A stretch of DNA of 64,000 nucleotides from Heterodontus francisci (GCF_036365525.1 NW_027141721.1:434001-498000), one strand, 5' to 3'; shown: positions 1-64,000, numbered from the stretch's first letter. Program-made: numbers and translations. Notes: a model not told the origin generated them from the sequence alone.

Positions 1-67
1 TGTTCCGGACAGAATCACCCCTAACATTACAATACATTATTCGACACTGTTTCTGACTTTGACTTAC

Positions 68-116
68 GTGGGAACAGGGCAGGCATCAAGATTAGACAGA
101 GAACTTCATGCAACAT
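68..116 (-). CDS. TRBV: Leader exon (MLHEVLCLILMPALFP) of a family-B TCR V gene whose V exon lies left of the window
   Basis: ATG at 116, 49-nt exon, GTAAGT donor at 67; near-identical to the other family-B leaders in the window. Confidence 0.85.
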
Positions 117-1527
117 GATTTCTTCAGTCGATACTAACTCGATGTGTGAACGTGTGGAGTTTTCAACAACACACTTGCAGGCGGTTTCTATATTGTATCC
201 AATCAAATACCCAGCATCCGGTTGTCATTGTGATTGGCAGTCACTTACTGCGACACTCTGCTCCACCCCACTACTTTGCATAGCAATGTTGTAGAATGAT
301 ACAACACAGGAGGATAGGGGGAGATTGAATAGAGGTGTTCACATTTCAGAAAGGGATTTGATAGAGTATAATTCAGGGAAACTACCCTCTATACCCAGAG
401 AGTGTGCCCATCCTTTATTGCCTCTGAGAAGGTGGTGGTGAACCATCTTCGGGAATACCTGCTGGGCCATATCAGAGGGCAGTTAACAGTCAACCACATT
501 GCTGTGGGTCTGCAGTCACATATAGGCCAGACCAGGTAGGAATGGCGGATTTCCTTCCCTGAAGGTCATCAATGAATACGTTAGGTTTTTACGACACTCC
601 ATGTTCAGAATTGCTCTTACTTTCCATTACAGATTTTATTTATTTACTTAATTAAATTTAAATTCAATTTCTGCCCTGGTGAGAATTGAACTCAAGTCTG
701 GGGATCATTAGTCCAGGCCTCTGGATTACTAGTCCAGTAACATAACTGCTCTGCTACCGTACCTCCTTGCTGAATGGAGGTGAAAGGGTTAAATTGTTCA
801 CTGGTCTGAACTGCGTGTTTCTTTGAAGAACACATCAAATGTGACTCGAGTCTAAGATGAAAGTGGGTAAAGAGTTTTCAGCAGCTTCTGAACTCGCTGT
901 CAGGAGGCAGGTGTCCCAGAGATGAAGGTATCTGGAGAGGGGTCTCACTTTGAACAGTGTGAAACAGCGCTCAGATGGTTAATGGTTCTGCGCTGAGTTA
1001 GTTCCTGTGCATTAGGGGGTTGTTCGCCTCTGTGTAGTGAAGGTTAGAGGGAGATTAACCAGACTGGTATCAGGGATGAGGGACTTCAGTTACTGTGGAG
1101 AGACTGGAGAAGCTGGGGGTTTCTGCCCTTAGAGCAGAGAAGGTTAATTAGATGTGATACAGATATTGAAGATCATAGAGGATTTTGATAGATAATTGAT
1201 GATAAACCACATCTTCTACTGGTCAATATATAGAAAATCTATGAAAAGATGGTCATTCATTACATTACTGCAGTATGTTTAATTAGTTCATACAAAGTGT
1301 AATTACATAAAGATAGAGTTAGATAGATAGAGAGACAGAGAGATAGATAACCAGGTAAAGAGATAGATAAATAGAGAGACAGAGAGATAAACAATCAGGT
1401 GGACAGATAGATATGAACAGAAAGCTTCAATCTACTGCTGCCCCCTGCCAGTTGAAGATGAGCACTGAACTCCCGTTCATCCGCTGCAGGTTTTTGCAGC
1501 TGCTGATCCGCTTTCTCAAACACTGTG

Positions 1528-2362
1528 CGATACTACAAGCGCAGAAATAGACAGCGGTGTGAGATGGAGCGGCGTCTCTCAGTGCCAAAGTAAACAGTGT
1601 ATTGCTGGCTCTGTCTGCCTTAAATGACTCGGATGTCTAATTGGTGACAGACCCTGTTCCAGCAGAATAGAACAGAGCTTCCAGTGCCCTGTCTGGTTGT
1701 TGTCTGTACCAGTACATATAGGAATAGGCAGTATTGGTCAGCGTGCATCTGAGTGTTGTCGACTCTCCTGCTGCAATCGATAGGATAGAGGTTGACTGTT
1801 CCACATAGGAGGAGAGTATTCCTGTGGAATGGAACATCGATTAGATTATTATTTCAGTCAATAATGGATTGGAGCAGAGGCTGCATTGCAAGAAAGAGAG
1901 GGCTTACATTAATATATCGCCGTTCAGGACCTCAGGGCATCAGAAAGGGCTTTGCAACCAATGTAGTTACTCCCTCAGTACTGCCTCTGCGACAGTGCGG
2001 CACTCCCTCAGTACTGCCTCTGCAACAGTGCAGCACTCCCTCAGTACTGCCTCTGTGACAGTGCTGCACTCCCTCAGTACTGCCTCTGCGACAGTGCAGC
2101 ACACCCTCAGTACTGCCTCTGTGACAGTGCAGCACACCCGCAGTACTGCCTCTGCGACAGTCCAGCACTCCCTCAGTCCTGACACCTGGGGTGTTAGTTT
2201 TGACTTTGAGCTCAAGTGTTCTGGCGTGAGACTCTGACACAGCAGTGTTATGGAGCAGAATCACCGCTGACATTACAATACATTATTCGACACCGTTTCT
2301 GACTTTGACTTACGTGGGAAGAGTGCAGCCATCAAGATTAGACAGAGAACTTCATGCAACAT
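1528..2362 (-). pseudogene. TRBV: V1: family-B TCR V pseudogene (in-frame TAG)
   Basis: Leader 2314-2362; V exon 1528-1821 ending YFCACSI; TAC>TAG at 1637-1639; heptamer CACAGTG 1521-1527, 23-bp spacer, nonamer GCAAAAACC 1489-1497. Confidence 0.92.
1969..2180. repeat. 33-bp intronic minisatellite (cagtactgcctctgcgacagtgcagcactccct), about 6 copies
   Basis: Tandem copies visible directly; the same repeat is in every family-B leader intron. Confidence 0.9.
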
Positions 2363-2794
2363 GATTTCTTCATTCGATACTAACTCGATGTGTGAACGTG
2401 TGGAGTTTTCAACAACACACTTGCAGGCGGTTTCTATATTGTATCCAATTAAATACCCAGCATCCGGTTGTCATTGTGATTGGCAGTCACTTACTGCGAC
2501 ACTCTGCTCCACCCCATTACTTTACATAGCAATGTTGTAGAATGATACAACACAAGGGGATAGGGGGAGATTGAATAGAGGTGTTCACATTTCAGAAAGG
2601 GATTTGATAGAGTAGAATTCAGGGAAACAACCCTCTGTACCCAAAGAGTGTGCCCATCCCTTATTGCCCTTGAGAAGGTGGTGGTGAACCATCTTCGGGA
2701 ATGCCTGCTGGGCAGTTAATAGTCAACAACATTGCTGTTGGTCTGGAGGCACATATAGGCCAGACCGGGTAAGAACGGCATATTTCACTATGTT

Positions 2795-3068
2795 CACTAT
2801 GGAGAAGGATGATGTATGTGTAGATATCAGGGAGGGGGGTTGTGATATACTTGAACATATTAGCTTTTAAAGGGAGGAGTATTAGCTGTTTTAGCAGTCT
2901 TAAAAGTGGATAAGACCGCAGCCCGGATGAGACATATCCCAGGCTGTTATGTGAGGCAAGGGAGGAGATTTCAGGGCCTCTGACACAAATTTTCAATTCC
3001 CCTCTGGCCACAGGAGTGGTCTCAGAGGACTGGAGGACAGCGAATGTGGTACCATTATTCTAGAAGGA
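2795..3068 (+). mobile_element. Degenerate internal CR1 LINE ORF2 fragment
   Basis: Decayed KVDK..PD...PRLL.EAREEI...EDWRTANVVPLF; homologous to the CR1 sequence at about 12570-12790. Confidence 0.8.
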
Positions 3069-4406
3069 CACTTGTGCTCTTCTGAACTCGCTGTCAGGAG
3101 GCAGGTGTCCCAGAGATGAAGTTATCTGGAGAGGGATCTCGCCTTTGAACAGTGTGAAACAGCGCTCAGATGGTTAAGGGTTCCGAGCTGAGTTAGTTCC
3201 TGTTCATTGGGGGGTTGTTCGCCTCTGTGTAGTGAAGGTTAGAGGGAGATTAACCAGACTGGTACCAGGGATGAGGGAGTTCAATTACTGTGGAGAGACT
3301 GGAGAAGCTGGGGGTTTCTCTCCTGAGAGCAGAGAAGGTTAATGGTAGATGTGATACAGATATTGAAGATGATAAAAGATTTTGATAGATAATTGATGAC
3401 AAACCACATCATCTACTGGTCAATGTATAGAAAATCCCGGAAAAGATGGTCATTCATTATATTGGTGCAGCATGTTTAATTAGTTCATACAAACTGTAAT
3501 CACCTAAATATAAAGTTGGATAGATAGAGAGACAGAGAGATAGATCACCAGGTAGAGAGATAGATTGGTATCGAGAGAGGTAGAGAAATAGAGAGTTGGA
3601 AGGAAAGTCAGACAGGTAGAGAAATAGCGAGCTACATGGAGAGACAGTCACTGCCCCTGTAAAAGACAGGAATGTTAATTCGCAAACTCCCATTTTACGC
3701 CGGCTTTGTAGCTAGTGGTAGAGTGGGGAATAGAGAGAGAGGGAGCGAGAGGGATGGAGAGAGAGGGATGGAGAGAGAGGGATGGAGAGAGAGGGATGGA
3801 GAGAGAGGGATGGAGACAGAGGGAGCGACAGAAAGTTATTGATAAGTCACGAACTCATTGAAGGGCGGAGTGTTTTCGAGGTGATGAATGTTCTCCTTGT
3901 GTTCCCAGGTCACTGTTAAAGTGTGTTCCAGACTCTGATGTTTATCATGGTCCAACAGCGCACTCTGCTGTCCCTTTGGAGAAAGAAAACGCAGTGAAAT
4001 AAAACCACACCGTATCTATCTATCTGTCTATCTGACTGTCTGTCTGTTTTTATCTGATCTTCATTTCAGATATTAAAATCTTTAATAATCTCTCTAAGAC
4101 CGCTGAAGGTTTACCCTTGTCTTCTCCTTTCTGGAGAAATAATCCCCCGATGTACAAACTATCTTGATAACTTTAACCTCTGTGTTCTGATATCATTCCT
4201 GTCAAGTCTATTTCACAATTCCCCTGTGTTTCTGTATCTAACCACTCAATTTCTATTTAAATCCGCCCTGTCTTCTTGTGAAAAACATGTTACCAATGAT
4301 AAAAACACCCAACAGGACGCAGCACCGCCTGGTTTTATCTGAAACAGGTATTTCCTGCTGCCTTTGGGGTTTTTCTTGAACTGCTCCATCGCTCTGAGTC
4401 ACTGTG

Positions 4407-4862
4407 AAGACTCCAGGCACAGAAATACACGGCCGAGTGATTCTCCCACAGGCTGGAGGACTCCAGGTTGAACTCGTACTCATTCGGTCTCTCGGCGGTG
4501 AAACCATCCACCGTCCCCTCTGGATCCACATAGTTAGCAATACTGGAGTAAAACATCAACAGCGGCTCCTTCCCCGGGTGTTGTCTGTACCAGTACATGT
4601 TGAAGTGACTGCGGCTCCCCTCCACAGTGCACCTCAGTTCCACTCCTTTCCCGGGAAATCTGGAGACAGCGGCGGGAGTCTGGCGGATAGTCTGTGAGTT
4701 CACATCTGGGAGAGAGATGGAGAGAGGAGGAGATCAGTAAACAGGGAGCATCTGGGAATGAAAGGGAGACAGGGAGAGGAGAGGAAGGTTATTAACGATA
4801 ATCTTTGCATTTCATACTCACTTACAATGAAACAGGATTATCAGACACAGTAACTGATACAT
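4407..4862 (-). CDS. TRBV: V2: family-A TCR V segment, probably functional
   Basis: Leader 4826-4862 (MYQLLCLIILFH); V exon 4407-4705 with Cys23, WYRQ and YFCAWSL; CACAGTG 4400-4406, 23-bp spacer, nonamer AGAAAAACC 4368-4376. Confidence 0.92.
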
Positions 4863-5048
4863 CTTTCACTTCAACTTGTTCTCTTAATAGACACAGGAGT
4901 GAGAGCAGGAGCTTAGAGTCTTGTGAAGGTCCAAATCCACTCTTTACAAATCATTGGGAGGAACATGAAGAGCATTAGGAAGTGATACAATGTTGGAGAC
5001 GCCCATTCCCCCAGGTCAACAAATCAGAATTGAATTGGCTGCCAATCT

Positions 5049-5500
5049 GCTTCTCTGTCTCTCTCTCTCTCTCTCTCTGTCCCCCTCTCTATCTCAGTCT
5101 CTCTGTCCCCCTCTCTCTCTCTCAGTCTCTCTGTCTCACTCTCACTGTCTCAGTCTCTCTATCCCCCTCTCTGTCTCAGGCTCTCTCTCTCTCACTCTCT
5201 CTGTTTCAGTCTCTCTGTCCGCCTCTCTCTCTCTCAGTCGATCTGTTTCAGTCTCTCTGACCCCTCTCTGTCTCAGTANNNNNNNNNNNNNNNNNNNNNN
5301 NNNNNNNNNNNNNNNNNNNNNNNNNNNNNNNNNNNNNNNNNNNNNNNNNNNNNNNNNNNNNNNNNNNNNNNNNNNNNNNNNNNNNNNNNNNNNNNNNNNN
5401 NNNNNNNNNTTCAGTCTGTTGTCTCTGTCAGTTTTCCTCTAAATCTCGTTCTGACCCTCTCTCACACTCGGTCTCCCTCTCTTTGTCTCTCTCACTGTGT
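5049..5500. repeat. CT/CTGT low-complexity tract spanning an assembly gap (5279-5409)
   Basis: Seen directly. Confidence 0.9.
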
Positions 5501-5950
5501 GTGTGTATCCCTCTCTAAGGTGATGAATGTCCTTCTCCTGTCAATGTGTATGATGCTGGAGGGCTGGATGACCTCTGCCTCTTTCTGTTTTCCTATTAAA
5601 TGTTTTACAGGCCATTGTGTATTCATGGTCCTAGAGCACCCTCTGTTAACCATATAGAGGAAGAAAACTCAGTGTCAGTGCAGTAAAACTCAAGTCGTTT
5701 TATAGTTAATTCTTCCTGATAGTTACACCTCAGATCTGGTGTTATCCTTGTTAATTGTTCTTTGCACATTCTCCACTACCTGTATATCTAATCTCTCACT
5801 ACCACTCAAACCCATCTCTTCTTGTTATCATGAACACTTTCTCTCTGCAAAACGAAAGAAGTTCGAGGCTCCGAGCAGTTTTATCCTCCACAGATGTTTC
5901 CTGCTGCCTTTAGGGTTTTTGTTGAACTGCTCCATCTCTGAGTCACTGTG

Positions 5951-6435
5951 ATCTCTCCAGGCACAGAAATACACGGCCGAGTGATTCTCCCGCAGGCTGG
6001 AGGACTCCAGATTGAACTCGGAGTCTGTCGGTCTCTCGGCGGTGAAACCCTCCACCGTCCCCTCTGAGTTCTCCCGTTGTGCAGTTAGGGAGTGAAACAT
6101 TAGCTGCGGCTCCTTCCCCGGGTATTGTCTGTACCAGTACATGTAAGGGTTACTGGTGCCATCCACGGTGCATTTCAGCTTCACCTGCTCCTCAGAAAAT
6201 TTGGAGACAGCGGCGGGAGTCTGGTGGATAGTCTGTGAGTTCACATCTGGGAAGGAGACAGGGAGAGGAGGAGATCAATAAACAGGGAAATTCAGTCCAG
6301 TGGGGAGAGAGAAAGAGAGAGAAGGAGAGAACGAAATAAATAAAACCATATCCTAAAGAAATGTTAAGTAGAATTATAGTTTCAATAAAATCCCTTACGG
6401 TGAAACAGGGTGATCAGAGTCAGTAACAGATACAT
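5951..6435 (-). CDS. TRBV: V3: family-A TCR V segment, intact ORF with a 21-bp RSS spacer
   Basis: Leader 6399-6435; V exon 5951-6246 (SQTIHQ..CTVDGTSNPYMYWYRQ..YFCAWRD); heptamer 5944-5950, nonamer 5914-5922, spacer 21 bp. Confidence 0.9.
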
Positions 6436-7219
6436 CTTTTACTTTAAGCTGCCTTCTGAATCTGCAAAGGGGAGAGAGCAGGAGTGATGAGTGTTGTCAA
6501 TAACCAACCCACTCTTTACAAATCATTGGGAGGAACAGGGAGAGCATTAGGAAGTGATGCAGAGATGGTGACGTTCATTTCCCACATCAACAAATGAGAA
6601 TCGAGTTGGTTGCCAATGACCCACTTTCTCTCTCTCTCTCTCTGTCTCTCCCTGTCCTTTACTTGTGATGCTCCTTTCTTCCTCTCTGTCTCTCTTCTGT
6701 GCCTCCCTATATGTCTCAGTCTGTTTATTTCAGTCTCTCTCTCACAGATACACACACATTAGGTCTCTCTCTCTCTTTGNNNNNNNNNNNNNNNNNNNNN
6801 NNNNNNNNNNNNNNNNNNNNNNNNNNNNNNNNNNNNNNNNNNNNNNNNNNNNNNNNNNNNNNNNNNNNNNNNNNNNNNNNNNNNNNNNNNNNNNNNNNNN
6901 NNNNNNNNNNNNNNNNNNNNNNNNNNNNNNNNNNNNNNNNNNNNNNNNNCCTTCTCCTGGTCATGTATATCAACCTGGAGGACTGTATGATCTCCCACTG
7001 TTTCAGTTTTCCTGTGAACTCCTTCTCAAAAGCCATTGTACATCACATGGTCCTGGAGCGTCCTCAGCTGTCCCTGTGGTGAAAACATGCACAGTGTCAG
7101 TCTATAACAGCCCCAGTCCTTTTATTGTTATTCATTCCTGATAGTTACAATCCTGAGATCACGGGATATTCTTATTCAATGAGCTGGAAGATGAATGGGC
7201 ACGGATACAAAGCTGTGCA

Positions 7220-7860
7220 TGTGTGTGCGTGTGTTTTTCACTCGCTCTGTCTTTAGTTAACTGTCTCCCTCTGTTTTACTGCTTGCTGTCTTTCTCTCCC
7301 TGTCTCATTCTGTGTGTGTGTGTGTCTGTCTCCCAATCTGTCTCACTCTCTTCCTCTGTGTTTTTTTTGCTTTTCTCTCGCACTTCCTTCTTCCCCCTCT
7401 CTGTCCTCCTCTCTCTCCTCTGTCTGTCTCTCTGTCTCAGTCGCTTTCCCTCAGTCGCTTTCTCTCTGTCTCTCTCTCAGTCTCTCTCTCTCTGTCTCTG
7501 TCTCTCTCTCTCTGTCTCTCTCTCACTCTCTGTCTCTCTCTGTCTCTCAGTCTCTCTCTCTCAGTCTCCCTCACTGTTTCTCTGTCTCAGTCTCTCTGTC
7601 TCAGTCTCTTCCTCTGTGTTTTTTGTTCTCCCTCTCTCTCTTTCTTGTTCCCCCTCTCTGTCCTCCTCGCTCTCCTCTCTCTTCTCCTGTCTGTCTCAAT
7701 CTCTCTTTCTCAGTCTCTCTCTCTCAGTCTCTCTCAGTCTCTCTCTGTCTCAGTCCCAGTCTCTCTGTCTCAGTCTCTCTGTCTCTGTCAGTTTTCCTCT
7801 CAATCTTGTTCTATCCCTCTCTCACACACTCGGTCTCCCTCTCTTTGTCTCTCTCGTTGA
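7220..7860. repeat. CT-rich simple-sequence tract
   Basis: Seen directly; produces spurious S/L-rich ORFs. Confidence 0.9.
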
Positions 7861-8318
7861 GTGCGTGTGTATCCCTCTCAAAGGTGATGAATGTGCTTCT
7901 CCTGTCAATGTGTATGAAGCTCGAGGGCTGTATGATCTCTGCCTCTTTCTGTTTTCCTATTAAATGTTTGCCAGGCCATTGTGTATTCATGGTCCTAGAG
8001 CACCCTCTGTTAACCCTACAGAGGAGGAAAACTCAGTGTCAATGCAGAAGAACTCAAGTCGTTTTTGTAGTTGATATTTCCTGATAGTTAGAACCTCAGA
8101 TCTGGTGTTATCCTTGTCAATTGTTCTTTGCACATACTCTACTACCTGTATATCTAATCTCTCACTACCACTCTGACCCATCTCTTCTTGTTATCATAAA
8201 CACTTTCGCTCTGCAAAACGAAAGAAATTCGAGGCTTCGGGCAGTTTTATCCTCCACAGGTGTTTCCTGCTGCATTTGGGGTTTTTGTTGAACTGCTCCA
8301 ACTCTCTGAGTCACTGTG

Positions 8319-8792
8319 ATCTCTCCAGGCACAGAAATACACGGCCGTGTGATTCTCCCGCAGGCTGGAGGGCTCCAGATTGAACTGGGAGCTAGTCGGT
8401 CTCTCGGCGGTAAAGCCATCCACCGCCTTCTCCGGATTTATGTGATCAGTACCTGTGGAGTAAAACATAAACTGTGGCTCCTTCCCCGGGTATTGTCTGT
8501 ACCAGAACATGTCAGGGTTACTGCTGCCCTGCACGGTGCATTTCAGCTTCACCTGCTCCTCAGAAAATTTGGAGACAGCGGCGGGAGTCTGGTGGATATT
8601 CTGTGAGTTCACATCTGGGAAAGAGACAGGGAGAGGAGGAGATCAGTAAACAGGGAACTTCAGTCCAGTGGGAGAGAGAAAGAGAGAAATAAATAAATAA
8701 AAACATCACCTAAAGAAATGTTAAGTAGAATTATTGTTTCAATAAAATGCCTTACGGTGAAACAGGTTGATCAGAGTCAGTAACAGATACAT
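8319..8792 (-). CDS. TRBV: V4: family-A TCR V segment, probably functional
   Basis: Leader 8756-8792; V exon 8319-8614 ending YFCAWRD; consensus CACAGTG 8312-8318, 23-bp spacer, ACAAAAACC 8280-8288. Confidence 0.93.
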
Positions 8793-9184
8793 CATTTACT
8801 TTAAGCTGCCGTCTGAATCAGCAAAGGGGAGAGAGCAGGAGTGATGAGTGTTGTTAATAACCAACCCACTCTTTACAAATCATTTGGAGGAACAGGAAGA
8901 GCATTAGGAAGTGATGCAGAGATAGTGACGCCCAGGTAAACAAGTCAGAGTGGAGTAGGTTGACAATGTCTCTCTCTCTCTCTCTCTATCTGCATACATC
9001 CAGCTTTATGTCTACAACTCTTTCACTCTCTTTCTCTCTCTGTATCTGCGTGTGTTTGTGTGTGTGTGCATCTTTCTGTCTCTGTCTCCCTCTGTCCCGT
9101 TCATTTCCACTGAGCTTTTCCTCACTACGTCTCCCTGATTCACCCTCTCTGTCTCTATGTTTCATCACCGGATTGATTGAGAAC

Positions 9185-9410
9185 CAGAGGTCACTTATTG
9201 ATGGTAATTGGCAGAAGATCCAAAGGTGAACTGAGGAAACGTTTTGACACAGTGAATGGTTAGGATCTGGAATGCACGACCTGAGAGTGCGGGGGAGGCA
9301 GTTTCAATCGTCGCTTTCAAAAGGAAATTTGAATAATTATGTGTAAGGAAAATATGCAGTGTTATTTAGAAAGGGCAGGGGGAGTGGGACTAGCTGCAGA
9401 GACCAAGTAC
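9185..9410 (+). mobile_element. CR1 LINE 3' end remnant
   Basis: Decayed 'FTQRVVRIWNALP...FKR.LD' followed by 3'UTR-like sequence. Confidence 0.65.
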
Positions 9411-9424
9411 AGCAACAGGCTAAC

Positions 9425-9965
9425 AGCATTGTGGAACATCCTGCATTCAGGCTGCAAGTGTGACCCTGAGATTCTAGTTAGCGGATACTTTTAATTCTCA
9501 TTCCCACTCCCACCTCTCTGTCCTCGACCTCCTTCTCTGCTCCAGTGAAGCTCAACAGAAACTCGAAGAAAAGCACATCATCTTTCAATTGGATACTTTG
9601 CAGCTTTCTGGGCTCAACAGTGAGTTAAACAATTTCTGATCGTAACAACTGCTCCGGTTTATATGGGCAGAGGTTTGTTGGTAATAATTGTGTTTCTGCT
9701 ACTTTCACCTCCTCTAGACCCATCTCTTGTTCTTTACTTGACCCATTAACATCTCCTTTGTCTTGCACCAGCCTCAGTTTTGTTATTAAATCTCTCCTGC
9801 ATTCCTCCCATTCTCCCTCTCCCTGGCTTTCTGCTGCTTAAAAGCTGATAGATCACTAAATCCTTCCAGTTCTGTTGAAAGGTCTACGACCTGATATGTT
9901 AATGTTTTGTCTCTCTCCACAGAGGCTGTCTGACCTGATTAGTATTTCCATCCTTATTTATTTAT
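9425..9965 (+). mobile_element. Penelope-like element remnant (GIY-YIG C-terminus plus pLTR)
   Basis: Decayed FNS.SHS..SVL.LL.CSSEAQ.KLEEKHIIFQL.TLQ.SGLN.E.NNF, then a degenerate copy of the pLTR seen at 31560 and 55660. Confidence 0.75.
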
Positions 9966-10592
9966 AACCCGGAAACACAATGAGCTCCAATATAGTGACA
10001 GAGCGCCCAGAACCTAAACCATCCAGCATCTGCGGTACCTTGTGTTCAGTTCACCAGACTGTAACCGGGATGTAGTTCTATAATTATCAGGAGAGGTTCA
10101 TAGACAAGTTTCAAAGTCCCTATTGAAACATCATCAATAATCTGATACTTATCACGGTCCGACACCGCCCTCTGCTGTCGCTGTGGATAAAGACAACATT
10201 GTCAGTGAATAAAACACAACTTTGTCTGTCTGCCTACCAGCTATCTATCGACCTATCTCCCTACCTATCTGATCTTCACTTCACACATTAAACCCTTTTA
10301 TAATCTTTCTAAGAACTATGAATGTTCACCCTTCAGTCTTCTCCTTTCTGGAGCAAAGATGTTCAAACTATCTTTGTTCCGATATCATTCCTGTGAAGTC
10401 TATTTCACAATTCCCCTGTGCTTCGATTTCTAACCTCTCACTTTCTGTTTAAATCCGCCCTGTCTTCTTGTGAAAAACACTTTTCCAATGCCAAAAACAA
10501 CTAACAGGACGCAGCACCGCCTGGTTTTATCTGAAACAGGTGTTTCCTGCTGCCTTTGGGGTTTTTGTTGAACTGCTCCATCTCTCACTGTG

Positions 10593-11048
10593 AAGACTCC
10601 AGGCACAGAAATACACGGCCGAGTGATTCTCACGCAGGCTGGAGGACTCCAGTTTGAACTCGTACTTATTAATTTTCTCGGCGGTAAAACCTTTCCCCGT
10701 CCCCTCTGGATCCACATAGTTAGCAGTACTGGAGTAAAACATCAACAGCGGCTCCTTCCCCGGGTGTTGTCTGTATCAGTACATGGAGATGCTACTGCTG
10801 CTCCCCTTGACAGTGCACATCAGTTCTACTCCTTTCCCGGGAAATCTGGAGACAGCGGTGGGAGTCTGGTGGATAGTCTGTGAGTTCACATCTGGGACAG
10901 AGATGGACAGAGGAGGAGATCAGTAAACAGGGAATTTCTGGGAATGAAAGGGAGACAGGGAGAGGAGAGGAAGGTTATTAACGATAATCTTTGCATTTCA
11001 TGCTCACTTACAGTGAAACAGGATTATCAGACCCATTAACAGATACAT
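10593..11048 (-). pseudogene. TRBV: V5: family-A TCR V pseudogene
   Basis: Leader 11012-11048; V exon 10593-10891; conserved Trp TGG>TGA at 10776-10778; RSS spacer only 17 bp (heptamer 10586-10592, nonamer 10560-10568). Confidence 0.92.
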
Positions 11049-11165
11049 CTTTCACTGTAACGTGTTCTCTTAATAGACACAGGAGTGACAGCAGGAGCTT
11101 AGAGTCTTGTGAGGGTCCAAATCCACTTTTTACAATTCTTTCCTGCTGCCTTTGGTGTTTTTGTT

Positions 11166-12794
11166 ATTAGAATTAGAATTAGAACATTACAGCGCAGTAC
11201 AGGCCCTTCGGCCCTCGATGTTGCACCGACCTGTGAAACCATCTGACCTACACTATTCCATTTTCATCCATATGTCTATCCAATGACCACTTAAATGCCC
11301 TTAAAGTTGGCGAGACTACTTCTGTTGCAGGCAGGGCGTTCCACGCCCCTACTACTCTCTGAGTAAAGAAACTACCTCTGACATCTGTCCTATATCTATC
11401 ACCCCTCAACTTGAAGCTATGTCCCCTCGTGTTTGCCATCACCATCCGAGGAAAAAGACTCTCACTATCCACCCTATCTAACCCTCTGATTATCTTATAT
11501 GTCTCTATTAAGTCACCTCTCCTCCTCCTTCTCTCCAACGAAAACAACCTCAAGTCCCTCAACATTTCCTCGTAGGACCTTCCCTCCATACCAGGCAACA
11601 TCCTAGTAAATCTCCTCTGCACCCTTTCCATAGCTTCCACATCCTTCCGATAATGCGGTGACCAGAACTGCACGCAATACTCCAGGTGCAGTCTCACCAG
11701 AGTTTTGTACAGCTGCAGCATGACCTCGTGGCTCCGAAACTCGATCCCCCTACTAATAAAAGCTAACACACCATATGCCTTCTTAACAGCCCTATTAACC
11801 TGGGTAGCAACCTTCAGGGATTTATGCACCTGGACACCAAGATCTCTCTGTTCATCTACACTACCAAGAATCTTCCCATTAGCCCAGTACTCTGCATTCC
11901 TGTTACTCCTTCCAAAGTGAATCACCTCGCACTTTCCGCATTAAACTCCATTTGCCATCTCTCAGCCCAGCTCTGCAGCCTATCTATGTCCCTCTGTACC
12001 CTACAACATCCTTCGGCACTATCCACAACTCCACCGACCTTAGTGTCATCTGCAAATTTACTAACCCACCCTTCTACACCCTCTTCCTGGTCATTTATAA
12101 AAATGACAAACAGCAGTGGCCCCAAAACAGATCCTTGCGGTACACCACTAGTAACTAAACTCCAGGATGAACATTTGCCATTAACCACCACCCTCTGTCT
12201 TCTTTCAGCTAGCCAATTTCTGATCCAAAGCTCGAAATCCCCTTCAACCCCATACTTCCGTATTTTCTGCAATAGCCTACCGTGGGGAACCTAATCAAAC
12301 GCCTTACTGAAATCCATATAGACCACATCCACGGCTTTACCCTCATCCACCTGTTTGGTCACCTTCTCGAAAAACTCAATAAGGTTTGTGAGGCACGACT
12401 TACCCGTCACAAAACCGTGCTGACTATCGCTAATGAACTTATTCTTTTCAAGATGATTATAAATCCTGTCTCTTGTAACCTTTTCCAACATTTTACCCAC
12501 AACCGAAGTCAGGCTCACAGGTCTATAATTACCAGGGCTGTCTCTACTCCCCTTCTTGAACAAGGGGACAACATTTGCTATCCTCCAGTCTTCCAGCACT
12601 ATTCCTGTCGACAATGATGACATAAAGATCAAGGACAAAGTCTCTGCAATCTCCTCCCTCGCTTCCCAGAGAATCCTCAGATAAATCCCATCTGGCCCAG
12701 GGGACTTATCTATTTTCACACTTTCCAAAATTGATAACACCTCCTCCTTGTGAACCTCAATCCCATCTAGCCTAGTCGCCTGAATCTCAGTATT
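11166..12794 (-). mobile_element. 5'-truncated CR1 LINE (RT domain, C-terminus and (TTCTAA)n tail)
   Basis: [55 protein letters not shown]; frame disruptions near 12290 and 11925; short tandem tail at 11166-11184. Confidence 0.97.
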
Positions 12795-12910
12795 CTTTCG
12801 CTCTGCTAAACGAAAGAAGTTCTCGGCTCCGAGCAGTTTTATCTTCCACAGGTGTTTCCTGCTGCCTTTGGGGTTTTTGTTGAACTGCTCCATTTCTCTA
12901 AGTCACTGTG

Positions 12911-13383
12911 AAGACTCCAGGCACAGAAATACACGGCCGAGTGATCCTCCCGCAGGCTGGAGGACTCCAGGTTGAAGTCGAAGTTACTCGGTCTCTCGGC
13001 GGTGAAACCGTCCACCATCCCCTCTGATTTCACGTTTTGTGCAGCGATAGAGTAAAACATTATCTGCGGCTCCTTCCCCGGGCATTGTCTGTACCAGTAC
13101 ATGTAGAGGATACTGGTGCTGCTGCCCTGCACGGTGCACTTCAGTTCCACTCTCTCACCAGGCAATTTAGAGACAGCGGTGGGAGTCTGGTGGATAGTCT
13201 GTGAGTTCACATCTGGGAAAGAGACAGAGAGATCAGTAAACAGGGAAATTCAGTGCCTTGGGGAGAGAGAAGAGAGAGAGAGAATCTAAGATGAATAAAA
13301 CGAAAGAAATGTTAAGTAGAATTATTGTTTCAATAAAATCCCTTACGGTGAAACAGGGTGATCAGAGTCAGTAACAGATACAT
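12911..13383 (-). CDS. TRBV: V6: family-A TCR V segment, probably functional
   Basis: Leader 13347-13383; V exon 12911-13212 ending YFCAWSL, extra Cys in WYRQCPG; CACAGTG 12904-12910, 23-bp spacer, ACAAAAACC 12872-12880. Confidence 0.93.
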
Positions 13384-14693
13384 CTTTTACTTTATGCTGC
13401 CTTCTGAATCAGCAAAGAGAAGAGAGCAGGAGTGATGAGTGTTGTCAATAACCAACTCACTGTTTGAAAATCATTGGGAGGAACAGGGAGAGCATTAGGA
13501 AGTGATGCAGAGATGGTGACGCCCAGATCAACAAATTAGAGTGGAGTAGGTTGACAACGTCTCTCTCTCTATCTATCTCAATCCGCCTTCCTCTCTCTTT
13601 CTTACACTTTGTTTCTATCTCTCTCTCTCTGCATGTATCGAGCTTTATGTCTCCAACTCTTTCAATCTCTTTCTCACTCTGTATCTGTGTCTGTGTGTGT
13701 GTGTGTGAGTGTGTCTGTGTGTGTGTGTGTCGTTCTCTCTCTGTCTCCCTCTGTCCCGTTCATTTACGCTGAGTTTTTCCTCTCTATGTCTCCCTGATTC
13801 ACCCTCTCTGTCTCTGTGTTTTATCACCGGATGTATTGAGTCCCTGTGCATTGGGGGTTGTTCCCCTCTGTGCAGTGAAGGTGAGAGGGATATTAACCAG
13901 ACTGGTGCCAGGGATGAGGGACTTCAGTTACTGTGGAGAGACTGGAGAATGTGGGGGTTTCTCTACTTGCAGCACAGAAGGTTAATGGTAGATGTGATAC
14001 AGACATTGAAGATCATAGAGGATTTTGACAGATAATTGATGACAAACCACATCATATATGGTCAATATATAGTTAATCTATGAAAATATGGTCATTCATT
14101 ACATTATTACAGTATGTTTAATCAGTTCATACAAGCTGTAATCATCTAAAGATAGAGTTAGATAGATAGCGAGAAAGAGCGACAGATAACCAGGTAGAGA
14201 GATAGATAGATAGACAGTCAGGTACACAGATAGATATATAGAGAGGTAGAGAAATACAGAGATAGAGGGAAAGTCAGATAGGTAGAGATTTAGCGAGCTA
14301 GATAGAGAGGCAGTCACTGCCCATGTAAAAGACAGGGATGTTAATTGGCATTCTCTCGTTTTACACCGGCTTTGTTGCTAGTGGGAGAGAGAGGGAGGGA
14401 GAGAGAGGGAGAGTAGGGATGGAGAAAGAGGGATGGAGAGAGGGGGAGAGAGGGGGATGGAGAGAGGGATGGAGAGAGGGATGGAGAAAGAGGGATGGAA
14501 AGAGGGAGCGACAGGAAGTTATTGATCAGTCATGATCTCATTGAAGGTCGGAGTGTTTCCGAGGTGATGAATGGTCTCCTTGTGTTCCCAGGTCACTGTT
14601 AAAGTGTGTTGCAGACTCTGATGTTTATCATGGTCCTACAGTGCACTCTGCTGTCCCTTTGGAGAAAGGAAACACAGTGACATGACACCACAC

Positions 14694-14697
14694 CGTA

Positions 14698-14772
<75 letters not shown>

Positions 14773-14790
14773 GTGTCTGTCTGTCTATCG
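14694..14790. repeat. (TCTG)n(TCTA)n tetranucleotide microsatellite
   Basis: Seen directly. Confidence 0.95.
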
Positions 14791-14824
14791 TGTTTACCCT
14801 TCAGTCTTCTCCTTTCTGGAGCAA

Positions 14825-15208
14825 AGGTTGAACTGGGAGTCAGTCGGTCTCTCGGCGGTGAAACCGCCCACCGTCCCCTCTGGATCCACATAGTTAACAG
14901 TACTGGAGTAAAACATCAACAGCGGCTCCTTCCCCGGCTCTTGTCTGTACCAGTACATGGAGAGGTGACTGCTGCTCCCCTCCACGGTGCACCTCAGTTC
15001 CACTCATTTCTCGGGAAACCTGGAGACTGCGGCGGGAGTCTGGTGGATAGTCTGTGAGTTCACATCTGGGAGAGAGATGGAGAGAGGAGGAGATCAGTAA
15101 ACAGGGAACTTCTGGGAATGGAAGGGAGACAGGGAGAAGACAGGAAGGTTCTGAAGGATAATCTTTGTATCCTTGAACCAGGATTATCAGAGCCAGGAAC
15201 AGATACAT
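14825..15208 (-). pseudogene. TRBV: V7: family-A V pseudogene, 3'-truncated
   Basis: TGA at 15004-15006; FR3 end, second Cys and RSS deleted (joined to downstream flank at about 14825); leader ATG at 15208 but splice donor deleted relative to the paralog at 51890. Confidence 0.9.
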
Positions 15209-16135
15209 CTCCCACTTGACACTGCCCTCTCAAACAGCAAAGGAAGTGGAACAGAGGAAATCAGTTCTGTGACTAACCAATCCGCTCTTTCCAAGTCATT
15301 GAGTAAAACATGAAGGGCATGAGGAAGTAATGCAGTGTTGGACACGCCCCTTCCAGCACCCAACCAATCAGAATGGACGTGGTTGCTTATGATGGTTGAG
15401 TGACTGGAGTAAGTGTTGTTGACATCCCCAACAAGGGTGTCTGTTGTTCAGTTTCTAATTTGCTGATTAGAAATCTCCAATTGTACGTAATGAACCTCAT
15501 CGGCATTCCCACATTAGCCACATGTAGATTTCCAATTATAGACATCTGGATTCCAAATGATCTGCTCCTGTAGGGGATGTATTAGTGTGTGGCTGACTTG
15601 ACTAGATTCTTAATCCACAGCCTCGGCTAGAGTTATAGCGACGTGGGGCGGGGGAGGAGGGGGGTGAATCCCACCAACACAAATAATGACATTTCAATGT
15701 CATTAATAAATCTATATTTTCAAAAGAATCTCGTCTAATGGTGACCATTGTTGCAACAATCCATCTAGTTCACTGATGTTAGGGAAGGAAATCTACCGCC
15801 TTCACCTGGTCTGGTCTACATGTGACTCCAGATCCACACAATGTGGTTGACTGTTAAATGCCCTCTGGAATGGCCAAGCAAGTCACTCAGTTCAAGGGCA
15901 ATTAGGGATGGGCAATAAATGATGGCAGAGCCAGCGAGGCCCACATTCCATGAACGAATTAAGAAAAACAGCCAGATGTTGATTCACAAATGGTCAGGTG
16001 GGACTCCTGGCAAACGTTTTCTGCAACATTGGCCCGAGGGAAGTAGGTGGAACAATATCTGGGTCACACTGGGCTGCTGATCTATTCTACAGCTTGGTCT
16101 GTGCTCATTACTGTGCCCATCACCATCAGGGAGGA

Positions 16136-18025
16136 TCAAATCTACTGCTGCCCACTGCCGGGGGAAGATGAGCACTGAGATTCAATCTACTGCTGCCCCC
16201 TGCCGGGGGAAGATGAGCGCAGAGATTCAATCTACTGCTGCCCCCTGCCGGGGGAAGATGAGCACTGAGATTCAATCTACTGCTGCCCCCTGCCGGGGGA
16301 AGATGAGCACTGAGATTCAATCTACTGCTGCCCCCTGCCGGGGGAAGATGAGCGCAGAGATTCAATCTACTGCTGCCCCCTGCCGGGGGAAGATGAGCGC
16401 AGAGATTCAATCTACTGCTGCCCCCTGCCGGGGGAAGATGAGCGCAGAGATTCAATCTACTGCTGCCCCCTGCCGGGGGAAGATGAGCACTGAGATTCAA
16501 TCTACTGCTGCCCCCTGCCGGGGGAAGATGAGCACTGAGATTCAATCTACTGCTGCCCCCTGCCGGGGGAAGATGAGCGCAGAGATTCAATCTACTGCTG
16601 CCCCCTGCCGGGGGAAGATGAGCACTGAGATTCAATCTACTGCTGCCCCCTGCCGGGGGAAGATGAGCACTGTGATTCAATCTACTGCTGCCCCCTGCCG
16701 GGGGAAGATGAGCGCAGAGATTCAATCTACTGCTGCCACCTGCCGGGGGAAGATGAGCGCAGAGATTCAATCTACTGCTGCCCCCTGCAGGGGGAAGATG
16801 AGCGCAGAGATTCAATCTACTGCTGCCCCCTGCCGGGGGAAGATGAACACTGAGATTTAATCTACTGCTGCCCCCTGCCGGGGGAAGATGAGCGCAGAGA
16901 TTCAATCTACTGCTGCCCCCTGCCGGGGGAAGATGAGCACTGAGATTCAATCTACTGCTGCCCCCTGCCGGGGGAAGATGAGCGCAGAGATTCAATCTAC
17001 TGCTGCCCCCTGCCGGGGGAAGATGAGCATTGAGATTTAATCTACTGCTGCCCCCTGCCGGGGGAAGATGAGCGCAGAGATTCAATCTACTGCTGCCCCC
17101 TGCCGGGGGAAGATGAGCGCAGAGATTCAATCTACTGCTGCCCCCTGCCGGGGGAAGATGAACACTGAGATTTAATCTACTGCTGCCCCCTGCCGGGGGA
17201 AGATGAGCGCAGAGATTCAATCTACTGCTGCCCCCTGCCGGGGGAAGATGAGCACTGAGATTCAATCTACTGCTGCCCCCTGCCGGGGGAAGATGAGCGC
17301 AGAGATTCAATCTACTGCTGCCCCCTGCCGGTGGATGGTGAGCACTGAGATTCAATCTACTGCTGCCCCCTGCCGGGGGAAGATGAGCGCAGAGATTCAA
17401 TCTACTGCTGCCCCCTGCCGGGGGAAGATGAGCGCAGAGATTCAATCTACTGCTGCCCCCTGCCGGGGGAAGATGAGCGCAGAGATTCAATCTACTGCTG
17501 CCCCCTGCCGGGGGAAGATGAGCGCAGAGATTCAATCTACTGCTGCCCCCTGCCGGGGGAAGATGAGCACTGAGATTTAATCTACTGCTGCCCCCTGCCG
17601 GGGGAAGATGAGCACTGAGATTTAATCTACTGCTGCCCCCTGCCGGGGGAAGATGAGCACAGAGATTCAATCTACTGCTGCCCCCTGCCGGGGGAAGATG
17701 AGCGCAGAGATTCAATCTACTGCTGCCCCCTGCCGGGGGAAGATGAGCACTGAGATTTAATCTACTGCTGCCCCCTGCCGGGGGAAGATGAGCACTGAGA
17801 TTTAATCTACTGCTGCCCCCTGCCGGGGGAAGATGAGCACTGAGATTTAATCTACTGCTGCCCCCTGCCGGGGGAAGATGAGCACTGAGATTTAATCTAC
17901 TGCTGCCCCCTGCCGGGGGAAGATGAGCGCAGAGATTCAATCTACTGCTGCCCCCTGCCGGGGGAAGATGAGCACTGAGATTTAATCTACTGCTGCCCCC
18001 TGCCAGTTGAAGATGAGCACTGAAC
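16136..18025. repeat. 45-bp tandem array, about 42 units, each carrying a CTCF-like motif on the minus strand
   Basis: Unit tcaatctactgctgccccctgccgggggaagatgagc(ac/gc)(t/a)gagat with strict 45-bp period; ends about 20 bp from the V8 nonamer. Confidence 0.97.
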
Positions 18026-18082
18026 TCCCGTTCATCCGCTGCAGGTTTTTGCAGCTGTGGATCCGTTTTCTCAAACACTGTG

Positions 18083-18816
18083 CGATACTGCAAGCGCAGA
18101 AATAGACAGCGGTGTGAGATGGAGTGGCATCTCTCAGTGCCAAAGTAAACAGTGTATTGCTGGCTCTGTCTGCCTTAAATGACTCGGACGTGTAATTGGT
18201 AACAGACCCTTCTGTAGCAGAAAAGAACAGAGCTTCCAGTGCCCTGTCTGGTTGTTGTCTGTACCAGTACATATAGGAATAGGCAGTATTGGTCAGCGTG
18301 CATCTGAGTGTTGTCGACTCTCCTGCAGCAATAGATAGGATAGAGGGCGACTGTTCCACATAGGAGGAGAGTATTCCTGTGGAATGGAACATCGATTAGA
18401 TTATTATTTCAGTCAATAATGGATTGGAGCAGGGACTGCATTGCAAAAAAGAAAGGGCTTACATTAATATAGCGCCGTTCAGGACCTCAGGACATCATAA
18501 AGGGCTTTGCAACCAATGTAGTTACTCCCTCAGTACTGTCTCTGCGACAGTGCAGCACTCCCTCAGTACTGCCGCTGCGACAGTGCAGCACTCCCTCAGT
18601 ACTGCCTCTGTGACAGCGCAACACTCCCTCAGTCCTGACACCTGGGGTGTTTGCCTTGACTTTGAGCTCAAGAGTACACGAGTGAGACTCAGACACAGGA
18701 GTGTTACGGAACAGAATCACCGCTGACATTGCAATACATTATTCTACAGTTTCAGACTTTGACTTACGTGGGAAAAGTGCAGCCATCAAGATTAGAGACA
18801 GAACTTCATGCAACAT
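18083..18816 (-). CDS. TRBV: V8: family-B TCR V segment, probably functional
   Basis: Leader 18768-18816; V exon 18083-18376 ending YFCACSI; CACAGTG 18076-18082, 23-bp spacer, GCAAAAACC 18044-18052. Confidence 0.93.
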
Positions 18817-20019
18817 GATTTCTTCATTCGATACTAACTCGATGTGTGAACGTGTGGAGTTTTGAACAACACACTTGCAGGTTGTTTCTATATTGTGTTC
18901 AATTAAATACCCAGCATCCGGTTGTCATTGTTATTGACAGTCACTTACTGCGACACTCTGCTCCTCCCCATTACTTTAGATAGCAATGTTGCAGAATGAT
19001 ACAACACAGGAGGATAGGGGGAGATTGAATAGAGGTGTTCACATTTCACAAAGCGCTTTGATAGAGTAGAATTCAGGGAAGCAACACTCTATACCCAGAG
19101 AGTGTGCCCATCCCTTATTGCCCCTGAGAAGGTGTTGGTGAACCATCTTCGGGAATACCTGCTGGGCCAAATCAGAGGGCAGTTAACAGTCAACCACATT
19201 GCTGTGGGTCTGCAGTCACATATAGGCCAGACCGGGTAAGGACGGCAGATTTCCTTCCCTGAATGTCATCAGTGAACACATTGGGTTTTTACGACACTCC
19301 ATGTTCAGGATTACTCATACTTTCTCTGATAGATTTTTATTTATTTAATTGAATTTAAATTCCATTTCTGCCCCTGCTGAGAATTGAACTCATATCTGGG
19401 GATCATTAGTCCTGGCCTCTGGATTACTAGTCCAGTAACATAACTGCTCTGCTACCGTACCTCCGTGGTGAATGAGAGTTAAGGGGTTAAATTGTTTACT
19501 GGTCTGAAGTGCTAGTTTCCTTGAAGCACACATCAAATGTGACTCGAGTCCGAGATGGAAGTGGGTAAACAGTTTTCAGCAGCTTCTGAACTCGCCATCA
19601 GGAGGCAGATGTCCCAGTCCCGGAGATGAAGGTATCTGGAGAGGGGTCTCACCTTTGAACAGTGTGAAACAGCGCTCAGATGGTTAAGTGTTCTGAGCTG
19701 AGTTGGTTCCTGTACATTGGGGGGGGGGGGGGGGTGTCGCCTCTGTGTAGTGAAGGTTAGAGAGAGAATAACCAGACTGGTACCAGGGATGAGGGACTTC
19801 AGTTACTGTGGAGAGACTGGAGAAGCTGGGGGTTTCTCTCCTTAAAGCAGAGAAGGCTAATGGTAGATGTGATTGAGATATTCAAGATCATTGATAGATA
19901 ATTGATGACAAACTATATCATCTACTGGTCAATATGTAGAAAATCTATGAAAAGATGGTCATTCATTACATTACTGCAGTATGTTTAATTAGTTCATACA
20001 AACTGTAATTACCTAAAGA

Positions 20020-20200
20020 TAGAGTTAGATAGATAGAGAGACAGAGAGATAGATAACCAGGTAGAGAGTTAGATAGATAGAGAGACAGAGAGATAGATAA
20101 CCAGGTAGAGAGTTAGATAGATAGAGAGACAGAGAGATAGATAACCAGGTAGAGAGATAGATAGATAGAGAGACAGTCAGGTAGACAAATAGATATAGGG
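20020..20200. repeat. GATA/GA-rich tandem repeat, unit about 43 bp
   Basis: Repeated agagagatagataaccaggtagagagttagatagatag; a related expanded array lies at 50140-50520. Confidence 0.8.
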
Positions 20201-21119
20201 AGAGATAAGGAAATAGAGAAATAGAGGGAAAGTCAGATAGGTTGAGAAGTAGCGAGCTAGATAGAGAGCCAGTCACTGCCCCTGCAAAAGACAGGGATTT
20301 TAATTGGCATTCTCTCCTTTTACACCGGCTTGTTAGCTGGAGTGAAAGAGAGGGATGGAAAGAGAGCGAGGGAGAGAGATGGAGAGAGAGAGAGAGAGAG
20401 GGATGGAGAGAGGGATGGAGAGGGAGAGAGGAGGATGCAGAGAGGGAGCGACTGGAGATTATTGATCAGTCATGATCTGATTGAAGGGCGGAGTGTTTTC
20501 GAGGTGATGAATGAACTCCTTGTGTTCCCAGGTCACTGTTAAAGTGTGTTCCAGAATCTGATGTTTATCATGGTCCTGCAGCGCACTCCGCTGTCCCTTT
20601 GGAGAAAAAAAACACAGTGACAGAAANNNNNNNNNNNNNNNNNNNNNNNNNNNNNNNNNNNNNNNNNNNNNNNNNNNNNNNNNNNNNNNNNNNNNNNNNN
20701 NNNNNNNNNNNNNNNNNNNNNNNNNNNNNNNNNNNNNNNNNNNNNNNNNNNNNNNNNNNTTTATCTGATCTTCACTTCACATATTGAAATCAATAATAAT
20801 CTCTCCAAGACGGCTGAAGGTTTACCCTTCAGTCTTCTCCTTTCTGGAGCAAATCTCCCCTGATGTTCAAACTATATTGATAATTTTAACCTCTGTGTCC
20901 TGCTTTCATTCCTGTAAAGTCTATTTTACAATTCCCCTGTGTTTCTATATCGAACCTGTCTCTTTCTATTTAAATCCGCAGTCTTCTTGTGAAAAACACA
21001 TTCCCAATGATTAAAAAACACCCAACAGGATGCAGCACCGCCTGGTTTTATCTGAAACAGGTGTTTCCTGCTGCCTTTGGGTTTTTTGTTCAACTGCTCC
21101 ATCTCTCTGAGTCACTGTG

Positions 21120-21203
21120 AAGACTCAAGGTACAGAAATACACGGCCGAGTGATTCTCCCGCAGGCTGGAGGTCTCCAGTTTGAAGTCGTATTTAGTTAG
21201 TCT
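21120..21203 (-). pseudogene. TRBV: V9: family-A V relic (FR3 only) retaining a 23-RSS
   Basis: RLTKYDFKLETSSLRENHSAVYFCTLSL; CACAGTG 21113-21119, 23-bp spacer, ACAAAAAAC 21081-21089; 5' part replaced by CR1 sequence. Confidence 0.88.
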
Positions 21204-21204
21204 T

Positions 21205-21535
21205 TGGGAGTATATAGAGACAAACTATTTCCGCTGGTTTGGGAATCTAGGACTAAGAGGCAAAGACTAAAAATTAGAGCCAGACCTTTCAGGAGTGAAA
21301 TTAGGACACATGTTTACACACAATGGGTGGAGAGGTTTGAACTCTCTTCTTCTAATGGAAATTGATGCTGAATCAATTGTTAATTTGAAATCGGAGATGG
21401 ATAGGTTTTTGTGATCCAAAATATATTAAGGGATATGGGGCAAAGGCGGGAATATGGAGTTAGATCACAGATCAGCCATGATCTCATTGAATGGTGGTAC
21501 AGATTTGAGGGGCTGAATGGCCTCTTCATTTTCCT
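21205..21535 (+). mobile_element. CR1 LINE 3' fragment
   Basis: 'KLFPLV..SRT.GQRLKIRARPFRSEIR' and a 3'UTR containing gatcagccatgatctcattgaatgg. Confidence 0.8.
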
Positions 21536-21559
21536 GTCTTTGTCTCAGCAGTTTCTGCT

Positions 21560-22165
21560 GACAGTGAATTCTGTATTTTGGGTAAAGAATTCTCGTGAAT
21601 TCCCTACCAGATTTCAGTTTATCACAGCTTTTATTCTCTGTTTTATTCCTATCCTCTTCGTCCCCTAGTCTTTGTACAATCAGCTAATGGGAACAGTTTT
21701 TCTTTGTCTACTTTACCTAAACCTCTCTTCATTTTGTACACTTCTATCAAATCTCCCCTCAATCTCTTTTGCTCCCAGGAGAACAACACCAGCTTCACCA
21801 ACCTAACCATGCAGCTAAACTCTCTCATCCCTGGAACCATTCCAGTAAATCTCCTCTGCACCCTCTCAAGGACCCTACATCCTTCCGAAAGTGTGGTGAC
21901 CAGCACCGGGCTCAGTACTCAAGTTGGGGCCTAACCAGAACCTTATATATGTTGAGCATAACCTCCCTGCTTTTGTACTTTATACCCCTATTCATGAATC
22001 CCAAGATCCCATAAGCTTTGTGAACCTCTCTCTCAATATGTCTGCCACCTTCAAAGATCTATGCACATTAAGCCCCAGGACCCTCTGTCCTTGAACGCTC
22101 TTTAGGCCTGTGTCATTAAGTCTGTATTTCCTCTCTGTCTCCCTTCTGCCAAAATGCATCACCTG
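21560..22165 (-). mobile_element. CR1 LINE fragment
   Basis: LERVQRRFTGMVPG...RLRGDLIEVYK; paralogous to about 44230-44740. Confidence 0.85.
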
Positions 22166-23077
22166 AAAACAATGTAGTTCACTGTTAACTGCCTCTGAAA
22201 TGGACTAGCAATTCATTCAGTTAAGGGAAATTCGGCATAGGCAATGAATTCTGGCCTTGTCAGGAATGTGCACATCCCTGAATATGTGCTTCTTTATATA
22301 AAATTCCTCCTTCTTCATTTTTCTTTCACTGTTTTCTCACTTTGCTTCCCCTCTTTACTTCCTTCAGATCATCTGTTTTAGTATATCACAAGTGTTGGTC
22401 AAACCAGTCACTATGAACGAGCAGACTTGGGGAAATCCAGTTGTCTATTTTGTGTGGAATGGTTATGATTTGAATCTGTTTCAGAGTTAGTGGAATTGAC
22501 TATTAGGTAGATTGGTCAAGTCACTGCTGCATTGCTCGCTCAGTCTTCATAGAAGCAAGTGGGACTCAGGCTGCGGTGGAGCTCCATCCCCATCTCGTGG
22601 CTGTCATGTGTAACTACAGGTACCTGTGATTTGCACAGTGCAATTGATAAAATAGGCATTATGAAGACATGCTTTGAAATTGCTCCGTCTTCCCATTTTT
22701 TATCCATTGCTTCGGCTGGTGACGCTGGTGACATCGAATTAGATAGAAGATGCAGCACAGATTCAGGCTATTCAGCCCGATGGGACCATGTTCCAGACTA
22801 GCCTGGGGCAGATGGCGGTGCACTTGTCATGTCTCTGAGCTGGTAATCCAGAGGATGGAGATAATCTCCAGGGGACATGCGTTCGAATCCCACCAGGTCA
22901 GATGGCGGAATTTAAATTCAATTAATGAATAAATATAATTATTTCATCAGAAAATCTGCAATTGAAAGCTAGTCTCAGTTAAGGGGCCCTGTCACCCAGC
23001 TGGCTCACTCATGTCTTTTAGTGAAGGAAATCCGCCGTCCTTACCTGGTCTGGTCTACATGTGACTCCAGACCCACA

Positions 23078-23825
23078 GAACACAAGAAATAGGAGCAGGT
23101 GTAGACCATATATCCCATCGAGCTTGCTCCATCATTCAATACAATCGTGGCTGATCTTGGGCTTCAATTCCACTTTCCTGCCTACTCCCCATATCCCTTG
23201 ATTTCCTGAGGGATCAGAAATCCCAGCCTTAAATGTATTCAATGAAGGAGCATCCACAACACTCTAGGGTAGAAAATTCCAAAGATTCACAACCCTTTGA
23301 GTGAAGCAATTTCTCCTCATCTCAGTTCGGAATGATTGATCCCCTGTCCTGAGATTTCTCATTACCTCCTTTTTTGAAAAGCCGTGTAACATCTGTCAGC
23401 GTTCAATCCGATGGCACCATTCCTGAATCTAAGGAATTCTGGAAAATCATAGCCAGTGCCTCCACTATCTCTGCAGCTATCTCTTTTAGAACCCTGGGAT
23501 GTAATCCATCTGCTCCAGGGGACTTGTCGCATTTTAATCCCTCAAATTTCTCGTAGACTTTTTCTCAATTGATATGAAAATCCTTAATTGCCTCACTCTT
23601 TTTAGCCCCCAGATAACTTCCTATTTCTGGTATGGAACTTGTGTGTTCTACTGTGAAGACAGACACAAAATATTTTTTCAATTCCCCTATTCCCCATGAT
23701 AATTTCTCCTGTCTTTACCTCTAAGGGACCAACATCAACTTTAGCTACTCTCTTACTTTTTATGTAAAAGCTCCCACCATCTGTTTTTATATTGCTGGTT
23801 AGCTTATTCGCAAATTTTATTCCCA
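23078..23825 (-). mobile_element. CR1 LINE pieces (3' tail plus internal ORF2)
   Basis: 3'UTR tail at 23078-23350 and ORF2 remnants (KSKRVAKVDVGPL, GIKFANKL). Confidence 0.75.
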
Positions 23826-24455
23826 CATCCGATGAAAGAAACTAAACCATGTCTTCATCCAGCCCTGTCAGTATGACGTGCTATTTCCTACTCCCTAATG
23901 TTTTTATCCAGCATCCATTTACATATATCTGTTTGTACACATCATTTATTTCTGTGTGCCAGCGAATTCCACATTCTCACCACTGTATAAATTCATTTCT
24001 TGGAGTTATTAGTGAGTATGATGTATTCATGACCTTCCCGACAAGTGCAGGCATCTTCTCTACCTCTACCCTATTATATTGCTTCAGAATCTTAAACACC
24101 TCTAACAGGTCACCCTCAGCATTGTCCTCAGCACTTCAGGTGTCGTCTAAACAAAGCCTGTAGAGATAAGAATTATGCACAGAGCTCCAGGTGTGGTCTA
24201 ACCGAGGTACGGGTTGAAGAGCCGTTCGATGAACCATTATACAGGTGTGGGCAGAGAAAGTGTGTGTTGTCTGTCTGGAGGTTGTGGGGAGTTAGAACAT
24301 GGGCGTTCTGCCACTCGAACGGGCACTGAACAGGTGCAGATCCGCATCCGATCAGCCAGGGCTGCTCTTCACCGAATGCTGGGTTAAATGCACCCGTTTG
24401 AAGGGAGACGTGTGAGGGTTTTTGTCAAGGCGGCCAATGACTCTGAACCGCTGTG

Positions 24456-25188
24456 TCCCATCACCAGCTGCACAGAAATACACCGCCTCGTCCGTGGCGT
24501 TCACACTCTCGATCGTCAGAGTGGATTTCTTATTGTCCAGAGTCCTGGTAATAACAAACCCGCTCTTAAAACCCTCTTCATACTGAGGTTCATTGCCGAG
24601 GTAAACAGAGCCCATTGAGAGGAATCCTCTGCTGGGGGACTGACGATACCAGTACATGTAGTCGCGAATCTTTCCTTTCTGCAGACAGTTCATTTCCACG
24701 GGTCCTGGTTGTTTAACAGCCAGTGACTGAGGCCATTGATGTATCACATCACCCCGGCAAACACCTAGAAAGAGAAATTAGAGGGAATGAACTAGTATCG
24801 ATGGAGTTACAATTGAGACGATGGGCGTCGGTGTTGCACCGAATTAACGACGGAAATTCGGTCTGTGTCCTAATTTCCTACAAGAACCTGGATCTTTACA
24901 ACTGTAAAATAGAATTGTGCAATCCAAAAGCTTGCAAGTGGTGCAAACATTAAAGAGTTAACATCATATTAATAACACTTGCCTTCCCAAACTAGGGGAC
25001 AGATGAATGAGTTCACTGTCTTATATTAAATAATCGATTACTGATTTCACAAGTCACCGCCGCTCAGTTTTATTAAGATCATTAATCATCCCTTTCAGTT
25101 GATCAAATGTAGAAGAGTGATTGGGACAGAATTTTAACCTACTCAGCGCCAGAAGGGAAATAACAAAGACGATGAAACTGAAAGGCAT
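24456..25188 (-). CDS. TRBV: V10: divergent single-copy TCR V segment (family C), probably functional
   Basis: Leader 25143-25188 (MPFSFIVFVISLLAL, GTAGGT donor); V exon 24456-24764 VIHQWP..C..YMYWYRQ..DEAVYFCAAG; CACAGCG 24449-24455, 23-bp spacer, ACAAAAACC 24417-24425. Confidence 0.92.
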
Positions 25189-25969
25189 GTTTGCGGTGGA
25201 TCTGAGAGACTTTCTGCTGGTTACTCTGGGTTTTAAGGGAGGGAGAGAGATGAGGTGTAGGCAGATCGGATCGTCATAAGAGGAAGTTATCTCAAGGCAA
25301 TGATCCCCGCCCCTACCTTTAAGTTGTTCCCCCATTCTTTTGCTTGCTTCCTTCTGCTACCTTTTCCTTCTTTCTTCTCTCCCCTTGTCTCCCCCTCGCC
25401 ACTTTCTGAGCTCGTGTTCACACCNNNNNNNNNNNNNNNNNNNNNNNNNNNNNNNNNNNNNNNNNNNNNNNNNNNNNNNNNNNNNNNNNNNNNNNNNNNN
25501 NNNNNNNNNNNNNNNNNNNNNNNNNNNNNNNNNNNNNNNNNNNNNNNNNNNNNNNNNNNNNNNNNNNNNNNNNNNNNNNNNNNNNNNNNNNNNNNNNNNN
25601 NNNNNNNNNNNNNNNNNNNNNNNNNNNNNNNNNNNNNNNNCTCGCCAGCTATCTGTCTGTCTATGCTGCCTATGGAATGGTGCTGTACACCACTTGAATT
25701 CCGTATTTTAAGTACACTGCTCTCCAAAATGACCCAGCAAGCCCTTCAGTTATCTACAAGGCAGCAGACACCTTCTCCAGGGCAATTAGCGATGTTGAAT
25801 AACTGCTGGCCTTCTCAGAGGGACCCTGTTCCCCAGAATGAATAAAAAAAAATCAAAGCAAGAGAAGAGATAGCAGAGGATCTGACCATCATTTTCCAGT
25901 TCTTAATTGGCTGTTAACTGTCTTGGGGCGTCTTGAAGTCGTGGAAGAGCTGAAATAATTTCTTTTTCT

Positions 25970-26480
25970 TATTCGTTCATGGGACGTGAATTTCTTTTGC
26001 AAGACCAGCAATTATTTGCCCTTGAGAAGGTGGTGAAGAGCTGCCTTTTTGAAACACTGCAGTCCATGTGGGGGAGGTACACCCACAGTGCTGTTAGGAA
26101 GGGAGTTCCAGGATTTTGACCCAGTGACAGTGAAGAAACGGCAATATAGTTCCAAGTCAGGATGGTGTGTTGCTTGGAGGGGAACTTGCAGGTGGTGGTG
26201 TTCCCATGAGTCTACTGCCCTTGTCCTTCTGGTGGTAGAGTTGGTGGGCTTGGAAGGTGCTGTCTAAGGACACTCGATGCTTTGCTGCAGTGCATCTTGT
26301 AGATGGTATACACTGCTGCCACTGTGGTGAAGGGAGTGAGTGTTGAAGGTGGTAGATGGGGTACTGAACAACCGGGCTGCTATGTCCTGGATCGTGTTGA
26401 GCTTCCTGAGTGTTGTTGGAGCTGCATCATCCAGGCAAATGGAGAGTATTCCATCACACTCCTGACTTGTACCTTGTAGA
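25970..26480 (-). mobile_element. 3' end of a CR1/L2-clade LINE
   Basis: Reverse complement of the element at 37425-37820. Confidence 0.75.
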
Positions 26481-26885
26481 TGATTGATACTCTATCCATC
26501 GCTTCACAATGGTGATGTTAACTATCTGTCTTATTTACATCATTAATTAACCTTTCAATTAATCAAGTATCGGACAGAGACTGTGACTCAGTTTTAACAT
26601 ACTCAGTGCCAGAAATTAAACGGTGTAGACGAGGACTTTGAAATTTTGCAGGGGATCTGAGACACATCTGTCTCTTTCGTTCTCTCTCTCTTCCTCGGAC
26701 CTTCTGCCATTCCCTGTCATTCAGCCCATGATGAAGGTTCAGGAATCCGGGAATCACCAGCTTGGAAAACGGCCGGTGAGGCAGGGAGAGACATTAACCA
26801 TTGTCACTGCTCCTGTATGTCTGTCAGTTGTGTTGTTCACCCTGTTGGTTTTTGTACTGGCACTAAGGCAGTCTGCAGTGCTGTG

Positions 26886-27700
26886 CTCACTGGCTGCACA
26901 GTAATACACCGCCGCATCCGCAGCCTTAACCTTGAGGACCCTCAGGCTGCATCGTTTGTCCTCGGGCCTTATAATCTTCACCTCCTCTTCAAATTTTCCT
27001 TCGTACGTGGGTGAGCTTCCAGTGAAAGAATAGCCCATTAGGGTGAGCCCCTGCCCGGCATACTGCCGATACCACAGCATAATGCTCTTTCTACTGTCAT
27101 TCTGGTAACAGTTTAATTCTGCTGGTTCGCCTCCCTTCACTGCCACCAGAGTTGGCCACTGGTGTATCACCTCTGCTAGAGTTTTGCCTTGAGAAATAAG
27201 GAGAATAGTTTAAAAAGTTTGGAACATATTGTGACATATGATAACCAACTAAACGATCCAAATAGATAATTAGATAATACTAGATAACTATATAGGCAGA
27301 CAATATATAGTTAAATGATATATTTGTAGATATATAGATAATAAACAGATAGATATAGAGATTGAAAAATAATGTAGCAAGTGAAATGAGACAGACAAAT
27401 TAACCCAGAATTAGGGCAAACTTATCGGTTAAAGATAGCTATAGTAGCGTCACGAATATATAAGTAACTTTCATTCAGTCAATAATTTCATTAAGTAAAT
27501 ATTATTTACAGTGAAAGTAAAGTATGTAGTTTAAGAAATGACAGAAAATCGACTTCAATGATGTTTTATCAATCTAGTTTCATAGAAGTTAGCAGTGAAT
27601 GAAAACACAGCATGTATTTTAGCGCAGGTATCTTTATGAACGATGACTACCTACATGGAAGAAGTGAACAGACGATTAGGAAGAGTTTGGCAAACTGCAT
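26886..27700 (-). CDS. TRBV: V11: divergent single-copy TCR V segment (family D), probably functional
   Basis: Leader 27655-27700 (MQFAKLFLIVCSLLP); V exon 26886-27187 ending DAAVYYCAASE; CACAGCA 26879-26885, 23-bp spacer, ACAAAAACC 26847-26855. Confidence 0.92.
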
Positions 27701-28988
27701 CCTGCAGACTGAAGGCTGAATCTGTTCATGAACCAATATCAGGCGGCTGAAGATAAAGCAGAGAGCGGAAATGACAGCACTGGAAGCAGGGTTTCCTTCT
27801 GACCCCTCACTTCTGGGTATGACAGAATAATAGCACCCCCTGGTCGGAAGGAGCTTGAACAAGGAACTGCTTCCCGTCTGCATCAGGCTCTCGTTGCTTG
27901 TGTCTGATTGGTGTTGTGTAGGGTAGCTCTTTCGAGCAGCCGGGCCAGGCTCGATGGGCTGAATGGCCTCGGCTCTGCTGTTGGATTTTATAAATATATA
28001 AGACACATCAAGTTGCTTCTTTGTATTTGGCAGATAAAGATTTATTTCCCCTGGGCTAAACGACAATTCAAAGATTATGTTTTACATTGGGGTGAAATGT
28101 TAGATACTTTGAAAAGCGACAGTGTCATGAAGAAGTGGGTTAACTGTTTTAAACAGATGCTCAAACCGCCGTCAGGAGGCAGGTGTTCCAGTGAGAGACC
28201 TATCTGGGGAGGTGTCTCACTTTTGCATTGTATGAATCATTGGGGACATGTACAACAGGGAGCTATGTGTAACTCTTGTCACATACCACCGACAGCTCAT
28301 TCAACAGGACCATGAGCCCATTTACCCCACCTCGGAATCTGTTCTTTACTGGTAGAGGCTGCCTTAACGAGAAGGATCTGAGCACATTGCTGCAGCATTT
28401 TTAATAATTCATAATGTATTGATGTACTCTGAGTCGAAGGAGAGCAAGAAGATGAAACTATCAGTAAAATACAAATCATGATCCATCAATAATTAAACTG
28501 GTATGGTGCAAATAGTTGTGTTAGAAAGATGATAAACGTCAGATATATGATGGATGCATATTTAGAGAGGTGAGAGACAGGTAGATAAATCGATGGCAAA
28601 TATATATATATGATCAAGATAAATAGATAGATAAATGGTGCAATATNNNNNNNNNNNNNNNNNNNNNNNNNNNNNNNNNNNNNNNNNNNNNNNNNNNNNN
28701 NNNNNNNNNNNNNNNNNNNNNNNNNNNNNNNNNNNNNNNNNNNNNNNNNNNNNNNNNNNNNNNNNNNNNNNNNNNNNNNNNNNNNNNNNNNNNNNNNNNN
28801 NNNNNNNNNNNNNNNNNNNNNNNNNNNNNNNNNNNNNNNNNNNNAGATGCACAAAGAGACACAGAAACTCGCAGATAGTCAGAGAGACAGAAAGACACTG
28901 AGATAGACAGACAGGTTTATCTCCCACAAGTGCTTTCCTCCTCCTTTAGAGTTTTTGCTGAACTCCGGCGCCTTTCTGAGTCACTGTG

Positions 28989-29508
28989 CAGACTCCAGGC
29001 ACAGTAATACACAGCTGATTGATTTTTCCATAGGCTGGAGGACTCCAGGTAAAAATGGGTGTTGTCGGGTCTCCTGGCGGTGAAACCGTCCACCTCACCG
29101 GAGGGGGTGACCGTTCCGGCAGAGGTGGAATAGAAAAGGTTCTCGTGCTCACGGTCCGGATGCCACCGGTACCAGTAGACATCGGAGCCAGCATCTGCCT
29201 TTGTGTAAATACACTGGATACTGACTGGAGAGCCTGGGGAATAGGATATGGAAGCGGGAACCTGCTGGATCAACATGGCCCCCACATCTGTAAAACAGAG
29301 AGAGAGAGAGAGAGAGAGATAAACCCAGGGACAATGTTTAAATTGATATCGGCCACGAAGAGGGGAGAGGCACGATGGGCTGAATAACCTATTGTGTGCC
29401 CTAAATGTCCCGTGTTTCTATGTAAGAAGGGAGAGGTGGGAGATGGGGAGCTGCAAAGAGAGAGAGAGAGACATAGAGTGAAAAAGAGTGAGAGAAAAAG
29501 AGAGAAGC

Positions 29509-29541
<33 letters not shown>

Positions 29542-29942
29542 AAGAGTGAGAGAAAATCAGAGAAGCAGAGAGAGAGAGAGAGAGAGAGGGAAGCACAGAC
29601 AGAGGGAGAAAAACAGCAACATTCTAGACATGGGCAACAGACATGAAGGAGCTAATAGGACAGGGAGAGAGAGCAAGAGAGACAGAGAGAAAGGGAGAGT
29701 GGGAGGGACAGACATAGAGGAACATATATCGTTAGACAGAGAGAAAGAGAGAGAGAGGAAGGAATACAAAACGAGAAAGAGAGCAGCTGAAATAACTATC
29801 ACAGTGACGGTGCCTAGTAAGGGGGTAAACCCCCAATGGGGTCACACAGGCAAAGAGCAGTGAGGATGACTGGCATCTCTCAGTCGAGTTCCACCTTACC
29901 CCTTAACACCAGCAACACAACCCAGAGGTGAGACACAGTCAT
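28989..29942 (-). CDS. TRBV: V12: family-E TCR V segment (CAWS type, related to family A), probably functional
   Basis: Leader 29900-29942 (MTVSHLWVVLLVLR); V exon 28989-29287; CACAGTG 28982-28988, 23-bp spacer, GCAAAAACT 28950-28958. Confidence 0.92.
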
Positions 29943-30361
29943 CTCTGGAGGGAGACAGATCCATGTGTTCATTGTGTGAAATCACTGAGCTGTTTTACTG
30001 CAGAATATCTAAATATTCTGAGTGACATTTACTGGCCCCTCCTCCCCAGTGTTTCATGTTCCCATTAAGGGGAGGGAAGGGTGAGGGGGTGGGTTGCAAA
30101 TTCCTGATGGTTCATTGACTCCCACATGTTGACATGTTGACAGGTCATTTCCGGGGCTGAGCTAAGGAGGCCTCAGGGGAATCCGGGGGGCCTCTGGTCA
30201 CTATTAAAGACCAGACATGATGAAGTCTAACTGCGTTTTTCTGTGTGGGTGAAATAGTTGAGAAGTGAAACATTTCAGAAGCAGCCAAGTTGACCTCTGG
30301 AGCTGCTGTGGGTAAAGCTCACTCTGTCTGAGCATGTTCTGGGCAGCTGCTGCAGTGGAGT

Positions 30362-30382
30362 AACACTGGCACCTAGTGGCTC
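30362..30382 (-). promoter_or_regulatory. Candidate CTCF site (GCCACTAGGTGCCAGTG)
   Basis: One mismatch to CCACTAGGTGGCAG; identical copy at about 46217-46236 in a duplicated block. Confidence 0.5.
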
Positions 30383-31229
30383 CAGCTGCAACTGCAAGCA
30401 CCGATTCTGCAGGCGTTTCAGTGTCAGACCCTGAACTGGTTTCAGTCATTAGTTATATTCTCCTACTCGACTCGTGTTGGCGCTTGTGGCATAGAACCAG
30501 ATGCAAGTCAATGCACAGATCGGCGCCATTCGGCCCCACAGCTCTCTGCTTCACTCCAGCCTCAACCAGTCAAATACATTTTGAAGTGCAGTCACTGTTG
30601 TAATGCAGGGAAGGAGGCAGACAAGCTGCAAGATCAAGTGCAGGGTTATTCAGAAAGAACAGGGAGTGGGAGTAATTGGACAGGGAGGATGGAAACCAGG
30701 GATCATAAATGTAAGGTAGTCCTTAATAAATCCAATTGGGAATTCAGGAGGAGGTTCTTTAACCCAGGGAGCGGTGAGAATGTGGAATTACAGACCAAAT
30801 GGAATGGGTTGAGGTCGAATAGAGACGATGCAGTTAAGGGGGAGCTGAATAAATACATGAGTGAGAAAGGAATAGAAGAATCTGTTGATAGGGTAAGATG
30901 AAGAAAGATGGGAGGAGGTCGCTCTTTCGAGCTGCCAGGCCAGGATCGATGGGCTGAATGGCCTGGATTTGACCTGCATGACACGATGACCCAATAAGAC
31001 CCGTCAACCTGCTGCCTTGTTTTGGGGCCAAGACAGTTTCTTCACTGTCACTGGGTCAAAATCCTGAAACTCCCTTCCTAACAGCACTGTGGGTTTACCT
31101 ACCCCACGTGACTGCAGCGGTTCAAGAAGGCAGCTCAGCACCACCTTCTCAATTAGATGATTAGGGATGGACAATAAATGCTGGCCTCAACCAAAGTCTC
31201 ATGAATGAATTAAAAAAAGAGAAAGTAAA

Positions 31230-31830
31230 CTCAGCAGGGGAAAAAAAACTCCAAAAAATACAACAACAACCTCAACATGCAAAAACCAAATTGAACAACA
31301 ACTTAAGCAGGGAAGGAACCAAGTACAACTAAAACCTCAGCAGGGAAAACACCAACAAACACAACAACTACCTCCACCAGTGTATTAACACCTAATCTGT
31401 ACTAATGCTTTGTCTTTCAACACACCATTAACATATTGTTTGCCTTTGCTCCGTGCCCTTTTGGTCAGCTATGTGGCCTGGTCCAATCTGGACCTCCTTT
31501 GTTACCTCTAGCCCCACCCCCACCTCACTTGCTTATAACCTGTGACTTTTCTAATATTTGTCAGTTCCGATGAAGGGTCACTGACCCGAAACGTTAACCC
31601 TGCTTCTCTTTTCACAGATGCTGCCAGACCTGCTGAGTGGTTCCAGCATTTCTTGTTTTTATTTCAGATTTCCAGCATCCGCAGTATTTTGCTTTTATTA
31701 CAACAACTACCTCAGCAGGAGATTCAAATACCAACAAATCCAACAACCTCAGTCGGAGAAAACCACCAGCAAATACAACAACAAATGCAACAACAACTTC
31801 AGCAGCAGAATGATACCAACAAATGTAACA
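31230..31830 (+). repeat. Degenerate CAA-rich minisatellite, interrupted by a Penelope-like pLTR
   Basis: caacaacaacttcagcagg-type units of about 37 bp. Confidence 0.8.
31375..31699 (+). mobile_element. Penelope-like pLTR insertion with 14-bp TSD
   Basis: TSD acaacaactacctc at 31361-31374 and 31700-31713; hammerhead-like core ccgatga-agggtcactgaccc-gaaacgtt. Confidence 0.75.
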
Positions 31831-31998
31831 GCAACTACTGGCAGCCAATGGTAGAGAGAGGGGCGTGGGTTCCCCATCAGGGAGGGAGGTGTTGGGCAAA
31901 CTTGAATCACTTGCTTGAGTCTTCATGTGGCTTCTCACAAGACTCAACGCTCTACTTTCCACTGATTTCCCAATTGCAGGTTCAGCTTCCAGTGGAAG

Positions 31999-32491
31999 AT
32001 GTATCTGTTACTGAGTCTCATGGTCTTATTTCAAAGTAAGGGATCTTTCTCACCACCACCCCACACCCCCATTGTTTGTGTTAACAGCTCTCTTTCTTAT
32101 TTTCTTTCTCTCTATCTTTCTCTCCTTCCTTCATTCTTCACATCCCAGATTGTCCCTGTTCACTGACCTTCTTCTCTCCCGGTCTCTTCCCCCAGGCGTG
32201 ATCTCAGCGAGGGTCCACCAGACTCCCACCGCAGTCTCCAGATTTCCTGGGGAGGGAGTGGGACTGGAGTGCCGTGTGGAGGGTGAGAGTAGCGGTTACA
32301 TGTTCTGGTACAGACAGGACCCGGGGAAGGAGCCGCGGCTGATGTTTTACTCCGCAGCTACACGAAGTGTGAACTCAGAGGGGACGGTGGAGGGTTTCAC
32401 TGCCAAACGACCGACTGGTTCCCAGTTCAACCTGGAGTCCACCAGCCTGCGGGAGAATCACTCGGCCCTGTATTTCTGTGCCTGGAGTCAG
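31999..32491 (+). CDS. TRBV: V13: inverted family-A-like TCR V segment, probably functional
   Basis: Leader 31999-32035 (MYLLLSLMVLFQ); V exon 32196-32491 ending YFCAWSQ; CACAGTG 32492-32498, 23-bp spacer, ACAAAAACA 32522-32530. Confidence 0.93.
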
Positions 32492-32629
32492 CACAGTGAC
32501 TCAGAGAGATGGAGCAGCTCAACAAAAACACCAACAGAAACACCTGTTTCAGATAAAAGCCTGCAGCTCTGTATCGTGTTGGGTTTATCTATTGCAGTGT
32601 GAACATGTCTTCTACATGAAGACACATAA

Positions 32630-33580
32630 AGATGTTCAAGGATGATATCAGAACTGAGAGGTTATAATGATCAGGAAAAGACTGAACAGACTGGGGCTCT
32701 TTTCTCCAGAAAAGAGAAGGCTGAGGAGTGACCTGATAGAGCTGTTTAAGATTATGAAAGGGGTTTTGATCAGATAAATGCAGAGAAGATTTTTTCCATT
32801 TGCGGGTGAGACCAGTAAAAGCAGGGGGCAGGTGCGTCAATATAATACAGTCACCAATAAATCCAATTGGGAATTCGAGAGAAACATCTTCACCCAGAGA
32901 GTGGGGAGAATGTGGAACTCACTACCACAGGCTGAGGGGAATAGGGAAGACGTATTTAAGTTGGGGGGAAGCTGGATATGACATGAGGGAGAGAGGAACA
33001 GAAGGACATGTGGCTGGGGGCGAGATGAAGAGGGCGTGGAACGACGTTCGTGCGGACCAAAAAGGCCAGCATGGAAGTGTCGGGCCGAATGGCCTATTTC
33101 TGTGCTGTCAATTCCCTGCAGCTGGAGCAAGGAGCAGGAACACCAACATTGTGGGACAAGTCAGTGGAGCTGGAGGACTGACTCCTGGGTGAGTAGCAGG
33201 AACACCACCATTGTGGGACTAGTGAGTGGAGCTGGAGGTCTGACTCCTGGGTGAGTAGCTGCTTTTCTTTGTGATCTTTATCTAAACCTGTCACAATCTT
33301 GTACACCTCTATCAGGTCTCCACGCAATCTCAGTTTCTCCAGGGAGAATAACACCAGCTTCTCCAACGTAACCTTGTAACTAAAATCCTCCATTCCTGGA
33401 TCCATTCTGGGAAATCTCCTTTGCACCCACTCAATGACCCTCACCTCCTTCATAAAATGTGATGACCAGAACTGCATGCAATTCTCCAGTTGTGGCCTAA
33501 CCAGAGCATAACTTCCCAGTTTTTGTAGGCTGTGCCTCTATTTATGAAGCCCAAGATCTCGCATTTTTTGCTAATGTCAT
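32630..33580. mobile_element. Two opposed CR1 3' fragments (+ 32630-33110; - 33265-33580)
   Basis: RRLRSDLI..FTQRVGRMWNSLP on + strand; WVQRRFPRMDPG..RLRGDLIEVYK on - strand. Confidence 0.8.
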
Positions 33581-33699
33581 AGGTTTTTCTATTCCCATAT
33601 TCTTTGCTACTGTTTCGAAGTACGGCCCCTGATGAAATGTAGGAAGAGTGGAAGCCCGTTTCTACAAGGCAAGATCCCAGGAACAGACAACGTGCAGAT

Positions 33700-34560
33700 C
33701 CTGCTGAAGTTGTTGTTGAGTTTGTTGGTGTTTTTCCTGTTGAGGTTGTTGTTGAATTTGTTGGTATTTTTCCTGCTGAGGTTGTTGTTGAATTTGTTGG
33801 TGTAATACTCCTGCTGAAGTTGTTGTTCAATTTTATTGGTGTTTTTCTCCTGCTGAAGTTGTTGTTGACTTTGTTGATGTTTTTCTCCTGCTAAACCTGT
33901 TGTTGGCATTGTTGGTGTTTTTCCTGTTGAAAGCGTTGTTGAATTTGATGGTGTTTTTCCTGTTGAAGTTGTTGTTGAATTTGCTGGTGTTTTTATCCTG
34001 CTGCAGTTGCTGTTGAATTTGTTGGTTTTTTTCTCCTGCTGAAATTGTTTTTGTAATTGTTGGTGTTATGTCCTGTTGAAGTTGTTGTTGAATTTGTTGA
34101 TGTTTTTCCTGTAATAAATTGTTGTTGAACTTGTTGGTGTTTTTCCTGTTGAAGTTGTTTAGTTCAGAGTTTAGTTTAGAGATACAGCACTGAAACAGGC
34201 CCTACGGCCTACCATGTCTGTGCCAACCACCAACCACCAATTTATACAAATCCAACACTAATTCCATATTCCTACCACATCCCAACCTGTCCCTGTATTT
34301 CCCTGCCACCTACCTTTACCACGGGCAATGTATAATGGCATGTGGGAGGAAACCGGAGCACCCACAGGAAACCCACGCAGACACAGGGAGAACTTGCAAA
34401 CTCCACACAGGCAGAATTGAACCCGGGTCGCTGGAGCTATGAGGCTGCGGTGCTAACAACTGGGCCACTGTGCCGCCCTTTTCATTGGTGCTTTTATTTT
34501 TCCTGTTGAAGTTATTGTTGAATTTGTTAGTGTTTTTTTGTGCTGCAGTTGTTTTTGTAT
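33700..34560 (-). repeat. CAA-rich minisatellite in reverse orientation, interrupted by a SINE
   Basis: cctgctgaagttgttgttgaatttgttggtg units, reverse complement of the 41740-42620 array. Confidence 0.9.
34160..34480 (-). mobile_element. HE1-type tRNA-derived V-SINE
   Basis: Head GGGCGGCACAGTGG..GGTTCAATTC, V-domain TGTGTGGAGTTTGCA..TCTCCCTGTGTCTGCGTGGGTTTCC, CR1-like (CTAAA)n tail. Confidence 0.85.
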
Positions 34561-35969
34561 TTTTGGGGGGTTTTCTCCTCCGGGGGACAGCAGAGGGCGA
34601 GCTAGCACCAGGAAACACATCAGACTTCACCAATATTGATTAAAAAAACATCGTTTATGTTGTTCTGTAAAATTGTTTCCTTTCTCTCTCTCTTCATGCC
34701 TGTTTCTCTGTCTCTGTTGCTCTTGTTATTTTTCCTCTCTCACACACACTCACTCTCATTCTCTTTCTTTATCCCTGTCTCTCTTTCCTTCTCTCATTTC
34801 CTCTCAGCTCTGTTGCTTTTTCTGTCTCTCACACGCACACCCATTCTCATTCTCTCTCTTTATCTCACTCTCTTCTTTCCTTCCCCTCTCTTTCTCGCCT
34901 CTCATTTCCTCGCTTACTCTTGCTGTCTGTCTCTATTTCTCTCTCAAACGCACTCAGTCTCATTCTGTCTCTCTGTCTCTAATTAATTCTGCCTATCTCC
35001 TCTCATTTCCTGTCTCTGTTTCGCTCTGTCTCTGTCTCTCCCTGTCTGTCTCTACACCTCCTATTGCCTCATTCTCTCTATCTGTCACTCGTTCTCTCAA
35101 TCTCTCTCTCTCTCTCTCTCTTTCGAACTAATTTTCCCTGAATCATTCCATCTCTCAGTGGCTTTGTTGATCAGTCTGTCTCTCTCTCTCTGTCTTTGCC
35201 TCACTCTACCTCTCCCTTGCTCCCTCCCAGTTGTTCTCTCTCTCTCATTCTCTCTTTATTTCTCTCTATGTGGGGTTCCCCGGGATGGCCTCTCCCTGTC
35301 CGGCTCTGTTCCCCTCTAAGGTTTTGTTGGTATGATGTGGTCAGAGGGTGCTCTGCAAGGAATACAACGCCAGTGACACTGGTTATTTGACCTATCTGCA
35401 GTTTCCACAGCAGCAGGGGCGGTTTGATCACACTGCTTATAACGAGCCTCCTCCTCTGAAAAGAATCTCAAAGTAGTTTGAGATCTGCTTTCCATATTCC
35501 TGCTTTCCAGCTTTAAGACAGGAAGCACCACTGTCCCCATTTGGTCCCATTGTTGATGAAATTAATGTTCGTAATAATTACTTTATGCATTGCTTACATA
35601 ATCTCCTCGTCAACCAAACTGAAATGATTTACCGTTCCTTGATGTGAACAGCAGTTAGGATTATTCTGACAGAGTATCATCATTAAACATTACCAATTTT
35701 CCTCTTTCACAGATGCAGACTGAGCTGGTTTGTGTTCATCCTTCCGACTTTGGTGCATTTATAGTTTTATCAATGTAATAAATCTGATTTATAATTGGGC
35801 TTAACCTGTGGAGCAAATATAAGTATGAATGTAGCAGCGCGACTGGAGAAGAATAATTTGTCTCCTTCTTATTCCCTCTCTTCTGCTTTTGCCTCTGTCC
35901 CTCCCTGTAACCCTGTATCATTCTCTCCCCATTGATCTGCCATCCTGTGTGAAGAATCTTGTTAGATGT

Positions 35970-36254
35970 TAGATCGTTCTCCAGTCCCCAGCGGTCAACG
36001 CCCTGGTTCCCGTGGAGGAACCCATGTTCCACAGAAGCATTGGGCAGGACAACATGACTGAGTGTTGTTTGGACTGGTACTTGCAGATTGGTGACTGCCT
36101 GGAATGGATCAGATAGAGTGTACTTTCTGCATCTAACTACAGGAAAAGGATTGAAACCCAGCACAAGACTCAGGCCAACACTTTCACTCCGTCCTTGAAA
36201 AGCTCCCGAGTCCACGCCAACAGCACTTACTACTGCAGGGCTCACAAGGATACA
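35970..36254 (+). pseudogene. V14: inverted, highly diverged V pseudogene (absent from the ORF track)
   Basis: IVLQSPAVNALVP..DWYLQIGDCLEWIR*..STYYCRAHKDT; Cys23 lost, TAG stop; CACAGTG 36255-36261, 15-bp spacer, GCAAAAACT 36277-36285; leader not identified. Confidence 0.8.
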
Positions 36255-36355
36255 CACAGTGCAACTAGAATGCTCAGCAAAAACTTGGGAATTGTGTAAT
36301 ACACCTTAGCCCAGTCTCTGGGGGTATGGTAGCATTGCTGTTATCTTACATCTCA

Positions 36356-37322
36356 CACTGAAGAGTGCCTGCAGAGTCTCATCGACAGGTTTGCGTCTGC
36401 CTGCAATGAATTTGGCCGAACCATCAGCCTCAAGAAAACGAACATCATGGGGCAGGACGTCAGAAATGCTCCATCCATCAATATTGGCGACCACGCTCTG
36501 GAAGTGGTTCAAGAGTTCACCTACCTAGGCTCAACTATCACCAGTAACCTGTCTCTAGATGCAGAAATCAACAAGCGCATGAGTGAGGCTTCCACTGCTA
36601 TGTCCAGACTGGCCAAGAGAGTGTGGGAAAATGGCGCACTGACACGGAACACAAAAGTCCGAGTGTATCAGGCCTGTGTCCTCAGTACCTTGCTCTACGG
36701 CAGCGAGGCCTGGACAACGTATGCCAGCCAAGAGCGATGTCTCAATTCATTCCATCTTCGCTGCATCCGGAGAATACTTGGCATCAGGTGGCAGGACTAT
36801 ATCTCCAACACAGAAGTCCTTGGAGCGGCCAACACCCCCAGCTTGTACAGACTACTGAGTCAGCGGCGCTTGAGATGGCTTGGCCATGTGAGCCGCATGG
36901 AAGATGGCAGGATCCCCAAAGACACATTGTACAGCGAGCTCGCCACTGGTATCAGACCCACCGGCCGTCCATGTCTCCGCCATAAAGACGTCTGCAAACG
37001 CGACATGAAATCCTGTGACATTGATCACAAGTCGTGGGAGTCAGTTGCCAGCGTTCGCCAGAACTGGCGGGCAGCCATAAAGGCGGGGCTAAAGTGTGGC
37101 GAGTCGAAGAGACTTAGCAGTTGGCAGGACAAAAGACAGAGGCGCAAGGGGAGAGCCAACTGTGCAACAGCCCCGACAAACAAATTTCTCTGCAGCACCT
37201 GTGGAAGAGCCTGTCACTCCAGAATTGGCCTTTATAGCCACTCCAGGCGCTGCTTCACAAACCACTGACCACCTCCAGGCGCGTATCCATTGTCTCTCGA
37301 GATAAGGAGGCCCAAAAGAAAA
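36356..37322 (+). mobile_element. 5'-truncated RTE-clade LINE
   Basis: EFTYLGS, VLSTLLYGSEAWT, RLRWLGHVSRMEDGRIPK and a C-terminal C2H2 motif (CSTCGRACHSRIGLYSH); open frame of 273 aa. Confidence 0.93.
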
Positions 37323-37424
37323 CTGGGACTAGTAATCCAGAGGCTTCGACCGAATGATCCAGAGCACAGGAGTTCAAATCCCACCACAGCAGCTGGGGGA
37401 ATCTAACTAAACAAGCACCACCTT

Positions 37425-37820
37425 AAATATTCACTCCCTCCACCACCAACGCACAGTGGCAACAGTGTGTACCAGCTACACAATGCACTGCAGTAACGCA
37501 CCAAGGCTCCTTCGACAGCACCTTCCAAACCCGCGACCTCAATCTAGAAGGACAAGTGCAGCAAACGCATGGGAACACCACCACCTGCAAGTTCCCCTCC
37601 AAGTCACACACCATCCTGACTTGGAACTATATCGCCGTTCCTTCACTGTCGCTGGGTCAAACTCCTGGAACTCCCTTCCTAACAGCACTGTGGGTGTACT
37701 TACCTCACATGGACTGCAGTGGCTCAAGAAGGCAGCTCACCACCACCTTCTCAAGGGCGATTAGGGATGGGCAATAATTGCTGGCCTGGCCAGTGACTCC
37801 CACATCCAATGAAATAATAA
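37425..37820 (+). mobile_element. 3' end of a CR1/L2-clade LINE
   Basis: ..YRRSFTVAGSNSWNSLPNS..KKAAHHHLLKG with a 3'UTR shared by other repeats in the window. Confidence 0.75.
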
Positions 37821-38139
37821 AAGAATGTTTGCAGATGTCACTAAAATCTGTGCACGGGTTAAGACAGTAGAGGGGTCCTGTGGAATCCAAAGTGATTTAC
37901 TTGTGGCAGGGGATTAGGCCACACAATGGCAACTGGCATTAAATTTAGGCTTATGTTGTGTTATGTACGTTGATGGGGCCAGAAATGAATCCAATTGCAG
38001 GGAAGATACTGAAAGAGGCCAGCAGAGAATTATTCTGGTCAGATCATTGAAGGGTGAAGACTGATGTAAAGAGCCTGCAGTTAAAGTTAACGGGTTTTTA
38101 GATTGTGTTAATGGAATCATCATGAATCAAATGACTAGA

Positions 38140-39595
38140 TTTTAGAATAACATGAGAAATCGGAGCAGGAGTAGACCATTCGGCCCCTCAATCCTGCTCT
38201 GTCATTCAATACCATCATGACTGATCCTCCAACTGAACTCCACTTTTCCACCCGCTCCCCATATCCCTTCAGTCCATCAGTGACCACATATCTGTCTATC
38301 ACAACCTGAAATATATTCAATAATGGAGCATCCGCCACCCCCGAGGGTAGAGAATTCCAAAGATTAACCACCCTTTGAGTGAAGAAACCTCTCCTTATCT
38401 CAGTCCCAAATGCTTGGCCCCTTAACCTGAGGCTGTACTAGATTCCCCAGCCAGGGGAAACAACTTCTCAGTGTCTACCCAGTCAAGCACCTTCAGAATC
38501 TTGTATGTTTCACTGAGATCACCTTTCATTCTTCTAAACTCCATAGAATACAGGCTCTCTCAACATCGGACAAACCTTTCATCCCAGGAACCAATGGAGT
38601 CAGCCTTCGCTGGACTGCCACCAAGGCAAGTGTAGCCTTCCTCGGATATGGAGACCAAAACTGTTGTACAGTAAAGCATGTGTGATCTTATCAAAGCGCT
38701 GGCCAATTGACACAAGACTTCCTTATTCCTGTACTCCAATCCCACTTGCAGTAAAGGCCAACAGGCCATTTGCCTTGCTAATTTCTTGCTGCACCTGCAT
38801 GTGAACTTACTGTGTCTCATGTACGGGGACACCCAAGCCTCTCTGAACATCAACATCGAGAAGATTCACGCCTTGTAAAAAATTATATTCTTACAACCAA
38901 AGTGAACAACCTCATTCTTCCCCACATTATACTCCATCTGCCAATCACTTATTTTGAAATTATGCTGCCTAGTTCTAGATTCGCCCACCAGGGGGAAACA
39001 TCCTCTCGGCTTCCACGCTGTCAATCACCCTTAAATTATTACATGTCTCGGTAAGATCACCTCTCATTCTTCTAAACTCCAGTGGGTATCGGCTTAAACT
39101 GCTCAACATTTCCTCATAAGACAATCCCTTCATCCCAGGTATCAGCCGAGTGAACCTTCTCTGAACTAATTCCAATGCATTTATGTCCTTTCTTAATTAC
39201 GTAGACCAATACTTTACTCAGTACTCCAGATGTGGTCTAACTAAGGCCCTGTACAGCTGTAGCAACACTTCCCTACTTTTATATTCTATTCCCCTTGCAA
39301 TAAACAACAACATTTAATTTGCCGCCCAAATCACTTGCTGTACCTACATGTTGACTTTTTGTGATTCACGTACCAGGACCCCAGATCCCTCTGTCCTGTA
39401 GAGACCTGCAGTCTCTCTTTATTTAAATGATGTTCTGAATTCCCATTCTTCCTGCCAAAGTGGGCAAGCTCACATTTGCCCACATTATGCTCCATCTGCC
39501 AATTTTTTGCCCACTCACTTAACCTATCTATATCCCTCTGCAGACTCTTTGTGCCCTCCTCACAATTTGTTTTCCAACCTATCTTTCGCATGGTC
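38140..39595 (-). mobile_element. Stacked degenerate CR1 LINE fragments
   Basis: LQRDIDRLSEWAKNWQM, ELVQRRFTRLIPGM, VNLWNSLP. Confidence 0.88.
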
Positions 39596-39889
39596 AGCAC
39601 ATTCATGACCAATCAAAAAATAAGGCAATATTCCATGGAAGGAAATGTGGGAATGTTGGGAAGAGAAGAGAGAAAGTCCGGCTCAGGGGCTTGCAGGAAT
39701 CTGCAAAAATAACAGCAATGCTGCCGAGGGAAGTGCTCCTCATTTGTTCACTCTGCTGACAGGCGTGGTCGAGGTACAGGATGGGCGGCCAATCATTCCA
39801 CTCTCTTCATCACAAGTGGTGGCATTTCCATTTACCAGGCACTGGCTTGTTGCTCAGTAAGGGCTGCCTCTCTGCTTCTGAGAAGGACG

Positions 39890-40509
39890 ATGGCAGTCTC
39901 AGCTAAAAACATCTCAATCTTGGTCATCTTATTGCTTGGACATTGGATTTGGTGTAAGTGCTATCCCTTCAGCAGGAGGAAGTAGATTCAATAGTAATCT
40001 CCCAAATGGCTATTGGATCAGGGCTTGGAGCGGGGAAATTGGGAGGGCAATGGGGTAGGAGCAGGGGCAAGTGCGGCTAACTCGATAGCTCTTTCAAACA
40101 GCAGATACGATGGGCAGAACGGCCTCTTTCTATTCTGTTAGATTTTATGATTTATGCTACCATTTTCCTTCCATGATTCTGAATTACTTTCTTTTATGGA
40201 ATGTGTTCCAGGGGTTCAGTCTGCACCCACTGTGGTCCAGACTCCAGCTGCGGCTTCTATTCGACCGGGGAAGCCCCTCGCCCTCGGCTGCAGCTTGGAG
40301 GGAGCCAGCATGGGCAGCTACACCATGCACTGGTACAGGCAGGAGGGGAAGGCAGTAAAGTGGATGTGCAATGAGCACGGCAGCTGTGGGCCAGGCTTTG
40401 AGAAGCGGTTCACTGTGCAACACGACGCTGCAAGCAACCGATTCTCCCTGCAGCTGGTCGACCCCCAGCCGACAGACACTGCGACCTACTACTGTGCAGC
40501 GAGTATGGG
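39890..40509 (+). CDS. TRBV: V15: inverted TCR V segment of a distinct short-CDR2 family, probably functional
   Basis: Leader 39890-39953 (MAVSAKNISILVILLLGHWIW); V exon 40212-40509 (CSLEGASMGSYTMHWYRQ..DTATYYCAASM); CACAGCG 40510-40516, 23-bp spacer, ACAAAAACA 40540-40548. Confidence 0.9.
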
Positions 40510-40714
40510 CACAGCGATACAACCCTGCGGCAGAGTGAGACAAAAACATCCTCACCCTCCCAACCTGCCCCTAAAACACCCACCTGTGAGCAGCATCATC
40601 GTGAAAGCTCAGCAAACCAACGAGCCCCTGTGTATCCCTATTGGTGACCTTTGCAACACCATTTCATCTGAAAACACTTTACAGCCAGTTAGCCAGAAAG
40701 TCATACAGCCTGTA

Positions 40715-41310
40715 TGGTACAGAAGGAGGCCATTCTGCCCAACGAGTCCATGCAATCCAGTCAGTCCCATTCTACCTCTCTATCCCTGCGGCCCAGCAAG
40801 ATTATCTCCTTCAAGTGTCCAATCAATTTCCTTTTGAAATCATTCATTGTCTCCACTTCCACCACCCTGGTAGGCAGTGAATTCCCTGTTGTTACCACTC
40901 ACTGTGTATAGAGGTTCTTCCTCAAATACCCCAGTATCTATTGTCCAGAATCATCAATCTGTGACCAATAGTCCTTGCACCATCCACTAATGGGAACAGG
41001 TTTACTCTGTCTACCTTAACTAACACTGTCACAATCTTGTTTCCTCTATCAGATCTCCCCTCAATCGCCTTTGCACCAAGGTAAACAACCCCAGATTCTC
41101 CAAAATAACCATGTAACATCCCTGGAACCATTCTGGTAAAATCTCCTTTGCACCCTGTCATGGACACTCACATCCTTCCTAAAGTGTGGTGACCAGAAAT
41201 GAACGCAAACTTCCAGTTACAGCCTAACCAGAGCTTTGGAAAGGTTCATCGTAGCTTCCCAGCGCTTGTGCTCCATGCCTCCATTTATAAAGCCCAAGAA
41301 CCCGAGTGCT
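40715..41310 (-). mobile_element. Degenerate CR1 3' fragment
   Basis: FTRMVPGM..DRVNLFPLVDGART. Confidence 0.75.
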
Positions 41311-41739
41311 TTACTAATCCCATATTCGTTGCTAGTACTTCTTCGAAGTGCAGCCACTGCTGCAAGATAGGAACAGTGGCAGCCAGTTTCTACAAAGCAA
41401 GATCCATCAAACAGGGAATAATGTCCAGATCATCTGTGGTTATTGTCGGAGCAATTTTGATTGGAGGATAATCATTGCTGAGGATTGCCCCCTCTGACTG
41501 TGCAGTTCTGCCCTTCTGGACATCAGAGGTTGTCCTCTGTACAGTCCCAGGATGTCACCAAAACAAAACCCAATACTAGCCAATGAAATGTTTCTCATTT
41601 GTTCATCCCATTGACCTGTGTAGTCTAAGCACATGCTTTGTTGTTGGATCATTATGCATAGTTCCTTACATCCGGTGGCATCTGTGCTGAGGAGGACAAT
41701 ATTATTGGTGGCAAATTGGCCCCCTCGAACACTGCATCG

Positions 41740-42620
41740 CAGGAGTAAAACAGCAACAAATTCAAGAAAAATATCAACAAATTCAACAACAACTTCAGCA
41801 GGTGAAAAACACAAACAAATTCAACAACAACTTCAACAGGTGAAAAGCACCAACAAATTCAACAACTTCAGCAGGAAAAAAAAAATCAACGATTACAACA
41901 ACAACTTCAGCAGGAGAAAAACACCACAAATTCAACAACATTAGCGGGAAAAAACATTCAACATATACAACAACAACTTCAGCAGGAGAAAAACACCAAA
42001 ACATTCAACAACAAAGTCAGCAGGGTTTAAAGAACACCAACAAATTCAACAACAACTTCAGCAGGAAAAAAAAATCAATGAATACAACAACAACTTCAGC
42101 AGGAGAAAAACACCAAAAAATTCAACAGCAAAGTCAGCAGGCAGTAAAGAACTCCAACAGATTCAACAACAACTTCAGCAGGAAAAAAAATCAACGAATA
42201 CAACAACAACTTCAGCAACAGTTAAAAAGCCCCACAATTCAAAAACAACTTCAGCAGGAGAAAAACACCAACAAATTCAACAACAACTTCAGCAGTAGAA
42301 AAACACCAACAAATTCAACAATAACTTCAGCAGGAGAAAAACACCAACAAATACAACAACAACTTCAGCTGCAGTAAAACAAAACCCAACAAATCCAACA
42401 ATAACTTCAGCAGGAGAGAAAAACACCAAAAATCCAACAACAACTTCAGTCGGAAGAAAGCACCAACAAATTCAACAACAACTTCAGTCAGAAGAAGGCA
42501 CCAACAAATTCAACAACAACTTCAGTCAGAAGCAGGCACCAAGAAGTTCAACAACAACTTCAGTCGGAAGAAGACACCAACAAATTCAACAACATCTTCA
42601 GCAGGAGAACAACACCAACA
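41740..42620 (+). repeat. CAA-rich minisatellite, unit about 36-38 bp, more than 20 copies
   Basis: caccaacaaattcaacaacaacttcagcaggagaaaaa units. Confidence 0.93.
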
Positions 42621-43979
42621 TTTAGGGGTGTCGAAAGGGATTGGTGAAGTTGGTGGAAATAACACAGCAGGCACATGAGCATTTTGTGGGAGTTTAGGAT
42701 GGAGGGTTACTGGGGAATGTTAATCAGGGATGCTGGATAGGAGCTCAGCCAAGTAACTGTGCATGTATCGCTTGCATGGAAGAGGCTGGGGTTAGCTACA
42801 GAGCAGTGAGGGGAAAGATTGAAACAGACCAGATGATGTGTCTGGGGGTGAGGACAGGCCATGCAGTGTACACACACCCGTGTTGAGGCCTCTATTCTAT
42901 TATATTTCTCAATCTCTCTATCTGCTTTCATTCACAGGATGTGGTTGTGGCACTGTTATGCAGAATTCAGTGCCCACCTCCTCACCGTCTTTGAGAAGAT
43001 GGCGATGAGCCCACCCCCATTGCTGTCTGTTCCCGTCACAGCTTTTGTACGACCGACTGTCTTGCCCGGCCAATTCAGAGGGCCCTTTAAGAATCAACCA
43101 TATTGTTGTGGGACTGGAGTCACCTCTTAGGCCAGACCAGATAAGGATGGCAGGTTTCTTTCTCTCAGTGACGATGAGTTTTTTGTCCAATACTGTAGGT
43201 TGATGTTCACCATGACTGAGAGCAGCTTTTCATCAATCAAGCTTTATCTAATGAAGGGAATTGAAATAATCCAGCATGCTGGGATTTGAATTCACATCTC
43301 CAGGTTATTAGCCCAGGCCTTTACATTACTAGCCCAGGAACATAACACTTTGTTACCTTACCCTTTAACCTACTGTTTTGCCTCGGGCCTAGGAGTGGAA
43401 AAATACAAAGGTGTGTCGGTTAAACCCACAAAACAGGCTGTTTTTTTCTTGCTGCATCCGTGAACATGTTGAAACATTTACAGCTGCACTCTGATAACCA
43501 CACATACTAACGGTGCCTTCCCTGTCTCTGTGTCTCTCTGTACAATGCGATTCTGTTGCTGTGTTGTGCTGACAAAGTCCTTCCACAAGAGCATGCGAAG
43601 GAAACAGCGCAGAGGAATTTGCAGGTGGTTATGGCGACAAATTGAATTGACAGGAGAGATAGGAGGAGTTGCACTAGCTGGGTTGATCTTGCAGAGAGCT
43701 GGCATGGACTCGATGGGCCGAATGGCCTCCTTCTATACTGTAACCAGTCTCTGATTCTATGATCGATTTCCTGTGGTCGGAGAATCTGAAAATATCTTTG
43801 ATCAGTCAATCAAGTGTGAAGGAAATGCAACACCCAACATGTTTACATTGCTTGTTCTTTATTCCCTCAGGTAGAGAAGATTAAACGGTGATCTGACTGA
43901 GGTGTTTAAAACGATTGAATGGGTTGACAGGGTAGATAGAGATAAACTGCTTCCTCTTGTTGGGGGCGGGGTACGGGGG

Positions 43980-44740
43980 CAGAACAGCAGAGAAGGAGCC
44001 TGTTCGGCCCTTCGAGTCCATGCGGGCTCTCTGTACAGCAATCCAGTTTGTCCCATTCCTCAAGCAAGTTTATTTCTCTCCAAGTTCCTGTCTATTTTCA
44101 TATTGAAATCATTCATTCTCTCTGATTCCACCACCCTGGTAGGCAGTGAGTTCCAGGTCATTACACCTCACTGCGTAAACAAGATATTCCTCACCTCGCC
44201 CCTGTATCTCTTGCCCAAAACCGTACATCTGTGTCCCCGAGCCCTTGTACCCATCAGCTCATGGGAACAGCTTTTCATTGTCTACTTTACCTAAACCTCT
44301 CTTCATTTTGTACACTTCTATCAAATCTCCCCTCAATTTCCTTTGCTCCAAGGAGAACAACCCCAGCTTCAACAACCGAATCATGTAGCTAAAATCTCTC
44401 ATCCCTGGAACCATCCCAATCCATCTCCTTTACACCCTCTCAAGGACCCTACAACCTTCCTCAAGTGTAGTGACCAGAACTGGACTCAATACTCAAGTTG
44501 GGGCCGAACAAGAGCCTTATAAATGTTTCGCTCAATCTCTCTGCTTTTGAACTCTACACCTCTATTTATAAATCTCGAGATCCCATAAGCTTTGTGAACC
44601 TCTCTGTCCATATGTCCTGCCACCTTCAAAGATCTATGCACATTAACCCCCAGGTCCCTCTGTCCTTGAACACTCTTCAGGCCTGTGTCATTAAGTCTGT
44701 ATTTCCTCTCTGTCTCCCTTCTGCCAAAATGAATCACCTG
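43980..44740 (-). mobile_element. CR1 LINE 3' portion
   Basis: IHFGR..QRDLGVNVHRSLKVA..YKALVRPQLEY. Confidence 0.85.
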
Positions 44741-47649
44741 ATAGCAATGTAGTTCACTGTTAACTGCCTCTGAGATGGGCTAGCAAGTCATTCAGTTCAG
44801 GGCAATTCAGCATAGGTAATGAATTCTGACCTTGTCAGTGATGTGCACATCCCTGAATATGTGCTTCTTTATATAAAATTCCTCCTTCTCCATTTTTCTT
44901 TCACTGTTTTCTGACTTTGCTTCCCCTCTTTACTTCCTTCAGATCATCTGTTTTAGTATATCACAAGTGTTGGTCAAACCAGTCACTATGAACGAGCAGA
45001 CTTGGGGAAATCCAGTTGTCTATTTTGTGTGGAATGGTTATGATTTTAATCTGTTTCAGAGTTAGTGGAATTGACTATTAGGTAGATGGGTCAAGTCACT
45101 GCTGCTTTGCTCGCTCAGTCTCTCCAGAAGCAAGTGGGACTCAGGCTGCGGTGGAGCTCCATCCCCATCTCGTGGCTGTAATGTGTAACTACAGGCACCT
45201 GAGATTTGCAAAGTGCAATTGATAAAATAGGCATTATGAAGACATGCTTTGAAATTGCTCCGTCTTCCCATTTTTTATCCATTGCTTCAGCTGGTGACGC
45301 TAGTGACATCGAATTAGATAGAAATTGCAGCACAGATTCAGGCTATTCGGCCCGATGGCCCCACGTTCCAGACTAGCCTGGGGCAGATGGTGGTGTAGTT
45401 GTCATGTCACTGAGCTGGTGTACCAGAGGCGGGGGTGAATCTCCAGGGGACATGCGTTAGAATCCCACCAGGTCAGATGGTGGAATTTAAATTCAATTAA
45501 TGAATAAATGCAATTATTTCATCAGAAAATCTGCAATTGAAAACTAGTCTCAGTTAAGGTGTCCTGACACCCAGCTGGCTCACTCATGTCTTTTCGGGAA
45601 GGAAATCATCCGTCCAAACCCGCTCTGAAAACCTCAACAAACTGCGTTTCACCTCCTCAATGAACAGACCTGATTAATACAGCCCCTCCACCAGCGCAGT
45701 GAGGATATCACAACATGTCAGTGTGAAGCCTTCTGTTCTGAAAACTGTCTCTCACTTGATCACATGAAGTGAGCACCAGATCTCCCGTTATTCCACCTGG
45801 AAACAGGGAGCACGGGAGTGGGGGGCGGGGGGAATGTTACTTTAGACTTGGCACGATAGATGTGGGAGTTGTGCTAAAGTCACGATGGAAATTCAGGCTC
45901 TCTCCTAGTTTCCTACAAACACCTGGGCCAATGTAATTGCAAAATAGAACCTGGAAATCTACAAACTGGCATCTGGGTGCAAATATTTCAAGGTTGGAAT
46001 GATATAAATGTCACTTAATGCCCCCTTAACAATCATATTAAAGGCTCATCTACGGGATATCAAATCATTGAGTTTTTTTTTCGCATTGCCGGAATATATT
46101 GTGTGAAATAGGTGAGAAGTGAAAAATTTCAGAAGCAGCCAAGTTGACCTGTGGAGCTGCTGTGGGGAAAGCTCACTCTGTCTGAGCATGTTCTCGGCAG
46201 CGGCTGCAGTGGAGTAACACTGGCACCTAGTGGCTCCAGCTGCAACTGCAAGCACCGATTCTGCAGGCGTTTCAGTGTCAGACCCTGAACCTGTTTCAGT
46301 CATTAGTTATCTTCTCCTACTCGACTCGTTTTGGCGCTTGTGGCACAGAACTAGATGGAAGTTAGTGCACAGATCCGCGCCATTCGGCCTGACAGCTCCC
46401 TGCTTCACTCAAGCCTCAGCCAGTCAAATACATATTGAAGTGCACTGTTGTCATGTCGGTAAGGAGGCAGACAAGCTGCAAGTTCAAGTGCAGCGTTATT
46501 CATAAAGAAAAGGGAGTGGGAGTAATTGGACAGGGAGGGTGAAAACCAGGGATCATAAATGTAAGGTAGTCCTTAATAAATCCAATTCGGAATTCAGGAG
46601 GAGGTTCTTTAACCCAGGGAACGTTGAGAATGTAGAATTGGCGACCAAATGGAATGGGTTGAGATCGAATAGAGACGATGCAGTTAAGGGGGGAGCTGAT
46701 TAAATACATGAGTGAGAAAGGAATAGAAGAATCTGCTGATGGTGCAAGATAGAGAGAGATGGGAGGAGGTCGCTCTTTCGAACAGCCAGGCCAGGATCGT
46801 TGGGCTGAATGGCCTGGATCTATCCTGCATGATTCTATGATCCAATAAGACCCGTCAACCTGCTGCCTTGTTTCAGGGCCAAGACAGTTTCATTTCCCCC
46901 CTTGTGCTAAACGGGAGTTAAAGGGTTAAGTTCTTCACCGCACTGAACTCCAGTCACTGTGAAAATTCTTCAAAAGACCCCGAGAGACTGAGAGACAAAT
47001 GGGTTAACAGTTTTGAACAGATGCTGAAGCCGCCGTCTGGAGGCAGGTGTTCCAGTCAGAGACGGATCTGGAGAGGTGTTTCGCCTTTGCACTGTATGAA
47101 TCATCAGAGACATGATTAAAGGTTCCAAGATCAACCATTTCCTATTTGTATGGACTTGTGTCCATTAGAGTAATGAGGGTAAGGGGAGATTTGAAAGATG
47201 TGGTCAGAAGTGTCTTGATAGAGAAACTGTATCCAGATGGTTGTATCTACTGTCAGGAGGGTCGATAAACCAGGGACCAAGAATTGAAGGTAATTGGGAA
47301 AGGAACTAGAGTGGGAGATGAGTGGAATCTTTCTCCTCAGTGAATTGTTATCATGTGGAGGGCACTGACTGAAAGGGCGGTGGAAGACGATCCAATAGTA
47401 ACTTCCAGATGTCAATTGGAGAAGTAGATGAAGGGGAGATTTATTAGTGCAATGGAGAACTAGTCAGTGAATGGGAACTAGTTAGACAACTCTGTCAAAG
47501 AGCCAGATTATTCAAAAGTAGACATAGAAACTGACAGATAGTCAGAGTGATAGAATGACACCCCAGATAGACAGGTCTATCTCCCACAAGTGAGCTCTGT
47601 CAATGTTTAGAGTTTTTGCTGAACTCCAGCGCCTTTCGGAGTCACTGTG

Positions 47650-48273
47650 CAGTCTCCATGCACAGTAATACACGGCTGATTGATTCACCAACAGGCTGGA
47701 GGACTCCAGGTAAAAATGGGTGTTGTCGGGTCTCCTGGCGGTGAAACCGTCCACCTCACCGGAGGGAGTGACCGTTCCAGCACCGTAGGAATAGAAAAGG
47801 TTCTCGGGCTCACGGTCCAGATGCCATCGGTACCAGTAGAAAACAGAGCTAGCTATTGCTTCAGTGTAAGTACACTCGATCCTGACTGGAGAGCCTGGGG
47901 AATGGGATATGGAAGAGGGAGCCTGTTGGATCAACACGGCCCCCACATCTGTAAAACAGAGAGGGAGGGAGAGAGAGAGAAAGAGAGAGATTAGCACAGG
48001 GAAACTGTCTATATCGTTATCAACAAGAAGAGGTAGAAGTGGGCAGACAGACAGAGAGAGAGAGAGAGAGAGAGCGGTGGGGACCAGATGGAGGCAGAGA
48101 GGCAGAGCGAGAGTGAATGAGAGACAGAGAAAGAAATACAGAGTGAGAAGGAGAGAGACAAAGACAGACAGAGACTGAGAAGCAGACACATGTACATCAT
48201 TGTAACCTCACAGTTCAGGCACCTCCTTACCCGTTAACACCAACAACACAACCCAGAGCTGAGACACAGCCAT
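47650..48273 (-). CDS. TRBV: V16: family-E TCR V segment, probably functional
   Basis: Leader 48231-48273 (MAVSQLWVVLLVLT); V exon 47650-47948 ending YYCAWRL; CACAGTG 47643-47649, 23-bp spacer, GCAAAAACT 47611-47619. Confidence 0.92.
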
Positions 48274-48889
48274 CTCTGGAGGGTGAAGGATCCGTGTGGT
48301 TTTATATGAAATGACTGAGAACTTTTATTGTAGAGTATCTCAAAGTTCTGGGCACTGACTGGAATTTGCAGCTTCTCTCTCCATCATCTTCAACATTTTC
48401 CTAGGCGGAGCCAAGCTTTCTATCTTTGCTCATGGGCTCACCGAGGACTCGTCATTTCTGGGGAGGGACCAATGTTTGAGCCCCAGCTCATCGGTTTCTG
48501 GGCCTGCAGTTCTGTTTCATGTCTTTGAAAGTTGCAGAAATGTGATGTAAACTATCTTCTGTGGTGGAGAGGTGATTAAATGGGCGGGTGTGTTGGTATC
48601 ATCAATACCTTCAGTACTCCCCTGATCATAACCACATTCATCCTGACACCATCCTCACACTCATCATTACCATCTGAGGCCACATTATCACCCTCGTCCC
48701 GACCGCCAGTATCTGTGTCAGCCTCACCCTCAGCAGCCTCATAACCATGAAAAGATGCTCACTCCACCATCATTATCAAGCTTGCTCACTTCCAATTGTA
48801 TCTGAATGTATTCAGTGATGGGATGTGTGCATTGCTGGAAGGGTCATTTCAGAAAAGCTGAGATGTTACAAGAGTAAATGTTCACTATC

Positions 48890-49380
48890 TTTGGGTGCAG
48901 AGGAGATTCACCAGGATGTTGCCTGGGATGGAGCATTTCAGCTATGAAGAGAGACTGAAAAGTCTGTGGTTGTTTTCCTCAGAGCAGAGAAGGCTGAGGG
49001 GTGACCTGAGTGAAGTGAACAAATTATGAAGGGCATTGATAGGTTAGAAAGGAAGAAACGTTTTCCTTTAGTGGAGGGGTCAATAACCAGGCGACATAGA
49101 TTTAACGTAAGGGGCAGGAGGTTTAGAGGGGATTTGAGGAAAAACGTTTTCACCCAGAGGGTGGCTGAACTCTGAAACGGACTGCATGAAGAGGTGATAG
49201 AGGCAGGAACCCTCACAACATTTAAGAAGTATTCAGATCAGCACGTGAAACACCATAGCATACTAGACTACGGGCCAAGAGCTGGAAAATGGGATTAAAA
49301 TAGTTAGGTGCTTGATGGCCAGCAGAGACACGATGGGACGAAGGGCCTGTTTCTGTGCTGTATAACTCGAAGACTCTATT
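48890..49380 (+). mobile_element. CR1 LINE 3' end
   Basis: [26 protein letters not shown] and a 3'UTR ending ..ctgtgctgtataactc..gactctat. Confidence 0.88.
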
Positions 49381-50139
49381 TCGTTCCATGAAGGTCATCA
49401 TTGGTTTTTTACAACACTCCATGTTCAGGATTGCTCATACTTTCCATGACAAATTATTTATTTATTTAATTAATTGAATTTAATTTCCATTTTGCCCTGG
49501 TGGGAATTGAACTCATGTCTGGGGATCATTATTCCAGGCCTCCGGATTACGGGTCCAGTAACATAAGTGCTCTGCGACCGTACCACCTTGCTGAATGGGA
49601 GTTAAAGGGTTAAATTGTTCACTGGTCTGAACTGCTCGTTTCTTTGAAGAACACATTAAATGTGACTCGAGTCTGAGATGAAAGTGGGTAAACAGTTTTC
49701 AGCAGCTTCTGAATTCGCTGTTAGGAGGCAGGTGTCCCAGAGATGAATGTATCTGGAGAGGGGTCTCGTCTGTGAACAATGTGAAACAGTGCTCAGATGG
49801 TTAAGGGTTCTGAGCTGAGTCAGTTCCTGTACATTGGGGAGTTGTTCGCCTCTGTGTAGTGAAGGTTAGAGAGAGATTAACCAGACTGGTATCAGGGATG
49901 AGGGACTTCAGTTACTGTGGAGAGACTGGAGAAGCTGAGGGTTTCTCTCCTTAGAGCAGAGAAGGTTAATGGTAGATGAGATACAGATATTGAAGATCAT
50001 AGAGGATTTTGATAGATAATTGATGACAAACCACATCATCAACTGGTCAATATATCGAAAATCTATGAAAAGGTGGTAATTCATTACCTTACTGCAACAT
50101 GTTTAATTAGGTCATACAAACTGTAAGCACCTAAATATA

Positions 50140-50520
50140 GAGTTAGACAGATAGAGAGACAGAGAGATAGATAACCAGGTATAGAGATAGATAGATGGAG
50201 AGACAGAGTGATAGATAACCAGTTAGAAAGATATACAGATAGAGAGACAGAGAGATAGATAACCAGTTAGCGAGATATATAGATAGAGAGACAGAGAGAT
50301 AGATAACCAGTTAGAGAGATATATAGATAGAGAGACAGAGAGATAGGTAACCAGGTAGAGAGATATATAGATAGAGAGACAGAGAGATAGATAACCAGGT
50401 AAGAGATAGATAGATCAAGAGACAGAGTGATAGATAACCAGTTAGAGAGATATATAGATAGAGAGACAGAGAGATAGATAACCAGTTAGAGAGATGGATA
50501 GATAGAGAGACAGTCAGGTA
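50140..50520. repeat. GATA/GA-rich minisatellite, unit about 42 bp, about 9 copies
   Basis: Repeated gagagacagagagatagataaccag(g/t)tagagagatatatagata. Confidence 0.85.
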
Positions 50521-51478
50521 GACAGGTAGATACAGAGAGAGAGAGGTAGATCGAGGGAAAGTCAGATAGGTAGAGAAATAGCAAGCTGGATAGAGAGACA
50601 GTCAGGTAGACAGATAGATATAGAGAGAGGTTGAGAAATAGAGAGATAGAGGGAAATTCAGAGAGGTAGAGAAATAACGAGCCAGACAGAGAGACAGTCA
50701 CTGCCCCTGTAAAAGACAGAGATGTTAATTGGCATTCTCTCATTTTACACCAGCTTGGTAACTAGAATGAGGTAGAGGGATGGAGGGAGAGGGAAAGAGA
50801 GGGAGGGAGAGAGAGGAATGGAGGGAGACTGTTGGAGAGAGGGAGAGAGAGAGATGGAGAGAGTGAGAGAGAGGGATAGAGAGAGGGAGCGACAGGAAGT
50901 TATTGATCAGTCATGATCTCCTTGAAGGGCGGTGTGTTTCCGAGGTGATGAATGTTCTCCTTGTGTTCCCAGGTCACTGTTAAAGTGTGTTCCAGACTCT
51001 AATGTTTATCATGGTCCTACAGCGCACTCCGCTGTCCCTTTGGAGAAAAAAAATACAGTGACATAAAACGACAACGTATGTATCTATCTCTCTATCTATC
51101 GATCTCTCTATCTATCTGTATTTATCTGATCTTCATTTCACATATTAAAATCTTTAATAATCTCTCTAAGAACGCTGAATGTTTACCCTTCAGTTTCTCC
51201 TTTCTGGAGCAAAGATCCCCTGATGTTCAAACTATCTTGATAATTTTTACCTCTGTGTTCTGATATCATTCCTGTGAAGTCGATTTCACAATTCTCCTGT
51301 GTTTCCATATCTAACCTGTTACTTTCTATTGAAATCCGCCTGTCTTCTTGTGAAAAACATGTTCCCAATGATAAAAACACCCAACAGGATGCAGCACCGC
51401 CTGATTTTATCTGAAACAGGTATTTCCTGTTGCCTTTGGGGTTTTTGTTGAACTGCACCATCTCTCTGAGTCAGTCTG

Positions 51479-51930
51479 AAGACTCCAGGCACAGAAATAC
51501 ACGGCCGAGTGATTCTCCCGAAGGCTGGAGGACTCCAGGTTGAACTGGGAATCAGTCTGTCTCTCGGCGGTGAAACCATCCACCGTCCGCTCTGGATCCA
51601 CATAGTTAGCAGTATTGGAGTAAAACATCAACAGCGGCTCCTTCCCCGGGTATTGTCTGTACCAGTACATGTTGAGGTTACTGCTGCTCCCCTCCACAGT
51701 GCACATCAGTTCCACTCCTTTCCCGGGAAATCTGGAGACAGCGGCGGGAATCTGGTGGATAGTCTGTGAGTTCACATCTGGGAGAGAGATGGAGAGAGGA
51801 GGAGATCAGTAAACAGGGAATTTCTGGGAATGAAAGAAAGACAGGGAGAGGAGAGGAAGGTTCTGACTGATAATCTTTGTATTTGGCACTTACGGTGAAC
51901 CAGGATTATCAGAGCCAGGAACAGATACAT
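51479..51930 (-). CDS. TRBV: V17: family-A TCR V segment, intact ORF with defective heptamer
   Basis: Leader 51894-51930; V exon 51479-51777; heptamer CAGACTG (51472-51478) lacks the invariant CAC; 23-bp spacer and consensus nonamer 51440-51448. Confidence 0.9.
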
Positions 51931-52799
51931 CTCCCACTTGACACTGCCCTGTCAAACAGCAAAGGCAGTGGAACAGATGAGATCAGTTCTGTGGCTAACC
52001 AATCCGCTCCTGACAAATCATTGAGTAAGACATGAAGGGCATGAAGAAGTGATGCAGTGTTGGACACGCCCCCTTCCACCACCCAACCAATCAGAATGGA
52101 CGTGGTTGCTTATGATGGCTGAGTGACTGGATTAAGTGTTGTTAACATCCTCAACAAGGGTGTCTGTTGTTCAGTTCCTAACTTATTGATTAGAAATCTC
52201 CAACTGTTCATATCCAGATTCCAAATGAACCTCATCGGCATTCCCAAATTAGCCACATGTAGATTCCCAATGATAGACATCTGGATTCCAAATGATCTGC
52301 TCCTGTGGAGGATGTATTCGTGTGTTGCTAATTTAACTAGACTCCTCATCCACAGCCTCAGCTAGTGTTTTTGTAACGTGAGGGTGAATCCCACCAATAC
52401 AGATCATGAAATTGCAGCAATCCATTTAGTTCACTGATGTCCATTAGGGATGGAAATCTGCCTCCTTCACCTGGTCTGGCCTACTTGTGACTCCAGATCC
52501 ACACATTGTGGTTGACTCTTAAAAGCCCTCTGCAATGACCTAGCAAGTCATCCAGTTCAAGGGCTATTAGGAATGGGCAATAAATGCTGGCCTCGCTGGC
52601 GAGGCCCACATCTCATGAACGAATTAAGAAAAACAGGCCGATGTTGATTCACAAATAGTCAGCTGGGAGTCCTGGCAATCATTTCCTGCAACACTGGCCC
52701 AAGGGAAGTAGGTTCAACAATATCTGGGTCACACTGGGCTGCTGATCTATTCGACAGCTTGGTCTGTGCTCATTACTGGGCCCATAACCATCAAGGTGG

Positions 52800-52980
52800 C
52801 TCAAATCTACTGCTGCCACCTGCTGGCGGAAAGTGAGCACTGAGATTCAATCTACTGCTGCCACCTGCTGGCGACAAATGAGCACTGAGATTCATTCTCT
52901 GCTGCCCCCTGCCGGGGGAGGATGAGCACAGAGATTCAATCTACTGCTGCCCCCTGTCGGTGGAAGATGAGCACTGAACT
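52800..52980 (-). promoter_or_regulatory. Four diverged copies of the 45-bp unit, candidate CTCF sites
   Basis: Cores CCAGCAGGTGGCAG (x2), CCGGCAGGGGGCAG and CCGACAGGGGGCAG on the minus strand next to the V18 nonamer. Confidence 0.7.
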
Positions 52981-53036
52981 CCCGTTCATCCGCTGCAGGT
53001 TTTTGCAGCTGCGGATCCGCTTTCTCAAACACTGTG

Positions 53037-53935
53037 CGATACTGCAAGCGCAGAAATAGACAGCGGTGTGAGATGGAGCGGCGTCTCTCAGTGCCAAAGT
53101 AAACAGTGTATTGCTGGTTCTGTCTGCCTTAAATGACTCGGACGTGTAATTGGTAACAGACCCTTCTGTAGCAGAAAAGAACAGAGCTTCCAGTGCCCTG
53201 TCTGCTTGTTGTCTGTACCAGTACATATAGGAATAGGCAGTATTGGTCAGCGTGCATCTGAGTGTTGTCGACTCTCCTGCTGCAATCGATAGGATAGAGG
53301 GCGACTGTTCCACATAGGAGGCGAGTATTCCTGTGGATGGAACACCGATTAGATTATCATTTCAGTCAATAATGGATTGGAGCAGGGGTTGCATTGCAAG
53401 AAAAAAAGGGCTTACATTGATATAGCGCCATTCAGGACCTCAGGACATCAGAAAGGGCTTTGCAACCAATGTAGTTACTCCCTCAGTACAGCCTCTGCGA
53501 CAGTGCAGCACCCACTAAGTACTGCCTCTGTGACAGTGCTGCACTCCCTCAGTACTGCCTCTGCGACAGTGCAGCACACCCTCAGTACTGCCTCTGTGAC
53601 AGTGCTGCACTCCCTCAGTACTGCCTCTGCGACAGTGCAGCACACCCTCAGTACAGCCTTTGCGACAGTGCAGCACTCCCTCACTACTGCCTCTGCGACA
53701 GTGCAGCACTTCCCCAGTACTGCCTCTGCGACAGTGCAGCACTCCCTCAGTCCTGACACGTGGTTTGTCAGCCTTGACATTGAGCTCAAATGTTCTGGAG
53801 TGAGACTCAGACACAGGAGTGTTCCGGACAGAATCACCCCTAACATTACAATACATTATTCGTAACTGTTTCTGACTTTGACTTACGTGGGAACAGGGCA
53901 GGCATCAAGATGAGACAGAGAACTTCATGCAACAT
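53037..53935 (-). CDS. TRBV: V18: family-B TCR V segment, probably functional
   Basis: Leader 53887-53935; V exon 53037-53330; CACAGTG 53030-53036, 23-bp spacer, GCAAAAACC 52998-53006. Confidence 0.93.
53477..53755. repeat. 33-bp intronic minisatellite, about 8 copies
   Basis: Tandem copies visible directly. Confidence 0.9.
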
Positions 53936-55282
53936 GATTTCTTCATACGATACTAACGCGATGTGTGAACGTGTGGAGTTTTCAACAGCACACTTGCAGG
54001 CGGTTTCTATATTGTATCCAATCAAATACCCAGCATCCGGTTGTCATTGTTATTGACAGTCACTTACTGCACACTCTGCTCCACCCCATTACTTTGCATA
54101 GCAATGTTGTTGAATGATACAACACAGGAGGATAGGGGGAGATTGAATAGCGGTGTTCACATTTCAGAAAGGGCATTGATAGAGTACAATTCAGGGAAAC
54201 AACCCTCTATACCCAGAGAGTGTGCCCATCCCTTATTGCCCCTGAGAAGGTGGTGGTTAACCATCTTCGGGAAAACCTGCTGGGCCATATCAGAGGGCAG
54301 TTAATAGTTAACCACATTGCTGTGGGTCTGCAGTCACATATAGGCCAGACCTGGTAGGAATGGCGGATTTCCTTCCCTGAAGGTAATCAATGAAGACATT
54401 GGGTTTTTAAGACACTCCATGTTCCGGATTACTCATACTTTCCATGACAGATTTTTATTTATTTAATTAATTGAATTTAAATTGCATTTCTGCCCCGGTG
54501 GGAATTGAACTCAAGTCTGGGGATCATTAGTCCAGGCCTCTGGATTACTAGCCCAGTCACATAACTGCTCTGCTGCCAAACCTCCGTGGTGAATGGGAGT
54601 TAAATGGTTAAAATGTTCACTGGTCTGAACTGCTAGTTTCTTTGAAGAACACATTAAATGTGACTCGAGTCTGAGGTGAAAGTGGGTAAAGAGTTTTCAG
54701 CAGCTTCTGAACTCGCTGTCAGGAGGCAGGTGCCCCAGAGATGAAGTTATCTGGAGAGGGGTTTCGCCTTTGAACAGTGTGAAACAGCGCTCAGATGGTT
54801 CAGGGTTCTGCGCTGAGTTAGTTTCTGTGCATTGGGGAGTTGTTCACCTCTGTTTAATGAAGGTTAGAGGGAGATTAACAAGACTGGTACCAGGGATGAG
54901 GGACTTCAGTTACTGTGGAGAGACTGGAGAAGCTGGGGGTTTCTCTCCTTGGAGCAGAGAAGGTTAATGGTAGATATGATACAGTTATTGAAGATCATAG
55001 AGGATTTTGATAGATAATTGATAACACATCACATCATCTACTGGTCAATATATAGAAAATCTATGCAAAGATGGTCATTCATTACATTACTGCAGTATGT
55101 TTAATTAGTTCATACAAACTGTAATCACCTAAAGATATAGTTAGATAGTTACAGAGACAGAGAGATAGGTAACCAGGTAGAGAGGTAGCTAGATAGAGAG
55201 ACAGAGAGATAGATAACCAGGTAGAGAGATAGATAGATAGAGAGACAGACAGGCAGGCAGACAGACAGTTATGAACTCTGAC

Positions 55283-55420
55283 ATTCAATCTACTGCTGCC
55301 CCCTGCTGGTGGAAGATGAGCACTGACATTCAATCTACTGCTGCGCCCTGCTGGTGGAAAATGAGCAGTGAGACTCAAACCACTGCTGCCACCTGCCGGT
55401 GGATGATGAGCACTGAAATC
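55283..55420 (-). promoter_or_regulatory. Three copies of the 45-bp unit, candidate CTCF sites
   Basis: Cores CCAGCAGGGGGCAG, CCAGCAGGGCGCAG and CCGGCAGGTGGCAG next to the V19 nonamer. Confidence 0.7.
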
Positions 55421-55475
55421 CCGTTCATCTGCTGCAGGTTGATGCAGCTGCGGATCCGCTTTCTCAAATACTGTG

Positions 55476-56453
55476 CGATACTGCAAGTGCAAAAATAGAC
55501 AACGGTGTGAGATGTAGCAGCGTTTCTCAGTGCCAAAGAAAACAGTGTATCGCTGAAACAAAAACAAGAAATGCTGGATTCACTCAGCAGGTCTGGCAGC
55601 ATCTGTGGAAAGAGAAGCAGAGTTAACGTTTCGGGTTGTGACCCTTCTTCGGAACAGTTCCGAAGAAGGGTCACTGACCCGAAACGTTAACTCTGCTTCT
55701 CTTTCCACAGATGCTGCCAGACCTGCTGAGTGAATCCAGCATTTCTTGTTTTTGTTTCAGATTTCCAGCATCCGCAGTATTTTGCTTTTATTTTAGTGTA
55801 TCGCTGAATCTGACTGCCATAAATGACTCGGACGTGTAATTGGTAACAGTCACTTCTGTGGCAGAATAGAACAGAGCTTCCAATTCCCTGTCTGGTTGTT
55901 GACTGTACCAGTACATTAAGGTCCAGCCAGTATTGGTCAGCGTGAATCTGAGTGTTGTCGACTCTCCTGCTGCAATCGATAGGATCGAGGGAGACTGTTC
56001 CACACAAGAGGCGAGTATTCCTGTGGAATGGAACATCGATTAAATTATTATTTCAGTCAATAGCGGATTAGAGGAGGGACTGCATTGCAAGAAAAAAGGA
56101 CTTTCATTAACAGAGCGCCGTTCAGGACCTCAGAAAGGGCTTTGCAATCAATGTAGTTACTCAATCAGTACTGCCTGTGCGACAGTGCAGCACTACCTCA
56201 GTACTGCCTCTGTGACAGTGCAGCACTCCCTCAGTCCTGCCTGTGCGACATTGCAGCACTCCCTCAGTCATGACACCCGGGGTGTTCAGCCTTGATTTTG
56301 AGCTGAAGTGTTCTGGAGTGAGACTCTAACACAGGCGTGTTCCAGACAGAATCACCGCTAACATTACAGTACATTATTCGACACAGTTTCTGACTTTGAC
56401 TTACGTGGGAAGAATGCAGCCATCAAGGTTAGACAGAGAACTTCATGCAACAT
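55476..56453 (-). pseudogene. TRBV: V19: family-B V pseudogene disrupted by an insertion
   Basis: Leader 56405-56453; V exon 55476-56020 with Cys23>Phe and a 237-bp insertion in FR3; degenerate RSS CACAGTA / GCATCAACC. Confidence 0.92.
55558..55794. mobile_element. Fold-back (inverted) Penelope-like pLTR insertion with 14-bp TSD
   Basis: TSD agtgtatcgctgaa at 55544-55557 and 55795-55808; inverted arms of about 100 bp centred at about 55656. Confidence 0.8.
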
Positions 56454-57819
56454 GATTTCTTCATTCGATACCAACTCGATGTGTGAACGTGTGGAGTTTT
56501 CAACAACACACTTGCAGGCGGTTTCTATATTATATCCAATTAAATGCCCAGCATCCGGTTGTCATTGTTATTGGCAGTCACTTACTGCGACACTCTGCTC
56601 CACCCCATTACATTGTATAGCAATGTTGTAGAATGATACAACACAGGAGGATAGGGGGAGATTGAATAGAGGTGTTCACATTTCAGAAAGGGCTTTGATG
56701 GAGTAGAATTCAGGGAAGCAACACTCTATACCCAGAGAGTGTGCCCATCCCTTATTGCCCCTGAGAAGGTGGTGGTGAACCATGTTAGGGAATACCTGCT
56801 GGGCCATATCAGAGGGCAGTTAACAGTCAACCACATTGCTGTGGGTCTGCAGTCACATATAGGCCAGACCGGGTAAGAATGGCAGATTTCCTTCCCTGAA
56901 GGTCATCAATGAATACGTTGGGTTTTTACGACACTCCATGTTCAGAATTGCTCTTACTTTCCATTACAGATTTTATTTATTTACTTAATTAAATTTAAAT
57001 TCAATTTCTGCCCTGGTGAGAATTGAACTCATGTCTGGGGATCATTAGTCCAGGCCTCTGGATTACTAGTCCACTAACATAACTGCTCTGCTACCGTACC
57101 TCCTTGCTGAATGGAGATTAAAGGGTTAAATTGTTCACTGGTCTGAACTGCGAGTTTCTTTGAAGAACACATCAAATGTGACTCGAGTCTAAGATGAAAG
57201 TGGGTAAAGAGTTTTCAGCAGCTTCTGAACTGGAGAGGGGTCTCACTTTGAACACTGTCAAACAGCGCTCAGATGGTTAATCGTTCTGCGCTGAGTTAGT
57301 TCCTGTGCATGAGGGGATTGTTCGCCTCTGTGTAGTGAAGTTTAGAGGGAGATTAACCAGACTGGTATCAGGGATGAGGGACTTCAGTTACTGTGGAGAG
57401 ACTGGAGAAGCTGGGGATTTCTGCCCTTAGAGCAGAGAAGGTTAATGGTAGATGTGATACAGATATTGAAGATCATAGAGGATTTTGATAGATAATTGAT
57501 GACTAACCACATCTTCTACTGGTCAATATATAGAAAATCTATGAAAAGATGGTCATTCATTACATTACTGCAGTATGTTTAATTAGTTCATACAAACTGT
57601 AATTACCTAAAGATAGAGTTAGATAGATAGAGAGACAGAGAGATAGATAACCAGGTAGAGAGATAGATAGACAGAGAGATAAACAATCAGGTGGACAAAT
57701 AGATATGAACAGAAAGCTTCAATCTACTGCTGCCCCCTGCCAGTTGAAGTTGAGCACTGAACTCCCGTTCATCCGCTGCAGGTTTTTGCAGCTGCTGATC
57801 CGCTTTCTCAAACACTGTG

Positions 57820-58587
57820 CGATACTACAAGCGCAGAAATAGACAGCGGTGTGAGATGGAGCGGCGTCTCTCAGTGCCAAAGTAAACAGTGTATCGCTGG
57901 CTCTGTCTGCCTTAAATGACTCGGACGTGTAATTGGTGACAGATCCTGTTCCAACAGAATAGAACAGAGCTTCCAGTGCCCTGTCTGGTTGTTGTCTGTA
58001 CCAGTACATTGCAGGATAGCCAGTATTCTTCAGCGTGCATCTGAGTGTTGTCGACTCTCCTGCGGAAATCGATAGGATAGAGGTTGACTGTTCCACATAG
58101 GAGGCGAGTATTCCTGTGGGACGGAACATCGATTAGATTATTATTTCAGTCAATAATGGATTGGAGCAGGGGCTGCATTACAAGAAAGAGAGGGCTTACA
58201 TTAATATATCGCCGTTCAGGACCTCAGGGCATCAGAAACGGCTTTGCAACCAATGTAGTTACTCCCTCATTACTGCCTCTGCGAAAGTGCGGCACTCCCT
58301 CAGTACTGCCTCTGCAACAGTGCAGCACTCCCTCAGTACTGCCTCTGCGACAGTGCAGCACTCCCTCAGTCCTGCCTCTGTGACAGTGCAGCACTCCCTC
58401 AGCCCTGACACCTGGGGTGTTACTTTTGACTTTGAGCTCAAGTGTTCTGGAGTGAGACTCTGACACAGCAGTGTTACGGACAGAATCACCGCTGACATTA
58501 CAATACATTATTCGACACTGTTTCTAACTTTGACTTACGTGGGAACAGGGCAGGCATCAAGATTAGACAGAGAACTTCATGCAACAT
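57820..58587 (-). CDS. TRBV: V20: family-B TCR V segment, probably functional
   Basis: Leader 58539-58587; V exon 57820-58113 (LRCTLKNTGYPAMYWYRQQ..YFCACSI); CACAGTG 57813-57819, 23-bp spacer, GCAAAAACC 57781-57789. Confidence 0.93.
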
Positions 58588-60002
58588 GATTTCTTTATCC
58601 GATACTAACTCGATGTATGAACGTGTGGAGTTTTCAACAACACACTTGCAGGCGGTTTCTATATTGTATCCAATCAAATACCCAGCATCCGGTTGTCATT
58701 GTTATTGGCAGTCACTTACTGCGACACTCTGCTCCTCCCCATTACTTTGCAAAGCAATGTTGTAGAATGATACAACACAGGAGGATAGGGGGAGATTGAA
58801 TAGAGGTGTTCCCATTTCAGAAAGGGCATTGATAGAGTACAATTCAGGGAAACACCCCTCTATACCCAGAGAGTGTGCCCATCCCTTATTGCCCCTGAGA
58901 AGGTGGTGGTGAACCATCTTCGGAAATACCTGCTGGGCCATATCAGAGGGCAGTTAATAGTCAACCACATTGCTGTGGGTCTGCAGTCACATATAGGCCA
59001 GACCTGGTAGGAATGGCGGATTTCCTTCCCTGAAGGTAATCAATGAAGACGTTGGGTTTCTAAGACACTCCATGTTCAGGATTACTCATACTTTCCATGA
59101 CAATTTTTTATTTATTTAATTAATTGAATTTAAATTGCATTTCTGCCCCGGTGGGAATTGAACTCAAGTCTGGGGATCATTAGTCCAGGCCTCTGGATTA
59201 CTAGCCCAGTAACATAACTGCTCTGCTGCCGAACCTCCGTGGTGAATGGGAGTTAAATGGTTAAATTGTTCACTGGTCTGAACTGCTGGTTTCTTTGAAG
59301 AACAGATTAAATGTGACTCGAGTCTGAGGTGAAAGTGGGTAAAGAGTTTTCAGCAGCTTCTGAACTCGCTGTCAGGAGGCAAGTGTCCCAGAGATGAAGT
59401 TATCTGGAGAGGGGTTTCGCCTTTGAACAGTGTGAAACAGCGCTCAGATGGTTCAGGGTTCTGAGCTGAGATAGTTTCTGTGCATTGGGGAGTTGTTCAC
59501 CTCTGTGTAGTGAAGGTTAGAGGGAGATTAACAAGACTGGTACCAGGGATGAGGGACTTCAGTTACTGTGGAGAGAATGGAGAAGCTGGGGGTTTCGCTC
59601 CTTGGAGCAGAGAAGGTTAACGGTAGATGTGATACAGATATTGAAGATCATAGAGGATTTTTATAGATAATTGATGACAAACCACATCATCTACTGGTCA
59701 ATATATAGAAAATCTATGCAAAGATGGTCATTCATTACATTACTGCAGTATGTTTAATTCGTTCACACAAACTGTAATTACCTAAAGATCGAGTTAGATA
59801 GATAGAGAGGCAGAGAGATAGATAACCAGGTAAAGTGATAGATAGATAGAGAGACAGAGAGATAAACAATCAGGTGGACAGATAGATCTGAACAATGAGC
59901 TTCAATCTACTGCTGCCCCCTGCCAGTTGAAGATGAGCACTGAACTCCCGTTCATCCGCTGCAGGTTTTTGCAGCTGCTGATCCGCTTTCTCAAACACTG
60001 TG

Positions 60003-60837
60003 CGATACTACAAGTGCAGAAAAAGACAGCGGTGTGAGATGGAGCGGCGTCTCTCAGTGCCAAAGTAAACAGTGTATTGCTGGCTCTGTCTGCCTTAAAT
60101 GACTCGGACGTGTAATTGGTGACAGACCCTGTTCCAACAGAATAGAACAGAGCTTCCAGTGCCCTGTCTGGTTGTTGTCTGTACCAGTACATATAGGAAT
60201 AGGCAGTATTGGTCAGCGTGCATCTGAGTGTTGTCGACTCTCCTGCGGAAATCGATAGGATAGAGGGTGACTGTTCCACATAGGAGGCGAGTATTCCTGT
60301 GGGACGGAACATCGATTAGATTATTATTTCAGTCAATAATGGATTGGAGCAGGGGCTGCATTACACGAAAGAGAGGGCTTACATTAATATATCGCTGTTC
60401 AGGACCTCAGGGCATCAGAAAGGGCCTTGCAACCAATGTAGTTACTCCCTCAGTACTGCCTCTGCGACAGTGCGGCACTCCCTCAGTACTGCCTCTGCAA
60501 CAGTGCAGCACTCCCTCAGTACTGCCTCTGTGACAGTGCTGCACTCCCTCAGTACTGCCTCTGCGACAGTGCAGCACTCCCTCAGTACTGCCTCTGCGAC
60601 AGTGCAGCACACCTTCAGTACTGCCTCTGCGACAGTGCAGCACTCCCTCAGTCCTGACACCTGGGGTGTTAGTTTTGACTTTGAGCTCAAGTGTTCTGGA
60701 GTGAGACTCTGACACAGCAGTGTTATGGAACAGAATCACCGCTGACTTTACAATACATTATTCGACACAGTTTCTGACTTTGACTTACGTGGGAAGAGTG
60801 CAGCCATCAAGATTAGACAGAGAACTTTATGCAACAT
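60003..60837 (-). CDS. TRBV: V21: family-B TCR V segment, probably functional
   Basis: Leader 60789-60837; V exon 60003-60296 ending FFCTCSI; CACAGTG 59996-60002, 23-bp spacer, GCAAAAACC 59964-59972. Confidence 0.92.
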
Positions 60838-62269
60838 GATTTCTTCATTCGATACTAACTCGATGTGTGAACGTGTGGAGTTTTCAACAACACACTTGCA
60901 GGCGGTTTCTATATTGTATCCAATTAAATACCCAGCATCCGGTTGTCATTGTGATTGGCAGTCACTTACTGCGACACTCTGCTCCACCCCATTACATTGG
61001 TTAGCAATGTTGTAGAATGATACAACACAGGAGGATAGGGGGAGATTGAATAGAGGTGTTCACATTTCAGAAAGCGCTTTGATAGAGTAGAATTCAGGGA
61101 AACAACCCTCTATACCCAGAGAGTGTGCCCATCCCTTATTGCCTCTGAGAAGGTGGTAGTGAACCATCTTCGGGAATACCTGCTAGGCCATATCAGAGGG
61201 CAGTTAGTAGTCAACCACATTGCTGTGGGTCTGCAATCAGATATCGGCCAGACCGGGTAAGAATGGCAGATTTCCTTCCCTGAAGGTAATCAATGAAGAC
61301 GTTGGGTTTTTACGACACTCCATGTTCATGATTACTCATAGTGTCTCTGATAGATTTTTATTTATTTAATTAATTGAATTTAAATTGCATTTCTGCCCCA
61401 GTGGGAATTGAACTCAAGTCTGGAGATCATTAGTCCATGCCTCTGGATTTCGAGTCCAGTAACATAACTGCTCTGCTGCCGAACCAGCGTGGTGAATGGG
61501 AGTTAAAGGGTTAAATTGTTCACTGGTCTGAACTGCTAATTTCTTTGAAAAACACATCAAATGTGACTCGAGTCTAAGATGAAAGTGGCTAAACAGGTTT
61601 CAGCAGCTTATGAACTAGCTGTCAGGAGGCAGGTGTCCCAGAGATGAAGGTATCTGGAGAGGGGTCTCACCTTTGAACAGTGTGAAACAGCGCTCAGATG
61701 TTTAATGGTTCTGAGCTGAGTTAGTTCCTGTGAATTGGGGAGTTGTTCGCCTCTGTGTAGTGAAGGTTAGAAAGAGATTAACCATCTGTTACCAGGGATG
61801 AGGGACTTCAGTTACTGTGGGGAGACTGGAGAAGCTGGGGGTTTCTCTCCTTCGAGCAGCGAAGGTTAATGGTGGATGTGATACAGATATTGAAGATCAG
61901 AGAGGATTTTGATACGTAATTGATGACAAACCACATCATCTACTGGTCAATGTATAGAAAATCTATGAAAAGATGGTCATTCATTACATTACTGCAGTAT
62001 GTTTAATTAGTTCATTCAAACTGTAATCACCGAAAGATAGAGTTTGATACATACAGAGACAGAGAGCTAGATAATCAGGTAGAGAGATAGATAGATAGAG
62101 AGTCAGTCAGGTTGACAGATAGATATAGAGAGAGGTAGAGATATAGAGAGATCGAGGGAAAGTCATGTAGGTAGAAAAATAACGAGCTAGATAGAGAGAC
62201 AGTCACTGCCCCTGTAAAAGACAGGGATGTTAATTGGCATTCTCTCATTTTACACCAGCTTGGTAGCGA

Positions 62270-62615
62270 GAGTGAGAGAGTGGGATGGAGAGAGAGGGAG
62301 AGAGCATGATGGAGAGAGAGGCAGAGATGGATGGCGAGAGAGGGAGAGAGAGGAATGGAGATAGGAAGAGAGAGGGATGGAGAGGAGCAGAGAGAGGGAT
62401 GGAGAGTGTAGGAGAGAGAGGGATGGAGAGAGATGGAGAGAGAGTGATGGAGAGAGGGTGAGAGAAGGATGGGGAGAGAGAGGGAGAGAGAGGGATGGAG
62501 ACAGGAAGAGAGAGGATGGAGAGTGGGAGCGAGAGGGTTGGAGAGAGAGGGAGAGAGAGGGATGGAGAAAGACAGGGATGGAGAGAGGGAGAGAGAGGGT
62601 TGGAGAGAGAGAGCG
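62270..62615. repeat. GA/GGGATGGA purine-rich low-complexity tract
   Basis: Seen directly; paralogous tracts near 3730, 14385, 20345 and 50775. Confidence 0.85.
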
Positions 62616-62650
62616 ATGGGAAGTTATCGATCAGTCATGATCTCAGTGAA

Positions 62651-62764
62651 ATAAAGGATTACTGACCCGAAAGAAGGGTCACTGACCCGAAGCGTTAACT
62701 CTGCTTCTCTTTCCACAGATGCTGCCAGACCCGCTGAGTGGTTCCAGGATTTCTTGTCTTTATT
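62651..62764 (+). mobile_element. Short Penelope-like pLTR insertion with 16-bp TSD
   Basis: TSD tcatgatctcagtgaa at 62635-62650 and 62765-62780; absent from paralogous flanks (for example near 14530). Confidence 0.75.
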
Positions 62765-63800
62765 TCATGATCTCAGTGAAGGTCGGAATGTTTTCGAGGT
62801 GATGAATGAACTCCTTGTGTTCCCAGGTCACTGTTAAAGTGTGTTCCAGACTCTGATGTTTATCATGGTCCAACAGCGCACTCTACTGTCCCTTTGGAGA
62901 AAGAAAACGCAGTGACATAAAACCACACCTTCAATATCCATTCATCAATCCATCCATCTCTCTCTATCTTTCTCCCTCTCTCTATCTCTCTCTCTACTTC
63001 TCTTTATCTCTCTCTCACTGTCTCTGTCTCTCTCTCTCCCTCTCTCTATCCGTGTCTCTCTTTCTCCCTCTCTCTATCTATCTCTCTATCTATCAATCTC
63101 TCTATGTCTCTCTCTATCTATCTATCTATCCATCTCAATTTATTTCCCTATCTCTCTCTATCCGTCTCTCTTTCTCTCTCTTTATCTCTCTCTCTATCTA
63201 TCTNNNNNNNNNNNNNNNNNNNNNNNNNNNNNNNNNNNNNNNNNNNNNNNNNNNNNNNNNNNNNNNNNNNNNNNNNNNNNNNNNNNNNNNNNNNNNNNNN
63301 NNNNNNNNNNNNNNNNNNNNNNNNNNNNNNNNNNNNNNNNNNNNNNNNNNNNNNNNNNNNNNNNNNNNNNNNNNNNNNNNNNNNNNNNNNNNNNNNNNNN
63401 NNNNNNNNNNNNNNNNNNNNNNNNNNNNNNNNTCTCTGTCTCTCTCGCTGTTGTTTCTGATCTTCACTTCACATATTAAAATCTTTAACAATCTCTCTAA
63501 GACCGCTGAAGGTTTACCCTTCAGTCTTCCCTTTTCTGGAGCAAAGAGACCCCGATATTCAAACTATCATGTTCGCTTTAAACTCTGTGTTCCCGTAAAG
63601 TCCAGTTCGCAATTCCCCGGTGCTTCGAAATCTAACCTGTCACTTTCTCTTTAAATCCGCGCTGACTTCTTGTGAAGAACATGTACCCAATGATGAAATC
63701 ACCCTACAGGATGCAGCACCGCCTGGTTTTATCTGAAACAGGTGTTTCCTGCTGCCTTTGGGGTTTTTGTTGAACTGCTCCATCTCTCTGGGTCACTGTG

Positions 63801-64000
63801 ATGTCTCCAGGCACAGAAATACACGGCCGAGTGATTCTCCCACAGGCTGGAGGACTCCAGGTGGAACTCAGAGTTACTCGGTCTCTCGGCGGTGAAACCC
63901 TCCACCGTCCCCTCTGAGTTCACACTTTGTACACTTCGGGAGCAAAACATCAGCTGCGGCTCCTTCCCCGGGTATTGTCTGTACCAAAACATGTCAGGGT
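63801..64000 (-). CDS. TRBV: V22: family-A TCR V segment, 5' part beyond the window edge
   Basis: MFWYRQYPGKEPQL..YFCAWRH; CACAGTG 63794-63800, 23-bp spacer, ACAAAAACC 63762-63770. Confidence 0.88.

Follow-up and report, generated by a model that had tools for sequence, protein, structure and literature searches.

In mouse Igh, CTCF sites (CBEs) adjacent to the recombination signal (RSS) of a V gene are a proven lever on V choice. Those of the proximal VH genes, such as VH81X-CBE, raise the use of the V gene to which they are attached and impede RAG scanning further upstream (10.1101/2020.01.01.891473). The V CBEs of mouse Tcrb are convergent with the CBEs of the recombination centre, and synapsis there can also be diffusion-based (PMC10772921); at a TCR locus such as that of the shark, a scanning barrier may thus be less important. 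Outside the antigen-receptor loci, CTCF binding to the DXZ4 tandem repeat depends on chromatin and methylation state, and the orientation of Dxz4 controls contacts (PMC3491370, 10.1101/165340). RSS-adjacent CBEs, clusters of co-oriented CBEs, CTCF-binding tandem repeats (DXZ4/Dxz4) and methylation-gated CTCF sites are already known. The literature that we searched described no dense CTCF-motif minisatellite with a 45-bp period tied to a V-gene RSS, and contained nothing on CTCF at shark antigen-receptor loci. Cartilaginous fish are the oldest lineage with V(D)J recombination.

The window analysed here is a stretch of 64,000 nucleotides from Heterodontus francisci (GCF_036365525.1, NW_027141721.1:434001-498000), whose features are listed in Table 1. 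It is a V cluster with 15 RSSs of the 23-bp-spacer type, 13 on the minus strand and two on the plus strand. One of its family-B V genes, V8, looks structurally intact, because the V exon is open and matches Pfam V-set and because the leader and splice sites are readable; the leader and V exon were read separately rather than as a joined spliced model. A large protein search returned one database relative of V8, a catshark hypothetical Ig-like protein with 61% identity, and tblastn with this protein placed the V8 leader at about 18769-18819. PDB searches gave lists swamped by scFv matches, in which chains (beta or other) were not told apart. The leader intron of every family-B V contains a 33-bp tandem repeat. 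Its raw-read depth was about 1000-1500 versus about 5 for the flanks, and its words were hugely abundant in all four read runs; it is therefore a member of a very high-copy genomic repeat.

Table 1. Positions of the V8 gene, the 45-bp repeat family and related features, counted from the first letter of the window.
Feature	Position	Strand	Details
V8 recombination signal	18044-18082	-	Heptamer CACAGTG, 23-bp spacer, nonamer GCAAAAACC
V8 V exon (family B)	18083-18376	-	Open frame, ends YFCACSI; Pfam V-set, E 6.5e-17
V8 leader intron	18377-18767	-	GT..AG, phase 1, acceptor 18378-18377
V8 leader exon	18768-18816	-	ATG at 18816, MLHEVLSLILMAALFP, then one base before gtaagt donor
45-bp minisatellite beside V8 (heptamer end 18082)	16139-18020	-	41.8 units; Tandem Repeats Finder and direct reading
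RSS-proximal degenerate unit of V8	about 17984-18028	-	Core CTGGCAGGGGGCAG, 10.6 bits
Far-side flank of V8 array	15751-16138		88% identical to 52412-52803, the matching flank of the 4-unit array
Family-A-like pseudogene, next V along V sense from V8	14824-15072	-	In-frame stop, no recognisable RSS
Unit beside V with heptamer end 1527	motif 1436-1454	-	1 unit, after RSS 1489-1527; CTGG form, 10.6 bits
Array beside V with heptamer end 53036	52804-52977	-	3.9 units, after RSS 52998-53036
Array beside pseudogene V with heptamer end about 55475	55271-55416	-	3.2 units
Unit beside V with heptamer end 57819	motif 57728-57746		1 unit, CTGG form
Unit beside V with heptamer end 60002	motif 59911-59929		1 unit, CTGG form
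33-bp leader-intron repeat	18524-18637; 1969-2181; 53477-53755; 56165-56268; 58261-58402; 60444-60656		
GGGACAGCAGAG[T/G]GCG-type motif	3956, 7056, 10163, 14639, 62874	-	
GGGACAGCAGAG[T/G]GCG-type motif	34584	+	

The array beside V8 is a real minisatellite (VNTR), that is, a series of head-to-tail copies of a unit between 10 and 100 bp long. Tandem Repeats Finder gave a period of 45, 41.8 copies, 95% matches, 0% indels and a score of 3323. The core CCGGCAGG[G/T]GGCAG is present in 39 array units, always on the V-sense strand and at an exact spacing of 45 bp. Between the array end and the V8 nonamer lie 23 bp, as follows from the position of the 23-bp-spacer RSS. The degenerate unit closest to the RSS has the same sequence as the single copies found next to three paralogous V genes. 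No N runs were found in or beside the array, the nearest being at 20627. Three unit subtypes, set by three columns, follow each other in non-periodic order together with private variant units, and other substitution events number only about nine in 1.8 kb. The preliminary description, made from the sequence, had reported a 45-bp unit repeated about 42 times that ended about 20 bp from the V8 nonamer; these statements and its V-sense reading of the unit agree with the program output and with direct reading. The unit variants that it listed are real, but they are better described as the three subtypes. The unit, an imperfect palindrome, can also form a C5-GGCA-G5 hairpin (z -3.6), which would favour slippage.

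We quantified the resemblance of the units to CTCF sites in three ways. The loose core pattern CCRSYAGRKGGCRS had 44 matches in the window versus 0.04 expected from shuffles. All 44 lie on the minus (V-sense) strand and within the 45-bp repeat family, 39 of them in the V8 array. The strict 15-bp consensus CCASYAGRKGGCRSY matched three times in 64 kb versus 0.01 expected; all three perfect matches are units of the two short paralog arrays, and the V8 units have one mismatch to it (G3). With an approximate MA0139.1 count matrix, so that bit scores and p are approximate as well, the V8 unit scores 16.9 of a possible 27.3 bits (p 1e-6), the CCAG units of the paralog arrays 22.4-22.9 bits (p ~1e-8) and the single-copy CTGG form 10.6 bits (p 3e-5). 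Motifs of such strength are often occupied in other vertebrates. The mammalian matrix is usable for a shark, because vertebrates from lamprey to human have the same two-part CTCF motif (PMC5504073) and because MA0139.1-type motifs in little skate show a boundary orientation bias, the CTCF orientation code (PMC10115646). Units of the CAGTGC type resemble the upstream (ZF9-11) module, whose consensus lies 2-7 bp from the core (PMC12885311), at only five of eight specified bases with a linker of about 6 bp, for which chance was estimated at ~0.15; about half of the units (GCGCAGAG type) differ there.

The placement and direction of these motifs are those expected of V-side CBEs. At V8, the first strong core is 80 bp from the nonamer, compared with 35 bp in two paralogs, and the weak proximal copy also lies at 35 bp. 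A candidate CTCF site is thus found within tens of bp downstream of a V RSS, as in the mouse proximal VH genes, and 39 co-oriented motifs form one block on one strand in 1.9 kb. The preliminary description had proposed that the units carry a CTCF-like core in a co-oriented array abutting the RSS, with poor matrix scores as grounds to abandon the idea. The 39 loose-core matches, at about 17 bits and p ~1e-6 with the approximate matrix, are not poor, and all cores are on the V-sense strand. Matrix matches of at least 11.5 bits within 3 kb downstream of any RSS in the window were likewise all V-sense, with none antisense, and six of them lie outside the 45-bp repeat family. This cluster-wide orientation echoes the co-oriented V-side CBEs of mammalian loci (PMC10772921), but it is suggestive only, since some of the matches are paralogous copies.

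Compared with the systems described above, the V8 array combines familiar elements in a different arrangement. Like the CBEs of mouse proximal VH genes, its motifs lie directly downstream of a V 23-RSS in one shared orientation. However, the mouse genes have one CBE per V, whereas the shark has 39 motifs at 45-bp spacing beside V8 and 1-4 beside the paralogs. The mouse system is Igh with a shown effect, whereas the shark locus is a TCR V cluster with putative CTCF sites. The Igh 3'CBEs 'super-anchor' and Dxz4/DXZ4 also hold many CTCF sites of the same direction in one block, but DXZ4 units are kilobases long and the Igh 3'CBEs comprise some ten unique sites distributed across kilobases, in contrast to the shark unit of 45 bp. 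Since a complete CTCF zinc-finger footprint spans about 45 bp, full occupancy would result in a continuous CTCF-coated tract of 1.9 kb. With ordinary vertebrate minisatellites, the array shares a GC-rich unit, near-identical copies, strong differences in copy number and a tendency to form hairpins and slip. Unlike these, it is built from a CTCF-grade motif that always sits at the same place next to the RSS in one V family.

The other family-B V genes of the window allowed us to compare the array with its paralogs. A 45-bp unit follows the RSS in all six of these genes, with 1, 42, 4, 3, 1 and 1 units along the window, or 1, 1, 1, 3.2, 3.9 and 41.8 when partial copies are counted. In an alignment of the six RSS flanks, the RSS, a 35-bp linker and the first unit are all in register, and every family-B V has a CTCF-type site 35-80 bp beyond the RSS nonamer. 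Perfect 15-bp CTCF consensus sites are found in two units of the array beside the V with heptamer end 53036 (22.5 and 22.9 bits) and in one unit of the array beside the pseudogene V (22.4 bits). The V8 cassette (14825-20179) and 51537-55249 are duplicates with 88-95% identity, which extends to the flank on the far side of the array, and both cassettes have the order family-B V, array, shared flank, family-A V. Unit-to-unit divergence in the V8 array is far below the divergence of the cassettes, which indicates that the array either expanded recently, from 4 to 42 units, or has been kept homogeneous. The V8 array is shown to be a young, low-copy minisatellite, which grew from an RSS-flanking CTCF-type site by slippage or unequal exchange. 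As a separate observation, the unit at 17309-17353 inside the V8 array has the GGTGGATG variant, which characterises the RSS-proximal unit (55383-55411) of the pseudogene V. This unit is possibly a relic of an ancestral short array or a trace of paralog exchange.

Two other origins of the array were considered and rejected. A transposon or genome-wide repeat does not fit the read depth of the unit, which is similar to the depth over the V exon; with a depth more than 100-fold greater in the 33-bp repeat nearby, the 45-bp unit is by comparison low-copy. A coding repeat was suggested by a 655-aa ORF that runs through the array on the minus strand, yet three open frames of six are the chance result for a 45-bp unit. 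A Pfam search of this ORF found no match, and an Rfam search of 13000-21000 found no family. Read run X5, which behaves as RNA, also counts against a coding repeat: its depth is 0-235 in the array versus about 7000 in the V exon, and 0 in the leader intron adjoining the V exon.

Reads were mapped to 17625-18700 only, i.e., the nine RSS-proximal units and the V gene, and copy number was taken from the depth ratio and not from spanning reads. In X11, a set of raw reads from another individual, the ratio of base coverage between array and V exon was 1.21; this fits the 52 units per six V genes of the assembly (P 0.47-0.67) and rejects 14 (P 0.001), although X11 is a capture library and other arrays and family-B V genes elsewhere in the genome add to these counts. 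We therefore consider it extremely improbable that the true locus has few units and that the assembler inflated the array. The reliance on depth and the short contigs of the older runs leave some room for such an artefact, but the rejection of a short array by the X11 ratio, the non-periodic order of the three subtypes, the private variant units and the lack of indels and N runs all argue against it. The contigs of X6, which have a different species label, contain tandem units, up to 2.5 of them and about 92% identical, as well as the unit-RSS-V junction. None of the differences listed for X6 falls in the core columns.

The reads were also examined for V8-specific letters. Six letters are private to V8 (including 18125T and 18333A and those at 18129 and 18327), and none of them was seen in X5 or in the DNA contigs of the same sample. 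Across all runs, V8-private letters were seen only in two of eight raw reads, at 18333. There is certainly no sign of V8 dominance in the RNA. One RNA-like contig of X5, of depth 49, is spliced from a cryptic GT donor in the leader intron, at 18462, to the V-exon acceptor (18376-18462). This is a non-productive minor splice, as the junction gives a stop codon in the V frame.

We read the array, tentatively and with a little less than even confidence, as a copy-number-variable, methylation-gated putative CTCF barrier beside the V8 RSS. With an unmethylated CpG at core positions 2-3, CTCF would occupy several of the 39 sites. The N-terminal, ZF3 side of CTCF sits downstream of the motif as written (PMC12885311), and it is this side that blocks cohesin (PMC10772921). 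In CTCF bound to the array, the cohesin-blocking side would face away from V8, along V sense. Extrusion from a downstream D-J-C would meet that face if V8 joins by deletion; D-J-C lies outside the window, and we infer both this mode of joining and the 'convergent' orientation. In the geometry of the mouse proximal VH genes, extruding cohesin that arrives from the D-J-C side would be halted at the array, close to the V8 RSS, and V genes further upstream would be less easily reached by linear scanning. The 39 sites lie 45 bp apart, and a multi-site barrier at 0.1-1.9 kb from the RSS would result even if they were only partly occupied. A methylated array would be inert.

The methylation gate in this model derives from the G at core position 3 of the V8 units, which creates a CpG at C2. 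Core positions 2-3 of CTCF sites may be CpG or CpA, and a fully methylated CpG at this place inhibits binding, as it does in the H19 control region, while C12 of the core is methylation-insensitive (PMC10484683). Given the CpG at these positions, the V8 units would thus be H19-type methylation-sensitive sites and the CCAG units of the paralogs would be of the CpA type. Both the V8 units and the sites of the H19/Igf2 imprinting control region, where methylation blocks CTCF (PMC10484683), have a core that starts with CCG and thus a CpG at positions 2-3; beyond these bases the cores diverge, and the likeness is one of sequence. The observed/expected CpG ratio is 0.38 in the array versus 0.37 in the window, which is CpG-depleted with an excess of TG and CA, and no CpG island covers the array. 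The pervasive methylation pattern of vertebrates extends to cartilaginous fish (PMC5437953). Considering this pattern and the lack of an island, the array is probably methylated by default, a real possibility that forms the main argument against CTCF occupancy.

The preliminary description had pointed to an almost invariant core. Near-invariance is true of the unit as a whole, but the core is not special. Four of the nine rare substitutions fall within its 14 bp, which make up 31% of the unit (p 0.47), so rare substitutions are not depleted there and we rejected core invariance as a sign of selection. The lack of a constraint signal is consistent with a neutral VNTR, whose unit would come from an old CTCF-type site or a lookalike, expand beside V8 by slippage, and be methylated, nucleosome-packed and unbound in lymphocytes, without effect on recombination. 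This is a quite possible explanation, if on the whole a doubtful one. Most non-V8 units carry what would be CpG decay products at core positions 2-4 (CTGG, CCAG and CCGA, beside CCGG), and deamination of a methylated CCGG yields either CCAG or CTGG. In three family-B V genes, all functional-looking or nearly so, the single unit has only the weak CTGG form, whereas strong CTCF-type sites are kept beside a family-B pseudogene V. This pattern looks like neutral CpG decay, and unit copy number is likewise unrelated to V gene integrity. The CpG ratio without an island, the slippage-prone hairpin and the absence of V8 letters in RNA are also in line with a neutral array, and with unit divergence so far below cassette divergence, the expansion may be too young for selection to have tested it. 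Against neutrality, three perfect 15-bp sites together with 39 sites at p ~1e-6, all RSS-adjacent and in the orientation of V-side CBEs, are unlikely to be a coincidence, and tandem units persist in the second species label.

If the motifs are bound, the order of the cassettes raises the question of which gene they would serve. With the family-A V about 0.8-1.1 kb further along V sense, the array could be a functional CTCF cluster that acts as the promoter-side CBE of this next gene, or as a general sub-domain boundary, and in mouse Tcrb CBEs act together with V promoters (PMC10772921). We find a role of this kind very unlikely. The family-A V downstream of V8 is a pseudogene, with a stop and no RSS, and the unit is tied to the family-B RSS at 23-35 bp in six of six copies, even where the family-A neighbour arrangement is missing.

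The imperfect palindrome with its C5/G5 hairpin allows for actions in which CTCF has no part. The array could bind another zinc-finger protein, be a meiotic recombination hotspot of the GC-rich minisatellite kind, or act through a hairpin or G-rich structure. Its unit is that of a GC-rich minisatellite with a GGCAGG-type core, which we take to resemble the classical minisatellite cores. The CTCF match is nevertheless both specific and oriented, and we regard these alternatives as highly improbable.

The putative CTCF barrier would be of interest beyond V8. RSS-adjacent sites, many-site blocks and methylation gating have precedents, and what is new here are the paralog series in one window, the strict-consensus result, the reading of the CpG at C2, the failed constraint test and the depth check in a second individual. 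CTCF binding to the array would mean that antigen-receptor assembly followed a loop-extrusion logic as early as the jawed-vertebrate ancestor. The locus would then offer a natural series of 1, 3, 4 and 42 sites beside near-identical V genes, in which barrier strength could be related to site number. Without CTCF binding, the array would instead warn that even a tandem array of perfect motifs can be an inert VNTR. In its broadest form, the idea is that shark antigen-receptor V clusters use minisatellite-built CTCF barriers, varied by slippage from 1 to about 40 units and switched by CpG methylation at core position 2. We consider this generalisation unlikely. Were it true, it would amount to a heritable and fast-evolving dial on the V genes reached by the recombinase, with repertoire bias and locus partition set by VNTR length and not by point-conserved sites.

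Several further features of the cluster were observed along the way. The two V genes with 23-RSSs on the plus strand (32168-32530 and 40169-40548) are inverted relative to the other 13. Their region is bracketed by arrays of 36/38-bp repeats at 33699-34159 and 41765-42620 that are mutual reverse complements, which suggests an inversion. Downstream of family-A V genes, a GGGACAGCAGAG[T/G]GCG-type CTCF-like motif of 9-17 bits recurs, always on the local V-sense strand. Searches with tblastn found further V-like exons that the RSS screen had missed, at 5960-6253, 10581-10895, 26889-27185 and 51476-51784, of which at least the second has an in-frame stop. Finally, the V exon of a family-B pseudogene is interrupted at 55553-55760 by a perfect inverted repeat of 84 nt with a 40-nt loop, which looks like the insertion of a small hairpin (MITE-like) transposon.
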